Source of the DNA: Epithemia pelagica
Taxonomy: Eukaryota > Protista > Bacillariophyta
Direction: 5' to 3'
DNA: 64,000 nt
NCBI GenBank assembly: GCA_946965045.2
Contig: OX337231.1
Span: forward strand, 1,178,001-1,242,000
The translations under genes and the position numbers were made by a program. The first letter of the stretch is position 1. Each line of letters begins with the position of its first letter. Below, one piece after another: positions 1-64,000 of the stretch. The notes beneath the pieces were generated by a model, which ran no database searches, was not told the origin of the DNA, and saw nothing but the letters and a program-made list of their open reading frames with translations.

Positions 1-379
1 TCCTTTGAATTCCCTTGAGACCATTGGTTGATTGTTGTTTTGGTGGATTTCGGTTCATTGATTGAATCTGTCTTATTCGCTATTGGAATTTACCTGATTG
101 TCAAAGAGCTTATTTCTTCACCTGAAAACCACAAACCATTGTTTGTGATCCAGTTGCGGCTGTGTTGGATTGTTCTCTTATTTCTTGGTGTTCAAAGCCT
201 ATTACCGTCAGCCTTTTCAACCTGTTGCTTGTCGAATCTTTGGTTGGATTGTTGTTTGGTTGGATCTTGATTCTCTGTCTATTGAATCCAGGAGTCGGCC
301 GTTTCACCGATTGTGTTTCTTGTTTGTTGGATTGAGCCTGTGACCCTGTGGTGGTGGTATTGTGCCCCTTCTCTAGTTC

Positions 380-840
380 CTGAGTGCCGAAAGCCTTTTT
401 GAATCCTGTTCATTATCTCGAAGCTATTGTTGGATTGTTGGCTTGTTTGGATTTTGATTCTTTGTGACCCAGTGGTGTTGGTATTCGATCCGCTGTCTTG
501 TTTTGGAGTGCCGCAAGCCCTTTGAATCGCTTTCTTGTTGATCTCGAATCTATTGTTGGATTGTTGGTTGGCTCTGTGACCGAGTGGTGTTGGTATTCGA
601 TCCGCTGTCTTGTTTTGGAGTGCCGCAAGCCCTTTGAATCGCTTTCTTGTTGATCTCGAATCTACTGTTGGATTGTTGGTTGGTTTGATTTGATTCTTCT
701 TTGCGACCCTGTGGTTGTTGATTGGATCCCTTGTCTTATTTTTGAGAGCCGGAAGCCCTTTTGAATCCCTTTCCTGTCGATCTCGAATCTATTGTTGGAT
801 TGTTGGTTGGTTGGAATTTGATTCTGTGCATCATTGGTAT
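380..840. repeat. Degenerate tandem repeat, ~112-bp unit, about 4 copies
   Basis: gtattcgatccgctgtcttgttttggagtgccgcaagccctttgaatc starts at 481 and 593; looser copies flank it on both sides. Confidence 0.8.
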
Positions 841-2584
841 TTGGATTTGCGGTCTTGAATACTGTGGTGGTACTGGAGGACTTGATCTTGTAAGCATTTC
901 TTGAATTGTGAATGATTCCTCCCTGTTACAAGAAAGTACAAACAAGCTGGTGAAAAGGTAGTAGCCAGTTGTCTCTAATACTTTCTTTCGGGATTGATAT
1001 CTATGCAGGAGTGGTACCTGTTGGTGGTCTAATGTCAAGCAACATGTCGGAGCAAAACGAAGATTCTGTGCTGGTTGGTGCTTTGCCTGCCCCTTTCAGT
1101 GAAGCAATGAAGAAGACTCCCTTGACGTTGGAACGAACAGTGTTTTTTGTACATGAGCGATGGAAGGAATGCCCTATTCAAGACTGGGTTGCTATCGATA
1201 TAGTGTACCCCATTGGTCCTACAGCATTGGTCCACGACTTTAGAAGACAAATGATCGTCAAGTTGGCATTGCCGCCTTGTTCCTCTACGTTACTACAAGA
1301 TATCCTTTGTCATGCGGCATTTTGTATCCCCAAGATACAAGCCGAGGTGGGTCATGACTGCGACAAGGAGCCATTCCGGACTGCTGCACTACGCATGTTC
1401 CTGAGGACTCTGTATGATAGTGCGGTGGATTACTGGCAACGAGTTTTTCCATCTGGCACAGAAGAAACTATCGATGGGCAAGAGCTTGGTTTTCGACAGA
1501 CAGTTGTTCATTGGATCCGGAATCATGAAATTTTTGGAAACGATGACACAGTTATATCAGTGTCCTTAGATGCGCTGAAGGTTCATTTGACCGACCATCG
1601 CTTTTACACTACAAGCTGACGTACGATGGAATCAAGATTCCCGTGTTGGTTCGAGGCCTTGAGTTGCTCCAGAGGATTCATAAATTGATCCATCCCAGCC
1701 AGGAAGAATTGTCACAGGGGGAGATCGTAACTGCGTTTGTTTCTACTATGCCCGATAAATTTCTCGTCACCTATGCTGAAGAATTTGGTGGGACGGAAGA
1801 ACAAGTCACATCACTGAGTTTGACACATATTGCTATGCGTTTTTCTAATATCGCGGATGCTGTCCACCGTGATGCCTGTTTTGAAGATATAAAGCGTACG
1901 ATGAAAAGACGGCAGCTGAAATTGAATCTGGCCCGACAATCGCAACCTGATCGTGTTGGAACTGAAAACGACGAATCGAATATCATAGAGGAAAGGAAAA
2001 GGAAACACCCGGGGAGTGAGAATATTGGCACCGCTGAAGTTCCCCTACAGTCAGAGACAAATGTAGATGCGTCTTTTCTATCGGCAACTGAACGTCATGA
2101 TATTGGAGATGTTGGAGAACCCGCATGGAACATCAAGCGATCCAGGCCTACTATTATGGAGTCTCAACAAACTATATCATCTCCTGTGGCAAAACGAGTC
2201 CTAAACCTTGAAGATAACGAATCCCACGAGTCTGTTCTGGATAGAAAAAGTTGTTCAAGTGCTGTCGTGTCAAATGGTCAGCCCCCGCCTATTCCTACAC
2301 AAGTATCGGATGAATACGAAATCGCAATGATGGATCGGAAACCCCCGGCTAAAAAACTTCCGCCTGTTTTGTCTCTTAAGCAACCTCCGACTCAAACTAC
2401 CAACAATGACCATACAAATGATGGTGGAGATCTACAGGGAGAACCACCACATGTTGATATTGAAAGCGGTCAAGAAAACTCATCAAAGGAGCGAGTGGTG
2501 GACCCAATTTCAGCTGTTAAAAAGGAATATCCAGTGGGACAGGGAAATACAGAGACGACCATTGACCAGGCGACTGATTTGATG

Positions 2585-3088
2585 ACCATTGTCCGAGGAG
2601 ATGAGCTTACAGTGGGGACGACCAATGTCCAGGTGACTGATTCGACGACCATTGCCCTAGGAGATGAGCTTACAGTGGGGACGACCAATGTCAAGGTGAC
2701 TGATTCGAAGACAATTGCCCGAGGAGATGAGCATATGATGGGGGCAACCAGTGACCAGGTGACAAAGTCAATGACCATTGCCCGAGGAGATGAGCATTTG
2801 ATGGGGGCGACCAGTGACCAGGTGAAAGAGTCAATGACCATTGCCCGAGTAGATGAGCTGACAGGGCGGACGGCCAATGTCCAGGTGGCTGATTCGAAGA
2901 CTGTTGCCCGAGGAGATGAGCTTTCTTTGGGGACAACCAGTCTCCAGTTGACTGCTTCGACGACCATTGCCCAAGAAGATGAGTTTGCAGTGGGGAAGAC
3001 CAGTGACCAGGTTACTGATTTGACAACCATTGCCCAAGAAGATGGGCTTGCAATGGAGACTAGTGATGTCGTCACCGAACAGATTACA
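2585..3088 (+). repeat. Coding tandem repeat, 63 bp (21 aa) x 8
   Basis: Units start at 2585, 2648, 2711, 2774, 2837, 2900, 2963 and 3026; consensus TIARGDELTVGTTNVQVTDST. Confidence 0.95.
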
Positions 3089-3659
3089 CATGAAGATTCC
3101 CAATTAGTTGAGAATGTCATGCACGACGATAATGAAAACGGAACAGCTGTTGCTTATGATGATGGTGTGTCAGACAGACTGTTTCGTTTCTCTCCACCCA
3201 AAGGATGCCATGGTGATGTTTGGTATAAGGAAGCCCAAATAATTGAGGATGTGCAGGTTGCGGCTAGAGGAAGACTACGTTATGAAAGAAGTTGTGTGAG
3301 AGGATATATAAACACACAATTGCATGATGCAATGAACTTGCGGACAATAGTTGCTGCTGAACGGGGAATCGATATGAAAGCCGTCACTATACCTGTTGTC
3401 TTTTCCTGTCAAACATGCAAGCGTTTCTGTGGAATGATGATACAAAACACACATTCCAAAATTTTGCAGCTTCCCCATCCATCATATTGACGTCGCTTGC
3501 TCTTACAACCATCAGAGAAGTGGGATGATGAATTTCCGGCGGAAATGTTCGATGTAATCGTACAGAGTATTATTCATCGAATGCATCTGGAACGTGTCTA
3601 TGTTGACTATGGTTTTGACTTGGACGACAATGCAACCCAAACGGTGGCAGTGGAGGATT

Positions 3660-4010
3660 GGAAACAGAACGAAGAGATAAGATTCCTGGTTGTGTTTGTG
3701 TCTAAGATCAATGGAAACTCGGGGAGAGACTCCTATGCCATGGTTATTGCCCAACTTTTCGATACTACTATCTATGTCTATGACCCGTGTGAAAATTCGG
3801 TGGACTATTGGTCAGATACTGTATCTCAGGTCTTAAAGAGGTGATGTTTGGATTCTGTGTTGACAGTGTGTCAAGGGTGGACGACTAAAATGCTCTTGTC
3901 AAAGAGATTTGGAATTGGGTACTCTAGTGCTGGAGGAAGAGTTCCTGTCCAGCTATTTTGCTTGGTATCGTTCTATTGGTTCATGGAGTATGTACATCGA
4001 TATTCTATTG
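3660..4010 (+). other. Ulp1/C48 peptidase-like region, probably catalytically degenerate
   Basis: SYAMVIAQLFDTTIYVYDP and FCLVSFYWFMEY resemble the HW.L.VI....I.YYDS and CG.FVL.FME segments of C48 proteases, but the His of HW is not present. Confidence 0.35.
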
Positions 4011-4414
4011 TTCCAGGAGTGAAGGTCGTTCCGTGGCATAGCATGACGAGTGACCAAATGGATGATATACTCCTTATCCGTCAATTTTTCAATAATGAAA
4101 TAATGGAAAACCTTCTCTGGATGAAGCTTTCTTCGGCGATCCGTCCTGTTACCATGAGACCAATTGACTCCGCTCGTCCTGACAATCTGGACGAACATCC
4201 TAGATACGTGGTGGACAGTGGAGACATGAACAATATTCCTGATGTATACGATGGTGATGAATATAGTTTCGAATCCGAAGACAAGTTTGACCGAAATCTG
4301 GACCCAGATCACTACACATGTTCGGCGGATAACCATCAACTGGCCTATGACAACCTTACATTGGTGAGGAATGAGATTCCTGATTACTTGCGGTCTTTGG
4401 CGGATGAGAATGTA

Positions 4415-5425
4415 TGTGTCTGTTGTGAAAGGTGTTTGCTCGACACAGGGGACGATGGTTTTGATGCTACACATTTAGAGGGAAGGTGGGGACCCATCGA
4501 TCGTGAACGATATTCACCTGTTTGCATTCTAGAGGCATGTGGGCATAAGATTCACAAGATTTGTCTCCAAATCAGGTTGGCCAAGGGATTGGAGAACTGT
4601 CCGGTGTGCGGTGTCAGTATTGAAACAGAGGGGAGAAATAATCCTAATATATTGGAGAAGCGTACTGGTAAGAAGTTTTCTATTCACGAAATTATCGAGG
4701 AATATAACGGAGAATCGATCCAGGTGGAAGAACATCATGATGATATGAATGAGAATGTGAGACAAGGCAGTGGTGACCAGAGAGTCGTCAATAACATGGG
4801 TGGAACCAATGCTGAATCAACTCCTACTATTGATAGGACTGCTACTCCTGCTACTACTGCTACTCCCTTGGTCGTGGTGGATCTGTCTGTATCACCTTTA
4901 GATGACAACAACGTTGGATCGATTGATTTATCTACCAATATGGGGGTTAGAGAAGAAACCATGGACAGTGCCCAACCCGTACCTAAAAGAGAGGATGATG
5001 GAAGAGTCATTGATCTAACCGATTCACCTCCGACACCGAGAGTATCAGATCCACAACAATGTGCCATTTGTCTGGGTACAAGTACAAGTGATTGTTTTGT
5101 GGAAGGATGTGTTCATTATTTCTGTCGTACATGTATTGCTCGTTGGATTGATCCAAGAGGAAGGACCACCAATGCCAGTGACAAATGTCCGGCATGTCGG
5201 GAGACGGTTCGTACGCTGACTTATTTTAATCCTATGAATCGGATTATTGAAAGAAAGAATGTCTCGGCGGTTGATCATGTGAATGCTTATCGGAGTGAGG
5301 TTAACCGATCGGTTGCCTGTGGAAGATGTGTGGTTTGTCACACAAGAGCAAATTGTTCGTCGGAGAGCTGCAACCATCAATTTTGTCGGTATTGTATGTA
5401 TCAGCGTAAAGAGTTTTCTGAAAGA
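4415..5425 (+). other. Three RING finger domains (one RING-H2, two RING-HC)
   Basis: CERC...CGHKIHKIC...CPVC (~4415-4610); CAIC...CVHYFCRTC...CPAC (~5060-5200); CVVC...CNHQFCRYC...CPEC (~5318-5425). Confidence 0.9.
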
Positions 5426-5638
5426 GGCGGATTGCATCGATTGCCACCGAATTGTCCTGAATGTCAAGACGAAATAGTACGAGTGACTTTATTTCAAGGA
5501 CATTCCGGCGTGGTGGAAGATGTTGGAATTCATATCAATGATGTGACTCCAGAGATATTGGGAATCCGAAGAACTACCTCTACGAACAACAGAGAATGGG
5601 GAAGTTTTTCGAATCTACCGAATCCTTTGATCAATCGA

Positions 5639-6585
5639 GAACAAGAACGGAATCCTAGAGTGGATTCCACTGCTCGTTCAAGCGCAAGTGGACGGGCTAC
5701 TGCTGTTTCTCCAACCACTACTTGGGGAGCACGTGGTACTATTGTTGATCGAGGTGTTTCTGGTACTGGGCGTTCCAATCCTGGTTCGGTGGTACAGGGT
5801 ATGAATGAAAGTCAATCTGGTACGGATGCTACTTGTGGAGTTCGATCCACTACGGCAAGTGAAGGGGTTGCTGCAAATTCAAGCCATACCTCTGCGGTCT
5901 CTGTAGTTTCTATTCCGCGTTCGACAAATGGTTGGGGGGCTCGGCCTGTTGTTGCTCAAGGAGGTACTGCTGTTGCGCAGTCGACAAATGGTTGGGGGGC
6001 TCGGCCTACCGTAGCTGGAGGAGGTACTACTGTTGTTTCGCATTCAACGAATGGTTGGGGGGCTCGGCCTGTTGTTGCTCAAGGAGGTACTGCGGCTGTT
6101 TCACAGTCAACGAATGGTTGGGGAGCTCGGCCTGTCGTAGCCGGAGGAGGTACTACTGCTGAATCGTGGTCGACGAATGGTTGGAGGGCTCGGCCTGCCG
6201 TAGCTGGAGGAGGTACTACTGCTGTTTCGCAGTCGACGAATGGTTGGGGGCTCATCCTGTTGCTGAACAAGAACGGAATACTAGAGTGGATTCGAATGCT
6301 CGATCTAACGCAAGTGGAGGGGCTACTGCTGTTTCTCCAACAACCACTTGGGGAGCACGTGGTACTATTGTTGATCGAGGTGTTTCTGGTACTGGGCGTT
6401 CCAATCCTGGTTCGGTGGTACAGGGTATGAATGAAAGTCAATCTGGTACGGATGCTACTTGTGCAGTTCGATCCACTACGGCAAGTGAAGGGGTTGCTGC
6501 AAATTCAAGCCATACCTCTGCGGGCTCTGTGGTTTCTATTCCGCGTTCGAAAAATGGTTGGGGGGCTCGGCCTGTTGCTGAAGGC
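5639..6585 (+). repeat. ~320-bp direct duplication enclosing six 60-63-bp STNGWGARP tandem units
   Basis: gaacaagaacggaat...ggggctcggcctgttg occurs from 5639 and from 6265. Tandem units start at 5921, 5981, 6044, 6107, 6170 and 6233, with a seventh at ~6547. Confidence 0.95.
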
Positions 6586-7861
6586 CGGTCTGTATCCAGT
6601 TATTGGTCGGCCAATGACAATGAGACGTCTGTAGTTAATGGAAATCATTGGGTTCAATGGAGTCCACAAGTAAAAGACCAGCAAGGCCGGGGTGATCATC
6701 GAGGGGTTCAATGGAGTCCACAAGTACAAGACCAAAGCCAGAGTGGTATACCATCATATTCTCCCATGGCATCACAGGCACCCCATCCAGGAAACTGGGG
6801 TAACCAGTCGGGATCCTATTCTTTGAATCATATTGGACCTCAAGGATGGTGTAATGGACCTCAAGGATGGTGTAATCCTTCAAATCATGGAGAAAGTGGA
6901 TTTCATAGGGGGGCTCGTGGAAGTCCTCAACATCGGTGTGGTAGGGGTGGAGGGCGGAGGTTTTTTCGTGGAAGTCCACCACATCGGTCCGGTAATGGTA
7001 GAGGAAGCGGTTGGAATCAAGGTTACGAAGGAAGTGCGAGTCCATCACATCGGTGTGGTGGTGGTAGAAATGGCTGTTGGAGTGAGGGTTGTGGTCGGAG
7101 TAGAGATTGTCGTTGGAATTATGATTATTGTGGGGGTAACAGTTCTCCACATGGTCGAGGTTATCCACGTGGTAGAGGTGGTCGTTGGAATGATCATCAT
7201 GGTGTGGGTAATAGTTCTCCACATGGTAGAGATCATGGAAGAACTGGACCTCCTATGCAACGAAGTGGTAGGAATGGAAGTAGTCATTGGTCTCCTGGTC
7301 GTGGTGGAAGAGGGAATAATGAAGGTGGTTATTGGTCTTCTGGACATGGCGGAAGAGGAAATGATGATGGAAGAAATTATGTGACACGAGATCATTTCTG
7401 GGAAGGGAATCAACATGATGGACCTGAATCAGCAACAAATTTTCAGAATCATCAAGGCCAATCGACTGCACTTTCACCAACAAGAAATGCTGGGGGTCAA
7501 CGTTCTCAATGGAATCAGCCTCCAACTCCACCTGTAAGGGACACTGGAACAAATGCTTCGATGCCACCTCCCCCCCCCCCCCCCCCTCCTGCGAGGGAGA
7601 TGGCTAACACCAATTCCTCTAATGGGTAAGCTATGTTCGATGCGTCTGGTTTCAACGACTGTCTTGTGCAAAATTCAGAATGAGAACGAATGAACTACTA
7701 TATGACTACAGTCTGGTGAAATTTGCTCATAATGCGCTTCTCGTTGTATTCTAATTCTCTATAAAATTCAATGTGTTCTGTCACTTCGACATGTGTGTGT
7801 GCTTGTGTGTTTCTGTGTGTGTTTGCATGTGTGTGTGTGTCTGTGAATTAGTATCCATACA

Positions 7862-9608
7862 ATGGGGAGGTCTCCGCTGGAATTTAACAATGCGTATCTG
7901 AGGACCATCATGAAAAAGAAACCACAACAATCTAGTGAGATCATCATGTCCGTTACGGAAAAGGCCGATTGCTGTCACGAATTAATATCCTTCTGGAGTC
8001 ATGGAGAAACTGAACGTAAATCTATACTGGCTGGAATGGTTGCTTTGTGTTTTGGTGGCATGGACAACCAGAAATCGTTCTCTCGTGCGTTCATACATGC
8101 TTCTCAACAAGATGTGTTACGACTGGAAAACCTTGATAAATTTTTAATTCGGAACATACCGACTGCATATCTGAGGATGGATTCATACTGTGGTGAAGAA
8201 TCAGAGGACCCTGCATATCATTCTTCCTGTGGCTTTGAAAAAGTTGTGGTCAAACAACAAGACACGTGGGCTTTGACACATGAATGTCACTGTGCGTTCC
8301 TAGTCGATTGCACATTGGAGAGGACAAATAGAGCAAAACGATCCGTATCAAAAATGAGCTCCAAGTCATTCTTTGATGACACTGTTGTGCACATTCGTAC
8401 ATCCAAAGCTATGATGGAGGACAAGAATGACATGCTATTCCGGGACCTGATTATTGTTTTACCTTTCGCAGGTGTATTCTATACTACTTCAATGACGAAC
8501 AATGGTTTTTCACGCCGATATGTCCCATTGCCTTGGACATGGTTACGGTTACGTCATGACAATGGTAAACCAGCCGCGGGTGCCTTCGTGCGACATATTC
8601 ACCGATGTTTGTCTATTGATTGGGGAAAGAATAGGTTGAACAATGTGGAGAATCCTACGCTGGCATATCATTGCTATCAGATGAACGATGCAGAGACCGG
8701 TACTCCATTGTTGCCTCCAGATGTCTATCTCGCTTCAAGGAAACCAATTTCCTGGCGAAAGTGTTCTTTGAATAATCATGCTCTACGAGTCAAGTATCGT
8801 AAATTATTGGAGGACAGTCCATCGCAAAGATATGGTTGCCGACGATATGTTATTGGAGCATTGCACCAAAATTCGGGGGATGGATGTCTGCGGTATGATC
8901 AAAGGATAGATGGAGATGCCACCTTCTATATCACAACACGGACTATACATGGGCGACCGGAGTCCATATCTGTTTTGAAGGTTACGGCATTGGATGATAG
9001 AATGTTTGGTGGTCTATCGTCACTCATGAGGAAAGCGACATGTACTTACACTAGTCATGCTAGGATGAGGAGGGGGAATGCTCGAGCAAACCGTGGTGAT
9101 AAGGGTGGGATGACCGTGACTGGAATGTTGTCTTGCAAAGAAACCAAATCGCTGGTCATGTCAGATACAATCATCAAGCATGACCATGGTTTTTATCATA
9201 CTCTTCCTAAGATATGCAGAGGAGTGCGTCGATTTTCGGAAACAACATGTCAATCTGATGAATGCCACACACTATGATGCTTCGGACGCTTCGGTATGTT
9301 TTGTAATATGGACAGAAACTTCCCCAAATACAACGGAGGGATGGTACTTTGTCTTGCCTAATGTACTCATCAAGAAGGATGATCGCTCTTACATGGGTCT
9401 ATGCATCAGGTTATTCCATGGTGTTTCTATCATGTGGGATGGACGAATTATCAGGCATGGAACTTCCCTGCACTCAACTACACCAAATTCTGATGGCACC
9501 CCTAACTATACTATGGGTTGGTTCTGGGGGACAAACACTAAGATTATCTCAACTGGTAGAAATGGGGGAGACAAACCTATTGCTGACAACACTGACAACA
9601 CTCAGTGA
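7862..9608 (+). pseudogene. TET/JBP-like 2OG-Fe(II) dioxygenase, split by a frameshift or deletion near 9250
   Basis: The downstream frame has NATHYDASD (HxD, 9270-9278) and GVSIMWDGRIIRHGTS (distal His, 9456-9458) with double-stranded-beta-helix-like spacing. The upstream 471-aa ORF overlaps it and stops at 9277. Confidence 0.6.
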
Positions 9609-10881
9609 TGATGATTGTTGGAGACTGCATTGAAACCATATCGGAATAAGACCATGTAATTGAAAAATCACCCATATCTGCGGAAAGCAACCAGTCAGAC
9701 CATTCACGGGCATCTCCAATGCAGGAGGAAGGAATCCACCTATCCATCCCCATTGATTTCAGATCGTTGCGATGTCCAATGAAATCCTCACCCATTTTCA
9801 CAACAGCCTGTTTTATCATCAAGAGAACCGGTTTAGAGAAACTATTGATTCCCTCCCAATTGGGCATTTCAAGTTCAAAGTGAAGAATTCTCCGTACCAC
9901 ATGACAAAACCTCCACACAAAATACTTATTTGGTGAAGACCAACACTTGATATAACTTACGCACTCTTCTTCAGAGTTTGCAGGACGAAGACAGCATTTA
10001 CAAACCACGGGCAGATTCATTTCTGTTATCGTTGAGATCTCTTCATTCAGTAAGCGACTCGTGTAAAGTTGCTCTCGGCACTTGTTTTCGTCACAATGAT
10101 GTTCACAACCTCCAAATTGGATTCCACATCCGTAACAGTTCTGTTGGCATCTGCTGGATGTCCCAAACTGATGCCAGCAATCCTCTTTCTTCTTGATGGG
10201 TATTGCTTTAGTTAAGACACAGAATGGACAGATTGGGTTAGGTGGATGATGGTTTGATCCCACTATGTTGTTGACCAACGTGGTAAATTTGATCACTTCT
10301 TCATGTAAGTCATCCCTTGATGACCTACCAAGGCCTTTCACTGGTGGAGAATCGGGGATGATCTGTATTTGTGTGTTATTAAGAATTGACCGTTGATTCT
10401 TTTTGACATCATTGCTGATTGGCTCTTGTTGTTTTGTTCTCGATTCCAACGAGCATGACTTTTCTCTTCGAGGAGGCTTCACTTTGGCTTATGGATTGAT
10501 AATGGATGATTTCTCTTGTCTATTCTGACTTGTACTGCGTTGCCCACTATTCAACTCAGTCTTTGATTCGGGATATGAATGTCTTTTTGTTGGGTTTGAT
10601 ATGGTGTGTGGATTGGTTATGATTGATTGCCTGGCGACATCCTTCTTGTCAGAGGCTTTGACTCTCTTTCTGTACGGGTTGGCAATTGTGGATTTCCCCT
10701 CTTGCTCATTAAGTTGACTATTTTTGTTGTCTGCCTGTGACTTTCTCTTCTCTGGAATCATATCAGTTGTTTGAAGTCCACCACAATCACTGATGTTGTT
10801 TCCAATCTCATTCATGGCGGTCCCTGGGTGCACTCTATTTGGACTTTTGACATGTGACAATCGTGGTACACTCTCTGTCAT
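9577..10881 (-). pseudogene. Cys-rich protein of unknown function with one in-frame stop
   Basis: ORFs 10489-10881 and 9577-10482 are in one frame, split by TAA (NP*AK, compare NPY earlier in the protein). Cys clusters: CPFC, CQQNCYGC, CEHHC, CKCC. Confidence 0.55.
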
Positions 10882-11021
10882 AGAATCTATGCGGTACTTG
10901 ATTATTTATGGAAGGAGCATGTCACTATGATTGTTACAGTACTACAGATTGACGAGAAGAGGAGTTTACCTTGTTGGTATGTGATGAGTGTTTGGACATT
11001 TTGTTACACTCACTGCCAACC

Positions 11022-14000
11022 TCATTTTTGCCGTTTCGAAGTCTCCATGGTTTCTGATGTTGTTGATTGTCTAATCGAGTTTGTATCTTTATCTCCAGTC
11101 TTGCTGCCACACAGCAAGTCAGTTCGGTGAGACGACCTTGTTCTTTTTTTTGGATCTGTTCTACGCTCAATATGGGACGCTCTGTTTTGGTTTTTCATTC
11201 CATACGTCGCTCCACTTGCGAATTCATCCGCCCATTTCTTGACGTCTTTGACTTCCCAAATGATATCGCTGTACTTTTGATTTTTTGCATCCTCCCTTAA
11301 TAATGACTGTTCAGTTTCAGATTGGAGAAATTGTCCTACGGCGTCTCCTTCATTGATCAACTCTGGATTCTCATCGATGACACCCACTTGACGAACAATC
11401 CAGTTGACAGGAACTAAGACAATCTTTGCTGTTTCCCTTTGATTCCCAGTTTTTACATACTGCTTGCTCCATCTTTTGAAAAGTGTGGAACTTCTTTCCT
11501 TATCAAGCTTCGACATCTCACACTCTTCGGGTGGTAGTTTCGGGTGTGTCGTTCTAAGAAGGACGTGTGTGAGACCTTGCTTATGTTGTACCAACGTGTT
11601 TCCTTTGGATTGTTGTTGTGTATCTGTTTGGGAAACCATTTGTTTGTCAAGGCAGACAAAGCACATCACTTGACAAGGAATTGTGTGGTAGGCTGTTGGA
11701 TTCACTGCGTTGAATATTGGTCCATCGGTTTCATCGGGAATTTTTGCCATTACCCAATCTCGCCAAGGTCCATTCCCTTGATAATTTGGATGAGAACGTA
11801 CCATACCGATTTCATGTTTCTCCATACCAAAAGTGGCCTCTGTACAACACTCTATGACAAATGAATCACTGTCGAAGACAATGACGTTTGCTTGGTTTCC
11901 CTGGGATGAGGACTGCTTCTGATTATGGAATGATGTGGCATGTCGTTCGAAATACGAAATAACAAAGGGAGGTAAAAGCATACCATGTTTGGTTTGTGTG
12001 TTGAAGTGAACGTCCACCTTGAAATGATGAGAATTTTCTTGCCGTGAATATACAATCATGAAATTCGTTCACTTCCATCCCCTTCGGACTATACACATAT
12101 CATCTTGGATTGGTTGTTGTTCCCTTCGTAACTGGCAGTCGTAAGGTGACATTCCCTGTTTCAGTTCATCTATTTCAGTTGGCCCAATTCCCGCGGCCTG
12201 TCGGAAGAATTCTAACTTTTGCATCCACCAGATGCCATGGCCGAGTTGTGCAGTGAAAATCCCGTCACCTCTTTTCTGCACGGTTTTTGCGTTCTGCTTA
12301 ACGATTTCCTTATGATTGCTTTCCTCAGCCTCAACATCTATTCCCATAACTGGTCCAAAATTCGAAACTTGTTGCACGATATGAACCAAATTATGAAACT
12401 TGGGGATTCTCCATCCGTTGGATAAAATTTTCCCTTTCTTGTCAAGTCTGGGTGCATGCCGTCTGATCTTATCCATCATTCGACGTACAGATTCCAATGC
12501 CCTAGCCTTTTTGGCCTGTCCAGTTGTGGATTCAAAATCTGATTCCCAGAAACAATCCATACGCACCCAGCTATTGAATGTAAGCAAACATTTGAACAAC
12601 TCGAGGAAATCAAGACATGGTTCTCCTTCCCCATTATCCCATATAGATTGGTATGCGACGGGGTCATCGGCAAAGAAACTCTCACGTGCTTCATTGAGGT
12701 CCTCCTCATCCTCTTCGTAATCATCATCGTCGGGATCACCGCCCCTCTGGTCGTCATTCTGGGGTGATGCATCATTTCTATTACCATTGTCTGTTACCAG
12801 AGGTGGAAGTATCACCCTTTTTACAACCTCTATCCCATGCATTCTGAGTTTCATCCAGACACCACCCTGCTTTTGAATTTCCCGGAGATTCTCTACGATG
12901 ACGGACAACTGAGCATGGTAATTCCGACATGGACTCCCTGTCGACAATGTTGCCCTGACAGACGACGATTTCTGATCCATATCTGATATCAAACCAAGAA
13001 TCATTTGGCGTTTTGCCTCTCGCATTTCGGAAAGCTTCAGGAATGAAGGTACCATGACAACTGGTTCTGCACAGAATCTTCCATCACCGGTGACATGTGT
13101 CTTGTCGGTATATGCGAGTAAACCGATGACAAATACATCTGGATCATCTTTATATTTACAAACTGTCTCCTGGAAAACTCGTGCGTCTTGAATATTTTCG
13201 ATAAAGCGATTTGGTTTATATGGTTGATAAGGATTATCCCTGTCCAAAATCGTGTTTTCCGAACTGGTTGCTTCTGGATCTTGTATCACCCGTCGAAGTT
13301 GGTGGATGAAATGGAATACTATGGCATTGATCCTCTTTTCACTTAATGGTACTAACAAGTTTCTTTTGTTGGCATATTCCATTGGGATGGGAACCTCTTT
13401 TGGAGGAGGGAATTCCTTAGTCCGATTCTTCTTCTTTTGTGCCATAGATTCCTCATCATCATCATCCAAACTCTACAAGTCAAATTTTTTCAGGAACGCT
13501 TCTCGTTTTTTGTGTTTGTGTTCCAAAAAATTCGAACCACAACGGGAATATGTATCCCGAAGCCAACTGAGAATGGAATCAAACAGATATTTGGGGGTTC
13601 CTGCACTTTTGAGCAACAATAACAATCTCAACAGACATCGTTCATGCTCGCTCATTTTGTTTCGGATTATATCAGCTCTCATGTATGATGGGAAATCGTA
13701 TGGATTTGATTTTGAATTCGCAGAAGATGAAGATATAGTGCTGGACTTGTCTGTTCTATCTACAGAAACTTGGTCGTTTGTCAAACTCTCAACTGGTGTT
13801 TCCTCTTGACCATCATCGATGTACATACTCTCATCTTCTTCTTTCGTATCATGGGATGTATCGATGCCAACATTTGGGATCTCAACGCACATATCGAGTT
13901 CCAAAATATTTTGTACATCCATGTGGTTGAACATATCACCGTGTATATTGACTGATGAGTCCACGTCGGGTTGATTCATGTCGGTATGTCTTGTTATCTG

Positions 14001-14146
14001 ACCACATGCATCTTCGTGGCAACGGAGACCACGAAGACCAAAATTCTGTCCACAAAATCTACAATAACCAGATGGACAGGATGCAACACCACATGGTTCA
14101 CCGTTGAGGATTGTTTGTTACTGTATGTTCGCCGTGACCTTCCCAT
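11022..14146 (-). pseudogene. Plavaka-family (CACTA/EnSpm-related) DDE transposase, disrupted
   Basis: N-terminal C2HC finger CRFCGQNFGLRGLRCHEDAC; LLAYTDKTH...AEPV; KFHNLVHIVQQVSNFG...EESNHKEIVK; C-terminal VRSHPNYQGNGPWRDWVMA. Lesions: 1-bp frameshift at ~14113-14116, TAG at 13473-13475, TGA at 12069-12071, and a probable internal deletion near 12790. Confidence 0.85.
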
Positions 14147-15459
14147 TTCAACGTATTTCGCATCACGTACTACTGAAATGGTCGTGTTGGTATGTTTTCG
14201 ATTAGATGACAATTTTACAAAGTTGGTTGGATGTTGCAGGTCGACTGGCGTTCCAAGAATGGCTGGCGTGGCGCGGATACATATGTGTCTTGGAGCGGTT
14301 TTTTTTAATTTGTTATGGAGGAACGGTCGGTGGAAATATACGTTTTCGGAATGATGATGGAGAGTTTATGCTTATCCATTAAGTCTTTTGGCGGACAGGC
14401 GATTGTGGTTCACGCATGCTCGGTTTTCTCCTTTGGCGCTTCATTTTGAAAATTCTCCTGGAGTGTATGACTGCTCCGTGTTATCATCGATATGCATTGG
14501 TTCTATTTGAGTTGTCGACTGGCTTCATCGGAAATACAAATGAAGATTGATCGATGAGAAAGTAGTACATCAATGTCATAAAAGAGCAATGGTAAGAACG
14601 ACGAGCAATTCAACGAAGGCAAAAAGTGGGACAAGCGGAAGGCAAAACAAGCGTAAAAATGAGGCAATCTCAAAACAAGCAGAAGGAGAGAAGAACAATG
14701 AAAACTGTGACCCACAGCAGACTGATTCGGCAAACACGACGCGTCAACAAGTCGTTGGTAGAGACGAAGCAATTCAACATGTTTCTAAAACAAAACCACC
14801 GGAAGTGAACCAATTGATATCTACTTTGTCGGGTCCAAGTACGACAAACGATTTCGTGGATCCAGAGGTTGCCAAGGTCTTTGAAGACGACGATGATGAT
14901 TCTGAAAAACCAAAGGATGGACGACAGGATGAGAACAGGAATGCAACAGATGTAAGCAGGGCACCTTCAGACAATGACACGAGGACGGCTAATTCTAGTA
15001 GAAGCCAACCACTGTTTGATGGCCGGAGTCAGGACGCAATAATGGGATCAACAGTGGAGAATTCTGTTAATACACGGGTACAATATCACCAGATGTTGAA
15101 TCATCGAAACCAATCTTTTGGACAATATGATACATCTACCACTCGACCAGAAGCAAGTTCTAGTTTCGATAGAGAAGTACAAACCAAAGATTTGGCACCA
15201 ACTGGACAAGAAGTGATGACGGACCTAAATTCCAGGATGCCGGTCCAGACTCAAGCTAGCACCATACACATGGGACAACGAACATGGACGTCTCATATTC
15301 CAATGAACCAATATGAACAAGGATGGAATGGAATCCGGACACAAAATGGTCCAAATGGTCAATATAACTACCCACAGAGGGGAAACGGGGGGTTACCTCC
15401 ACAGATATCAGTACAAGCACAACAAAGAGACCATCGGTTATGGAACAATCAGTATGCTG

Positions 15460-15690
15460 AAAGTGGGACACAACAGAGCCAGAACAATGTCTTTCAACAA
15501 ACAACTATGACTAATGTACCACAGCAGGGCCAGAACAACGAATATCAACAGATGGATATGACGAATGGACCACAACAGGGTCCGAACAGCAATGTATATC
15601 AACAGACAGATATGACGAATGGACCACAGCAGGGTCAGAACAATGTATATCAACAGACGGATATGACGAATGGACCACAGGAGCAGGAGT
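15460..15690 (+). repeat. Coding Q/N-rich tandem repeat, 51-54 bp, 4-5 copies
   Basis: QQTDMTNGPQQGQNNVY-like units start at 15495, 15546, 15600 and 15651. Confidence 0.9.
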
Positions 15691-16697
15691 ACACAAATAA
15701 CTGGAGACGGGACGATGGTCAACAGGATATGAGAAATGTACCACAGGGACAAATGGCAAAACAAGTTCAAACAGACTTAGAAAGGGAGGCGTTGGATCCT
15801 AACCAATTTGGTTTTTCACCTACAGAAACAGAAGCGATATGTTTTCCTAAACCAATGTCTCAAGTTGGTACGTATAAGAAGTTTTCGAACAGAGGTGGGG
15901 TCTTCTCGGACTCTCATGATTGATGTTGTTGGGGTATATCATTGATAATCTGAACCAGATGCTTGTCTTGCTCATGATGTCTCTTCATTGTCTGATATGT
16001 CATCGACATACACAGGAGATCAGGAACGTTGTATTGCAAACCTACGGCCTGGATATATATTTGTTACCACGGGTGAGAGGTTGGTTGTAAGAGCATCCAC
16101 AAGTAATGATACACATTCCAAACAGTCGTCAAATAAGAAGAAAAACTCGAACAAATATACAGAACCAAAACAAATGCCTATCATCTTGGGACTACAAGAC
16201 TTCAAAGACTTTGTCAAGTATAAGGTTTTCCGATTCATCAAATACTATGATCCATACACAGATTGTAAACCTGACAGTGAACTGTACACTTTGTTTTGTG
16301 CTGAATACGACAACTACATCAAGGTTACCAGAATTACAGATACATTTCAATGGTTTAAGGATTGTTGTGGGGATATTCAGAAGATCTTACGACAGAAACG
16401 GTCGAACGCATTGGGACAGTTTGCCAAGAAGTTCAAACGTGAGTGTTGACTTGTTCCATGAGGACTTTGTTGTGATGTTCATTGCCTAGCTAACCATTCT
16501 TGTGTTTGCATGAGAACAGGACGAGTTAAGATTGATTTGTTTTGTACCTATAAGGGTGGGATCCTCTCTGACAACTTTTCTGAGCACCATAAAATGGATG
16601 ATTATGGACTTATGCCGAGCATTGAGGATTTCATGAATATGAGGGGGGATAACGGAAGAAGTGATCATTACATATACATGTTTGAGCTTTTTGGTAT

Positions 16698-16830
16698 TGC
16701 TGTGTACGGTGAAAATGTATATCGAGAGGTAATTGATCCACCGCTGGGTGCACAGCAGAATACTGCTGTGTACGGTGAAAAATGTATATCGAGAGGTAAT
16801 TGATCCACCGCTGGGTGCACAGCAGAATAC
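16698..16830 (+). repeat. Tandem duplication, 66 bp + 67 bp
   Basis: tgctgtgtacggtgaaaatgtatatcgagagg...cagcagaatac occurs twice; copy 2 has an extra A (gaaaaatg). Confidence 0.95.
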
Positions 16831-17761
16831 GGTGGAGGGGAGAGTGAGCATGTGGAATGAAAGAAGTCTGAAAAGATTCACTTGTAATGACGAGGCATGG
16901 ATGCTTTTGGTATTGGAAGATAACTGGTGTGTTTGGTATAACAAGGCAGTCGATGAACTATCTGCGGAGATTCGAAGCCTCAGTAACAAGGAGTTCATGC
17001 AACGGTATATGGAACAGGGATTTTTACAGAATCGATATCAGGAGGGTTATAGGTATTCACAGGGTGTGGGTGAGTCACGGAAGATGAATGAGAAAGGATT
17101 CGATCGGTTGGAAGCCTTAGAACGGCGGGTGCAACAGGATCGGTTGAGATCAGGAGCAATTTTCATGGAAGCATTGTATTCTAAATATCGAACGGTGATG
17201 GGATACACAACTCAAAGGAATGATAATGTTAACAATGTGAGACGGCAGCGCTTATTTGTTTGATGGTGTGTGGAGAGAACATATGAATGCTAGATGAATT
17301 AAAATTTGAATTATTGTGGACAAAGACTTGCTACCTTTGTGCTGCATATGTGTGATTGTTGTGTGCCTGTGGGTGATTGTTATGTGTGTGTTTGAGAGGT
17401 GGATGCACATTTCATTGTCCTTGTGTGCGCATATGTTGTCATGATGGGCACCTGATTTGTCATGGAGATGGTGATGGTTCTCGGGGTGTTGATGTGCATG
17501 TATGGTTTTGTGGTGTGCATGAAGGGTGAGTTGTTTGTGTGAGTGATCGTGCGCATTATGTGGGGGGTGGGGGGGGTATGCGCGGGGTGAGTGTGGTGGT
17601 GCGTGTGTTGTGTGGTGAGTGCGCGGTGGGGAATCTGTCGTGCGAGGACTTTCGGATAATTCAGTCGTGAAATTTTGGTGCGATTGAGGAGGCGATTGAA
17701 TGGGGCGCCTGAACTTACCCTTTGATGGACGTACAAGGAAATATTCCAACAAAATCTGCGG

Positions 17762-18220
17762 ATGGAGGACGCTGTTGCATCGATGGCAGAGGAAATTTCA
17801 CGGCTTCGTGAGCTTTCTCTTCCCGGTTATCCGATGGCAAGTCAAATTAAACCAATGAACCAAAATGGTGAAGACACTGACGAAGTAAATGATGCTGATC
17901 AAACTGTTGTTTGGTTGCCAGACCATCAAGAACCTCCAGACACAGCCCAGATAGTACACTGGCCACTGCCACAAAATACACCCTGTCCGACATTTCCAGT
18001 TCCAACTGTTAGAGCAAGAAGAGGAACACGAGTAGTCGCAAATACGCAAGTAGGTGCCAATTCAAATGGAACCTTCACTAACCAACCTGCTATCACTGCG
18101 AGCAAACGGGGAAGAGATAAAGCGAAGCGGCGGAAGTGAACATGTAGGATGTGTGGGAAAAGTCAAGAAGAGTGTCCCGGTGCTTGGCAAATCGGAAAAT
18201 GCACTCAGGGCAGTGGCTGA
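17762..18220 (+). pseudogene. Short ORF with C-terminal Cys motif behind an in-frame TGA
   Basis: KAKRRK*TCRMCGKSQEECPGAWQIGKC; the TGA is at 18137-18139 and the next stop ends at 18220. Confidence 0.4.
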
Positions 18221-18310
18221 TTGTTAGTTACATAAGCAGTGGTGGCCGTGGAGGCTTTCTCGAAGGTGGAGGAGGTAGCAACAATCGTGCGTCAAGGATG
18301 CCGACTTCAT

Positions 18311-18680
18311 GGATCATCGTACCCATGGGCCAGATGACCCATTACAATCTTTTTTAGTTTCGTTCAAGTTTTTCGAGAAACGGCTTGGCCCAGGATGATC
18401 GCACCCATGGGCCAGATGACCCATCCCAATCTTTTTAAGTTTCGTTCAAGTTTTTAGGTAACCCACTCGTCATTCGAGAACTGGCTTGGCCAAGGGTCAT
18501 CACGGCCAGATGACCCATCCCAATATTTTTTAGTTTCGTTCAGGATTTTAGGTAACCACTCGTCATTCAAGAAATGTCTTGGCCCAGGATCATCGTACCC
18601 ATGGGCCAGATGACCCATCCCAATCTTTTTAGTTTCTTCCAAAATGAAATATTAACCACTCATCATTCGAGAAATTGGGA
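18311..18680. repeat. Subterminal-type degenerate tandem repeats, 82-101-bp units, 4 copies
   Basis: ggatcatcgtacccatgggccagatgacccat-like cores start at 18311, 18393, 18494 and 18587. Confidence 0.85.
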
Positions 18681-18992
18681 AGCTCGTCCTTGTCATTACG
18701 ACGGACACAAGGCAAACTCGTGCCGCAATCAAAGCAGAAACACAAGAACAGCCAATCAAACAGAAAAGGGACTCCGAGTTCAGCCATGTCGTGTTTGGTC
18801 GAACTAGTGTGGTGGTTGAAGGAGGGTGGCCACATGTTGGGATAACCATGTTTGTCTTGTTGCGTTCGCTATTGTTTGTTTCGCGTCGTTCGTGTAGAGA
18901 TCGCGCAGCTAAGCTCGCTTCGCTCGCGCGAATTATTTTTGTCGCTGCGCTCCACCGCTACGGTATTGGTGCCATTCAATTTGATAGCCATA

Positions 18993-19074
18993 GCTATGGT
19001 TACAAAAATGCCGGGAAAGTTGATAGCTATACTTCCCAGTTCCCAGGGACACCCGGCATTTTTGTAACCATAGC
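18993..19074. repeat. Perfect 23-bp inverted repeat with 36-nt spacer
   Basis: gctatggttacaaaaatgccggg (18993-19015) and cccggcatttttgtaaccatagc (19052-19074). Confidence 0.95.
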
Positions 19075-19104
19075 GGGGAAGTCGCGAGTCGGACGTTTTC
19101 ATTC

Positions 19105-19355
19105 ACTAGTGCCTACACTCTGGGTGTGCCCATGACGGACGAAAATGTGACATTGGGCACATAGTTTCAAATAGATAGAACTCGATCAATATTAGCCCTA
19201 TGACAATGATCTGATGCTTCTTGCCAATCTTTAGGTCATTCTCTGTCACCATTTGATGCCCCATTTGGGCTACATATGACATATCTTGGTCATAGGAGTG
19301 CCTCAATCGGAGGCTTGATGCATTTGTGGAGTGTGTGGGCACATTCTGGGCACAA
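19105..19355 (+). repeat. Left terminal inverted repeat of the piggyBac-like element
   Basis: actagtgcctac...gtgtgcccat...cattgggcacata...tagataga...caatattag...catatct.ggtcata...tgtgggcacat matches the right end in inverted orientation. Confidence 0.8.
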
Positions 19356-19401
19356 TATAGAAAGTGATGTCAAACGCTTGTTTTAGACCAGTTATCTACT
19401 A

Positions 19402-19989
19402 TTAATCAAAGTTGTAGTCAATATAAGGTTCTTGAGTCTCTGCAAACTCGAAGGAAAGGTTACTGTCCACGCCAATGGATGAATTGCGCTTCCCAGATTT
19501 TCCCAGTAGATTGCCATTGGTCGAAGTGCTGTCATTGTTTTCCTCATCATCATAATTGATCCACGGTTCCATGATCTTCACAGCAGCAGAGTGTTTTTCA
19601 TTGTTTCCTGGTTTCTTGTTCTCCTTGAAGCGCATGGCAATTGTGTCAAAAGGAGATGGAGATGACAACTCTGTTTCTGAATGGAAGACGAACACATGCG
19701 TCTTCTTTTCCACAACCTTGGCTTGAGCCGAGCTTACGAGCACATCAGCCTCCCGCTTCACCTTCACATTCTCTGCCATTGTCAACTTGTTCTTGCAATT
19801 CTTGGTCTTTGATTGTTTTTTGCTTGCTGGAGCCGTCTTCTTACGAGCACGTGAGGATGTGGCTTGACTCGAAACAGAGGTGGAAACTGGACCAAGGAGA
19901 ACGCATGGCTGCAACGATGAATCCGAAGCCCCTTTGGTGCGCTTCTGGTTGCGTAGACTGATGCGACGGCCGTTGACGATTGTAGACAT
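19402..19989 (-). CDS. Hypothetical basic/Ser-rich protein, cargo of the piggyBac-like element
   Basis: Open frame from ATG 19989 (MSTIVNGRR), within the 224-aa ORF; no recognisable domain. Confidence 0.4.
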   Translation of the reverse strand: MSTIVNGRRISLRNQKRTKGASDSSLQPCVLLGPVSTSVSSQATSSRARKKTAPASKKQSKTKNCKNKLTMAENVKVKREADVLVSSAQAKVVEKKTHVFVFHSETELSSPSPFDTIAMRFKENKKPGNNEKHSAAVKIMEPWINYDDEENNDSTSTNGNLLGKSGKRNSSIGVDSNLSFEFAETQEPYIDYNFD

Positions 19990-20377
19990 TGTCTTTTTGT
20001 TTTGATGTCCAATGGATTCTCTCTCCCCCTTCGCAAACATGCAAAAGATGAGGACAACGGGTCGTGTCTGTTGCAATAGGTTCCGAACGTAGAAATGTCA
20101 CGCCAGCCAACAAAATTTCCTTAAATAAGTGGTGCGCGCCACGAGAACGGTTGGAGGGAAAAAGCAGTCCATGCCCTCACAAATCTCAAAACAAACACAA
20201 TCACACAACAGATTCGAACTGACTTTACTACTGGACAGATTTAGCTTTGTAAGCGCAACACAGACAGGGTAGTGAGTGAGTAGTATCGCAGTGGAAATCA
20301 TGGAACTGTGCTATTCAAATCGTCTGCCTTTGACTCACACTTCTACAAAGTTTTCAATTCATCAATCATCCAGCAAG

Positions 20378-20969
20378 ATGCCAGAGAGTGGCAGCAAGAG
20401 ATTCGAAACGATGCAGCTGGCGAATGGTTTCACCGTTGTCTACGACGGTGGACAGAAGCTCGACACCAAGGGTGAGACAGTGACGATGTTCGGTGAGGCA
20501 GGGGTGAATGCATACCTGAGGTCAGCTGGGGGTGGAGAAAAAGAAGGCGTCAGTGATGGCCGGTTGATTGTTGACCGTGGTGTTTTGCTGTTTCAGAGAA
20601 CCTTTCTGTCTGAACTACGCCCAAATGCACTTTCAATTCCTCTTTGATCGTTCTCAAAGAGATGATTCAGTTCCAGAGCTTGTAATTCCGCTTGAATACG
20701 TCAGCAATCAACTGGAAAGCATGATTCTTCGTTCAAGCAGTGGCAAAGTCATTAAGGGCAAGATTGTCATTGCGACAACCCACTCACTCAACACAGTGAT
20801 GACAATGGATCCTATGGTTGTCACTGTGAAGATGAGTGTTGTGGGAGCAACAACGCTCTTAAACCTTATCAACCAGCACCAGAAACGTTGTGGAGACATT
20901 CTGGATCACAAGAAGGATGGCGAAGTCGATGTCAAGTTCTTGGTGATGAAGAAACCAAACTTGTTGTAG
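20378..20969 (+). CDS. Two-exon hypothetical protein, cargo of the piggyBac-like element
   Basis: Intron 20521-20596 (GTCAGC..TTTCAG) joins ORFs 20276-20647 and 20568-20969 in frame (AYLR|EPFCLNY). The start could also be ATG 20300. Confidence 0.6.
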
Positions 20970-21204
20970 AAGTGAAGATTGATATAGTAGTTCTTATTGT
21001 TCATTTTCTTTCTTTTCTAGTATGCATGTGCACTGGCGTTTTTCATAGAATGATATTTAGGAGGAGGAGTGAAAGACGCTACTAATTTGTTTTGTAGAAG
21101 CACTGATATTGCTGCAAATTGAACTACGTACTGTTTTGTTAACTAATCATGTATTCGAGCTTTCATAGAATGCTCAAAGTTCTCATTCATGGAACTCCTA
21201 TTAA

Positions 21205-24200
21205 TCATTGAATACTTTGTTGTTGAATCCGCAAGGCTTCCATTTGGAGCCTGTGCTCCTCTTCACAAGTGCGGACCATGCCCTCCCGAATCTTGTTGTC
21301 GTTGCAGATCCCAATGCCTCTTAGAATCTTCACCCTGTCTTCTCCTTTCACCTTTCTTGTCTTGACTTTGGCCATACAAGCGGGGTGCACACAAAGTGCT
21401 CTCGTTGCCATTTAACAGATCTTACAACGCCGGGCACAAGGCCGTGTTTTGCCATCAGAATCGGTGACTGTGTCCGGATTTGGTATTGGCCTATGAGTAA
21501 AGACCGACTCTGTCGAGTTGCACGGCTGGCAAAAGGAGGAGGATGCGATAGAAGTCCCTGCATCGGTCTCCGTTGGGGAGACGACAGAGATGGACTGCTG
21601 TGTAGATTGCACGTCAATGACGGAAATAGGAGCAAGGCTTCTTGTACCACCACCAGATGAAGCCCCTCCAAGCTGGTGCCTGAAGGCATCTTGAAGCATC
21701 TGCCTTGCAAAGTTCGTAGCTTGTTCTGTGATGGACGCCATGGACTCCTGCTGCCCACCATCACCACCAGCTGTGACCGCATTCGCAGCAATGCTTGGAT
21801 GAACTTGTCCTCGACGGTCGATGTTATTGTTGAATTCATTATGCGCGAGATCCCACGCCATACAATCTGCAAAACCCTCAATCCCTTTTGAGACGGGAAA
21901 CTGCTTTCCCCCCAAATGATACCTCGTTGCAAGATAGCAATCAACCACAGTTATGCCGATGATTGTTGTGATCAAGCGAAACCATGGGTTTGGTGTTCGC
22001 CACAGCATTTCGAGTCGTAGCACGCCTTGCCGTGGGTGATTGTGCATATCAATCAGGTTGGCAACTCTGAAGTAGGTTGTAAGGCATTTGGGGCGTAGAA
22101 TGCAACGTTCTCTCACGTTGCCATATTCATCAGGGAACCTGGCTATGTAGGGGAAGCCAGGTTCCGTCGTCTCTGTATTTTTGGACTTATAACCAATGGC
22201 AACCAGGTTTACGTTGGTACCTGGTGCCAGACATTCCATCACAAGATATGCCCCGGACGGGAAGGGCTCCATCTCTTTCTTCAATTCTTCATGGGGGAAC
22301 AAGCCCGTGTTGGTTTTGATGGAGCATATAGCTTCCGGTCCGTGCACATTGTTCCCCCGCTCTTTGTCGACGCACAGGGTGTATGTACGGTGATCGCGAG
22401 CTGTAGGTTGCCGCAGTTTACGGTACATACATTTTAGGGACTCCACGAGCTTTATGCTCCCAAACCAGGAGTCCGCACATATAAGGGGTCTCATAACCCC
22501 TTGACTCTCAGCTTCCAAAGCAGATTGGCCCCAATATTGGGAGCCTTGGACCAGGCGAAGCGATGTGCCTGCAGTGATGCCACCTTCCCCCATGAACTTT
22601 TTTCCGCGCATCGGAATCTTCCCTTCCTGAATCTCAAGGAAGAGAAGGTAACCTGTAGCAGAGTCGCCCGAAACCTGTTGGCAGAAAACAAACCACAATC
22701 AAATAGATGAGGTGGTCAGCAAAACTGATAGGAGTGCAAAAGATTCAACAATCTTACCTTGAATTCCGTCCCCAGAGGCTTCGGCTTACGTTGAATGTAA
22801 GACAGATGGGAGTGTTGAGGTTTGGGTTGTTCTAGGCTGGAAGGCACTCATCGCCTCATCCAACGTAATTGTTGATGAGGCAGCAACAGTTCGACGACGA
22901 TTATTGTTGAATCCTTGACCAGCGGATTGATTTGGTTCCATTTGGCACCATGGTGGCCTCCCTCAAAGGCACGGGGAATGACCTCTTTGATATCGAAGAA
23001 CCGAGTTTTCGACATTACATTCATCCCACCTTTGCTGGCGTTGATTCTCGGTGAGAACTGCCGATGTGACACGGACTCATCATCAAACAGACAAATACCA
23101 CCTTTGTGGCATGGGGATGCACCGATGACAATGCCCCAGAATGCCCACCACTCATGCTCTGTGACGCAGCGGAGATGTCGGCTCCGAACTCTTCCCTCGT
23201 TCCGTTTATTGATTGCTGTGTTGAGTCGGTGCAGCTGTTCTCGCCAACTCCCTGAAAGACAAACAGGAAGTGAGAATTTGAAATGATCCTTCACGTGACA
23301 CAAAACGCAGCAATCAACGACTCACCTGGCCACATGTGCATGAGAAGTCGCAAGAATGGAAAGTTGTAGTTTGGATTTTCCGACGACACATTGGCATGCG
23401 AAAAAGCGCTTTCGAAGTTGAATCCAACAACCCCAACTTGCTCGAACTCTTTGACAGGGTCGTCGGGTGTCGAGTCGCCCTCAACAATCTGCCAGGTAAA
23501 AGAACGGTTGTCAATGATCTTTTTAATATCCCGCCGACTAGAAAGTGCTCGTACTATTTCCGCCTCGTCGTCAAAGAGCACGTCCGAAAGAGGCGTACCC
23601 GGAATGCTGTCTGGGTGTTTCTCAACCACAATACCGTAACGTGGATGGTTCCCCTTCCTTTCACAGACCCTGTCACCAATGTCTACGCCATTTTCCGATG
23701 GAGGTTCAAGGCACGCCGTCCAGTTTTGAGTGACCAATTCTCTTTTTCGTTGAATGTATTTCTTGTACTTTGCCCGGTGCACTTCGCGGCTTTCTAGCTC
23801 ATTGGCAAGAGCTACGCTGTTGGGGTCGATTGCATCATCATCATCTGAGAAGAGAAATGAAAAGTCTTCCATGCTGTTGAAGAAGTCATCCAACGACACG
23901 TCCGACATCTCATCCTCCTCGTTTGTGCGGTGATGGATGCGATCTTGATTTGTTGCGGCGTCTACGTTGCTGGTTTCTTGTGGCTCCTCCTCACCAATTG
24001 CACCGATGCTGTCACCACTCGAAACGGTGCTGTCATCACCGGTGAGGAGGACTGTCTCGACCACGCCCTGCTCCCCACCACTCACAAGAGTCCGCGCGTG
24101 GGGCACAGTATCATTAGTGTCAGGAGCACACTCATCCATTGCTTGAGTTGGTCCATTGATTGGTGCTGCTTGTGTGCGTGCTTGTTGTTGTTCCATGGTG

Positions 24201-24868
24201 GTTCGGCCTGGTACCTGGTGCATCACAATCTGCTGCTGCAAAGAACTGTTGTTTTCATTTTCGTCGTCGTGTCGATTTTCCTCGTCCTGGCGTTGTTGTG
24301 AGTTGCTGGAGTCATTGGGTTGGTGGTTTACCAACAAAGCCACAACCTCAACACCCTCCGTATCTCTATCTCCACTTCCTTCAAGGCGCTGTTGCTGTTG
24401 CTGCTGCTCTTGGACGCCGTTTTCATTTGCCTGCTGGTGATTGTTTCCTCGGCCCAGTTCTTCAATTCTCATCTGGTGGCGCTCTCCTTCCTGACTCTCG
24501 TTGCCCACCACTGACGGTGGAACTACTTCCTCATTCGATGCAGTTGTTGGTTCATGTTGTTGGTGTGCATCAGTTGCTGTTCTTGTTGTTGTCGTTGTTG
24601 TTGTCGCCGTCCGCTGTCGCTCTTGGGCAGGGTGCCCTGCTGCTCTACAAGAATCCAACCCAGGGAACCTATCGTCCTCTTGGACCTTCCGAAGCTGATA
24701 TGACGTCCTGTTCATCAGCTGACCTGTTCTGCTCCCATTGCTCTTGCTAAGCCGCTCAACTTCCCAAGACTTGGCTGCCAGTTTTCGAACAATGAGGACA
24801 GGCTCATTGCTGCCTCTGACGAATGCCCTGGATCCAGGACCCAATCGACTTGACGATGCTGCTGGCAT
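21205..24868 (-). pseudogene. piggyBac (DDE_Tnp_1_7-type) transposase with long N-terminal extension, disrupted
   Basis: Introns at 23252-23325 and 22675-22757. Motifs: TLDEAM (Asp at 22858-22860), RKPKPLGTEFK, LEIQEGK, ADSWFGS, IDMHNHPRQ, and a Cys-rich C-terminus. Lesions: two 1-bp frameshifts (~22913, ~22810) and TAA at 21412-21414. Confidence 0.9.
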
Positions 24869-25384
24869 TGTCGTGGTGTTCTTGTGTTTCGTCTGCCAAC
24901 GTCGTCGTCGTCGTCACAAGTGCTATGTTCCTTGTCGTCGTCGTCTTCTTCTTCTTCTTCTTCTTTTCACCTCTTTCTCTGTGCTCAAGAAAATGGCACT
25001 TTTGGTAATGATGCTCATTACCAAAAGGATCAATTTCTTGGACACAAAGCACTCCGCACTCTTCATGGTGAACAATCCCGATGGGGACTATTCGAATGGA
25101 GGGAAGAACATGTATCTCACCATTGTATGCTTGTCAGATAGAGTCGGAGAGAACAAACACATTTTTTTAAATTCCGGCCTGTCCCCCTTGGGGCTCCCCC
25201 CAAAACTTCCGAATCAGCGCCGGAACGGTCACAAACGGGACTTGTTGGGTGTTGGGAAAGTCGACCATGGCCCAAATTTTGGCGCAAAACATATGGATTG
25301 AATGTCTTTTACATCACGACGTCCTATCACAGTCATAGGACTGTCATAGGACCCGCCGAATCAATGTGCCCACTATGTTCTCAC

Positions 25385-25640
25385 TATGTGCCCACATGTG
25401 CCCACAAGCCAAAAATCAAGCACAACCCCCGAACGGAGGCGCTCATATGACCTAGATATGACACATACGGGTGTCATGTGGTATCCAATGTTGATGGAGG
25501 ATGTCTTGAAGAAAAAGTTTGGGCATCCACATGTTGCCGTAGGTCTAATATTGGTCATGATCTATCTAGTTAAAATTATGTGCCCAATGGCTCTTTTTTG
25601 CGTGTAATGGGCACACGGCTAGAGTAGGCACTAGTAGGGC
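25385..25640 (-). repeat. Right terminal inverted repeat of the piggyBac-like element
   Basis: Inverted match to 19105-19355, with multiple TGTGCCCA/TGGGCACA motifs, followed by TTAA. Confidence 0.8.
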
Positions 25641-25804
25641 TTAACGCTATCGAGGATTATTTCTCTGGTACAAATTGTACAGGGCCTACGTCGTTGATGT
25701 AAACTCTGAACGGTACCCGGAAACCACCAGAACCACCACAGGCCACTGCTGCAGCTGTGTTGCGTTGACATAGATCGAGGGTCAGAGAAGTCAGAACAAC
25801 AGCA

Positions 25805-26884
25805 ATGCGTTGGTCGTCCATCATTCTGAGCTTGTCGTCCTTGATAGTGGTATGCCAGGGAGTGGAAACGGAAACTGCGAAACAGACTCATCTTTTGCAA
25901 AAGAAATGGACGCTGTATCATTCCGTCGGAAATACTAATGAGTGGACGAAGCGTGCGTCTGTATTTCTTAGCGTCGATACCACTACCGAAGTTGTTCGAG
26001 AAGATGGAGAAAGCATCAAGAAATCAGGAGACAGCGAAGGATTAATTAAGCTTGAAGTGACCAATGAACAAGGATGTCTTGCTCCAGCAGCATTGCTGGG
26101 GTTGCAGGACTCGCAGTGGTACAAGCTGAAGCTAGAAGAAGACGGTTTGGAATCTTCTTCGTCCTTGTCTGTCATGACAAGTGTGTCAGCCTGTCAAATA
26201 AGAAGATCAAATTTTCGGTACGAATATGAAGAACTGGAAATGACATTTGGTTGGCTTAGGCGGTTCTCTCACAAGTTGTAAATTTCGTAACCGTCTTGAT
26301 ATTCTACGGACAGTGACGAAATTGTTCTGACATTCGGACGCAAGGGACATGTAGTGAGTATGGCTTACATGCCATTGGTTTCTCCATTGGCTCCAAAATC
26401 GTGCGACGATCTTCCTCCCATTGCCGACGATTCTGCGATTGAGTTTTCTTCTCGCATATCTTACGAGATGGCCATGCCTGGTATGACGCTCCGTACAGTG
26501 TTGCCCAGCTATCAGCCACCTCCTGGACTGAAATTTATCTCCAAAAAGAAAACAGTCGCTTCCTCAGCAACGACAGAACCATCTGCAGACGGTAAGTCAA
26601 AGACGGAGGGTGGTTCCAATCCCTTCAATACTGAGGACGACGAGGCAAAAACGGATGATCCAATCGATGCCTCTCCATTTGGATTTCTCCGGCGATATTG
26701 GTACATTATATTGCCCCTCATGATAATTAATTTCATGAGCAAGGCGGATGATCCACCGCCAGAAGAACAGCAGCCGACGTCGTCGGCAAATGGTCCCGCT
26801 GCGGCGACTCAACAAGCATCGGCCGGAGATGGTACTGCTGCTACATCCCGAGTAGGCAAGAGACGAGGGAAAAGGTCGACCTAG
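25805..26884 (+). CDS. EMC10: ER membrane protein complex subunit 10
   Basis: Signal peptide; VSACQIRRSNFR|DEIVL joined by intron 26218-26313; C-terminal FLRRYWYIILP transmembrane motif. Confidence 0.8.
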
Positions 26885-27074
26885 GATCCCAGCGCCATAC
26901 GTTCAGAGACGTTGAACTTCTTCTTTGTCTCCTCCACAACCCGCACCGCACTGAGAGACCCTTTCATCTCCAAGAGCGTAGGTCAGAGTTCTAAAATAGG
27001 AGTAAGTAGTATCACAGTTCGGTCGACTACTCCGATGCAAAATCTGAGCACTACCTAGGTTATTTCACTTCGCT

Positions 27075-28907
27075 CTACCAGAATGTGCTGTTTGGGCAAG
27101 GAATGATACTCGGCTTATCGGACTCATGACAAACAATATGAGGTTCGTCCAAGCAACAATTTTCGTACTGAAGATTCGATTCATCGTAGCGTGATGAGAT
27201 ACTGGTGCACTTGTCTGCAATAAACCATTCCCCCATTTGCTGAAAGAACTTAAGCTTGTCCACTTTCGATGCCGTCCAACTCATGTGAAATATGATAGGG
27301 TGGACTTCGCGCTTTACAAACTTCTTCATATAATCTCGATCCCTTCGATAGGTATAGCCACCGGGGAAAAGATCTTCATCTCGTGAGTAGACTTTGATTT
27401 TGAGTGCAAAAAGACTAGCTTGCTCCTGCAACAGAGATTGCAGAACCATTTGATGACTCCGCCGACTGAGGACGTCGCCACCCATCATCAACAAAGAATT
27501 GAAGAAATGAATAGTTCGCCGGTTGTTCCGAACATAGTAGAAACCTGTATTTGCAGAGTATGTTTGGTATACCACGCGATTGCCATCATCTTGAAAGTAC
27601 AGATCGAAAGACGCGTCCTTTCGACTTGTGTTGTGGAAGAAGTCCAGAGGATTTCGATACCAAACCACATCCACATCTTGAAAAAGAACATCATAGCCGA
27701 GAAGCACGGGAAGATGAACACAGTAAATCTTGGCTAACATCATTTGCGAGTAATCATTGTTGCCATATGCTTTCGCCGCTTTTGTGGGCATGCCTGCAAA
27801 AGTATTCTTCAGGTAAACAACGGTAGGACCCCCGAGGTTATTGAGGATAGTAGCTGTCTCTTGGTCTGTGGCAAACACAACAACCGACGACGTGTCTAGA
27901 CCCCGCCGTTTGGCAGAGCAAACGAAATTCAACAAAAGCTCCACTTGTCCAAAGTTGCACATCATGACAATAATGGTGTTGCGCACGGCGACCTTTTTCA
28001 AAACTGATCGAAGAATATCCAATGTGTTGTCGAGATCCCCGAGATATTGCTGTAGACGAAGCCAAAATTGTTTGGTTGTTTCATGGTATGGGGGATAGAT
28101 CAACTTGCGATTTTCATTTGCATCTCTGTTAGCAAGAACAAGCGGATGTGTTGAATCAATTTGCTCTTTCCACTCTGGTAAACGCATGTATTTTTGGATG
28201 TGATAGGCCTCATGCTGTCCCATAATTGCCATGCATTGCCTTCGCCTTCCATCATGATGCTGAAAGACAATGTTGAGAAAGTCACAATTGGCTGTCGCAT
28301 CCTCCGCCGATACTTTGGGTATCTCAGACTGCGATATGGCCTGTTGCTTAGAAACAGGATCCGATGGCACGGCATTATGATGAGAATACATAAGGAGGAC
28401 CTCATTGTTGCTTGGGTCCGAGCGATCCAGAGGAACCCCCAAATCAAATTTTTTCGTAAAATCATCACGATCAACCTTTGCCATTGCTACCACTAGATTG
28501 TGCATTCCGTCAGGAAATCTTGGATTCGGTGTAAGTTCTGTCAGAGCTTGTTGTCGCAAATACTTGCTCTTGGTCTTGGAATCTTCATTGTCGTTGTCCT
28601 TATCTGCTGCATCATTCACTCTACCAGTATCCACGGGATTCATGAATTCTTGCCTGATCTGTTGTCGAATTATGGGAGTTTCCTTGCGTATAGCTTCTTG
28701 AACCATACTGTCCACTTGCAAGGAAGTGAAGCATTCGGACTCGATGGACAACCGAGCATAAGGCGAATCTATCGCCCCGACAATGCCTATGAAGAATAAT
28801 CCATTCAAGACTGTTATAGCGCAGGCCACGATCACCAAAATTGATCCAGTGGTTGATCTGGCTATTTGTTTTTCTTTTGGTATTGGTGGTGATGTTGGAA
28901 GTCCCAT
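27075..28907 (-). CDS. Nucleotide-diphospho-sugar transferase (GT77-like), type II membrane protein, paralog 1
   Basis: N-terminal transmembrane helix; VLFQDVDVVW DxD motif; SANTGFYY; HQ motif. Likely ATG at 28907 within ORF 27075-28982. Confidence 0.85.
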   Translation of the reverse strand: MGLPTSPPIPKEKQIARSTTGSILVIVACAITVLNGLFFIGIVGAIDSPYARLSIESECFTSLQVDSMVQEAIRKETPIIRQQIRQEFMNPVDTGRVNDAADKDNDNEDSKTKSKYLRQQALTELTPNPRFPDGMHNLVVAMAKVDRDDFTKKFDLGVPLDRSDPSNNEVLLMYSHHNAVPSDPVSKQQAISQSEIPKVSAEDATANCDFLNIVFQHHDGRRRQCMAIMGQHEAYHIQKYMRLPEWKEQIDSTHPLVLANRDANENRKLIYPPYHETTKQFWLRLQQYLGDLDNTLDILRSVLKKVAVRNTIIVMMCNFGQVELLLNFVCSAKRRGLDTSSVVVFATDQETATILNNLGGPTVVYLKNTFAGMPTKAAKAYGNNDYSQMMLAKIYCVHLPVLLGYDVLFQDVDVVWYRNPLDFFHNTSRKDASFDLYFQDDGNRVVYQTYSANTGFYYVRNNRRTIHFFNSLLMMGGDVLSRRSHQMVLQSLLQEQASLFALKIKVYSRDEDLFPGGYTYRRDRDYMKKFVKREVHPIIFHMSWTASKVDKLKFFQQMGEWFIADKCTSISSRYDESNLQYENCCLDEPHIVCHESDKPSIIPCPNSTFW

Positions 28908-29269
28908 GTTGCTTGACGTCTTGTATTCCCTGTTTTGGGAGTGCCAGATGTGGTGGGTCGATGGTCGATGGAGAACGAGCATCGATTATGTGTTACGGAC
29001 ATGTGTCACAGCCGTTTCGGGAGGCTCCCCCGGCGCGAGCATCCAGAAGTCGCGCCTTGCGAAAAAGAAAAGCACGACACACATGCGACTCGACAATTCA
29101 CCCCCGCTGGGAAGTAGGAGATGACAGTTCACCCAAAAATCGCGCATACGAGCTACAACACAATACAATAGCACGAAAATCTCAGCGAGGGAACACGAAT
29201 CAACAACAGAACAACAGGTCTCCCATCCCCTACGAAACAACGATGATACATCCTGAACTCTCATCCACT

Positions 29270-30011
29270 ATGTCCGGGGAACGTACAATCGAAGAAGAAG
29301 AATTACGGGTCTACCGTACCGTGCCCTTTACCCCCGGGAGTCGCATGCGGCTTTCCTTGCCATTCTTGATGGTGTTCGAACTGGCCAGATTCCGGGAGCG
29401 CCTACTCGCATCCCTCTCTTTCATGATGCCTCTTAACCAGCGGCGATGATCAGAAGGCCCGCTTTGAACTTCGTTACCTTCAACGAATTTTCCAGTCGTG
29501 GCTGACGTCATACCCGATGGTCAAGGAGGGTCTGTCGATGGCAAAGGTCCTGATGCTGATGATGCAACCCGGGGAATGCAAAAAGTTCCACATGGAGTAC
29601 GAGCAGGACGGAAAGTTGTACCAGAGCTTTCCCCGTTTCGGAGCCAAGACAGGTCGACAGAACATTGAATACCACCTGCAAATTCCCATGTCTAACGACG
29701 ACTACGTTTACCGAATGACGCCTGGCACAGAAATTACACTCCATAACGTCGCTATTCACCGCGGAACGTCGCATCCGGAGGGAATTCGGGGCTTTTCGCC
29801 GCTTCATTGGGATGCTTCTAGTGATTTCCTTCCCTTTTTTGAGTTTTGCCCGAGCCTGGTTCCAATGCGGCCAACAAAATATATAACAAGGGGTCTTCTA
29901 CAATGGCTGGGCCAATCGTGTAGATGTGCTTATAGAACGTCTGAATTATTCTCGCCAGAGGGAAAAAGTCTCAATGTCGGTGACGTACAAATTGAAGAGA
30001 TTGATGGATAA
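29270..30011 (+). pseudogene. Hypothetical gene with an apparent frameshift near 29423-29447
   Basis: The MSGERTIEEEE... frame ends at 29449. An overlapping frame TSGDDQKARFELRYLQRIF... runs into ORF 29517-30011. Confidence 0.35.
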
Positions 30012-30370
30012 TCTCAGCACTCGGGAATAGATTATTTGCAGCTGCGAACCTCGAGACAATAGGAGAAACTTGCCGACTAAAAAGTTTGTTTACGAGACAT
30101 GCCATAAGTTGTTTCATATTCTATGTCGTCGTTGTTTGTTGTATACGTATTGAGCTTTGCTCGTCTCGGTACGAGATTACTTCGATTCCACTGGCGAGCA
30201 TTGAAGCCAATGCGATTTTCCCCACACCCACTCTGCAGTTTTGAAAGAAGTGCCGACGATTCACTTCACGAAGTTCGTTCTGATTCTTCATTTCATTTTT
30301 ACCTCTGCTGCGTACTATAGTCAAGAGACAGTTCTTGTCACGAGAACAGCGTTCCACGTCTGCTCCAGTT

Positions 30371-31540
30371 CTAGTTTACAACGTTCAGAATATCATCTTC
30401 TGTTTTCGCATGGACAAAGCTGACGATATTATCGCAGGTCATGTCAACTAATCGTTGTCGTGTCTCCAAACGACGCCATCCAGTATGAGGCGACAAAAAG
30501 ACATTTTTCAAGTCCCAAAGTTTGGAGTTTGACGGTGGCGGTTCGGTTGCGGTGACATCCAACCCCGCCCCTGCAATCATTTCCTGTTCCATACATTGAA
30601 TAAGTTCGTCTTCATTGCAAACTGCTCCACGGCTCGTATTGATGAAAAATGCGGAAGGCTTCATGGCCGAAAATTGCTTCATGCCAAAGCTGCCTCTCGT
30701 TTCATCGTTCAAGGGAGTGTGCAAACTCACATAATCTGCCTCACGCAGGACTGATTCCACATCACTAGTGCATTGAACCCGTTCATGATTACTCAACACA
30801 TGATCGGCTGGCAGTGTTCCCCGTCGACTGGTTATTAGGACATTCATTCCCAAGGCAAGGGCAATTTCGGCAACCTTGGTGCCGATTCGACCCGCTCCTC
30901 CAATGAGGCCAATCGTTTTCCCATTGATTTCTTGTAAGGGCAGCGTGAAGGGTCCAGTGAAATTAGATCGATCATTCTTCAATAGCATTTCTTGTTGTTG
31001 AAACATGCTGACAGAAAAGTTCATTAAATACGTAATCGCCATGTGTGCGACAGCCTCGGTACTATAGGTAGGAATATTGCAGACTGGAACATTGCGAGCC
31101 CTGGCTGCTTGAATGGGTAAATTATTGTATCCTGTCCCTGCTTCACACAAGAGCTTGACGGACAATGGAAACTCGTCAAAAACGTCTTTCGGCAGGGCCA
31201 TTTCTTTGGTAATGACAATGTCCGTGTCATCACCCACCATATCCAAAATTTCTTGCTTGTCTCGTACCGCATCCTGATCGCCCAATGTCAGTACGCCATC
31301 TTCACCACACACTTGTTTCAACTGACTCCAATTCAGACGGTTGTCGTAATCCAATCGAGCGGCATTCAAAAAGACCACCTTGATGGGGCGTCGGGATGAC
31401 GTGGAGAATGCCGCAGCACGGCCTCTTGCCGCAGTCCTTGTCGTCATAGAAGTAGTCCATGCATTCCGCCCGATCTTGCGGCTGCTACGACAGAATGTAG
31501 CAGTGACTTGTACGAGGCGCTTCATCGTTGCCGTTTCCAT
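30371..31540 (-). CDS. D-isomer-specific 2-hydroxyacid dehydrogenase (glycerate dehydrogenase/hydroxypyruvate reductase-like) with probable mitochondrial presequence
   Basis: GTGYNN, GxxGxIG (GGAGRIG), LHTPL..ETR, FINTSRG, AGLDV, LSPHTGW; Arg/Ser/Thr-rich N-terminus. Confidence 0.92.
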   Translation of the reverse strand: METATMKRLVQVTATFCRSSRKIGRNAWTTSMTTRTAARGRAAAFSTSSRRPIKVVFLNAARLDYDNRLNWSQLKQVCGEDGVLTLGDQDAVRDKQEILDMVGDDTDIVITKEMALPKDVFDEFPLSVKLLCEAGTGYNNLPIQAARARNVPVCNIPTYSTEAVAHMAITYLMNFSVSMFQQQEMLLKNDRSNFTGPFTLPLQEINGKTIGLIGGAGRIGTKVAEIALALGMNVLITSRRGTLPADHVLSNHERVQCTSDVESVLREADYVSLHTPLNDETRGSFGMKQFSAMKPSAFFINTSRGAVCNEDELIQCMEQEMIAGAGLDVTATEPPPSNSKLWDLKNVFLSPHTGWRRLETRQRLVDMTCDNIVSFVHAKTEDDILNVVN

Positions 31541-32677
31541 TCTTCTGCTTTCATGAGAAGTATATGATGTAATGATGATGATTATGACATCGATGATGCG
31601 TGTGGCTTGAAAAAAATGTCATAATGCGCGACCGACGCGACCGGCCCAAACGGCAGCGACACATTGGAGCCCATTGTTGCCCATTGTGCGGCATATGTTC
31701 CCTACAATACGACGTTGGCGTTGTGACTATCTCTTCCGCGATGATATGTGTGTAAGTCACACAGAGCCACCATGGTAACGTTAATGTTGATTGACTGTGA
31801 GCGGAATGATAACGAGAAGCAATATGGAAGCAACAGAAGCACCAAAACACAACAAGAGCAGCCTCGCTTGTGACTGACAGTCGACCAAAATACTCAATGC
31901 TCGTTTACGTCAAGAGCAGTCTTTCGATCCAATAAGCCTCAAAAGGCAGTGTATCAGATTTATGGGTGTGAAGAACAAGAACGAGATGGACCTCGCACAG
32001 CGAACGCAACAACACCTACATTACGCTGCAAGACTTCGTGGCACCGCTTTTGGGCTGCACTAGGAAGCGAACCAATGGGTTCAGTAAGAAGAAGAGCGGG
32101 CGAATATGTCGTATATGACGCCTGGTCCCAGCTACAAACGCTACCGTTTCAAGCAGTTTTGGGAGGCTTTCTCCGAATTCAGGAGCCGCTATGGTGGGAG
32201 GCAAGGCTACCACCACATACGGAACGAAAAAATTCATCATTGGTTCGTGTTGCTACAGAAGTAAGGGAGGATTGGGAACCAAACGAGGATATAGATCCTG
32301 CTCGATTCTTACTGTTTTCGTTTCTATGGAAAGAAGCCATGGTTCGAATGTACAGAAATTGGATTAGGTTACGTTCACATATCTTCCCAAAATGTGCTGT
32401 TTGGACACGGAATTATACTTGGACTCCTGGGGTGATGGCAAACAATGTTTGGTTTCGGCAAGCAACAACTCGAATATGTGTTTGCAGACCGTAGGTTCGA
32501 TTCATTGTAGCGAGATGAAATACTGGTGCAGTTGTCTGCAACAAACCATTCTCCCATTTGTTGAAAGAACTTGAGCTTGTCCACTTTCGATTCCGTCCAA
32601 CTCATGTGGAATATTAAAGGGTGGACCTCGCCCTTTACAAACTTCTTCATGTAATCGCGATGATGATGGAACGTGCA
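31375..32677. repeat. Segmental duplication unit A, copy 1 (copy 2 at 36166-37470)
   Basis: Near-identical sequence from ccaccttgatggggcg to ggaacgtgca at both loci. Confidence 0.95.
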
Positions 32678-32810
32678 CGACGACACGGGTTCTGGAGGAT
32701 GCAAGCTCCAGGGTTTCCTTTACTCTGCCCGTCCGTTTCAAATGTGGGCTACCAAGGTCAATGCTGTCGATCTGCAGACCTGGTAGTTTTTGTCTTTTCG
32801 ATGCCGACAT
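32375..32810 (-). pseudogene. Out-of-frame chimera: 5' start of the Crinkler-like gene fused to the 3' end of GT77 paralog 2
   Basis: MSASKRQKLPGL... (ATG 32810) joins at 32677/32678 to sequence coding CTFHHHRDYMKK...FWEDM in a different frame. Confidence 0.8.
32678..32805. repeat. 128-bp direct repeat unit B, copy 1 (copy 2 at 36040-36167)
   Basis: cgacgacacgggttctggagg...tttcgatgcc at both loci. Confidence 0.95.
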
Positions 32811-33028
32811 TGCCAACCAGAAGCAGCAAACAAATGCCACAATCATCGAATTCGGCGACTGACTCTGACCCTGGGACTTACTTGCAACAGCTCCGTGTCT
32901 TGCTTCGTGTGAAAGAGCTCTCTTGAATAGAGAAGGTTGGGGTTATGGCTGTTATCTCAAACCCTATTGTAACATCTCTGATTAGTAAAATGATAGCAGC
33001 GCGGCTTTTCGTTTCTCTTGGGTTTTCT

Positions 33029-34091
33029 TTACCCCCAAGCAGGGGTGAGTGAGTCCCGCGTGATCGAGTACGCTATCACGAACCATCTCCATTCATTGTC
33101 ATGTTCCACGTCGTTGTCAGATCGACCAAGGGTGAAAAGTGCGACGACAGGAACAACTGCCATGGTAAAGAAAGGAAGGTAAGCATGCGAAAGCACAGTA
33201 GGACCAATGTACAAGTGAGGTCGGCTTACGGAGTGTTCCACCAGTCCAAAAATACTCGATCATCAGTAAATCTCTTCCTCGATGTGACGTTGGGACAAAT
33301 TCGGCCAATGTGTCGAAGGGTACAGTTACGCCTCCGACACCGAATCCAACCATGAATCGGCAAAATATCAAACTCCACAAATTGTTGGTGAACGCAGTTG
33401 CAAAACCAAAGACACAAATTATGGCAGCGGTCATGGAAAAGACAGGCTTGCGTCCGAAATGGTCACCCAAATAGCCGGAGATGAGTGTTCCAGTACTAGC
33501 CCCAAGAAACACTGCACTCGTGATACTGGCAGTTTCTTCGTCGGTCAAACTCCACTGCGCTTGGAAAACAACAGCCAGAAAGCTCAGCAACAAAACTTCC
33601 ATAGCATCGGCCGCAAAGCAAAGGCCAGCAGCCACCAAAATGAGCCACTGAAAGATACCCATACCAAGCTTCTCAATCGCATCGTCGATCGAAATCCTCA
33701 GGTCGTCGCCATTGTCGTCGCTTTGAGGAAGGATTTGTGGTTTGGCATCTGTCACATGACTTGAAATTGATTCCAGAGCAGCGTTTTTGACCGAACGAAC
33801 CGCACCTTGAAGATCTCCTGTGGAATCAAGGGGGGAATCAAGTGCATTTAGGCCAACACTGACCGATGAGTGCTCCTGGTTTTTCGTTATATCCGCTGAC
33901 GCTGTAGAGGTGTTAGAGTTTTCTTGCGATGCCGTTGGTCGTTTCTCCGATGGCAAGTCAAGATCAGATGCTGATGATGACAACATCTTCCATTGTTGTC
34001 TCTGATAGCTTTCATATCTTTGATCTTTATCATAGGAGCCATCGTCGTCAGTAGGGAAATCGGTGAGATTTGTGGAACTGGAACTTGACAT
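33029..34091 (-). pseudogene. 3'-truncated MFS transporter (SV2/sugar-porter-like)
   Basis: ADAMEVLLLSFL, GYLGDHFGRKP, CRFMVGFGVGG, AEFVP..HRG; intron 33157-33229. Similarity ends after WRWFVIA (~33070), so only the N-terminal half is present. Confidence 0.8.
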
Positions 34092-34693
34092 GAAGACAAC
34101 AACAAACGGGTGTTCTCAATGGATATACTTGCAATGTGTCTGCTTCATTCTGCATCTATCGGAAATCGGAAGACGGACTCATTCAGTATCCCCCAGCGAG
34201 GGTATATCTGACCTTGAAATACAGAAACTTTTTCCTGAAATTTACCCCCGCTTGGGGTTAAGCAAAATAAGTTTGATCCCTGGATACACTCTCTAGCGGT
34301 AGCATCGGTATCTAGAGTAAAAACGTGAATGAATCGCCATGACTTTCGATATCCGAGGGAGTAGGCTCATCAGTTCCTACCCCTCCTACCCAAGAACAAA
34401 CAATGGAAGGGACGGACCTGCAACGGTAATGGGCGACGACGAAGAGCAAGCACAAAGTTCATCAGCAGATGCTTTAACTGTTGACTTAGATGATTTGTTG
34501 AGAATGCCTGAGACTCCCGTCGTCTCAACACCTTGAACCCCCAAAGGAAGCATTTGCATCTTCCGGCTTCCTCCGAGCAGTCCTTGGTTGAGCCTGCCAC
34601 GTTTCCGCGACAAGCTCGTCAGCGATTGGAAGCTTCAATCGACCCAACACAGCATGCCTTTTTCCAAACCTTCGCACTTCAATGAATGACTCT

Positions 34694-36331
34694 TCATGCC
34701 TGCAAATTGAAGATGAACTCGTCTGTTAGACGCATTTTGCATACACAGCTCGAAAAATCGTCAGCGAAATAGAAAGTGCAGCGATTGGCGTTTGGCGGAA
34801 CGCCATGACTTTGTCTTGGACCCCGGAAGTCGACAACAAGATACGCCTGTGTATCCACCTCACTGTATTTTCCAGCAAAACGCGACAGATGATCGCCAAT
34901 TTGTCTTCCCTCCACTAACAATTCAATAGACCATTTCAAGTTGCTGTTGATGTAAAAGTCAAGCTCACCAGTTACCACTTTTCCATTGATTATGGCCTTC
35001 GTATTGAGTTCTGGAATCAATGTATGCACAACAGGCAGGAGCTTGTTTGCAGCCTCATTGAAGAGTTGTTGGAATACGGCTTCTTTCGGAAAATTTCCCT
35101 GGTCCCTTGAAACTGATATCCTCCGTTTCGACATGGACTTGACGGCTTCGACGACAAGCCATTCTAGGGATTCCGGCGGATCAATCGCCCGACCTGGAAA
35201 GAAATGGGTGTTGTAGTACAGATTAGCAGCCATACATGAGAATCCGCCGTACTTGTTAAATAATCCTTTCCTTACGTATCGAAAGGATAACTCCGACGAT
35301 AACACCTCAACTTTCGCAATCTCGGATTGAATCAAGCGATTGGCAATTTCTTCCTTGGCATTAGATGGTAGAGTCTCCGGCTTAGTGAAGCAACGTTCAA
35401 GCTTGTTGACAAATGTCGGAGAACGTAAGGCAATTAGGGCCTCGTCTTCAGTATAGTCATCTCTCTTGCAATTGGGGCTCAAAAGGAACATGCCAGCCAT
35501 GATCACACCGGTGTGAAAGAGATCACCGTTGAGGGAGGCATAGCCGAGGAGAGCGTCGCGAAATTTTTCCCAATCCTTCATGCCTTGCCAATGCTGCGTA
35601 TGAAGGTGATAAAGTTCTTGTGCTTCTACGAGAGAGAAGTGGGGAGAGGCGTGATCGAGTCCTTCAAAATATGTAGGTGATGGGCCCAACGTCTCGTCGT
35701 AAGTCGTGGCAGCCACAATGATAAGCTTCTTATCCAAAGGATACTTGACGAGTGTCTTCAAGAGAAATGCCCAGAACTCGTCAAACTTTGGTCCATATGC
35801 ATTCTGGCACTCGTCGAACAAAATCCACACTTTATTTTTTCTTTCCTTGAATGCATCGACTGTCGCGATGCGGCTGGTCGAAATGGAATAGTAATTTCTC
35901 AATTCTTCCAAGATGGTAGAGATGGCCGCCTCGGTGCCGTACACATCAGCTTGGTACACTTCGTCGTCGCTACTCTGACGTATTTCATCCGCCAGTAATT
36001 CAAGAAGTGAGGATTTTCCCGTGCTCGGCGAGCCTCCGACGACGACACGGGTTCTGGAGGATGCAAGATCCAGGGTTTCCTTTACTCTGCCCGTCCGTTT
36101 CAAATGTGGGCTACCAAGGTCAATGCTGTCGATCTGCAGACCTGGTAGTTTTTGTCTTTTCGATGCCACCTTGATGGGGCGTCGGGATGACGTGGAGAAT
36201 GCAGCAGCACGGCCTCTTGCCGCCGTTCTTGTCGTCACAGAAGTTGTCCATGCATTCGGCCCGATCTTGAGGCTGCTACGACAGAATGTAGCAGTGACTT
36301 GTGCGAGGCGCTTCATCGTTACCGTTTCCAT
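34694..36331 (-). CDS. Chimeric 545-aa ORF: 2-hydroxyacid dehydrogenase presequence fused to a Crinkler(CRN)-type P-loop NTPase + PD-(D/E)xK nuclease
   Basis: The first 55 aa copy the dehydrogenase N-terminus. These are followed by GSPSTGKSSLL (Walker A), ILFDECQ (Walker B), EAVFQQLF...GELDFYIN..WSIELL and YLVVDFR. Confidence 0.75.
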   Translation of the reverse strand: METVTMKRLAQVTATFCRSSLKIGPNAWTTSVTTRTAARGRAAAFSTSSRRPIKVASKRQKLPGLQIDSIDLGSPHLKRTGRVKETLDLASSRTRVVVGGSPSTGKSSLLELLADEIRQSSDDEVYQADVYGTEAAISTILEELRNYYSISTSRIATVDAFKERKNKVWILFDECQNAYGPKFDEFWAFLLKTLVKYPLDKKLIIVAATTYDETLGPSPTYFEGLDHASPHFSLVEAQELYHLHTQHWQGMKDWEKFRDALLGYASLNGDLFHTGVIMAGMFLLSPNCKRDDYTEDEALIALRSPTFVNKLERCFTKPETLPSNAKEEIANRLIQSEIAKVEVLSSELSFRYVRKGLFNKYGGFSCMAANLYYNTHFFPGRAIDPPESLEWLVVEAVKSMSKRRISVSRDQGNFPKEAVFQQLFNEAANKLLPVVHTLIPELNTKAIINGKVVTGELDFYINSNLKWSIELLVEGRQIGDHLSRFAGKYSEVDTQAYLVVDFRGPRQSHGVPPNANRCTFYFADDFSSCVCKMRLTDEFIFNLQA

Positions 36332-37470
36332 TCTTCTGCTCTCATGAGAAGCATATGAGATGTAATGATGATGATTATGACATCGATGATGCGTGTGGCT
36401 TGAAAAAAATGTCATAATGCGCGACCGACGCGACCGGCCCAAACGGCAGCGACACATTGGAGCCCATTGTTGCCCATTGTGCGGCATATGTTCCCTACAA
36501 TACGACGTTGGCGTTGTGACTATCTCTTCCGCGATGATATGTGTGTAAGTCACACAGAGCCACCATGGTAACGTTAATGTTGATTGACTGTGAGCGGAAT
36601 GATAACGAGAAGCAATATGGAAGCAACAGAAGCACCAAAACACAACAAGAGCAGCCTCGCTTGTGACTGACAGTCGACCAAAATACTCAATGCTCGTTTA
36701 CGTCAAGAGCAGTCTTTCGATCCAATAAGCCTCAAAAGGCAGTGTATCAGATTTATGGGTGTGAAGAACAAGAACGAGATGGACCTCGCACAGCGAACGC
36801 AACAACACCTACATTACGCTGCAAGACTTCGTGGCACCGCTTTTGGGCTGCACTAGGAAGCGAACCAATGGGTTCAGTAAGAAGAAGAGCGGGCGAATAT
36901 GTCGTATATGACGCCTGGTCCCAGCTACAAACGCTACCGTTTCAAGCAGTTTTGGGAGGCTTTCTCCGAATTCAGGAGCCGCTATGGTGGGAGGCAAGGC
37001 TACCACCACATACGGAACGAAAAAATTCATCATTGGTTCGTGTTGCTACAGAAGTAAGGGAGGATTGGGAACCAAACGAGGATATAGATCCTGCTCGATT
37101 CTTACTGTTTTCGTTTCTATGGAAAGAAGGCATTGTTCGAATGTGCAGAAATTGGATTAGGTAACGTTCACATGTCTTCCCAAAATGTGCTGTTTGGACA
37201 CGGAATTATACTTGGACTCCTGGGGTGATGGCAAACAATGTTTGGTTTCGGCAAGCAGCAACTCGGATATGTGTTTGCAGACCGTAGGTTCGATTCATTG
37301 TAGCGAGATGAAATACTGGTGCAGTTGTCTGCAACAAACCATTCTCCCATTTGTTGAAAGAACTTGAGCTTGTCCACTTTCGATTCCGTCCAACTCATGT
37401 GGAATATTAAAGGGTGGACCTCGCCCTTTACAAACTTCTTCATGTAATCGCGATGATGATGGAACGTGCA
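36166..37470. repeat. Segmental duplication unit A, copy 2
   Basis: Matches 31375-32677. Confidence 0.95.
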
Positions 37471-39072
37471 GCCACCGGGGAAATATTCTTCATCCACGGA
37501 GTAGACTTTGATTTTGAGTGCATAAAGACTAGCATGTTCTTGCAGAAGTGCGTGTAAGGCAGATTGATGACTCCGTCTCATGAGAATTTCATCTCCCATC
37601 ATCAAAAACGAATTGAAAAAATGAACAGTTCGTCGGTTGTTGCGAACATAGTAAAAGCCCGTATTCGCAGAGTAGGTTCGATACATCATACGATTACCGT
37701 CATCTTGAAAGTACATATCGAAAGAAGCATCCGGTCGACTTGTGTTGTGGAAGAAGTCCAGAGGATTTTGATACCAAACCATATCCACATCTTGGAAAAG
37801 AACATCATATCCCAGAAGCACAGGTAGATGAACACAATAAACCTTGGCCAGCATCATTTTGGAGTAGGTTTCGTCACCATAGGTACCAGCAGCCTGAGTA
37901 GGCATGTCCGCAAACGTGTTCTTCAGGTAGACAACGGTAGGACCTCCGACTTGCGTTACAATGTCTGCAGTTTCTTGATCAGTGGCAAACACGACGATCG
38001 AAGAGAGGTCAAGACCGCGACGTTTGGAGGAGCAAAAGAAGTTCAACAACAGCTCGGATTGCCCAAAGTTGCACACCATTACCACGACGGTTTTTCGCAT
38101 GGCGACCTTTTCGAAAAGTGGGCGAAGAAAGTCCAATGTTTTCTCAAGATCTCCGAGGTACTTTTGCAAATGACGCCAATGCTGGCTTGTTGTTACCGGG
38201 AACGGGGGAGCCACAAACCTTGTCCTTCCATTTGCATCTCTGTTCGCAAGAACAAGAGGATGTGATGGATCCAACTTGTCTTCTTCGTCTGGTAGCCGCA
38301 TGTACTTTTGAATGTGATAGGCCTCATGCTGTCCCAAAATGGCCATGCATTGCCTTCTCTCACCACTATGATCCTGCAACACAATGTGGAGAAAGTCACA
38401 ATTGGCTGTCGCATCTTCTGCCGATACGACGGGTATCCCAGTCTGGGACATGGCCTCCTTCTTTAGAGTAGGGTTCGATGGCATGGCATTGCTATTCGAA
38501 TACATGAGGAGAACCTCATTGTTGTTAGAGTCCGAATGATCCAGAGGAACTCCCAAATCAAACTTTTTGGTAAACTCATCACGATCAACCTTTGTCATTC
38601 CTACCACCAGATTGTGCATGCCGTCGGGAAATCTCGGATCGGGATCTTTTTCAACTGCTGCTTGACCTCGTATATGCTTGGTCTGGACTTTTGAGTCGGC
38701 GGCATTGGAGTCATCCTTTGTTTCTTGGTGCTTTCCAAACGTTGTAGTATTCCTTAGTTCTCGTGTAATCTGTTCCCGAAGTTCTTGTGTGATCTGTTCT
38801 CGAAGTTCTTGCGTGATCTGCTCTCGAAGCGAGGCAGTTTTCTTCTGGACCTCTTGTTGAACCATGTGGTCCACTTGCAAGGAAGAAAAGCACTCGGATT
38901 CAATCGTTGGTGGACTTGGCGGCGCACTGATAGATCGATCAAACGCAGCAAAGAATGATCCGTTCAAGACCATGACAGAACAGGTCAAGACCATGAGAAT
39001 CACAAAAGTCGGTCCTTTGGAAGACAACCATGACGCGGATCGGTTCCATGATGCTGGTGGGGGCAGTGTCAT
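37168..39072 (-). CDS. Nucleotide-diphospho-sugar transferase (GT77-like), paralog 2
   Basis: Clearly similar to 27075-28907; VLFQDVDMVW; N-terminal transmembrane helix; short REQITQEL x3 repeat. Confidence 0.85.
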   Translation of the reverse strand: MTLPPPASWNRSASWLSSKGPTFVILMVLTCSVMVLNGSFFAAFDRSISAPPSPPTIESECFSSLQVDHMVQQEVQKKTASLREQITQELREQITQELREQITRELRNTTTFGKHQETKDDSNAADSKVQTKHIRGQAAVEKDPDPRFPDGMHNLVVGMTKVDRDEFTKKFDLGVPLDHSDSNNNEVLLMYSNSNAMPSNPTLKKEAMSQTGIPVVSAEDATANCDFLHIVLQDHSGERRQCMAILGQHEAYHIQKYMRLPDEEDKLDPSHPLVLANRDANGRTRFVAPPFPVTTSQHWRHLQKYLGDLEKTLDFLRPLFEKVAMRKTVVVMVCNFGQSELLLNFFCSSKRRGLDLSSIVVFATDQETADIVTQVGGPTVVYLKNTFADMPTQAAGTYGDETYSKMMLAKVYCVHLPVLLGYDVLFQDVDMVWYQNPLDFFHNTSRPDASFDMYFQDDGNRMMYRTYSANTGFYYVRNNRRTVHFFNSFLMMGDEILMRRSHQSALHALLQEHASLYALKIKVYSVDEEYFPGGCTFHHHRDYMKKFVKGEVHPLIFHMSWTESKVDKLKFFQQMGEWFVADNCTSISSRYNESNLRSANTYPSCCLPKPNIVCHHPRSPSIIPCPNSTFWEDM

Positions 39073-39673
39073 TGTGGAATACAGTAACAGAACAAAGGTC
39101 CAAACCTTGTTTCACGCGGACAATCAAGAAAAAATGAGAGAGGTTTCTGGTGTCTTTCGCGTGAAGAGGAATTATTCGTTTCGTGATTCGTGATACTCTG
39201 CATGCGTCACGCCAGCCCGTCTTTCATTGGGATACATAATACATAGCCATGAGAAATGATCCATCTCCACGTGACTGGGCGGGAACGCTACGGTTACATG
39301 GGAGGGCACATTCATGTGCAAGGACCATGCGGGAATTGCGCGCGCACGTAAGAAAATGATGGGAGTGCGTCCGGGGGGATGCTCCCCCAAGATGTCGGTT
39401 GATGTAAATGTCGGTTGTTGTTGTCCGTACACAAAGTCATATGGTCAGTGTATCTTTCTTATGAGAAATCTGGTGTGACAAAGATCGGCATCTTTCATCG
39501 GCGTGGCATCTGCTCTCTGCTCTCAAGTTCGACAGAGGTACTCTTCAAAAGTGTTCTGCCAACATCTTTTCTTCTCTCCTTTTGGTCGGTGTTCTCTTGA
39601 CTGCCTGTTTCCCTCAGTCGAATCAGTTCTCCATTGGACAGATTATCTCATTCGACGTCTTGGGCGCAACACG

Positions 39674-40495
39674 ATGATGACCATGATGATCTGTCTTCGA
39701 CAATTGCTCGTGGTCGCTTGGATGCTTCCCATCGTATCGAATGCCTTTGTTCTTTCGCCACTGGCACAAACGACCCCCAACAACCAGTTCTCGTTACATA
39801 TGGTACGCCGCATAGAAATGCTTCTTTCTTGGTCGACGCGAAAGGCACAGTTGGACGACCTTCCATCGAGTCTCACAAGTGCTTTGTTTGTTTGTTGGTT
39901 CTCTCGTTCGTTTGGTCAGGCGGCCGAGTCGGAAGTTTCCTTTGACGGCGATTTGGATGGCAGCAAAATGCGTATTGGAATCATCCGAACACGATGGAAC
40001 AATGAATATGTGGACAAGCTAGTGGCCGGTATCAAAGAAGGATGCGGTGCTTGCAAAGTGAGTGAAGAAAACATTTTTGAAACCAGCGTTCCGGGATCCT
40101 TTGAATTGCCCTTGGCGGCCAAGTTTTTGGCCTTGAGTGGAACTGTCGATGCTATTGTTTGTTGTGGTGTCTTGATCAAGGGCGAAACCATGCATTTTGA
40201 ATACATTGCCGATGCCGTGGCCAAGGGATTGATGAACATTGGCATTCAAACGACAACACCAATTGTTTTGGGAGTCTTGACCTGTTTGAACGAGGAACAA
40301 GTCGCGGCACGAAGTGGTGGCAAGCACAATCATGGCATTGATTGGGGCAAAACAGCGGTCGAAATGGCCTTGCTTCGAACAGAAGCCTTGGGCGGCAAGG
40401 CTTCTGATCAATCCAACTTGTCCAGTATGGGGTTCGGCGTTCCGGAACCCTTGTCCGACGAAAATGCCAAAAAGAAGACGTCCACATTCTTCTAA
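39674..40495 (+). CDS. ribH: 6,7-dimethyl-8-ribityllumazine synthase, probably plastid-targeted
   Basis: RIGIIRTRWN, VPGSFELP, GVLIKGETMHFEYI, GVLTCLNEEQ. Signal peptide with a cleavage-site Phe (SNA-FVL). In-frame intron 39803-39919. Confidence 0.95.
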   Translation: MMTMMICLRQLLVVAWMLPIVSNAFVLSPLAQTTPNNQFSLHMVRRIEMLLSWSTRKAQLDDLPSSLTSALFVCWFSRSFGQAAESEVSFDGDLDGSKMRIGIIRTRWNNEYVDKLVAGIKEGCGACKVSEENIFETSVPGSFELPLAAKFLALSGTVDAIVCCGVLIKGETMHFEYIADAVAKGLMNIGIQTTTPIVLGVLTCLNEEQVAARSGGKHNHGIDWGKTAVEMALLRTEALGGKASDQSNLSSMGFGVPEPLSDENAKKKTSTFF

Positions 40496-40806
40496 GTGGC
40501 ACAGTCAAAGAAGAGTTTCCAATATGCTATTCCATCCCAAGCGATTTACATTGTAGAGCGTTTCTTTCAGCGTTCCCCATGACCATACCGCATTTTCTAT
40601 CCTCGTACAGATTAAACAATAGATGTGTATCGGTGTTCGAAGTTAATATGGTCGTTATTCTGAATTTGAGCTTTTACTGTTGCGAAGAGTTGTCCAATCA
40701 ATCATCTCAAGAAGGGACTGCCGACCGACTAATGAATGACGAGAAGGCAAGAACAAAACAATGCCTCTTCTGCTGTGTTTCTATAAGGTGTTTTGTTCTG
40801 TTTACG

Positions 40807-41600
40807 TCACCACACAGTACTGCCAAGTGTTTCAATGACATTCATCGACACCTCAATGACATTCATCGAAACCACTTCCTTTGACGGAGCCGGGGTATGT
40901 TGTTCCCTTTTGTTGTCTTCGTCACACCCCTTCGGGACAACCGAATCAGGTCCGACGTCCGACAATTCCAAAGGCATCAACAGAAACCGCACGATGGTTG
41001 AAATGAGAGAAAGAGTCCTGAGACGTTCCGTTTGAAGCTCGTGACTAGTGCTTAGAACGAGGCAAAACCTTCCTTTTCCATGTCGAGCACTGTCCGGATG
41101 ACCACGCTGGCAGATTGATTTCAGATTCTCCTTCATGGAAGGAATATCGTTTGAAAGGGTATGGGTTCCGATACGAATGGGACCCATCATTTTCTTGAGT
41201 CCAAGATGTCCAGAGTGAGGTGTTGCTCCTAGTATATTGAAAACGCAGCGAATCTCTAAGATCCTGTCGTTCCGTACTTTCTGAAAGCAACGTGCCATAT
41301 CATCCTCCAATGGCGTACTGAGAGGGACCTTTACCAGCAGATGCATCAACTTGTTCCTCGCACGCCAATTTGACTCCAGAAATCGACGCAGCAAGGACCA
41401 GGATGGGCGAAATAAATTCTCGACGGACAGCCTTCTTCCAACGGATCATACAACATACAATTTGTGTCGATTCTTGAGGTCTTGAATTGTGTGTTCTCAT
41501 ACTTTGCTGTCTTCGTCGATAGATGAAGGCAGGGGGAAGAAACTGTCCTGAACGTCCTCTGCCACCGTGATCATCTCCTTGACACCCGCATATTCTAGCG
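40807..41600 (-). pseudogene. Degenerate coding remnant of unknown family
   Basis: A 195-aa ORF without an ATG start, preceded upstream by protein-like sequence with stops. Confidence 0.25.
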
Positions 41601-42158
41601 CTTCAATTTCCGTAACATCAGAAGATTCTTTCTGTGTTGCTTTCACAAATTGTCATTGATTTTATGTTTCCCGTCCCTGTCTGAATATAAGAAATAGTGG
41701 ATATCACTCAGTTAAGTCCACTTCTGCTTCGCTTCGTTTTGTGGATGAAATTCATAGCCAAAGCTGTGCGGCGTGTGTAGACGGCACTACGGAGGAAAAA
41801 CGTCCATACTTGATCGAAAATGAAATGAGACGGTCGTTGGTCCGTGTATTGTATTCATCATCAGTCAACGTGACTCCATTGCTGAGCTTGAGCCGTAAGT
41901 CGTCGTTTCAAAGTCAAAAGTGTGGCGTCCCAAGCTCAAGGTTCCGTCGTCGAGTAATACGTCGCGGTCCCTCTCGCGCGCGACTGGCCGTCAAACGTCA
42001 AACTCCAAACCAAAGACGAGACACCAAGAAGATTTTCGACGAGAATAGCAACAACCAAAACCACTCGCACTCGCACCTTTGCACGTCTCCTTTGGTCACC
42101 CTTGCACCTTGCACCCACAGCATAGAATTCTGATCTAGAACAACACGACGACAAGACC

Positions 42159-43005
42159 ATGACGGCGGAATCCGCACCAATCACCTCCGAATCCACGGCG
42201 ACGACAACAACAACCACAGTGGCAGCCACGGAAACGCCGGCTGAAACAACCAACACCAACAACGACGAGTCTCCGTTTCTCCTCTTGGAAGCGGTGCGTT
42301 CCTATTTGAATGCCTCGGAGTTGAGTCATCAAGTCAAAGAGATGCCGAGTCCGAGTGGTCGTCGATCGGTGCTCATTACCTTAACATTGACGGGTACACA
42401 TTCGTCCTACAAAACCTATCTGGACCTCAAGGAAGCCGAACAACGTTTTTCTGTGTACATTGATACTCCCGTCAAAATCCCTCTTGCCCAACGACCGGCT
42501 GCCTGCGAATATCTCATGCGTGTGGTAAGTAGAGGAGATGTTTAATTACTATGATTATTTGAGGACGATGCGTGGCGCGACAATGTGAAGTGACAGACGC
42601 AAACACAACGAACCATGTGGAACTTTCGCGTGATTGTTTTGCATCTCATGTCTTGTGTGGTGATTGTAATGTCTTGGTTGTTATTTCTCGTTTTTTGTCT
42701 GTACTACCTAGAATTATTCTTTGGCATTGGGCAATTTTGAATTGGATTTTCGCGATGGCGAAGTCCGCTATCGCTGTGCGATTGATGTGGAAGGATGTCC
42801 TCGGTTGAGTCGGGAAATGATTCGCACCAATATCATGGTCTCGGCTGCCACGACCGACCGGTTCTTTCCTGGACTCATGGCGGTCGTCTTTGCGCACAAA
42901 CCACCCGTGGCGGCCTACGAAAAGTGTCGGGCACCCCAGGCCTCGTCGACGAGCAGTGCGGATCGGCAGGACAGTATTCCCGTCCAAACTACCACGGCAC
43001 AATAG
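42159..43005 (+). CDS. YbjN-like (T3SS-chaperone-fold) domain protein
   Basis: Intron 42525-42711 yields CEYLMRV|NYSLALGNFELDFRDGEVRYR, the motif typical of YbjN proteins. Confidence 0.75.
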
Positions 43006-44118
43006 GAAATACAAGCAACACGTTTCAGTGTTTCATGGGAGCTGAATCATGAGTGGTTGGTGTATGTTTGATACGGTATTGTAAGGATGAACTCTTTCTC
43101 TAGAAGGAGAGAGTTTCGACGACGACTTGGAGGAGAATTCCGTTGTCTTTGTTGTGACAGTTGGTCGTCCCTTGGGACAATCGGTTCTTTTGTCGTCATT
43201 TTCTTTGAAGTACTGTTTTCTTTGGCTCGTGCCAAACCCCAAGACTCTTTCATTAACTAGGAAAAGCTTGGTCCATTTTCAATGTATTCTCTTTCCTTGC
43301 GAGCTCATATGTGGATGATAATCACCATCCATCTCAGGATCATGCTGAATCTTATTTCTTCTTCCCCGTAGTTAATTGTTCAATCGATTTCCAGAGTCTT
43401 CTCTTCACAAATTGTAGTACGTTCCAGCATTCTATTCGCCCCCAGTGAATGGTCATGTGTAAAAGCGGAGCAACCTTGTCCCTTGTATTCGTACTGTCAT
43501 GAGACAGAGACCTAGAGCCGATCACCTTGAACGGCAGAATCTAGTCGGAATGGGACCATGTCGATAAAGGGCCGATAGTCAAGCATTGCTATCCATCAGT
43601 CACAGAGCTAAAGTAGCCGCGGATCATAGCAGTGAAGTTGGATGGTGTCTGGAAGCGCTTTCACACACAAGTGTTTTCCACCACCTGTCATCCGAGGAGT
43701 GTCTACGACGGGGTCATTTGGCAATGTAGATTCTGCTATTTCTGAAATATTGTTGAACCAGTCATCAAAATTCCGATATTGAACAATAACGATGCAGATT
43801 CCCGATTCATCGCTTTCGACCCAAAGCAAACGACATGCTCCATACCCATTACCTTTGGGGAATACGGAATGAAAAAGAGCTGACGCGACAAAATGTGGCC
43901 GAGAGCCTCCGCCAAAAGATTTGGATGGTGACCCGGCTTGGTCACGTGTCACTCAGCTACACGATGAAATACGGATAATGGCATGAGTCCCGTTACGGAC
44001 CGTTACGCGAGGCCTCGTTTGATCATTGTATTGTAGATTGTAGCTTTACCAATCGCGCCACATGCTCTCACTTTTTGGAAGATCCTCAACACCGATCTCA
44101 ATTCCCAATCCAACGAGT

Positions 44119-45847
44119 ATGAAGACCAACGACCTCCGTCGACGGTCAGCTCCAAGTCCTCGTCGTTCAGAAGATGCCTCTGAACAATCAGGATGGCCAC
44201 AGTTTCACTGGACACAACCGAATATCACCAACACTTCAACCTCCAGAACCTCCTCCTCCAGTCAATGTTCCATGGTTCGAATTGCGTCAGCACTCCTCGT
44301 CTTGTTTCTCGGCTCTCATTTTGCCGCTATAGTAAAGCATTGGATCCGTTTTCATCGTCACTTGGGCCATGCTGATGGGATACACCGACATGGTTTGGGT
44401 TTGTTATGGGAGGAAGATGCAATGCCGTCTGGACTTTCCTACCTGTTTGCCTTGTCCGATCAACCATCCGACTACGAACGAAACAAACAAGCCCATCTCA
44501 AGAAACTCAACAATGGCTATGTCTTTCACATTGTCTTTAGTACTGGTTGTAACGCCTTTCAAGATTGGCAATCCTATGCCTTTTTCTATCATGTCATGGC
44601 GTCGGGCTTTACTGGTAACGTATCAAGAACAAATTCAAGGACCCATGTCGAGTCAGTTCCACTTACATACCACTCCAGATTTCTCGTTTGAAGCAAGGAA
44701 CCAAACCCAGGGAAAGAAGTACAAGTTCTTCAACAAACCTTTTGGGATGCGTCATTGGATGACACACAGCCTCGGCTTTCCCATTCATACATCAGAAGAA
44801 TGGGACAAGACAATCGTTGTGTTGATGGATCCAGATCAATTTCTCATGCGTCCCTTTGAAAAGATTAATATGACAGACGAACGTGAATTGTGGAAAGACC
44901 CCAACGGGTATCGAGTGGTGGGAAAAGGCCAGCCTATGGGTGCCAATTATTGTTATGGAGGCAATTATATCAAGAATGACCTGAACGTTTCCGAGTTGCT
45001 GGAATTGCCCGAACTGGCTGCATCCAAAGATTCGGGGCTGCGTGACGCCACTCCCGAGTCCATGGCGTCACACTATGCGGTGGGGCCGCCCTATGTAGTG
45101 GAGGCTACCGATATGTTTCAGATTGTGCAGATGTGGGCTTCCTTGGTGGTTCCGATTCACCAACAAATGTACACGAATGGGACAGGCAATGTGTTTATGG
45201 CGGAAATGTATGCTTATTCTTGTGCTGCTGCACACTTGCATTTGCCCCATCAATTGTCACGATCCTTTATGATTTCGTCCACCATTGACCTACAAGGATG
45301 TTTTCGATGCGAAGCTTGGAACGATTGGGTGGATTACACGCCACGGTCATCACCCTCCAGATCACAAAACCTTGTCCCCGCTGGATTCTCGGGCACGACG
45401 ACGGCTCTCTCAACACGGAGGGAAACCCGTCCTTCCTCCATATGTTCCTTGGACTATGGTTGGGTTCCTCATAGCTTTCACTATTGCCAATATTATTATC
45501 TCGGTCCGTACAAGTTTTCCAAATACAAGGTACCATCGGGACACAATGAGTCGCACAAGAATTTCTTGTCTTGCGAACATGCCCTGTACGAGGAACCACC
45601 ACACAACATCATGACCTTGTACAATTCTTCCACCGACTTTTCCAACAAGTCCATTTCGTATTCCAGCATGCGAGAACGTCGTCGCATGGCATTTGCCCTT
45701 TGTCAAACTCTTCCGCGCATGAATGCGATGGCCACCTTTTACAAACAACACCATTGTCTTCGTTCAGCTGGCGACAGTTTGGACCTTACAACCAACGACG
45801 ACGCGCATACACATGCCAATTTCAGCAAAGTTTTTCGGTATGCCTAG
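44119..45847 (+). pseudogene. HPAT/SERGT (GT95/GT96)-like O-glycosyltransferase, frameshifted copy
   Basis: HIVFSTGCNAFQDWQ, NKPFGMRHW, MDPD, AEMYAY. Relative to 46835-48556 it lacks 56 nt at 44622/44623. Confidence 0.8.
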
Positions 45848-46834
45848 ACTTCAGAAACACAGAGAAGGATTCAATCGACTAAACAGGCAATGGGAGCGAT
45901 GAGTTTGTATGTTCGCATTGATAGAAGTCAGCACCGACACCGTCCCAAAATGCAACGCTTGATTTGGGATCAGAGGATGCAACTTCCTATGAATCTCGTC
46001 GAGTGATAGGCCGAAAGTGTTGGCTAACATAACGGAAGACGAAGGTTCCTTGCGGCAATGGTTTGAAATAGTGCTATGTACATAAATGGAGGAAAGAAGA
46101 CCAGGTATTTGTTATGAGAAATTTGTGGTGATCTTGGGCGGATTCAGTGTAAGAAATCACTCTTCATTAGTAAACATTATTGGCTCGCTTCCGACAAACA
46201 ATATTCTGTCATTCCCGGACCTCCGTTCGAAGTTCCTATGTTCCTATGGACAGTAATCTAAGTACCCCTATGATAGTATCAAGTAGGCGGCGCCCTAACA
46301 TTCGTGATTCAGTAGGAGTATTTCGGAGCTGTTGATCAGATCCTTGAATTTTTTTATCACCAATGCCATCTATGCATTGTTGTTCGTATTACAGAGTGGA
46401 AAGTGTCTATCCTAGTTTCAAGAATATTTCAAAATGATGATCCAATCCTGGTTATGGTTTCTCTCAAAGTTGAAAAAGTACAACTTGACAATCGTGGTTT
46501 AGTGTTCCACACCACTACGGCTAGGTAGTCTCTGTTCTGTTTCGTTCATCTTGCCACTGTCTGTCAGTTGTCTAAACGTTGTCGCCGTGTCTTGTTCACC
46601 GCACGAGTTTTGCTCTTCCACTACAAAAGAATCCTCGTGAGTTGCATCCTCCAAGCCATATTGTCTTTTACTCTTCATGCAGTACGCAGTAGCGGATGAA
46701 GATCTCACATTGTCATTGTGAACAATCGCATTGCGGTCATTTTTCTCAGTCATTTTAGAGAGGCAAATAGACTCAGCGTATCCATGCATAGCGAGTTGGA
46801 TTTCAGACGAGTATCTCGGTTGCTTGCCTGGGCC

Positions 46835-48556
46835 CTAGTAGGCGTGTCGAAAGACTTTGCTATAGTTTGCTGGTCGTTCGTTTGTATGGTTCGAGTCCCC
46901 CTTGTCACCATTCGAAACAGGGCAGTTATGGTCTTTGTAAAAGGTGGCCATGGCATTCATGCGCGGAAGGGTTTGGCAAAGTGAAAATGCAACGCGACGC
47001 CGTTGAGAGGGCGAAAGGGATGTTTTAGAAAAATCATCGGAATAGTTGTATACGTCCATAATGTTGTGCGGTGGCTCTTTATATAGTGGGTGTTCACACG
47101 ACAAAAAATTCTTTTTCGACTCCGCATGTCCAGACGGAACATTGTGTTTGAAAAACTTGTACGGACCGAGGCGATAGGATTGACAATAGTGAAAGCAATG
47201 TGGTATCCATTCATAGTCCAAGGAACAAATGGAGGAGGACGTTTGGTTGCTCTTTGGCTCTGTCGCACCCATAGTCGTAGCCACCGTATCGGTTGGGGCG
47301 TCGGATGGGACACGGTGCTGGGGTGTTGTTGGTGGTAAGGGTTCCGGTGTTTTCTCGATCCAATCGTACCAAGCTTCGCATCCTGCTGGTCCTTCGTGAT
47401 CGTTGGTCGCCGATATCATGAAGGATCGAGATAATTGATGGGGCAAGTGTAAATGCGCAGCAGCACAAGAATAGGCATACATTTCCGCCATGAACGGATT
47501 GCCTGTCCCATTCTTGTACATTTGTTGGTGAATAGGAACCACCAAGGTAGCCCACATCTGCACAATCTGAAACATATCAGTGGCTTCCACTACATAGGGC
47601 GGTCCCACGGCATAGTGTGACGCCATGGAATGAGGAGTGGCGTCACGCAACCCCGACATGGTGGAATCATCATTGGAGAGTTCGGGCATTTCCAGCAACT
47701 GGGAAACATTTAGGGCATTGTTGATATAATTGCCTCCATAGCAATACATGGCACCCATAGGCTGGCCTTTTCCCACCACTCGATATCCGTTGGGATCTTT
47801 CCACAATTCGCGTTCGTCCGTCATATTAATCTTTTCAAAGGGACGGATAAGAAATTCATCTGGATCCATCAACACAATGATCGTCTTGTCCCATTCTTGT
47901 GATGTATGATTGGGAAAGCCGAGGCTGTTTGTCATCCAATGACGCATCCCAAAAGGTTTGTTGAAGAACTTGTACTTCTTTCCCTGGGTTTGGTTCCTTG
48001 CTTCATACGAGAAATCTGGAGTGGTATGTAAGTGGAACTGACTCGACATGAGTCCTTGAATTTGTTCCTGATGCACTTTGCGTAATTGATTGGCTTCTTC
48101 TTGAGTGGAACACGAGGCAATCCTGGTAACGTCACCAGTAAAACCCGACGCCATAACATGATAGAAAAAGGCATAGGATTGCCAATCTTGAAAGGCGTTG
48201 CAACCAGTACTAAAGACAATGTGAAAGACGTAGCCATTGTTGAGTTCCTTGAGATGGGCTTGTTTCTTGCGCAAGGCGTCTTGTTTTGGGTCGGACCAAA
48301 GGGAGGATAACACCTCCTCCAATGGAAGTTCCAAATAATGACCCATCTCATCATGGAATCGACTCCAATAATGAACAATGGCCGCCAGATGGGAAGCAAG
48401 TGCCAATACCAGTAGGACAGACCCTATCCGAACTGACCAGAATTTGCGGGTGGTGGTCGTCCAGACTCGTTCTTCAGGAAGAGGACGAGTATTTGGGTCC
48501 AGAGATGATGACCTTGGATACGGGTGACGGGTTTTCATTGTGCTCGTCGTATTCAT
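46835..48556 (-). CDS. HPAT/SERGT (GT95/GT96)-like peptidyl O-glycosyltransferase, intact copy
   Basis: Same motifs as the frameshifted copy; N-terminal transmembrane helix; uninterrupted 573-aa ORF. Confidence 0.8.
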   Translation of the reverse strand: MNTTSTMKTRHPYPRSSSLDPNTRPLPEERVWTTTTRKFWSVRIGSVLLVLALASHLAAIVHYWSRFHDEMGHYLELPLEEVLSSLWSDPKQDALRKKQAHLKELNNGYVFHIVFSTGCNAFQDWQSYAFFYHVMASGFTGDVTRIASCSTQEEANQLRKVHQEQIQGLMSSQFHLHTTPDFSYEARNQTQGKKYKFFNKPFGMRHWMTNSLGFPNHTSQEWDKTIIVLMDPDEFLIRPFEKINMTDERELWKDPNGYRVVGKGQPMGAMYCYGGNYINNALNVSQLLEMPELSNDDSTMSGLRDATPHSMASHYAVGPPYVVEATDMFQIVQMWATLVVPIHQQMYKNGTGNPFMAEMYAYSCAAAHLHLPHQLSRSFMISATNDHEGPAGCEAWYDWIEKTPEPLPPTTPQHRVPSDAPTDTVATTMGATEPKSNQTSSSICSLDYEWIPHCFHYCQSYRLGPYKFFKHNVPSGHAESKKNFLSCEHPLYKEPPHNIMDVYNYSDDFSKTSLSPSQRRRVAFSLCQTLPRMNAMATFYKDHNCPVSNGDKGDSNHTNERPANYSKVFRHAY

Positions 48557-49173
48557 TGTTCATTGTTGTGGTTGCCGTGGCCATGTTGTTCCGAACTTTG
48601 AAGACTTTGTCTAAAAAAATGAGACATTGATGACTTAAATAATCGCCTGCCGTCGCGTCATTTTGTGTCGTTGCGACAGGGCACCTGTTGTTAAAGCCGG
48701 GTCACCGTACTAGTACCAAATCCTGGGGATCTCGCCACACAATTTTTAGTCGTGACACCGCATGCACATCGAAGTCCATATAGAGTCCTAAGTCCCAAAC
48801 CCCAAACTGGTTTTGGTAAGAGGAGGTTCAAGAATGATCCATTAATTACGGAAGGGTTATTTGCTAGTATGAGAAGGTGCAAGGATGATCCATTACGGAC
48901 GTGCTATTTTGCTTATACACTTCCTATTTCGATTTGCCAGACTGGCGGGAGCGCACCACAAGTTCATCCTTCGGACGTGGAATGTACTCTTTTCGTTGCT
49001 GGGCCTTATATGGAAGTCCTACTCTAGAGGGTAGTCTATGGCGCCTTTCATCCGTCTGAAAGTGAAGGGTCCAAATGGGAAGCAGCGGCAGCAAAGAACC
49101 TGCACTTCATTAGGGTTGCATCCATGGTGCAACAACTCCGTATCTCCAATCTCATAATACACCCCATAATGCT

Positions 49174-50655
49174 TCACATGAATCCAGAATGTGGATTGTC
49201 ATGTAACATTTGGGCACTTGCTTTGCCATCCAGAAACAATGCGTCCACTTGTTGGATATCGTCCACTTCGATCCGGGTCCGTCCCACGGTTTCGGCCAAA
49301 ATACTGGCGGGTGTCAAGAGTTGGACGGCATAGCGCAAGGACGTGCCTTCTCCAATCCCCGCCAAGCTGATCAAGGCCTCATGAGACAATGCCAGACCTT
49401 CGGTTTTGGCACGAATGGCGACAATTCGTTGAATTTCGTCTCGTGAATAGGGATGGGTTGGAATAATCAAGAGTCGATCCAACAAATCCACCGGAATCCC
49501 ATGCGGACTCAGCATCATGTCATTGCTACTACTACTGTTGTGCATATCCAGTGTACTACTCCCTCGAATCTTGGTAATCCCCCGATTGGTAGCCAATACG
49601 ACAATGGGAGCAATCGTGGATTCCAAACTCCGATTCAAATAGGTAAAGGACTCCAAATCCAACATGTGTACTTCGTCAATAAACAAGACACCGGGAACCA
49701 ATTCCGCCACACCTTCATCAATATACCGCTGGACAACCTTGTTGATTTCCTCTCGCAACTTGTCGGTAATTTCCGTCTTTTTGGGTTTCCCCATGGAGGC
49801 AATGAGGGCCATGACATCTTTGCGCGTCGAGGAACTATGATGCGGTTGGGCATTGGCCACATCCAAATCATGCAACGAGACATCCTGCACCACTTGTTTC
49901 TTTTTGTGCACATCGCCCTTGGGTAAGGGCACGTATTCCTCGGCTTCCAAATCAAATTCCGTGGCAAAACTATCGGATCGTCCCACACGTTTGACGGCAC
50001 CCGAATTGGCCTCGATAAAAATAACATCCCCCACTTGCACTTGTTCCTTGACGAGGGAATCGTACATGGTAGGATCCAATTTGAGCGTCTTGGTCCCCTT
50101 GGCCGTTTTGAGTGTCAGCAATACATGCGAAATGCTCTTGCCGTACGAGGAGGAGGCACCAGACAAGGGATCTTGCGTTTCTTCGACGGACAATTCCGTC
50201 ACTTCTCCTTCATACACTTCCTTGGATTCGCGGATCCGAAGTCCAATCGCCTTGCGAAAATGTTCCATGAGCATTTCCGTCTTTTTGACTTCTTTGGAGT
50301 AGACTTGCGATGCGACAAAGGGTACAAAGGGTGTGGAGGAACCCAATTCTTTGGCCATGGCCAAGGCAATGGCCGTCTTGCCCGTGCCGGGAGGACCCAC
50401 CAGCAACAAGGCTCGTCCCGCAAAATTCGACGCCTGAATCAAATCCACCACCAATCCTGCCGCCTCGCGTGCCTTGGTTTGACCAATCAACCCACACGAT
50501 CGACTCGTAGCGGTGGTGGTGGTGGTGGTTGCTTCATCCTCCAAGAGTTCCGAGCAGTAGCCTTGCTCATTCAATCCCAATCCGGTAATGTGGGTATGAG
50601 CCGCCACTCGATCCGACACGGACGCCGCAGAAGAAGATTTCGGTGCTGGAGCCAT
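49174..50655 (-). CDS. RUVBL1: RuvB-like 1 (Pontin/Rvb1) AAA+ ATPase
   Basis: [55 protein letters not shown]. Likely ATG at 50655. Confidence 0.97.
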
Positions 50656-51517
50656 GTCTGCTGTTCGTGCCGTTCCAACGTCGATGCGAAGAGAGGGGAA
50701 GCCTTTGACGACCAATGTCGGACCAAAAAGGATTCTTGTGGAGAACAAAAGATCCACCCCCCAAAAAGGGCAAGGCGGAGGTGGTCGTGGGGGGGGCGCC
50801 CCCCTCCATTTTTAGAAGCACAGGCACGGAGCATGGCTCACGCGCACATATCTTCTTCACCGCAAAATGTTAAATGTTGTCTCATCCTGTCTGAGACAAT
50901 CCCTGGGTATCAGGACTGTTGTTGACGGAATGGGTCCATACTCCGATTTTGACTCTCATGAGACCGGTTGTGCTCGGACTCTGGGTTCTCTCTATCTGTC
51001 ACTCATGTCCCACCCAACAAAGGAAAGACGACAGCATGCTTTGTGTTTTTGCAAAACCATGTTCCAGGAAAAGCCCTTGGTTTCTCGCCATCACCGTCTC
51101 AATGGAGGACGTACGTGGACGGGATACTCTCTCCACTCAAAGTCAGATCCAGTGAAGCTGACGACCTTGTCCGTCGGTGGAGAAGGGTCCATTCCATTTT
51201 GATATCAGGGTGGACGAGAATGAAACGGCAAAACCTACTCGTCCCTGCTTCTCAAAGACGCCCTCGAGATGGCAATCCAAAGTTGCACATTTGTTCCATT
51301 GACGTGGTGAATATCTCCAATCTTCCAGACCTAGGACAAAAGATATTCATTGTAGAGAAATCTCCAGAAATAAAATGAATCGTGCACATCGGCAGATGAT
51401 GATGCTAGCATATGGTGGGACCAACAACATTTCTAGTATAGCGTTTTCTCGTGACTTGAATGGAACCCATGTTTCAAAACTAAATAACGTTCCCATCTAG
51501 ATTGTTTCCTGCTTATG

Positions 51518-54445
51518 TCAAAGGGATGTAATACGTTTCCCTTGAATCTCCACATTGTCAATATAGACGCGATCATTGTTGGCTGACGCATCGCAACGAA
51601 ACTGAAGAAACAAGGTCGGTCTATGAATCGCAAACACCACGACATTCTCCGAGTGCACAATACGGTTGCGAAAATAAAAGACTCCGTCACCTTCCAGTCC
51701 TCCTCCTGTACCACTAATATAGTGAGCCTGTGAGACCCAGTTTGTCCCATCCATGGAGGATTCCAAGAAAAAGTCTTCTCCATCCTCCATGCTCCAGGGG
51801 AAAAAGTCAAACGAAACTTGAATGTGTGAATACAATCCCACGGCCAGTGGGTCCGTCGTCATGCGCGACGATGCTGTATTGTCCCGCAGTCGCATCGAGT
51901 ACCATCCCGACGGAGAAAACCGACTATATACACGATGTACATCAGGACCATGGTTGGTCTTCCAAATCCCCCAATCCGTTTCAAAATCTTCCGGTCCATT
52001 AATCACCTCCCAGGAAGGGTCTTCCCATTCCACCAAGAGTCGTGGACCATTTCCGGTTTCGGCCGAGTCAAAGTCCCACCCATCATTCACATTGTTGATC
52101 AACACCCAACCGTGATTGGGAGTACCGGATAACCACAATCGTACATCTGAAGTTACATCCGCCGTAACGACACCCGATCCAGGAGGTTCCACAAACGAAA
52201 AAGATGCTACTGCACTGGCCTCGATTCCATCGTTGGTAATGCCATTTCCTCCAAAGGTATTCCATTTAACATTCGAATCGATCCATGCCACAAACATGCG
52301 ATAGGCTGACACGGTTCCCGGGGAATAGTTGTTGCAATGGATTTCCAACGTGGCAGAAACGAGGAAAGCTCCAACAGGTATCTCGTCGTCAAGTCCTGGA
52401 AACTGGAGCAATGCCATGGCTTCTCCACCACCATCGTTCTTGTCCACGGTTATGTCTTGCAGACTACCAAAATTTAAATTAGGATGCACCTGCCAAATTT
52501 GACTGTCCACGGCATGAAACGTCAAGGATGAACCAAGGGGAGGTGGCGTGTAGAATACAGTGAGTACAGGTCCACTGGCTGTTTCGGCCGAGTCAAAATC
52601 CCATCCGTCATTCAGATTGCTCCTCAACACCCAACCTTGATTGGGCGCGCCCGACAACCACAAGCTGACATCCGTAGTCACATCCGCCGTCACCAAGCCA
52701 GATCCTGGAGGTTCCACGAAGCGAAAGGATGGCGTCGAACTTGCTTGGACACCATCGATCGCAACTCCATTGTCAAAGGTATTCCATGTCACATGATCCA
52801 CATTCCATGCAAGCAACATTCGGTAGGCTGACACTGTACCAGGAGAATCATTGCTACAATGAATTGCCAGCGATGCCGAAACAAGAGACGATCCTACAGG
52901 AATGGAGAGTCCAGGAAACTTGATCAATCCTATGGCAATGCCTCCACCATCCTCCAGATCGACTGTAATGCGACGAAGACTACCATAATTGGTGTTTGGG
53001 TTGACTTGCCAAATTTGTGTGTCTTCTGCATCAAAAGTCGTCCACAATGGCACTTGATGAGGATGAGTTTGTCGTTCCAGAGCCACAGCATCGGGGTTGA
53101 TGAGAACCGTCATGGACGAGGGGGATCCCTGACTGCTGGTCACAAGAATGCTTCCAGGAGCAAAATCGACCAGTTCCGACAAATCAAACAACCCCGTCCC
53201 CTCGGACCCTACCGTCGTGCTTCCAATCCGAATTTTATCACTGCCATCAGGCCTCATACTCCAAATTTCACCACTCGCGTTGTCCTCATTGACAAACACA
53301 ATGCCTTCCGGGTACGTTGTCGACCCCAGAGTGGTGGGATGAGTCCAATCTACATTGTCGGGGCTATTGAGGTTGCTAGAAATGGACCCCGCAACTTTGG
53401 TCAAGGTAAAACTTGAGGATTCGGCGTCAAAGTTTCCCAAACTAAAATCCAGCGTGAACTGAAAGACAAAGACTCCACTCCGTTGTACACCAAGGACGAC
53501 TCGCGTCGGATCAGATGGTGACGTGTCGATATCTTCGAGTTTCACAGCCTCGAGTGCTCCTGTGGTGGATACACCAAAGGAGCCATCCACCACGGTGCCA
53601 CCTACAGACTCGGGAAGACTGGCTTTGAGATGAAACCAGTATCCATAGGCCAATCCGTTGCGGGCCAAAAACGAATTAGAAGCATTACCATTGGCATCTT
53701 TCCCCTTGATCCCAATATACAATTTCATCCGCTTGGTTCCTCCATCGGGTGATAAGAGGAGTGCCACATGTGTCGTTTCCCCTGTATCAATCAAGGCGGC
53801 ATTCTCCCAACTATCCAAGGGCATTCCACCCGTTCCTCCCCCCGGCGCCGATCCAGTGACTCCACTCAATATGTAGAGAGTGCGGGTACTACTGTCGAGA
53901 GCGACCAAACGGCCCGTTGTCGTAAAGCATTCTTCTCCTGTAATATACACATGATCGACAAATCCTCGGTTTGGTCCAAACGTGTTGGGTTCATAGGCTT
54001 GACTGGAACAAAATCGACAGAATCGATGGCTGCTTCCCACTGGAGGGACAATGGACGAGTAGGCACGCCGGGCATTTTGGACAAAGGGAACTCCCCCTGT
54101 AGTTCCTCCATCCATCATATTGTAAATGGCCGACTTGAGAGCTTCCTTGTTGACATCCACTTCACTAATCTTAGCATTGGTTGTCTCATGGTTCACGTGG
54201 ATCCGAATGGTATTGGAGTCAGCCAAGAATGCACCACCACCATCAAAGGCCCCCGGCATGGTCCATCCAGATGATCCCTTACTGTCTCCTTGAGTAATGA
54301 TTTCAAATGCTTTCCATCCATTGTCCGGTGTAATTCGTGCCACGCCACCATCCAGGCCCAGTGCCACTGGCAAGAAGGACCCGGTCAGCCACAACAAGAC
54401 GACGGTGATGATCGACCGAGAAGAGACTCTTGTTTTCGTTGGCAT
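51518..54445 (-). CDS. Secreted 975-aa protein: PhoX/DUF839-like propeller + two DNRLRE-like domains + C-terminal beta-sandwich
   Basis: Signal peptide; VNHE, FCSS, GEE, WEN, EDI, SPDN motifs; two internal repeats DxQIWQVxPNxNxGS...TWN...GWDFDSAET; no introns. Confidence 0.6.
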   Translation of the reverse strand: MPTKTRVSSRSIITVVLLWLTGSFLPVALGLDGGVARITPDNGWKAFEIITQGDSKGSSGWTMPGAFDGGGAFLADSNTIRIHVNHETTNAKISEVDVNKEALKSAIYNMMDGGTTGGVPFVQNARRAYSSIVPPVGSSHRFCRFCSSQAYEPNTFGPNRGFVDHVYITGEECFTTTGRLVALDSSTRTLYILSGVTGSAPGGGTGGMPLDSWENAALIDTGETTHVALLLSPDGGTKRMKLYIGIKGKDANGNASNSFLARNGLAYGYWFHLKASLPESVGGTVVDGSFGVSTTGALEAVKLEDIDTSPSDPTRVVLGVQRSGVFVFQFTLDFSLGNFDAESSSFTLTKVAGSISSNLNSPDNVDWTHPTTLGSTTYPEGIVFVNEDNASGEIWSMRPDGSDKIRIGSTTVGSEGTGLFDLSELVDFAPGSILVTSSQGSPSSMTVLINPDAVALERQTHPHQVPLWTTFDAEDTQIWQVNPNTNYGSLRRITVDLEDGGGIAIGLIKFPGLSIPVGSSLVSASLAIHCSNDSPGTVSAYRMLLAWNVDHVTWNTFDNGVAIDGVQASSTPSFRFVEPPGSGLVTADVTTDVSLWLSGAPNQGWVLRSNLNDGWDFDSAETASGPVLTVFYTPPPLGSSLTFHAVDSQIWQVHPNLNFGSLQDITVDKNDGGGEAMALLQFPGLDDEIPVGAFLVSATLEIHCNNYSPGTVSAYRMFVAWIDSNVKWNTFGGNGITNDGIEASAVASFSFVEPPGSGVVTADVTSDVRLWLSGTPNHGWVLINNVNDGWDFDSAETGNGPRLLVEWEDPSWEVINGPEDFETDWGIWKTNHGPDVHRVYSRFSPSGWYSMRLRDNTASSRMTTDPLAVGLYSHIQVSFDFFPWSMEDGEDFFLESSMDGTNWVSQAHYISGTGGGLEGDGVFYFRNRIVHSENVVVFAIHRPTLFLQFRCDASANNDRVYIDNVEIQGKRITSL

Positions 54446-55092
54446 GTCCAGGGAAAAGAGGATGCTGAATACCAGAGAAAATGAGCCCAGATTAAGAAGT
54501 GGTCACTCGTAAACTTGATATTTGAGTGTTCCATGGTTGACTCAGAGGGCATTCTTTTTTCAGTTCAAGACACGTCCACTCCAAGTGAGGCGAATTTTTG
54601 CAGAACTCCATCATTCCTGGAATGCTTCATTCGTTGAGAGGCGTCGGTGAAAGATACAAGGGTTGCTAGATGCCACAACAACGCCGAAAGCCAACGCTTG
54701 ACTCTCACGCTGCCCTCTGTCGGTCGTGGCAGGATTACGACAGGATTGATGCGCTGAATATGGAAACACATGCATGGTGACTTGTCATCGTTTTTCATAC
54801 GAGGAGTAGGTAAATTTATTCGATTCTGCAATTTTGCGTGTGACAACTCCGTCCGTTGTTTCATCCTTCTCCATTTGTAAGGTTACTTGTACCATGTGCT
54901 TTCTCTCATATTCTGATACTCCCAAGCTCTTATGAGTCGCACTTTGATCCTTTGGTTTATAGGATTTATTGGATAAAGACAGTGGCAGCATGTCAACGTT
55001 TCAATTGTACCGCTTGGGATTCGATTCTTTTAAATGCGACCGAAGTGACGTTGAAGATCGCCCCAAATTTACAATTTCTGTGTCAAAGCAAC

Positions 55093-56451
55093 ATGGTGGA
55101 AGAAGCAATGCAACCGTACGACGACAACGACAAGAAGCCGGATCCGCCTGGTACCACGCGTCCCGAGTATGAGATTATTGTTGCGAAATACAAGGCCTTG
55201 ATCGACGTTCCTCGAGATGAGAAGGGCTTTCGCGACGAGGATATCACCCGCGAACGTGTCGACGACTTGTTCGATCCGGACCTGGTTCGTGAGGTGGAAG
55301 GCGAAGAGAAAATATCGACCAAAGAAGATGTTTTGCAGGAAATGATCAATTTGGGCCGCTGTTCCGAAGTGAAATTTCAGATTTTTCGCTACAAACAAGT
55401 GGCACCCGATGTGATTGACTATTATTTGCGCTATGCGACGGACACGGACCAGTTTGTGATGAAGGGCGTTTCCTATTTTCGAAACGGCAAGGTTTATAAA
55501 GTACAGGTTAAGCGAACGACGGTCAATAAGGTTCCAGGCCAACATTCAGCGGAAAAAGACACGCCCTTGACGACAGGCGAGACAGAACGAGACTTTGGAT
55601 GTCGCATTCACGAATTGCCTTCCATGGTGCATGGCAAACTTTTGGGGAGGGAGCAAAATATGATCCCCGTGGAAGAAAAGTATGAACTTCTGCGCATCTT
55701 TATGGAATATGAGCATGAGAAAGCCGAGTCCATACGGGGATTGCTGAAACAAACCTTTTTGTTTTGGCGCGACGATTTTACACTGCGTCTCATGGACAGC
55801 AACTTGAATCCCTATGTCGACGGAGCCTGTTTTCATGTGAGCAAACGAGCAGGAGGGTCCTTACGAATCACCTTGTTGGATGGGAAACAGAATGTGATTG
55901 CCTTTAGCGAAAAGCATCATGGACAAGGATTCTACACCATCTTTGGCAGCACGGCCTTGCTGGACGGAGGAGATGACCATGCAGTTTCGCAGCCCAAAAT
56001 GGAACAAGTGGATAGTGCCAAATCACCCCAACCCTTTTTTCCTTGGCTTCGACTGCAAATGAGCAAGACGTTGGAGGGATGCTTGTATTTTGTATCCGTT
56101 ATTACGTATACAGTCGCCATGGGGGACAACGACAATGACAAGCAACGAACCGTCGAGTTTGAACCCTTGTACAAGATTTCCCAAGAGTCCGACAATAGCA
56201 ACACTGTATCGTTGACCATTTGCGATTATTACGAATCCAAGGATCATTTGGGAGTCATCAAGAAGACTCCATCAAAGCATTCAACAAGTCATGACGATCA
56301 TGCACCACCGCGGATCGAAGTCAATGTGGCTCCAGGAGTAGACCCCGCTTTGGTTTTGTTTCTGGCCGCATGCTTGGAAACCATGGACTTGACGTCGTCG
56401 TCCAAGAGAAAGATCCACTGCCCTGTCGTCCAAGGGGTCTTCCATACATAG
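55093..56451 (+). CDS. Protein with C-terminal LURP-one/Tubby-C/scramblase-like domain
   Basis: FLFWRDDF...ITLLDG and IEVNVAPGVDPALVLFLAACL. Unrecognised in-frame introns are possible. Confidence 0.5.
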   Translation: MVEEAMQPYDDNDKKPDPPGTTRPEYEIIVAKYKALIDVPRDEKGFRDEDITRERVDDLFDPDLVREVEGEEKISTKEDVLQEMINLGRCSEVKFQIFRYKQVAPDVIDYYLRYATDTDQFVMKGVSYFRNGKVYKVQVKRTTVNKVPGQHSAEKDTPLTTGETERDFGCRIHELPSMVHGKLLGREQNMIPVEEKYELLRIFMEYEHEKAESIRGLLKQTFLFWRDDFTLRLMDSNLNPYVDGACFHVSKRAGGSLRITLLDGKQNVIAFSEKHHGQGFYTIFGSTALLDGGDDHAVSQPKMEQVDSAKSPQPFFPWLRLQMSKTLEGCLYFVSVITYTVAMGDNDNDKQRTVEFEPLYKISQESDNSNTVSLTICDYYESKDHLGVIKKTPSKHSTSHDDHAPPRIEVNVAPGVDPALVLFLAACLETMDLTSSSKRKIHCPVVQGVFHT

Positions 56452-57135
56452 ATATATTCTACTACGGTAGTAGATGGTCATTTAGAGTGTATGATAGGAG
56501 GAGAGTAATTGATGGTCTCTCTAGAGGAGTATTGTAGGAGTAGTTGATTACTCCTAATAATTACTCCTACTCCTCACGGTTTTCATCTAGCTAGAGTAGC
56601 TCTACCTACAAGTAAGTTGCCCTCATGATTCGTGATTCATTTCCCATAGTATCCGTCCTTCAATCACGAATTACAAGTATGCATTGCCTCAAGCTCGCGC
56701 GCACCAGGACAGCAGACAGCAGTCGCAAGTTCCTTCTGTTGGGAGAAGTAGGTAGAGGAACGCAACGAGAAAAATCCAAAAGATGCGGTGGGGGAAGTTG
56801 TGCGTGTGTGGTGGATGCATCTTTTCCATCCGCCGACTCCCGGATTGCGCACAAAGAGAGCAGCGGTTAAAGCTGCTCAATAAACCCCAGAGAGAGATAT
56901 CACAAGATTGATGAGGAGTGTTTTGGTTTTGAGGAATTTATCTATCGGCATCGGCATTGACCACACATGCGACTACTTTTACTGCTAGGGAGTAATAATG
57001 TCCGCAGGCAGGCAAGGCAACAGCGGCCAGCGGAAACAAGATTTCCGTGGACTTGAAAAAAAAGAACGGAAGGAGGTGCATAAACTGAAATCCAAACAAG
57101 GTATCAACGGACGATTACCTAGTCGCTACACAAAC

Positions 57136-59751
57136 ATGCTAATCCAGGTCCGGAAACTCAAGCCAACCACAGCCACGACGGCGGCGGCCCATGGTGGGTG
57201 GCTGTGGTGGACCGTGTGGGCGCTGTCGTTGCCACTGGCAGTGTTTGCAGCGCAGGAAGAATCGTTCACCACCACCATGACGACAGTTCTTCCCCAAACA
57301 ACAACAACCACACCAAGAAGAAGAAGAACTCAAACCACAAATCCAGGACATGATTCACAAGGACACCGTCGCTTGCAGCAAGAGACGCCGTCGACTGGAA
57401 GAGGCAACGTTACCATGAGCACCAATGCCATCTTCGATGTGACAGCCGTGGACCACGCGCCCGCACCGGCGGCTCATGTCGGTCACAAAACGGTCTTGGT
57501 CACGGGTGCCGCAGGCTTTGTGGGCAGTCATGTTGCCGAACTGCTCTTGTCACGAGGCGATCGCGTCATTGTCGTGGACGAAGTCAATGATTATTACGAC
57601 GTGGCCATTAAGGAATCCAATCTTCAATTGTTGCGAGACAAGGGTGGCAGCAATGTTCAAATTTATCGCGGTGATATTTGCAATGTCACATTGATGCAAG
57701 GCATTTTTGAAAACGAGCAACCCAATTGGGTGGTTCATTTGGCGGCCCGTGCCGGTGTGCGGCCTTCCATTCTCGATCCTTTTGTGTATATTCATTCCAA
57801 CATTCAAGGAACCACCCGGCTCTTGGAACTCGCCATTCAATACAAGGTGGTCAACTTTGTCATGGCATCCACCTCCTCCGTCTATGGAGGAAGCAAGTCC
57901 ACCCTCTTTGATGAACACGAAGATGTTGATTTTCCCATTTCGCCCTATGCGGCCTCCAAGCGCGTCACCGAGTTGATGGGGACCTATTATCACTCGAAAT
58001 TTGGATTACCCATTACAGCTCTTCGGTTCTTTACCGTGTACGGTCCTCGCGGACGCCCCGACATGGCGCCCTTCAAGTTTATTGATTGGACCGCTCGGGG
58101 CAAACCCATTCAACAGTTTGGCAATGGCAGTAGTAGTCGTGATTATACCTTTATCGATGACATTGTGGCCGGCGTGGTGGGTGCCTTGGATCGACCGACA
58201 CCGATTTACCAAAACGTCAATTTGGGCAAGGGCAGTGGAACCTCCTTGTCGCAATTTGTCCAATTGGTGGCCAAGTATGTGGGCAAGCAACCGGAAATCA
58301 AAATTTTGCCCGATCAACCCGGCGATGTTCCCTACACGTGTGCCAATGTCACACGCGCTCATGTCATGTTGGATTATACACCCAGTATCCCCTTTGAAAC
58401 GGGCATTGCCAAAACTGTGGAATGGTACAAACAAACCTACCCCTATAGTCTCGACGACAAGCCAAACCAGAACAAGGGAGCCGACACCACCAAGCAAGCT
58501 GGAGCAGACAAGGCAGTCGCCACCAAGGAAACCTCTCAAGTGAAGCGCCGTCGTCGATTGCAAAGCATAGGTCCCAATCAAGACAAGAAAAAGGTCCTGG
58601 TCGTGGCGCAGCAAGAATCGCCCCTCGTGACCGAACACGTCGTGAATCGTTTGACGGAACGAGGGGATTCTGTGGCTGTTCTGATACCCAATTCGTGCTT
58701 TCATGACGCCTTGGAAGATGTTCATGCCTATGGCTTTAAAGACATGGACCATGTTTCCATTCATACGGGATGTACCGACAATGCCACCTTTTTGGAACAA
58801 ATCTTTGCACGCGAATCACCCAACTGGGTCTGTTACCTCAACTCCTTGTCCAGTTCCACCGAGTCCAAAGAAGATCCTTACACCTACATTGATGTCAATA
58901 TTCAATCCTTTGTTCGTTTGTTGGAAGTGGTCCGAAAACACAAGGTCTTGAATCTCGTGGTGACCAGTTCGACGCAAGTGTACCAACCCGAACCGAAATG
59001 GCATTTTGAAAGTGAGACAATTCCCAAGTTTGATTCTCCCCATGCCGTGACACAAAAGGGTCGAGAATTGTTTGCCCACACCTGGCATTCTCTCTATGGG
59101 ATCCCCACGACAGCCCTTCGCATTCCTCAAGTCTATGGACCCGGCAAGTGCAGCTGGTGTGGGCATTTGCACCTGGAAGAATCCAACACTCTTGTCGTTG
59201 ATGAGGGAGAAATGACCCAAGTCCAGGAATTCATCTATGTGGACGATGCTGTCAATGGAATCCTCCGAGCATTGGACCGGCCCTATCCGTACCAGATTCT
59301 CAACCTTGGACAAGGAGAAGATTTTGTGGAGGAAGCCTGCCAATCCCAAGCCTCGCTCCGAAAAATGGTGTTGGCCAAGTTGAAGGGCCAGTTCTTTAGC
59401 ACCAACCTCATTAAACCATGTCGATTGGCGGGTGTGGATAAAGCACACGAACGATTGGGATTCGCCTCGCAAGTTCGATTGCGAGAAGGGATTGGAAGAA
59501 TGGCCCAGTGGTTTTGGGACCATCCCGAATTGCTGCCCCCGTCGGCCTTGCCCAAGCCTGTCCCCAATGGCAATGGACCACCACCCTTGCCATGGGAGGA
59601 GAATGGTACAGACACGCTTTCATCGCAAGCAGTCAGCAACGTGGTGGGACTCCCCAAGGGAGTAGAGGCATTGGCTCAAGTCCAATGGATCGTTGTGGGA
59701 ATATTTGCACTGTATAAACTCTTGTCGTGTGGACGGAAACGAAACACCTGA
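57136..59751 (+). CDS. GAE: UDP-glucuronate 4-epimerase-like protein with a second, degenerate SDR domain
   Basis: VLVTGAAGFVG, HLAARAGVRPS, YAASK, LRFFTVYGPRGRPDMAP, RDYTFIDDIV. A second epimerase-like repeat and a C-terminal transmembrane segment follow. The start codon is uncertain (ORF opens at 56998). Confidence 0.88.
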   Translation: MLIQVRKLKPTTATTAAAHGGWLWWTVWALSLPLAVFAAQEESFTTTMTTVLPQTTTTTPRRRRTQTTNPGHDSQGHRRLQQETPSTGRGNVTMSTNAIFDVTAVDHAPAPAAHVGHKTVLVTGAAGFVGSHVAELLLSRGDRVIVVDEVNDYYDVAIKESNLQLLRDKGGSNVQIYRGDICNVTLMQGIFENEQPNWVVHLAARAGVRPSILDPFVYIHSNIQGTTRLLELAIQYKVVNFVMASTSSVYGGSKSTLFDEHEDVDFPISPYAASKRVTELMGTYYHSKFGLPITALRFFTVYGPRGRPDMAPFKFIDWTARGKPIQQFGNGSSSRDYTFIDDIVAGVVGALDRPTPIYQNVNLGKGSGTSLSQFVQLVAKYVGKQPEIKILPDQPGDVPYTCANVTRAHVMLDYTPSIPFETGIAKTVEWYKQTYPYSLDDKPNQNKGADTTKQAGADKAVATKETSQVKRRRRLQSIGPNQDKKKVLVVAQQESPLVTEHVVNRLTERGDSVAVLIPNSCFHDALEDVHAYGFKDMDHVSIHTGCTDNATFLEQIFARESPNWVCYLNSLSSSTESKEDPYTYIDVNIQSFVRLLEVVRKHKVLNLVVTSSTQVYQPEPKWHFESETIPKFDSPHAVTQKGRELFAHTWHSLYGIPTTALRIPQVYGPGKCSWCGHLHLEESNTLVVDEGEMTQVQEFIYVDDAVNGILRALDRPYPYQILNLGQGEDFVEEACQSQASLRKMVLAKLKGQFFSTNLIKPCRLAGVDKAHERLGFASQVRLREGIGRMAQWFWDHPELLPPSALPKPVPNGNGPPPLPWEENGTDTLSSQAVSNVVGLPKGVEALAQVQWIVVGIFALYKLLSCGRKRNT

Positions 59752-59976
59752 TAGGGAGAAAAATATCAACAGAGGGCTCGGTATACGTACCACTACCACA
59801 CGCTCTGTAGCATTCTATACTATAATCATTGCATCAAAGTAACAACACTGTCAGTAGCATTTCAACAGTTGTCTATCTGATGGCAAAATTTCTGAATCTA
59901 CATTGTTAAACATGGTATGCCGCAAATCGTTATTGAATTCTGTATTAGCTAGAGGCGAAGTCAGTGGTCACCAAAC

Positions 59977-62900
59977 TTAGACGACTCCAGTAGTATCTTT
60001 GAGGTTTCGTCCTCCACGCTCGGAATAAATTTCCGTATCGATTGTGTCCTCAACGAGGAAGCGATGGACAAAGACAGTTTTCTTTTGGCCGTATCGACGT
60101 ATACGACCAATGGCTTGAGTCTCATACGCATCATACTGCTGTTGGGAACCAGCAAGTAACGGGTGAACAAAGACGGCATGGTTCAAGCTTGTGAGGTTGA
60201 GGCCTGCACTTTGTTCATCATCCATTTTCAGCAGAAGAATGCGGGGATCGCTTGGACTTGGCTTCTCTTTCTGGAAAACGCTTAATGATTTCACCTGCTG
60301 CTTGACAGAACCTTTTACTTGAATCACAGTGAGGTCATTTTCTTCAAGAGCTTCCGCAACTTTATCTTTCAAGTCGTCAAATTGACTAAACACAAGGACA
60401 CGGTCCCCAGAGGCAACTACCTCTTTCACCTTGTTCACCACCGCGGACAGTTTACATCCGTAGCGACCAGAAGAATCAGGTACTTGCAAATTTAATCGGT
60501 TGCTTGAAATCACATGTGCCGAGCTCACATCCGCACTACATCTTGGATGTTCAATGCACTTCCCTTCCGATGCGTGGGACTCAAGACATGCGAGGCAACC
60601 AAAGTGCCCACATGACGTCAAAATCGCAACTTCATCAACACTGAGGTTTTCCTTGTTGCAGCTTGTGCAACGGAACCTGCGGGAAGGCTCTTGTAATGCA
60701 AACACGTGCTCAACGAAGCGAAGGCTACGTACGCGTCCACAGAGCTCCTTGCCGTAGGATCGGATAGTAAACATGTAGTTGTGCAAGGCCCTCTTCATGG
60801 GATACAAATTTTCCAATGTCGGCAATTTTTTCTTGGCGGCACCAAAATATTCTTGATTGACAGCTTCGAAAATTGTGTCCTGCTGTTTGGGATTGGTCTT
60901 GAATGCAGCTTCTCCCAACTGGGCTAAAGTCCTGAGACGATCGTGGACGTCTTCGTCAGCTCCATGTGAAACACTTCGGCTCTCTGCGACTTCCGAAAGG
61001 TAGGCGTTCAGTGCACTAGCAACTTCGCCCTTTTCCACTTTCCTGGCGTCATTCCAATCGGGCTGAAGTCCGAGGATGCAATGATGCTGACGATACGACG
61101 ACGCGACACCTTCAATGATTTCACGCTCAAGCCTCTTGATTTCTGACTTACGAATGCGAATGACGTCACATATCTTTTCGGCAGCGTTTTTAGCATTCTT
61201 GTCCATATCAAAGTGGGTACAAGCCTTCAACAAAGCTTCTTCTGCTGTTTGTGCCCCACAGAGGATCTTCTGCATTCGACTGTCTCTGTCACCTCTGCTT
61301 TTCTTTTTACTTTTTTGTGCATTTTTACTATTCATATCAAGACTTTTCAAATGGGTTTCCAATTCCAAGTAGATCGCTCGCTCTGCTGGGGGGAGTTCCA
61401 GACGATAGAGTGGCTCTTCTGAAGGTATTTCACTTATTTCTGCTACATTTTGTCGCACGAATCTATCCAAGAACGTCTGAGCGATTCTGTGACGACGTTC
61501 ATGCCACTGCATAGATCGAATTTCCAGAAATTGGCTGAGGTTCTCCAGTCCAGTTTTCTCCGCAGCTCTCTGTCCACGACCCAAACTCAGCTTTTTCCCA
61601 GGAAGTGTCTCGTCCACACCCAAGTGCAATCCCAGCAAATTGGCAAGAGTTTTGATGTCATTGAAGTTCCTGAGAAATACGTACGTTAAAGTAGAAGTGA
61701 GAAAGAACGTTCGAGAAAGACCCATGTGATTCTTTGACAACTTACGCATGTTGGGGTGTTCCAGAAAGACACCACCGAAATGAAGACTTGAGTCCCAACA
61801 ATAAGGAAAGGACTCTCTCGCGTTCGGTGTCGACGAGATAAGTGAATCTGAATAGTGGATATGGTGAGATATCAAGACTTGCTTACGGGTTGGCTTTGGT
61901 TCCTCATATACGTACTCATCAACAACAATTCGGTTCCAGAAGAATGCCTCCAGCGGTGGGCTTTTCATCCTTTCGTAAGAGCTCATCTTGCTGGAAAGGC
62001 ACCAGGGGTTACGTTCATTCTTTTCGACAGTTGGTGCTTTCAGCTTTCCTTTACTTGTAGTTGGATCGGTCTTGTAAATTGCTTTCTTTCCATCTAGTCG
62101 AACGTGACCGTTGTTCGCCTCGTTCACCAAATTACGCGCATCGGTTTCAATCGCTTCATACACAGAGTTGCAATCATCTTTCAAATGTGACGCTCGATCA
62201 GGAAGAAGTGAGAGGCATTGGCTGTAAACCGTGTCGAAGAGCCTTCCCCCTTTCCCCCCATTTGGGAAACTATCAGGATTGATTCCTACCAAACGAGCCA
62301 GTCGCTTAAAGTATGTTTCATTGCAGAGAACTCTGAAGCTGACAATCACAATATCTGCGTTAACAATCGCACCGATTGTAGCGTTGCCGATACTCTTCAT
62401 GTCTTCAAGACAGACAACTCGCTTGGAAGCCCCCAAAAACTTCTTGACCTCGTCTGGCCATTGTCCCATCCTATAAAAGTCACGTGTTAGTGCCGTTCAT
62501 ATGATACTTAATCTCGTGGTGCTCGTCTGGGCTACGTACAAGTGTCCTGGCACTATGACCAAGGTTGCTTTGGTCGGTATCAATTTTTCACAAGAACCTC
62601 CAGGAGGTTTCGGGACGTCGCGTGCTGAATCAATCAAGCCCAATGTAATCGCAGTTTTACCATACCCAACCTGCAGCAAGCAAAGGGATTAGTGTCTGGT
62701 AGCATTTCATCGGTACCAAAAGAAGCATTCACCAACTTACCTCATCTGGTTAAAGTAAGAGAGACATAAATGAAAGAGAGCATACCGTCGTGAGGTTCAT
62801 ATGCATAAAGAAATTCTATAAACCACTCTTCGGACAATGTTCGTTGTATCAGCAATGCTCACACACTCACCTGCAATAATACCTCCTCTAACCAGTACAG

Positions 62901-64000
62901 GGCGCTGCACGCGGCCTTCCGCTCTCCAGTTCAGACCTGGTAAAATCTCTTCTGTGACTTCTTCCTCGTAGAATGGTTCTGTTGATTCCTCTTGTCTTAG
63001 CATCCACTTCAGTGAACGCAACTGCTCGCGTCTTAATGGATACTTGATGAACTTGGGAGGCTGGAGGGCCTCATCATCCGATTTGTTGGAAGTAAAAGTT
63101 AGGGTTTCAAATCGAATCTTCGCTTGATCCACATGCGGCACGATTCGAAAATTGTACTCAATGTCGCTGTCAGGTGAGAAGTCGCGAGATGACTTTCGCA
63201 CGAGAGAGTTCCGCGGGAAGCATCCGTAGGCACGCTGTACCAAACTGAACACGTTGCAACCTATCGAGAGAGTTCTCAATTCTGGGGAGGTGCTTTCAGA
63301 CAATCGAGCCGACCATGGATTGGGGCGCTCCTTCAACATTCGTTCAAAAACTGCCGCCTGTCGGCCATCTTCCACTGGCAGGTAAAGACGTTGTTTCCCT
63401 TTTTCGACAATAGTCCACTGTGTAAATGGCCTCTCTGGGGAACACCGGCTACACAAAGCATCGTCCCCATCAGTCTGCTCCAATGAACTACGATCAAGGG
63501 TGATCCAACCTGAATCGGACTGCTTCTGATTAAGCGCATCCGGTATTGACAGACGAGACGTCAAGAACGCCAAACTCTCCAGAACGCCCTTAGATTTTGT
63601 CATGTTGAGTTCAAGGCAATCGTGCCTCAGACATGGACTGAGCATTTTGTTCACCTTGGAGACGGGAACAGTACATGTGATTATCTCTGCACATGACCTC
63701 CACCCTTCCATACTGAGTTTTACCTTTCCAGATGGATCTCCGATGGGTTTGGAAACGAGGGATGTAGTTGACCAGCCTTTTCGTTCCTTCGTACAAAGAC
63801 AGGAATCTAGTGCCTTCACCCACACGCCAGGAGTAGAAGCATGTGCAGTATTTTCGTATTCACTGTGATCGTTCATGTTGAAAAGGGGAGTAAAATCCGG
63901 ATTTATGTGGAGAATGTGATCTCGGTATTCATCATGAGAGGTTCGGTGGCAAGTGTGGGCTATCACATAGTGGTCAGACGCAGCCAATGATTTCCTGCCG
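59977..64000 (-). CDS. DNMT5: 3' part of a DNMT5-like C5-methyltransferase/SNF2 ATPase gene; the methyltransferase domain would lie beyond the window
   Basis: CSRCSP.RP, ED...FERMLKERP, LRREQLRSLKWM..QE, EEEV.E..L..LNWRAEG, RGGIIADEVGYGKT, VVDEFTY, WCLSGTP, RING, QAIGRIRRYGQ. Introns: 62746-62870, 62671-62740, 62471-62539, 61848-61915, 61670-61745. Confidence 0.8.
62741..62745 (-). other. 5-nt microexon (ATGAG) in the SNF2 motif I of the DNMT5-like gene
   Basis: Flanked by ...TTTAACCAG and GTAAGT. It is required to read GCA G|AT GAG|GTT GGG TAT GGT AAA ACT = A-D-E-V-G-Y-G-K-T. Confidence 0.88.

Follow-up and report, generated by a model that had tools for sequence, protein, structure and literature searches.

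A probable Plavaka-lineage transposon with TET/JBP-like dioxygenase and giant RING-finger cargo in Epithemia pelagica

The left part of the 64,000-nucleotide stretch of Epithemia pelagica DNA analysed here (the window) holds a block of transposase, dioxygenase, RING-finger and other genes, which raises the question of whether they belong to one mobile element and, if so, what its cargo might do. Comparison with its relatives indicates that the block probably represents one inserted transposon of 18,471 bp, which belongs to the Plavaka lineage (PlavakaB-like, in the CMCT/EnSpm-related clade) and carries five genes, including one for a TET/JBP-like dioxygenase.

Termini of the element

One Plavaka-type element of this length, from -744 to 17727 of the window, was delimited against L006, a divergent relative found in the same assembly. 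Similarity between the window contig and L006 sets in sharply at CATCTAAGGGT (window -744; L006 -63), the left terminus, which lies on the + strand 744 bp outside the left edge of the window (L003 5712) with the target duplication GA directly before it. The reverse complement of this sequence occurs ~500 bp beyond the helper gene in both elements. In the window it forms the right terminal inverted repeat at 17717-17727 (ACCCTTTGATG on the + strand, CATCAAAGGGT on the - strand; a 10/11 match), followed by GA at 17728-17729, and in L006 it reads ACCCTTAGATG at 15636-15646 (a 13/13 match), so that both elements have 2-bp target duplications, GA/GA and GT/GT, respectively. By our own estimate for a 2-kb search space, the probability of such an end match by chance is ~0.016 for the window and 3e-5 for L006, with a further factor of 1/16 per duplication. 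A third member, L005, has CATCTAAGGGC at the helper-side position where a terminus is expected; termini were not located in L010, in L011 or on the far side of L005. Since no close full-length second copy of the element was found, its termini are supported by one divergent relative and one half-site.

These termini enclose the gene set, in agreement with the first-pass annotation, which had proposed a single Plavaka-type DNA transposon extending past the left edge of the window. The matching left terminus with a 2-3-bp duplication that it had predicted does exist, with the 2-bp GA, although its sequence and position differ from the prediction. Inside the window the left end continues as a subterminal non-coding region (1-929, +) with degenerate 112-127-nt tandem repeats at 12-825. 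Judged by sequence, the inverted ends (11-bp terminal inverted repeats starting CATC(T/A)A) and the 2-bp duplications are the hallmarks published for PlavakaB, namely CATCA..TGATG-type termini and 2-3-bp target duplications (PMC12730594); the left terminus opens CATCT, not CATCA, which counts against the PlavakaB-like assignment.

The right end had previously been read differently, as a CACTA-type terminus at 19111. The DNA at 17730-19111 lies past the terminal repeat and target duplication and is unmatched in family members, and is here assigned to the flank. The features that had been taken for the element's end are all present as described: the 94-nt tandem repeats span 18290-18675, the hairpin lies near 18970-19080 and CACTAGTG occupies 19104-19111. 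All of them are outside the element. A canonical CACTA/EnSpm element ending in CATTCACTAGTG at 19111, with these repeats and hairpin as its subterminal region and a CACTAGTGAATG partner farther left, would fit the order in which they precede CACTAGTG, and CMCT elements usually end 5'-CA..TG-3' (PMC12730594). However, no CACTAGTGAATG-like sequence or inverted repeat was found between the 6.4-kb flank to the left of the window plus the first 1.5 kb of the window and window positions 16500-21000, that flank lacks a partner for CACTAGTG, and no family member carries this 8-mer, whose two occurrences in the window are near chance (0.63 expected; 12 of 100 shuffles equal that count). Because the sequence rightward from 19105 recurs inverted at about 25387-25640, CACTAGTG marks the left edge of an unrelated ~270-bp repeat, and it was rejected as a terminus; the terminal repeat and duplication 1.4 kb earlier, at 17727, are better supported. 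The CACTA reading is thus already contradicted, and we give it next to no credence.

Gene content and state of this copy

The Plavaka-lineage element opens with ORF1, one gene of ~2000 aa at 930-7629 (+), read in pieces at 969-1619, 1643-3490, 3497-3844, 3848-6430 and 6166-7629. Its reading frame is disrupted by a shift between 1619 and 1643, by in-frame TGA codons at 3488-3490 and 3842-3844 and by a frame change in or after its GW array, and a 313-bp segment at 5639-5951 is repeated at 6265-6577 (spacing 626 nt). Collinear homologues are found in L006 (P0162, where the counterparts of the first two pieces are fused in one ORF), L010 (a 977-aa ORF) and L011. The three RING motifs reported earlier correspond to RING-type Cys/His clusters at 4415-4612, 5060-5200 and 5318-5467 (+), the second of which passes the Pfam zf-C3HC4 cut-off (E=7e-7; 29.4 bits vs 21); Pfam zf-RING_2 matched two stretches of ORF1, the P0162 homologue of the first cluster gave weak RING matches, and the L010 protein also gave a RING match. 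The GW motifs were likewise recovered, as six STNGWGARP-type repeats with a 63-nt tandem unit at 5921-6250 (+), followed by an RG/GR-rich, Pro-rich tail to 7629. The Ulp1-like protease attributed to the same protein is unsupported, as three homologues gave no Pfam Peptidase_C48 match and catalytic residues were not found to be conserved.

The second gene, at 7862-9608 (+), encodes a TET/JBP-like 2OG-Fe(II) dioxygenase of ~610 aa; compared with the copy L002 it has lost 107 bp at about 9248-9251, which shifts its frame. The HxD...H motif noted earlier is in place (HYD at 9270-9278, second His at 9456), and this iron site (H497, D499, H559) is conserved across homologues. At E<=1e-3 there are 530 matching cluster representatives. 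Pfam 2OG-FeII_Oxy_6 or Tet_JBP is touched by 2 of 52 relatives, and solved TET proteins were not matched at the sequence level. For an AF2 model of an intact homologue (pLDDT 85.2, pTM 0.87), the best Foldseek neighbours in the PDB were TET2 (E 7e-10), then CcTet, CMD1 and NgTET1, with AlkB and FTO behind.

The Plavaka-like DDE transposase occupies one frame on the - strand (13979-11022), interrupted by an in-frame TAG at 13473-13475 and TGA at 12069-12071. Its assignment is upheld by Pfam Plavaka (PF18759) matches that recur over the same profile region in three family proteins (E=0.027 for the window protein, 0.003-0.004 for P0003 and P0004), all of them sub-threshold at 14-17 bits against a cut-off of 26.3; the C(2)C motif reported for the Plavaka clade was not seen in the transposase, in which only H(3)H (FHNLVH) is present. 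At 12795 it lacks 732 bp (244 aa) that are retained in L002/P0002 and P0004, including a KGDAKSQDN stretch taken to hold the second catalytic Asp. Head-to-head with the transposase lies the helper gene (14547-17263, +; pieces 14547-15923, with Q/N-rich repeats, 15988-16449 and 16733-17263), which contains a 67-bp tandem duplication at 16712-16845 and has no Pfam match. This arrangement, noted at the outset, is retained in L005, L010 and L011, and the C-terminal parts of the helper are conserved in all family members examined. The Cys-rich gene noted earlier lies on the - strand (10881-9577; ~435 aa, in-frame TAA at 10489-10491) and has no known domain; tblastn found no match in L004-L006 or L009-L011, and the gene was seen only in the window copy and L002.

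Every gene of the window copy is broken, by stops at 3488-3490, 3842-3844, 10489-10491, 12069-12071 and 13473-13475 and by frameshifting indels, so that the ORF repair called for earlier reflects real damage. Because all genes are interrupted and the transposase is missing part of its catalytic core, this copy is dead and can neither move nor express its proteins.

Relatives and unity of the block

The genes could also have been brought together here alone by a pile-up of unrelated nested insertions, comprising a transposase-helper element, a TET unit and a RING gene. Several observations would suit such an origin: in L005 the transposase and helper are present but neither ORF1 nor TET was detected, L006 shares both ends, ORF1 and the helper gene without transposase or TET, the Cys-rich gene was encountered solely in the window and L002 lineage, and TET-like genes of another clade occur alone. 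However, L010 and L011 have ORF1, TET, transposase and helper in the order and orientation of the window, and one terminal-repeat pair with its target duplication encloses the whole set in the window copy, and inside that copy neither LTRs nor internal terminal repeats were detected. Since the L010 and L011 proteins are only about 25-60% identical to those of the window, this arrangement is ancient rather than a chance product of this locus. The TET-like genes of four element copies are also monophyletic (100/98 support), apart from the stand-alone copies. A pile-up is therefore very improbable. Most of the observations that the first-pass annotation had named as counting against its reading did not occur, and other family members do share the gene order of the block.

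The same gene order in two other lineages, together with the single TET clade, argues that the TET/RING cargo is ancestral to the element family. Independence of the cargo from the transposase, which had been raised as a counter-indication, applies in part: the related TET-like genes P0010-P0012 of this genome stand alone in ~3.4-kb units without this transposase, whereas the element-borne copies form their separate clade with it. The copy L002 shares window 8978-17568 at 98%, but it stops abruptly, lacks termini and may be a segmental duplication.

Comparison with known elements

Canonical CACTA/EnSpm elements have TnpA and TnpD genes, CACTA termini, 3-bp duplications and subterminal repeats. 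The window element resembles them in a plausible two-protein transposition logic (transposase and conserved partner), in left-end subterminal tandem repeats and in CA..TG ends, but differs in its termini, which are not CACTA, its 2-bp duplication and a helper without detectable Pfam similarity. VANDAL elements of Arabidopsis (Mutator-like) encode the anti-silencing factor VANC, which is not an oxygenase. The likeness here is in concept only, that of a DNA transposon encoding a factor that lowers methylation of its own copies, with no sequence or fold relationship; VANDAL/VANC is also cited in the Bostrychia preprint (bioRxiv 10.1101/2025.02.11.637652).

TET-carrying PlavakaB families are known from the Agaricomycotina Agaricus bisporus and Gymnopus confluens (Kojima 2025, PMC12730594, which credits Iyer et al. 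2014 with the first observation). They share with the window element CATCA..TGATG-type termini, 2-3-bp duplications, a weakly Plavaka-like transposase (Pfam) and an internal TET/JBP dioxygenase. The fungal elements are described in that paper as containing a transposase, a TET/JBP gene and no more than one further protein, whereas the present one has five genes, including the ~2000-aa multi-RING gene and the conserved head-to-head helper, a dioxygenase too divergent for Pfam Tet_JBP, and a CATCT left end. Nothing fungal was seen in the gene content of the window.

Giant Plavaka elements of red algae (17.4-19.1 kb, with accessory genes PAG1-3; Bostrychia moritziana preprint, bioRxiv 10.1101/2025.02.11.637652) are alike in size class, Plavaka transposase, internal tandem repeats and the degeneracy of most copies. 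Their cargo consists of PAG2, a DNA methylase/SET protein, and PAG3, a ParB-like/2OG oxygenase, in contrast to the TET/JBP-fold dioxygenase, triple-RING protein and Cys-rich gene here; no methylase or SET domain was detected in the window element. The Plavaka 'giant repeats' of Amoebidium appalachense, another non-fungal eukaryote, are also large, methylated, intron-poor clusters with a Plavaka transposase, but they can be as long as 50 kb and contain many tyrosine recombinases, which the window element lacks, and no TET/RING cargo is described for them (PMC11244446). The novelty first suggested for this cargo set was consequently overstated, as TET-carrying Plavaka (fungi, PMC12730594) and giant Plavaka with chromatin or DNA-modification genes (bioRxiv 10.1101/2025.02.11.637652; Amoebidium, PMC11244446) are already published; the window family combines TET-like cargo with a giant RING-finger protein.

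Possible role of the cargo

Intact relatives would be expected to transpose by a DDE cut-and-paste mechanism. The product of the helper gene probably works with the transposase, a partnership proposed because it is the sole partner kept in every relative examined, even the transposase-less L006. The likely reaction of the dioxygenase is oxidation of a modified base in DNA, with 5-methylcytosine the most probable substrate, either in the element itself or close to it. Such base oxidation would relieve methylation-based silencing, as has been proposed for the TET-carrying transposons of fungi, and from this we infer an anti-silencing role of the cargo. For the RING protein, a function as ubiquitin-type E3 ligase is probable. 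A conserved Argonaute hook is disfavoured, because the GW array is restricted to the window lineage and missing from the 977-aa L010 homologue.

The same structure might also carry cargo with no anti-silencing role, a possible but less likely reading in which the dioxygenase acts on another substrate, or marks the element for transposition or host tolerance, and the RING/GW protein is a structural or regulatory transposition factor. Substrates that would come into question are thymine (JBP), 6mA (reported for CcTet), 5mC in glycerylation (CMD1) and RNA. The lineage specificity of the GW array would be consistent with this reading, as would the differing chemistry of the structural neighbours TET2, CcTet bound to 6mA DNA and CMD1. 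However, several unrelated DNA transposon lineages of fungi have acquired TET/JBP genes, and there the preferred interpretation is that these lift silencing by methylation (PMC12730594). For the anti-silencing role, the composition of the element is also relevant: its CpG observed/expected ratio is 0.735 vs 0.90 in the rest of the window, and 34 of 144 substitutions relative to L002 are transitions at CpG sites, a depletion and bias consistent with the element having been a target of methylation.

Termini and target site of the element

Both termini of the Plavaka-type transposon were defined through one divergent relative only, the L006 element (loci L006 and L008 on ctg1344l; DNA identity about 68%), and this comparison revealed the true ends. 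Similarity between the window contig and L006 begins sharply at CATCTAAGGGT (window -744, left of base 1; L006 -63), and the reverse complement of this motif recurs with one mismatch at window 17717-17727 and with 13/13 positions identical at L006 15636-15646. In both copies, the right-end motif lies about 500 bp beyond the helper gene, which stands head-to-head with the transposase gene, and about 183 bp beyond a short collinear match. The window copy has CATCTAAGGGT at its left end and ...TTTGATG-3' at its right end (CATCAAAGGGT on the - strand), and the L006 element carries CATCTAAGGGTCG at each end. In L005, a family member with transposase and helper genes, the search for terminal repeats returned a helper-side half-site only, CATCTAAGGGC, at the position expected; the fifth terminal base is T in four of the five ends seen. 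The elements are bordered by 2-bp direct target-site duplications, GA/GA in the window contig and GT/GT around the L006 element, and the window copy, from -744 to 17727, is 18,471 bp long.

Termini of the form 5'-CATCA..TGATG-3' and duplications of 2-3 bp were described for PlavakaB (Kojima, PMC12730594), and the element shows both CATCA..TGATG-type termini and a target-site duplication of the 2 or 3 bp class. The CACTA...TAGTG termini with 3-bp duplication of canonical CACTA/EnSpm transposons are absent. A CACTA-type right end had been proposed in the first-pass annotation at CACTAGTG(AATG), window 19104-19111, with the neighboring 94-nt tandem repeats and hairpin as further parts of the element; all of these lie outside it, beyond 17727, and the proposed end has no partner in the left flank and is not statistically unusual. 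Instead, CACTAGTG is the left edge of an unrelated repeat of about 270 bp, found at 19104-19370 and, inverted and with about 70% identity, at about 25387-25640. This repeat, which contains GTGCCCA / TGGGCAC as inverted motifs, is possibly a small non-autonomous element. The flanking DNA at 17730-19100 holds an ORF (17762-18139), three to four copies of the 94-nt tandem repeat (18290-18675) and the hairpin, with an 18-bp stem (near 18970-19080), and matches none of the fetched loci.

Comparison of the left flank with window 16500-21000 identified neither CACTAGTGAATG nor any inverted repeat, and the left tandem-repeat motif TTGGATTGTTG has no mirror copy at the right end. An empty allelic site was sought by looking up the right-flank gene, which returned only the same contig. 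Termini were also searched for and not found in L010 and L011, two further divergent family members; a candidate terminus in L010 (CGTCTAAGGGC at 6539) was discarded because it lies inside an ORF adjoining a Copia-like RVT_2 ORF.

One element with an ancestral cargo

The family as defined by termini, target duplication, gene order and cargo phylogeny includes members that retain different parts of the gene set. All members compared are from the same assembly, and the homologue searches cover proteins of 0.55-1.75 times the query length, a range that an intact transposase of ~1230 aa or an intact ORF1 product of ~2000 aa would escape. L010 (ctg1291l) carries the helper (-), transposase (+), TET-like dioxygenase (-), RING (-) and N-terminal parts of the giant RING gene ORF1 (-), and L011 (ctg1332l) has the same genes in the same order, which is that of the window on the opposite strand. 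Protein identity of the two loci to the window is about 60% for the transposase, 36-55% for the TET-like protein and 25-34% for ORF1. A maximum-likelihood analysis of 55 TET-like proteins, in which broken copies were joined by X across each break, places the four element-borne copies in a single clade (100/98), separate from three stand-alone proteins of the same genome (P0010-P0012; 100/100). The gene order kept in these divergent loci and the monophyly of the element-borne TET-like proteins indicate that the block is one element with cargo, as first proposed, rather than a local pile-up of insertions, and that the cargo is ancestral to the family.

Two further members are partial. L002 (ctg1287l) shares window 8978-17568 at 98% identity, comprising the 3' part of the TET-like gene and the Cys-rich, transposase and helper genes. 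The edges of this match (8978 and 17568) are abrupt breakpoints without terminal repeats, and in L002 the copy stops at 5972 and 15163, within the dioxygenase gene on one side and within a G-rich tract on the other; the fragment may have arisen by deletion, rearrangement or segmental duplication. A Copia-type RVT_2 gene lies 6.5 kb from this copy. L006 has kept its two ends, the helper and ORF1 as far as the first RING, and looks like a non-autonomous derivative because the transposase and TET-like genes are missing. It also harbors a nested insertion (L006 about 580-8409, on ctg1344l) with a 1232-aa hAT-type transposase (Dimer_Tnp_hAT, E 2.7e-6) and, on the opposite strand, a 629-aa ORF that matches HhH-GPD DNA glycosylase below threshold (E 2.9e-4); this insertion may itself be a transposon, one whose passenger is of a DNA-repair or demethylation type.

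The stand-alone TET-like genes (P0010, P0011 and P0012; L004 9834-17110 and L009 9824-13270) occupy units of about 3.4 kb without a Plavaka transposase and with short inverted motifs at their edges (ATTTGTCG / CGACAAAT); the 90% cluster of P0010 has 13 members. The L004 unit, surrounded by Kelch-repeat genes, is interrupted by a 4.8-kb insertion whose ORF has weak rve and Integrase_H2C2 matches. This integrase-like ORF beside P0011 was considered as a partner gene and rejected, since comparison with L009 shows it to belong to the insertion.

A divergent TET-like dioxygenase

The dioxygenase-like gene (7862-9608, +) carries a frameshift caused by a 107-bp deletion relative to the L002 copy. Pfam and PDB sequence searches with its fragments gave no match, and a fold search was therefore needed; the family was queried with the intact stand-alone homologue P0011 (600 aa), which is 32-35% identical to the window gene. 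P0011 matches 530 cluster representatives at E<=1e-3, and an alignment of 52 relatives shows near-invariance of H497, D499 and H559, which lie in the motifs S.DL.NASHYD and WDGR.IRHCTS. These residues make up an HxD...H iron-binding triad, and the window gene retains HYD and ...RHGTS.

The AlphaFold2 model of P0011 built from this alignment (pLDDT 85.2, pTM 0.87) has a double-stranded beta-helix fold nearest to solved TET/JBP structures. In a Foldseek search of the PDB, human TET2 was the best match (E 7e-10), followed by Coprinopsis CcTet, Chlamydomonas CMD1 and Naegleria NgTET1; these four proteins account for the top 26 matches (E 7e-10 to 3e-5; TM 0.4-0.54 by target length), and AlkB, FTO and ALKBH3 rank after them. 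The Pfam profiles Tet_JBP (PF12851) and 2OG-FeII_Oxy_6 (PF20515) match none of the window, L002, P0010 and P0011 sequences, and each is matched weakly by one of the 52 relatives (E 1.4e-3 and 5.5e-3). From the predicted structure, we conclude that the gene encodes a putative TET/JBP-fold enzyme of divergent sequence. By analogy with TET-carrying transposons of fungi, such an enzyme would oxidize 5mC on the element's own DNA and thereby confer escape from methylation silencing.

A giant multi-RING protein

ORF1 (930-7629, +) is a single frame from 1643 to 6430, with in-frame TGA codons at 3488 and 3842. The stretch at 969-1619 is part of the same gene, given that the matching stretch of L006 shares an ORF with the next piece, and 6166-7629 continues the gene in another frame, as a 313-bp segment is present twice, at 5639-5951 and, 626 nt further on, at 6265-6577. 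Since these three pieces belong to one gene, the original product would have been about 2000 aa long; L010 has an intact-looking ORF1 of 977 aa. The protein contains three RING-type Cys/His clusters, bears the RING signature by its matches to zf-C3HC4 (29.4 bits; cut-off 21) and, in two stretches, to zf-RING_2 (27.9 bits; cut-off 27.3), and probably has E3-ligase activity. Six GW repeats derive from a 63-nt tandem array, and a tail rich in RG and Pro comes after them. This array expanded in tandem in a lineage-specific manner and is not present in the L010 homologue; a role as an Argonaute hook is speculative.

The Ulp1-like protease that had also been ascribed to the element was not supported. 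Pfam searches returned no Peptidase_C48 match for the window pieces, the intact L006 homologue P0162 or the 977-aa protein of L010, and a search for the conserved Ulp1 triad yielded a candidate His in L006 only and a candidate Cys that does not align between homologues. Furthermore, a profile search of PDB sequences returned RING proteins only and no peptidase. The AlphaFold2 model of P0162, intended as a check for a clan CE fold, was too poor to use (pLDDT 32, from a four-row alignment). Scans of JGI metagenomes found no relatives of P0162 or, with alignment A4, of the transposase.

Transposase, helper and Cys-rich genes

The transposase gene (13979-11022, -) is a single frame with TAG and TGA stops. 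It lacks 732 bp present in the L002 copy (P0002) and in another relative, P0004; the lost part includes the motifs KGDAKSQDN and DVMHTLKSG, a stretch interpreted as belonging to the catalytic core, with candidate residues assigned by eye. Matches to the Plavaka profile PF18759 score 14.2 bits for window 12069-13469 (E 0.027), 17.2 for P0004 and 17.0 for a third relative, P0003, against a gathering cut-off of 26.3, and all cover profile positions of about 42-216; P0002 does not match this profile. Inspection by eye for motifs of the Plavaka/CMCT clade identified H(3)H (FHNLVH) ahead of the EESNHKE stretch, and a clear C(2)C was not visible in P0002 or P0004. Intact relatives would be expected to move by a DDE cut-and-paste mechanism.

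The helper gene (14547-17263, +) is spread over three frames and contains a 67-bp tandem duplication. It is present in every relative examined, including L006 even though the transposase is missing there, and probably has a role in transposition. The Cys-rich gene (10881-9577, -) is interrupted by an in-frame TAA and shows no known domain.

Decay and possible signs of methylation

The stops, frameshifts and deletions in its genes make the window copy an inactive fossil. The CpG observed/expected ratio is 0.735 in the element versus 0.90 in the rest of the window, and 81 of the 144 substitutions separating the window copy from L002 are transitions, 34 of them at CpG sites. Where comparison with an intact homologue is possible, C-to-T or G-to-A accounts for several of the disabling changes, such as Arg to TGA and Trp to TGA; the replacement of the candidate Ulp1 His by Tyr is of the same type. 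Together, these signs are circumstantial evidence that fits a methylated, decaying transposon.

Relation to known elements

Plavaka elements carrying TET genes are known in Agaricomycotina (PMC12730594), red algae have giant Plavaka elements (17-19 kb) with three accessory genes, one of which encodes a putative 2OG oxygenase (bioRxiv 10.1101/2025.02.11.637652), and Plavaka-associated giant repeats were reported in Amoebidium (PMC11244446). The literature searched contains no description of an element of this kind in diatoms. New here are a five-gene layout that includes a conserved giant protein with multiple RINGs and the very divergent TET-fold family, in a host that is apparently of a different kind from the earlier cases. 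Transposons with DNA-demethylation enzymes have been documented mainly in fungi, and giant Plavaka elements with epigenetic cargo mainly in red algae; the present family combines both. The conserved multi-RING protein suggests that ubiquitin-type signaling belongs to the equipment of the transposon.

A more far-reaching scenario, which we regard as improbable, is that this family outside fungi has kept a two-part counter-silencing module across deep divergence: a TET-fold eraser of cytosine methylation on its own copies, and a giant multi-RING E3 that, in some lineages through the GW/RG tail, would engage Argonaute or other silencing factors and mark them for degradation. The family's natural variants, which differ in whether they have the TET-like gene and the transposase, offer a direct way to ask whether transposon-borne TET-like enzymes reduce methylation of their own copies.

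Genomic setting

The window is eukaryotic nuclear DNA with long, mainly unbroken ORFs, including genes for a RuvB-like TIP49 ATPase, a GDP-mannose-dehydratase/epimerase, a 2-hydroxyacid dehydrogenase and glycosyltransferases. ENA contig ERZ21939226:ctg1279l (loci L001, L003 and L007) is 99.98% identical to the left 33 kb, differing at few positions, and stops at window ~33090; it supplied 6.4 kb to the left of the window, with base 6457 of L003 corresponding to window base 1. The end of this contig and the differing positions show that the window derives from a different version of the assembly. Proteins of window 51-62 kb are found on two ENA contigs (183,863 and 182,385 bp), pointing to separate haplotigs in that region. 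Immediately left of the element, L003 4787-4981 (window about -1670 to -1476) encodes a PIF1-helicase fragment (E 2.4e-11), possibly a Helitron remnant, and L003 1611-1971 is similar to L006 18115-18471 (67%). Further to the right, window 27075-39072 contains segmental duplications with spacings of ~4.8, 5.3 and 10.1 kb and up to 99% identity, among them a pair of paralogous Nucleotid_trans genes (27075-28982 and 37168-39072). A large inverted duplication at 44454-48296, with arms of ~1.3 kb each that are 76-94% complementary, brings a pair of paralogues into tail-to-tail orientation (44369-45847, +, with an HPAT-like match; 46835-48556, -).

Follow-up and report, generated by a model that had tools for sequence, protein, structure and literature searches.

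A circularly permuted gene copy inserted between two copies of a host segment in the diatom Epithemia pelagica

The window, that is, the whole 64,000-nucleotide stretch of Epithemia pelagica DNA that was analysed, contains a dehydrogenase/GT77 glycosyltransferase locus in which one host segment (A) is found twice, with an insert located exactly between both copies. X and W denote the host sequences to the left and right of the A copies. Within the insert, B is a terminal redundancy, Y and Z are parts of an NTPase gene and M (or MFS') is part of a sugar-transporter gene. From left to right, the features are as follows.

27075-28982, minus strand: older GT77 paralogue (GT77-1; Pfam Nucleotid_trans, alignment), used as outgroup for the A/W boundary and the A tail
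30371-31540, minus strand: intact D-isomer 2-hydroxyacid (glycerate-type) dehydrogenase over X and the first 166 bp of A1 (389-aa open reading frame; Pfam 2-Hacid_dh_C and 2-Hacid_dh)
31375-32677, plus strand: A1, the left copy of the host segment, with the dehydrogenase 5' end, 834 bp of intergenic sequence and a dead GT77 3' fragment
32502-32846, minus strand: truncated NTPase 5' piece (Y-B1) that continues, in another frame, into the GT77 tail of A1 (114-codon open reading frame, from translation)
32677-32805, plus strand: B1, the left-hand copy of the insert's 128/129-bp terminal redundancy, identical to donor B
32806-33030, plus strand: Y, the NTPase start-codon region and 5' flank with a T-run at its end, which in the donor follows B in line (L002 1492-1270, descending)
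33031-33074, plus strand: 44-nt filler, the outermost 44-45 nt of the terminal inverted repeat of an AcademH-like DNA transposon
33075-34693, minus strand: M, the 5' part of an MFS sugar-transporter gene and its upstream intergenic region, cut within the gene (Pfam Sugar_tr/MFS_1, N-terminal part only)
34694-36331, minus strand: in-frame chimeric open reading frame of 545 codons, from translation, joining a 55-residue dehydrogenase presequence (A2) to NTPase residues 15-504 (B2-Z)
36039-36167, plus strand: B2, the second copy of the terminal redundancy, with one substitution relative to the donor and B1
36166-37470, plus strand: A2, the right copy of the host segment, carrying the promoter and presequence for the chimera and the 3' end of GT77-2
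37168-39072, minus strand: intact GT77-type glycosyltransferase (GT77-2) over A2 and W (634-aa open reading frame; Pfam Nucleotid_trans)

The block order X-A1-B1-Y...Z-B2-A2-W, proposed in a preliminary description of this DNA, is borne out by self-BLAST and a repeat finder, with all four repeat copies in direct orientation. The same comparisons align A1 with A2 at 98.5% identity over 1305 columns with a single 2-bp indel, and pair B1 with B2. A simple tandem duplication is rejected, as the A copies are spaced by 4,791-4,793 bp and the B copies by 3,362 bp, with no common period. The insert measures 1.04 units, the unit being 3,362 bp, made up of 3,322 donor bp and the filler minus indels; the earlier view of a permuted donor piece stands, and its size, given as ~3.4 kb, is amended to this unit. 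Reading of the junctions agrees with the 1-2 bp of microhomology first described: J1, between 32677 and 32678, shares 1 bp (A) and J3, between 36167 and 36168, shares 2 bp (CC, 36166-36167). At joint J2b the microhomology is 0 bp.

At the host locus, the dehydrogenase shares 74% identity along the whole protein with a homologue from a diatom (Epithemia). The breakpoint at the start of A lies at residue 55, precisely where the unconserved presequence gives way to the conserved mature domain. Proteins identical and allelic to GT77-2 are present in ENA. In the outgroup paralogue, 27172-28529 matches 37286-38642 at 80% DNA identity, unbroken across the A2/W boundary. Both the X/A and the A/W adjacencies are ancestral, as homology runs across each, and by this homology X-A-W is the ancestral host arrangement, in which A was single-copy. 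That X-A-W rebuilds the dehydrogenase/GT77 locus, as had been claimed, is confirmed by the two reading frames, one unbroken over X and A1 and the other over A2 and W; both host genes are intact after the event. A GT77 tail open reading frame lies at 32375-32704. The 114-codon frame at the A1/insert border has as its first 57 codons the N-terminus of the donor NTPase and is in a frame unlike that of the GT77 tail.

Where did the insert come from? A single-copy donor is found on the same contig, 168 kb off and inverted (G000:C4:1041934-1045255). Its NTPase gene (504 aa) is intact and its MFS gene is complete, with a full Sugar_tr match. The donor order is colinear, MFS'-Z-B-Y (L002 4591 down to 1270), against the order B-Y then MFS'-Z-B in the insert. 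The preliminary description had pictured a donor with the full MFS gene followed by Z-B-Y in line, as opposed to one in which Y naturally adjoins the MFS fragment, and the first of these arrangements is the one present. As the donor is colinear, the insert is, by alignment, a true circular permutation of a single-copy sequence; as the donor is also single-copy and intact, the process was one of copy-and-insert, not cut-and-paste. Y has two indels relative to the donor, and M, whose first-exon open reading frame spans 33117-34091, is 99% identical to it. Overall the divergence of donor and insert is 0.87% (27 substitutions in 3,100 bp), and the comparison includes a 671-bp stretch free of differences. 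Dating of the event by this divergence is rejected: four residues of the insert are common to the ENA proteins P0001 and P0033 and are missing from both donor alleles (P0034, which is G000's donor, and P0032). Judged from these residues, much of the difference is allelic or lineage-specific and does not measure time since copying from G000's donor.

The ends of the insert, CGACGAC... and ...GATGCC, abut GTGCA and ACCTTG. No Helitron ends (5'-TC...CTRR-3', a subterminal hairpin or A/T insertion) were found at these insert ends, and capture by a Helitron or rolling-circle transposon is rejected, the insert being without Helitron termini.

Y had been described as abutting the truncated MFS gene at ~33070, but the 44 nt of transposon end intervene between Y, which ends at 33030, and the MFS piece, which starts at 33075. 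This filler is missing from the donor and matches ~29 dispersed copies at up to 98%; in these copies the shared sequence begins exactly at the first base of the filler and the left flanks are unrelated. Termini of the transposon number 292 in the genome versus 0 for the control. Copies of the family are 97-98% alike and include 120-bp and 1.1-kb derivatives as well as 7.8-kb copies, and target duplications are 10 bp in six copies (L005, L008/L024, L017, L018, L020, L021) and 9 bp in L012. The 7.8-kb copies have the same 21-nt termini and encode a RecQ-like helicase and a large DUF6589 open reading frame; in one of them, L025, these are a DEAD/Helicase_C frame and a 1,732-aa DUF6589 frame. L025 shares only ~21 terminal nt with the 1.1-kb/120-bp subfamily that matches the filler, and no matching flanks are found at L025. 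No transposon was found near the donor (C4:1034000-1052000) or elsewhere in the window.

A Mutator-like source, which target duplications of 9-10 bp and the length of the inverted repeats had suggested for the filler, was replaced by an AcademH-like one because of the 7.8-kb copies with helicase and DUF6589 frames and because of the target-duplication rule for AcademH (9-10 bp) published in PMC10045372, which cites Kojima (2020) for these transposons. Terminal inverted repeats with target duplications of this length are a property of AcademH and of the source family alike. Autonomous AcademH copies encode a helicase besides the transposase, and the two frames of L025 may correspond to these. 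Unlike an AcademH insertion, the locus has 44 nt of one end only, no second end and no target duplication. The filler is therefore not a transposon insertion, nor is the insert transposon cargo.

What is the gene that was copied? Z-B-Y was earlier said to rebuild a Crinkler-like gene. It does rebuild a gene, as the colinear intact copy at the donor demonstrates, but the Crinkler assignment finds no support from the header domain that defines the family. The protein work used the intact donor gene, and the window pieces Y-B1 and B2-Z were left unjoined. The Crinkler header domain (Pfam PF20147) gave no hit at E<=0.1 in the donor protein and its upstream open reading frames (1.4 kb), and none at E<=0.01 in ten relatives, longer ones included. 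All identifiable relatives are diatom proteins of ~500-600 aa. A language-model feature search puts the 504-aa protein near AAA_35/PDDEXK-type proteins and one cluster named Crinkler; a PDB sequence search with the NTPase yielded nothing useful. The N-terminal 370 residues have a STAND/AAA+ fold, with conserved Walker A (G64 K65) and Walker B (D132) motifs. From its alpha-beta-beta-beta-alpha-beta order and the conserved D417/E429, the C-terminal domain may be a nuclease. Crinkler (CRN) effectors have an NTPase-nuclease C-terminal module, in which a P-loop NTPase is joined to a restriction-endonuclease-like domain, and the 504-aa protein has a STAND/AAA+ NTPase and then a putative nuclease-like domain; it differs from them in having no header domain.

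The ATG of the chimera, at 36331, is the counterpart of the dehydrogenase ATG at 31540 and is in frame. The event has made a new in-frame chimera, in which the dehydrogenase promoter and presequence are joined to the NTPase body. An independent ENA contig, which also bears two MFS' open reading frames and a GT77-2 allele, encodes a 545-aa protein (P0033) with the same junction and four different residues. As the junction recurs in this second, non-identical allele, the chimera is, by protein comparison, a heritable structure that is found in at least two alleles. The putative chimeric gene is probably mitochondrion-targeted.

How did the arrangement come about? Four novel joints are present, with 0-2 bp of microhomology; they connect the end of A to B, the end of Y to the transposon end, the transposon to MFS', and the end of B to the start of A. 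The donor and the direction of copying are evident. The reading adopted here, with some reserve, is a single copy-based (replicative, MMBIR/FoSTeS-type) event in which a chromosomal template would have been read in two overlapping passes. At the dehydrogenase/GT77 locus, an extending DNA end would have left the host where A ends (32677) and re-primed, with 1 bp of homology, on the inverted donor of the same chromosome, 168 kb off. From there, B and Y (353 bp) would have been copied up to a transposon end, along with 44 nt of the transposon. A second re-priming ~3.3 kb upstream on the same donor, within the MFS gene, would have led to the copying of MFS'-Z-B (3.1 kb), and a return to where A starts (the equivalent of 31375), primed by 2 bp of homology and 1.3 kb upstream of the exit, would have carried synthesis onward into W. 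As each re-entry is upstream of the departure, each would produce a duplication, 128 bp on the donor track (B) and 1.3 kb on the host track (A). A transposon copy, now absent, would have adjoined Y in the allele that was copied.

All joints probably formed in one event, because the insert is exactly at the A/A joint and B1 and B2 are near-identical; had A been duplicated in tandem beforehand, a later insertion would have had to hit the precise joint of the two copies by chance. The B and A duplications obey one rule, re-entry upstream of exit, which is the expected signature of template switching, and the joints may have been made by synthesis, not by ligation. That the filler starts precisely at the transposon terminus fits the copying through of a real border between transposon and flank. 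Since the present donor has no transposon, this step requires either an allele that has not been seen or excision of the transposon afterwards. For permuted duplications, insertion by MMBIR/FoSTeS is also put forward by Chicote et al. (2020; PMC7450558). The mismatches between A1 and A2 fall into clusters, one at 37-190 bp from J3 and the other at 204-340 bp from J1; there are none in the central 770 bp. Such clusters are rejected as proof of error-prone synthesis: the GT77 outgroup reveals derived states at these mismatches in both A copies, so that they are not clean evidence.

The preliminary description had favoured circularisation and re-integration of a donor segment. The permutation, the 128-bp redundancy and the 1.3-kb host duplication on which that view was built are all present, but they do not establish a circle, as template switching on a linear chromosome gives the same four joints. 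Likewise, a circle reopened at B with a 128-bp and a 1.3-kb target duplication has both duplications right, but cut-and-paste explains them less well than copying with upstream re-entry. A circle that acted as template is a different matter and is a possible, although slightly less favoured, origin. A fragment from a donor copy would have been end-joined, capturing 44 nt of the end of an excised transposon, to give a 3.37-kb circle (MFS'-Z-B-Y); the broken replication end of the host would have entered it at B, gone round 1.04 times in copying, so that B is there twice, and then rejoined the start of A. This accords with the insert, whose order is exactly that of the single-copy colinear donor circularly permuted, with redundant ends. 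It accords also with the closure joint, where microhomology on one side is 0 bp and the filler begins at a natural transposon end, which is a ligatable physical DNA end. It needs one template switch fewer on the donor, the 1.04-unit length being one continuous read, but it has four novel joints, as many as the linear model. In cattle and in human segmental duplications, circular intermediates have been argued for in print from the same order flip (PMC7450558, PMC7188851), yet the published circle cases are without terminal redundancy and without a kilobase host duplication. A weak lead is another ENA contig with an intact NTPase and a chimera that have identical bodies and shared derived residues, as a second unit would give, but this second-unit reading depends on an unreliable assignment of ENA proteins to contigs. 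The contig inferences (450,908 bp, with the dehydrogenase and a donor allele and no chimera; 182,385 bp, with the intact NTPase and the chimera) are not relied on, because a supposed 183,863-bp contig groups proteins that are 408 kb apart in G000. More speculatively, the free end of an excising AcademH-type transposon might have been trapped at circle closure, and a broken fork might then have engaged in rolling-circle copying, with 1.04 turns here and possibly 2 in another haplotype; this is possible but less likely than not.

Could the locus instead be the product of several events, i.e. an insertion or duplication, a later transposon insertion at Y/MFS' with a deletion, and/or unequal crossing-over or conversion between the B or A repeats? 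The likeness of its copies and their range of forms mark the transposon family as young and mobile, and the clustering of A1/A2 differences around an identical core, together with the difference-free stretch between donor and insert, suggests later conversion. Such a history is nevertheless unlikely: it takes more steps than a single event, the insert is exactly at the A/A joint, and the parts show no age differences, with B1 and B2 one base apart and an identical core in A1 and A2. An assembly artefact, by haplotype mis-join or chimeric reads, is very improbable. The G000 donor and insert do carry different allelic variants, which amounts to some haplotype mixing along the contig, and the ENA contigs appear to break around the locus. 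Against this, P0033 spans J3 on its independent contig, the copies are 1-1.5% different rather than identical, and the joints are precise, one of them in frame.

The single copy-based event can be compared with known systems. MMBIR/FoSTeS templated insertions, as in human copy number variants and cancer genomes, have several joints with 0 to a few bp of microhomology and copied segments strung together; re-entry into the host upstream of the exit gives a host duplication, and a short templated piece (tens of nt) may lie between longer ones. The diatom event has in common with these a retained donor, low-microhomology joints, upstream re-entry and a short middle piece. It differs in that its two long pieces are from one donor, overlap and read as 1.04 circle turns, and in that the short piece starts exactly at a transposon terminus, unlike random template choice. 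Duplications attributed to circular intermediates, i.e. the cattle colour-sidedness KIT alleles and the human 'cSDP' (Chicote et al., 2020; PMC7450558) and eccDNA duplications (Takahashi & Innan, 2020; PMC7188851), share with the diatom locus the circular permutation of a colinear donor, a donor that is kept with a copy not in tandem, breakpoints with 0-2 bp of microhomology or small insertions, and a breakpoint tied to an interspersed repeat. Those cases are tens to hundreds of kb in size, whereas the diatom case is kilobase-scale, and the diatom insert has in addition more than one unit (the terminal redundancy of 128 bp), the flanking host duplication and a transposon end at the closure. 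A simple circle reopening gives one unit with no redundancy and no large host duplication, and the structure departs from this in both respects. A circle was observed neither here nor in PMC7450558 and PMC7188851. The structure belongs to a known kind of complex duplication, of which it is a clean example, and a DNA circle may have had a part in its making.

At the level of sequence, the case that circles or serial template switching create new gene copies rests mainly on permuted interspersed duplications, and most published ones are large and old, with joints that are blurred. In the diatom, four joints, an intact donor and both ancestral adjacencies are readable base by base within 6 kb. 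A copy of more than one unit inside a kilobase host duplication points to copying, not to cutting and pasting, and the closure joint, which begins precisely at the terminus of a mobile transposon family, ties the event to transposon activity. The result is gene birth in one step, in which a host promoter and presequence were joined in frame to a complete NTPase body while the host genes stayed intact. If the reading with a circle is true, the locus would show, at nucleotide resolution, a natural gene duplication templated by eccDNA that created an in-frame chimera in a diatom.

Self-comparison of the window recovers the two pairs of direct repeats, and the order X-A1-B1-Y...Z-B2-A2-W, of the preliminary description. 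A1 (31375-32677) matches A2 (36166-37470) at 98.5% over 1,305 columns, and B1 (32677-32805) matches B2 (36039-36167). At the A1|B1 joint (J1) the last base of A, an A at 32677, is also the first of B; at the B2|A2 joint (J3) the last two bases of B, CC at 36166-36167, are also the first two of A. Which of the adjacencies are old? The flanking genes are as follows.

30371-31540, minus strand: intact D-2-hydroxyacid dehydrogenase, 389 aa (X+A1), alignable over its full length with a diatom homologue
37168-39072, minus strand: intact GT77-type glycosyltransferase (GT77-2), 634 aa (A2+W)
27075-28982: older GT77 paralogue (GT77-1)

As the intact dehydrogenase spans X|A1, and homology to GT77-1 crosses the A2|W boundary without a break, X|A and A|W are the ancestral adjacencies, A was formerly single-copy, and J1 and J3 are the derived joints. 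The breakpoint at the start of A falls at dehydrogenase residue 55, exactly at the end of an unconserved N-terminal presequence. The best-named relatives of the window's proteins are from diatoms, e.g. Seminavis, Attheya, Epithemia and Mayamaea, which points to a probable diatom source rather than an oomycete pathogen. Elsewhere in the window there is an inverted repeat pair (44485-45745 and 46934-48265), with arms of about 0.85-1.3 kb, 77-96% identity and a separation of about 1.2 kb.

A1 and A2 differ by 18 substitutions and one 2-bp indel, which are clustered: 11 substitutions and the indel lie in 31412-31565 (154 bp) and 7 substitutions in 32337-32473 (137 bp), with a core of 770 bp and the final 204 bp free of differences. 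With GT77-1 as outgroup, derived states are present in both copies. Given this and the clustering, the pattern resembles that of conversion, or of a mosaic of alleles, more than that of error-prone synthesis on one side. In the coding part of the presequence, five of nine differences change a residue.

When the insert was used as a query against the whole assembly (60.5 Mb, 23 contigs), in which the window is C4:1178001-1242000, one other copy was found, at C4:1041934-1045255 on the same contig, 168 kb to the left and in opposite orientation. Window 33075-36173 corresponds to positions 4591 to 1492 of this donor region (L002) at 99.07%, and window 32677-33030 to 1627 to 1270. From these two matches the donor order is colinear, MFS'-Z-B-Y (MFS' being a partial MFS gene), with a single B. 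This is the donor locus predicted by the preliminary description, and Y is not adjacent to the MFS fragment there, an adjacency that would have spoken against the proposed rearrangement. The donor MFS/sugar-transporter gene is complete, its later exons lying outside the copied segment, and the neighbouring NTPase gene is likewise whole.

L002 1458-2972: intact 504-aa NTPase ORF in the donor

The insert (32678-36165) thus repeats the donor in circularly permuted order, over 1.04 units of 3,362 bp each. Donor and insert differ by 0.87% (27 substitutions in 3,100 bp).

In the preliminary description Y abuts the truncated MFS gene. Instead, a T-run closes Y at 33030, the MFS piece begins at 33075, and the 44 nt between them are missing from the donor. 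This filler matches about 29 dispersed genomic sites. When the copies are aligned with their flanks, the common sequence begins exactly at filler base 1 and the left flanks are unrelated, so that the filler is identified as the terminal 44-45 nt of a repeat. Its source is a terminal-inverted-repeat transposon family with 120-bp and 1.09-kb non-autonomous forms, which have 9-10 bp target duplications, as do AcademH transposons (PMC10045372); its termini number 292 genome-wide, against 0 for a reversed control. Copies of 7.8 kb with the same 21-nt termini carry a RecQ-like helicase ORF and a 1,732-aa DUF6589 ORF. AcademH-like elements of 7.7-7.8 kb with these termini are at four locations.

C4:2025227-2033035 (L025)
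C4:3401457-3409265
C6:1603324-1611151
C11:2179778-2187508

In these the helicase ORF is convergent to the DUF6589 ORF; matching 10-bp flanks were absent at L025. Since a 44-nt piece taken at random from a 1.1-kb element is estimated to start within one base of the terminus in well under 1% of cases, the filler marks a real transposon end, belonging either to an element beside Y in the allele that was copied or to an excised element with a free end. No transposon copy was found around the donor as it now stands, nor in the rest of the window. At C17:848676-848748 two termini lie 52 bp apart in the same orientation; here another short transposon-end fragment may have served as filler, or been duplicated. 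One non-autonomous element is interrupted by a dispersed repeat, about 700 bp long and abundant, with more than 30 copies at 86-94% (L015 614-1314, C9:2620757-2621457).

What does the copied gene encode? All protein analyses used the intact donor gene, leaving the window's Y-B1 and B2-Z unjoined. The 504-aa protein has weak AAA-type Pfam matches only; Walker A and B residues are kept across 24 relatives, and the structure model is confident (pLDDT 89). Its N-terminal 370 residues resemble the STAND/AAA+ ATPases SSO1545, CED-4 and NLRs. The C-terminal domain, with alpha-beta-beta-beta-alpha-beta order in the model and with conserved acidic residues, is compatible with a putative PD-(D/E)xK nuclease. 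In a feature search the protein's neighbours are AAA_35/PDDEXK proteins and a single cluster with Crinkler in its name. Neither the protein, its upstream region nor ten relatives have the Crinkler header domain; the former label 'Crinkler-like' applies to the C-terminal module at most. At the ORF start (L002 1458-1499; window 32805-32846) there is a 13-residue hydrophobic stretch, absent from the allele P0032 and unconserved in relatives; the start codon is tentative, and a signal-like N-terminus is only possible.

The insertion created a new reading frame. The dehydrogenase ATG copy at 36331 (minus strand) is in frame with B2-Z, giving a 545-codon chimera of a 55-residue presequence followed by NTPase residues 15-504. 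The presequence is rich in arginine, serine and threonine, with one acidic residue only, and is probably a mitochondrial presequence; A2 also brings the entire 836-bp upstream intergenic region. The Y-B1 half, as an ORF of 114 codons, enters A1's dead GT77 tail out of frame.

Evidence on the other allele is at the protein level, from exact-sequence look-ups of clusters of ENA-called proteins. The NTPase cluster comprises P0034 (identical to the assembly's donor), P0032 (another allele), P0001 (intact, 504 aa) and P0033. The last, of 545 aa, has the same presequence-NTPase junction, differs from the window's chimera by 4 residues, and shares its contig with two MFS' ORFs and a GT77-2 allele. 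J3 is thus present in another allele, not identical with this one, and this is strong evidence against an assembly artefact, a very improbable reading. Four residues are common to the window's chimera, P0033 and P0001 and absent from both donor alleles, so the donor-to-insert divergence cannot serve to date the event. The bodies of P0001 and P0033 are identical, with one further derived residue in common, and the two MFS' ORFs likewise share a derived residue; either gene conversion or, in that haplotype, an insert with a second unit could account for this. P0159, P0161 and P0281 are reported on a contig of one and the same length, 183,863 bp, while the corresponding loci here are 408 kb apart (GT77-2 at C4:1.215 Mb, its paralogue at C4:0.808 Mb); around the GT77 paralogues, either the other assembly or this one is rearranged or chimeric.

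As the donor is retained, the event copied DNA. A single event is the economical reading, since the insert sits precisely where A meets A and just one base separates B1 from B2; a multi-step history is unlikely. Both duplications follow one rule, re-entry of the copy upstream of its departure point, by 128 bp on the donor track and 1.3 kb on the host track, and together with 0-2 bp of microhomology this is the signature of replicative template switching. Tentatively preferred is a linear path in which the chromosome would have been the template, read twice in passes that overlap, with switches from the end of A to B, from Y/transposon to MFS', and from B's end to A's start; it would require an unobserved transposon beside Y. 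Only slightly less probable as template is a circle of 3.37 kb, sealed by way of the transposon piece and copied through 1.04 turns, which requires an unobserved circle and capture of a transposon end. Four novel joints are required by either. Opening a circle, as first proposed, and the chromosome by cuts with staggers of 128 bp and 1.3 kb would be less natural than template switching.

An order flip of this type is what published work relies on to argue for circular intermediates in cattle and in human segmental duplications, and the same authors hold that breakpoint sequence does not distinguish end joining from MMBIR (replicative template switching) (PMC7450558, PMC7188851). Here the signature is seen at kilobase scale, and this case adds to it terminal redundancy, a host duplication of kilobase size, filler taken from a transposon end, and a gene fusion made in frame and in one step.
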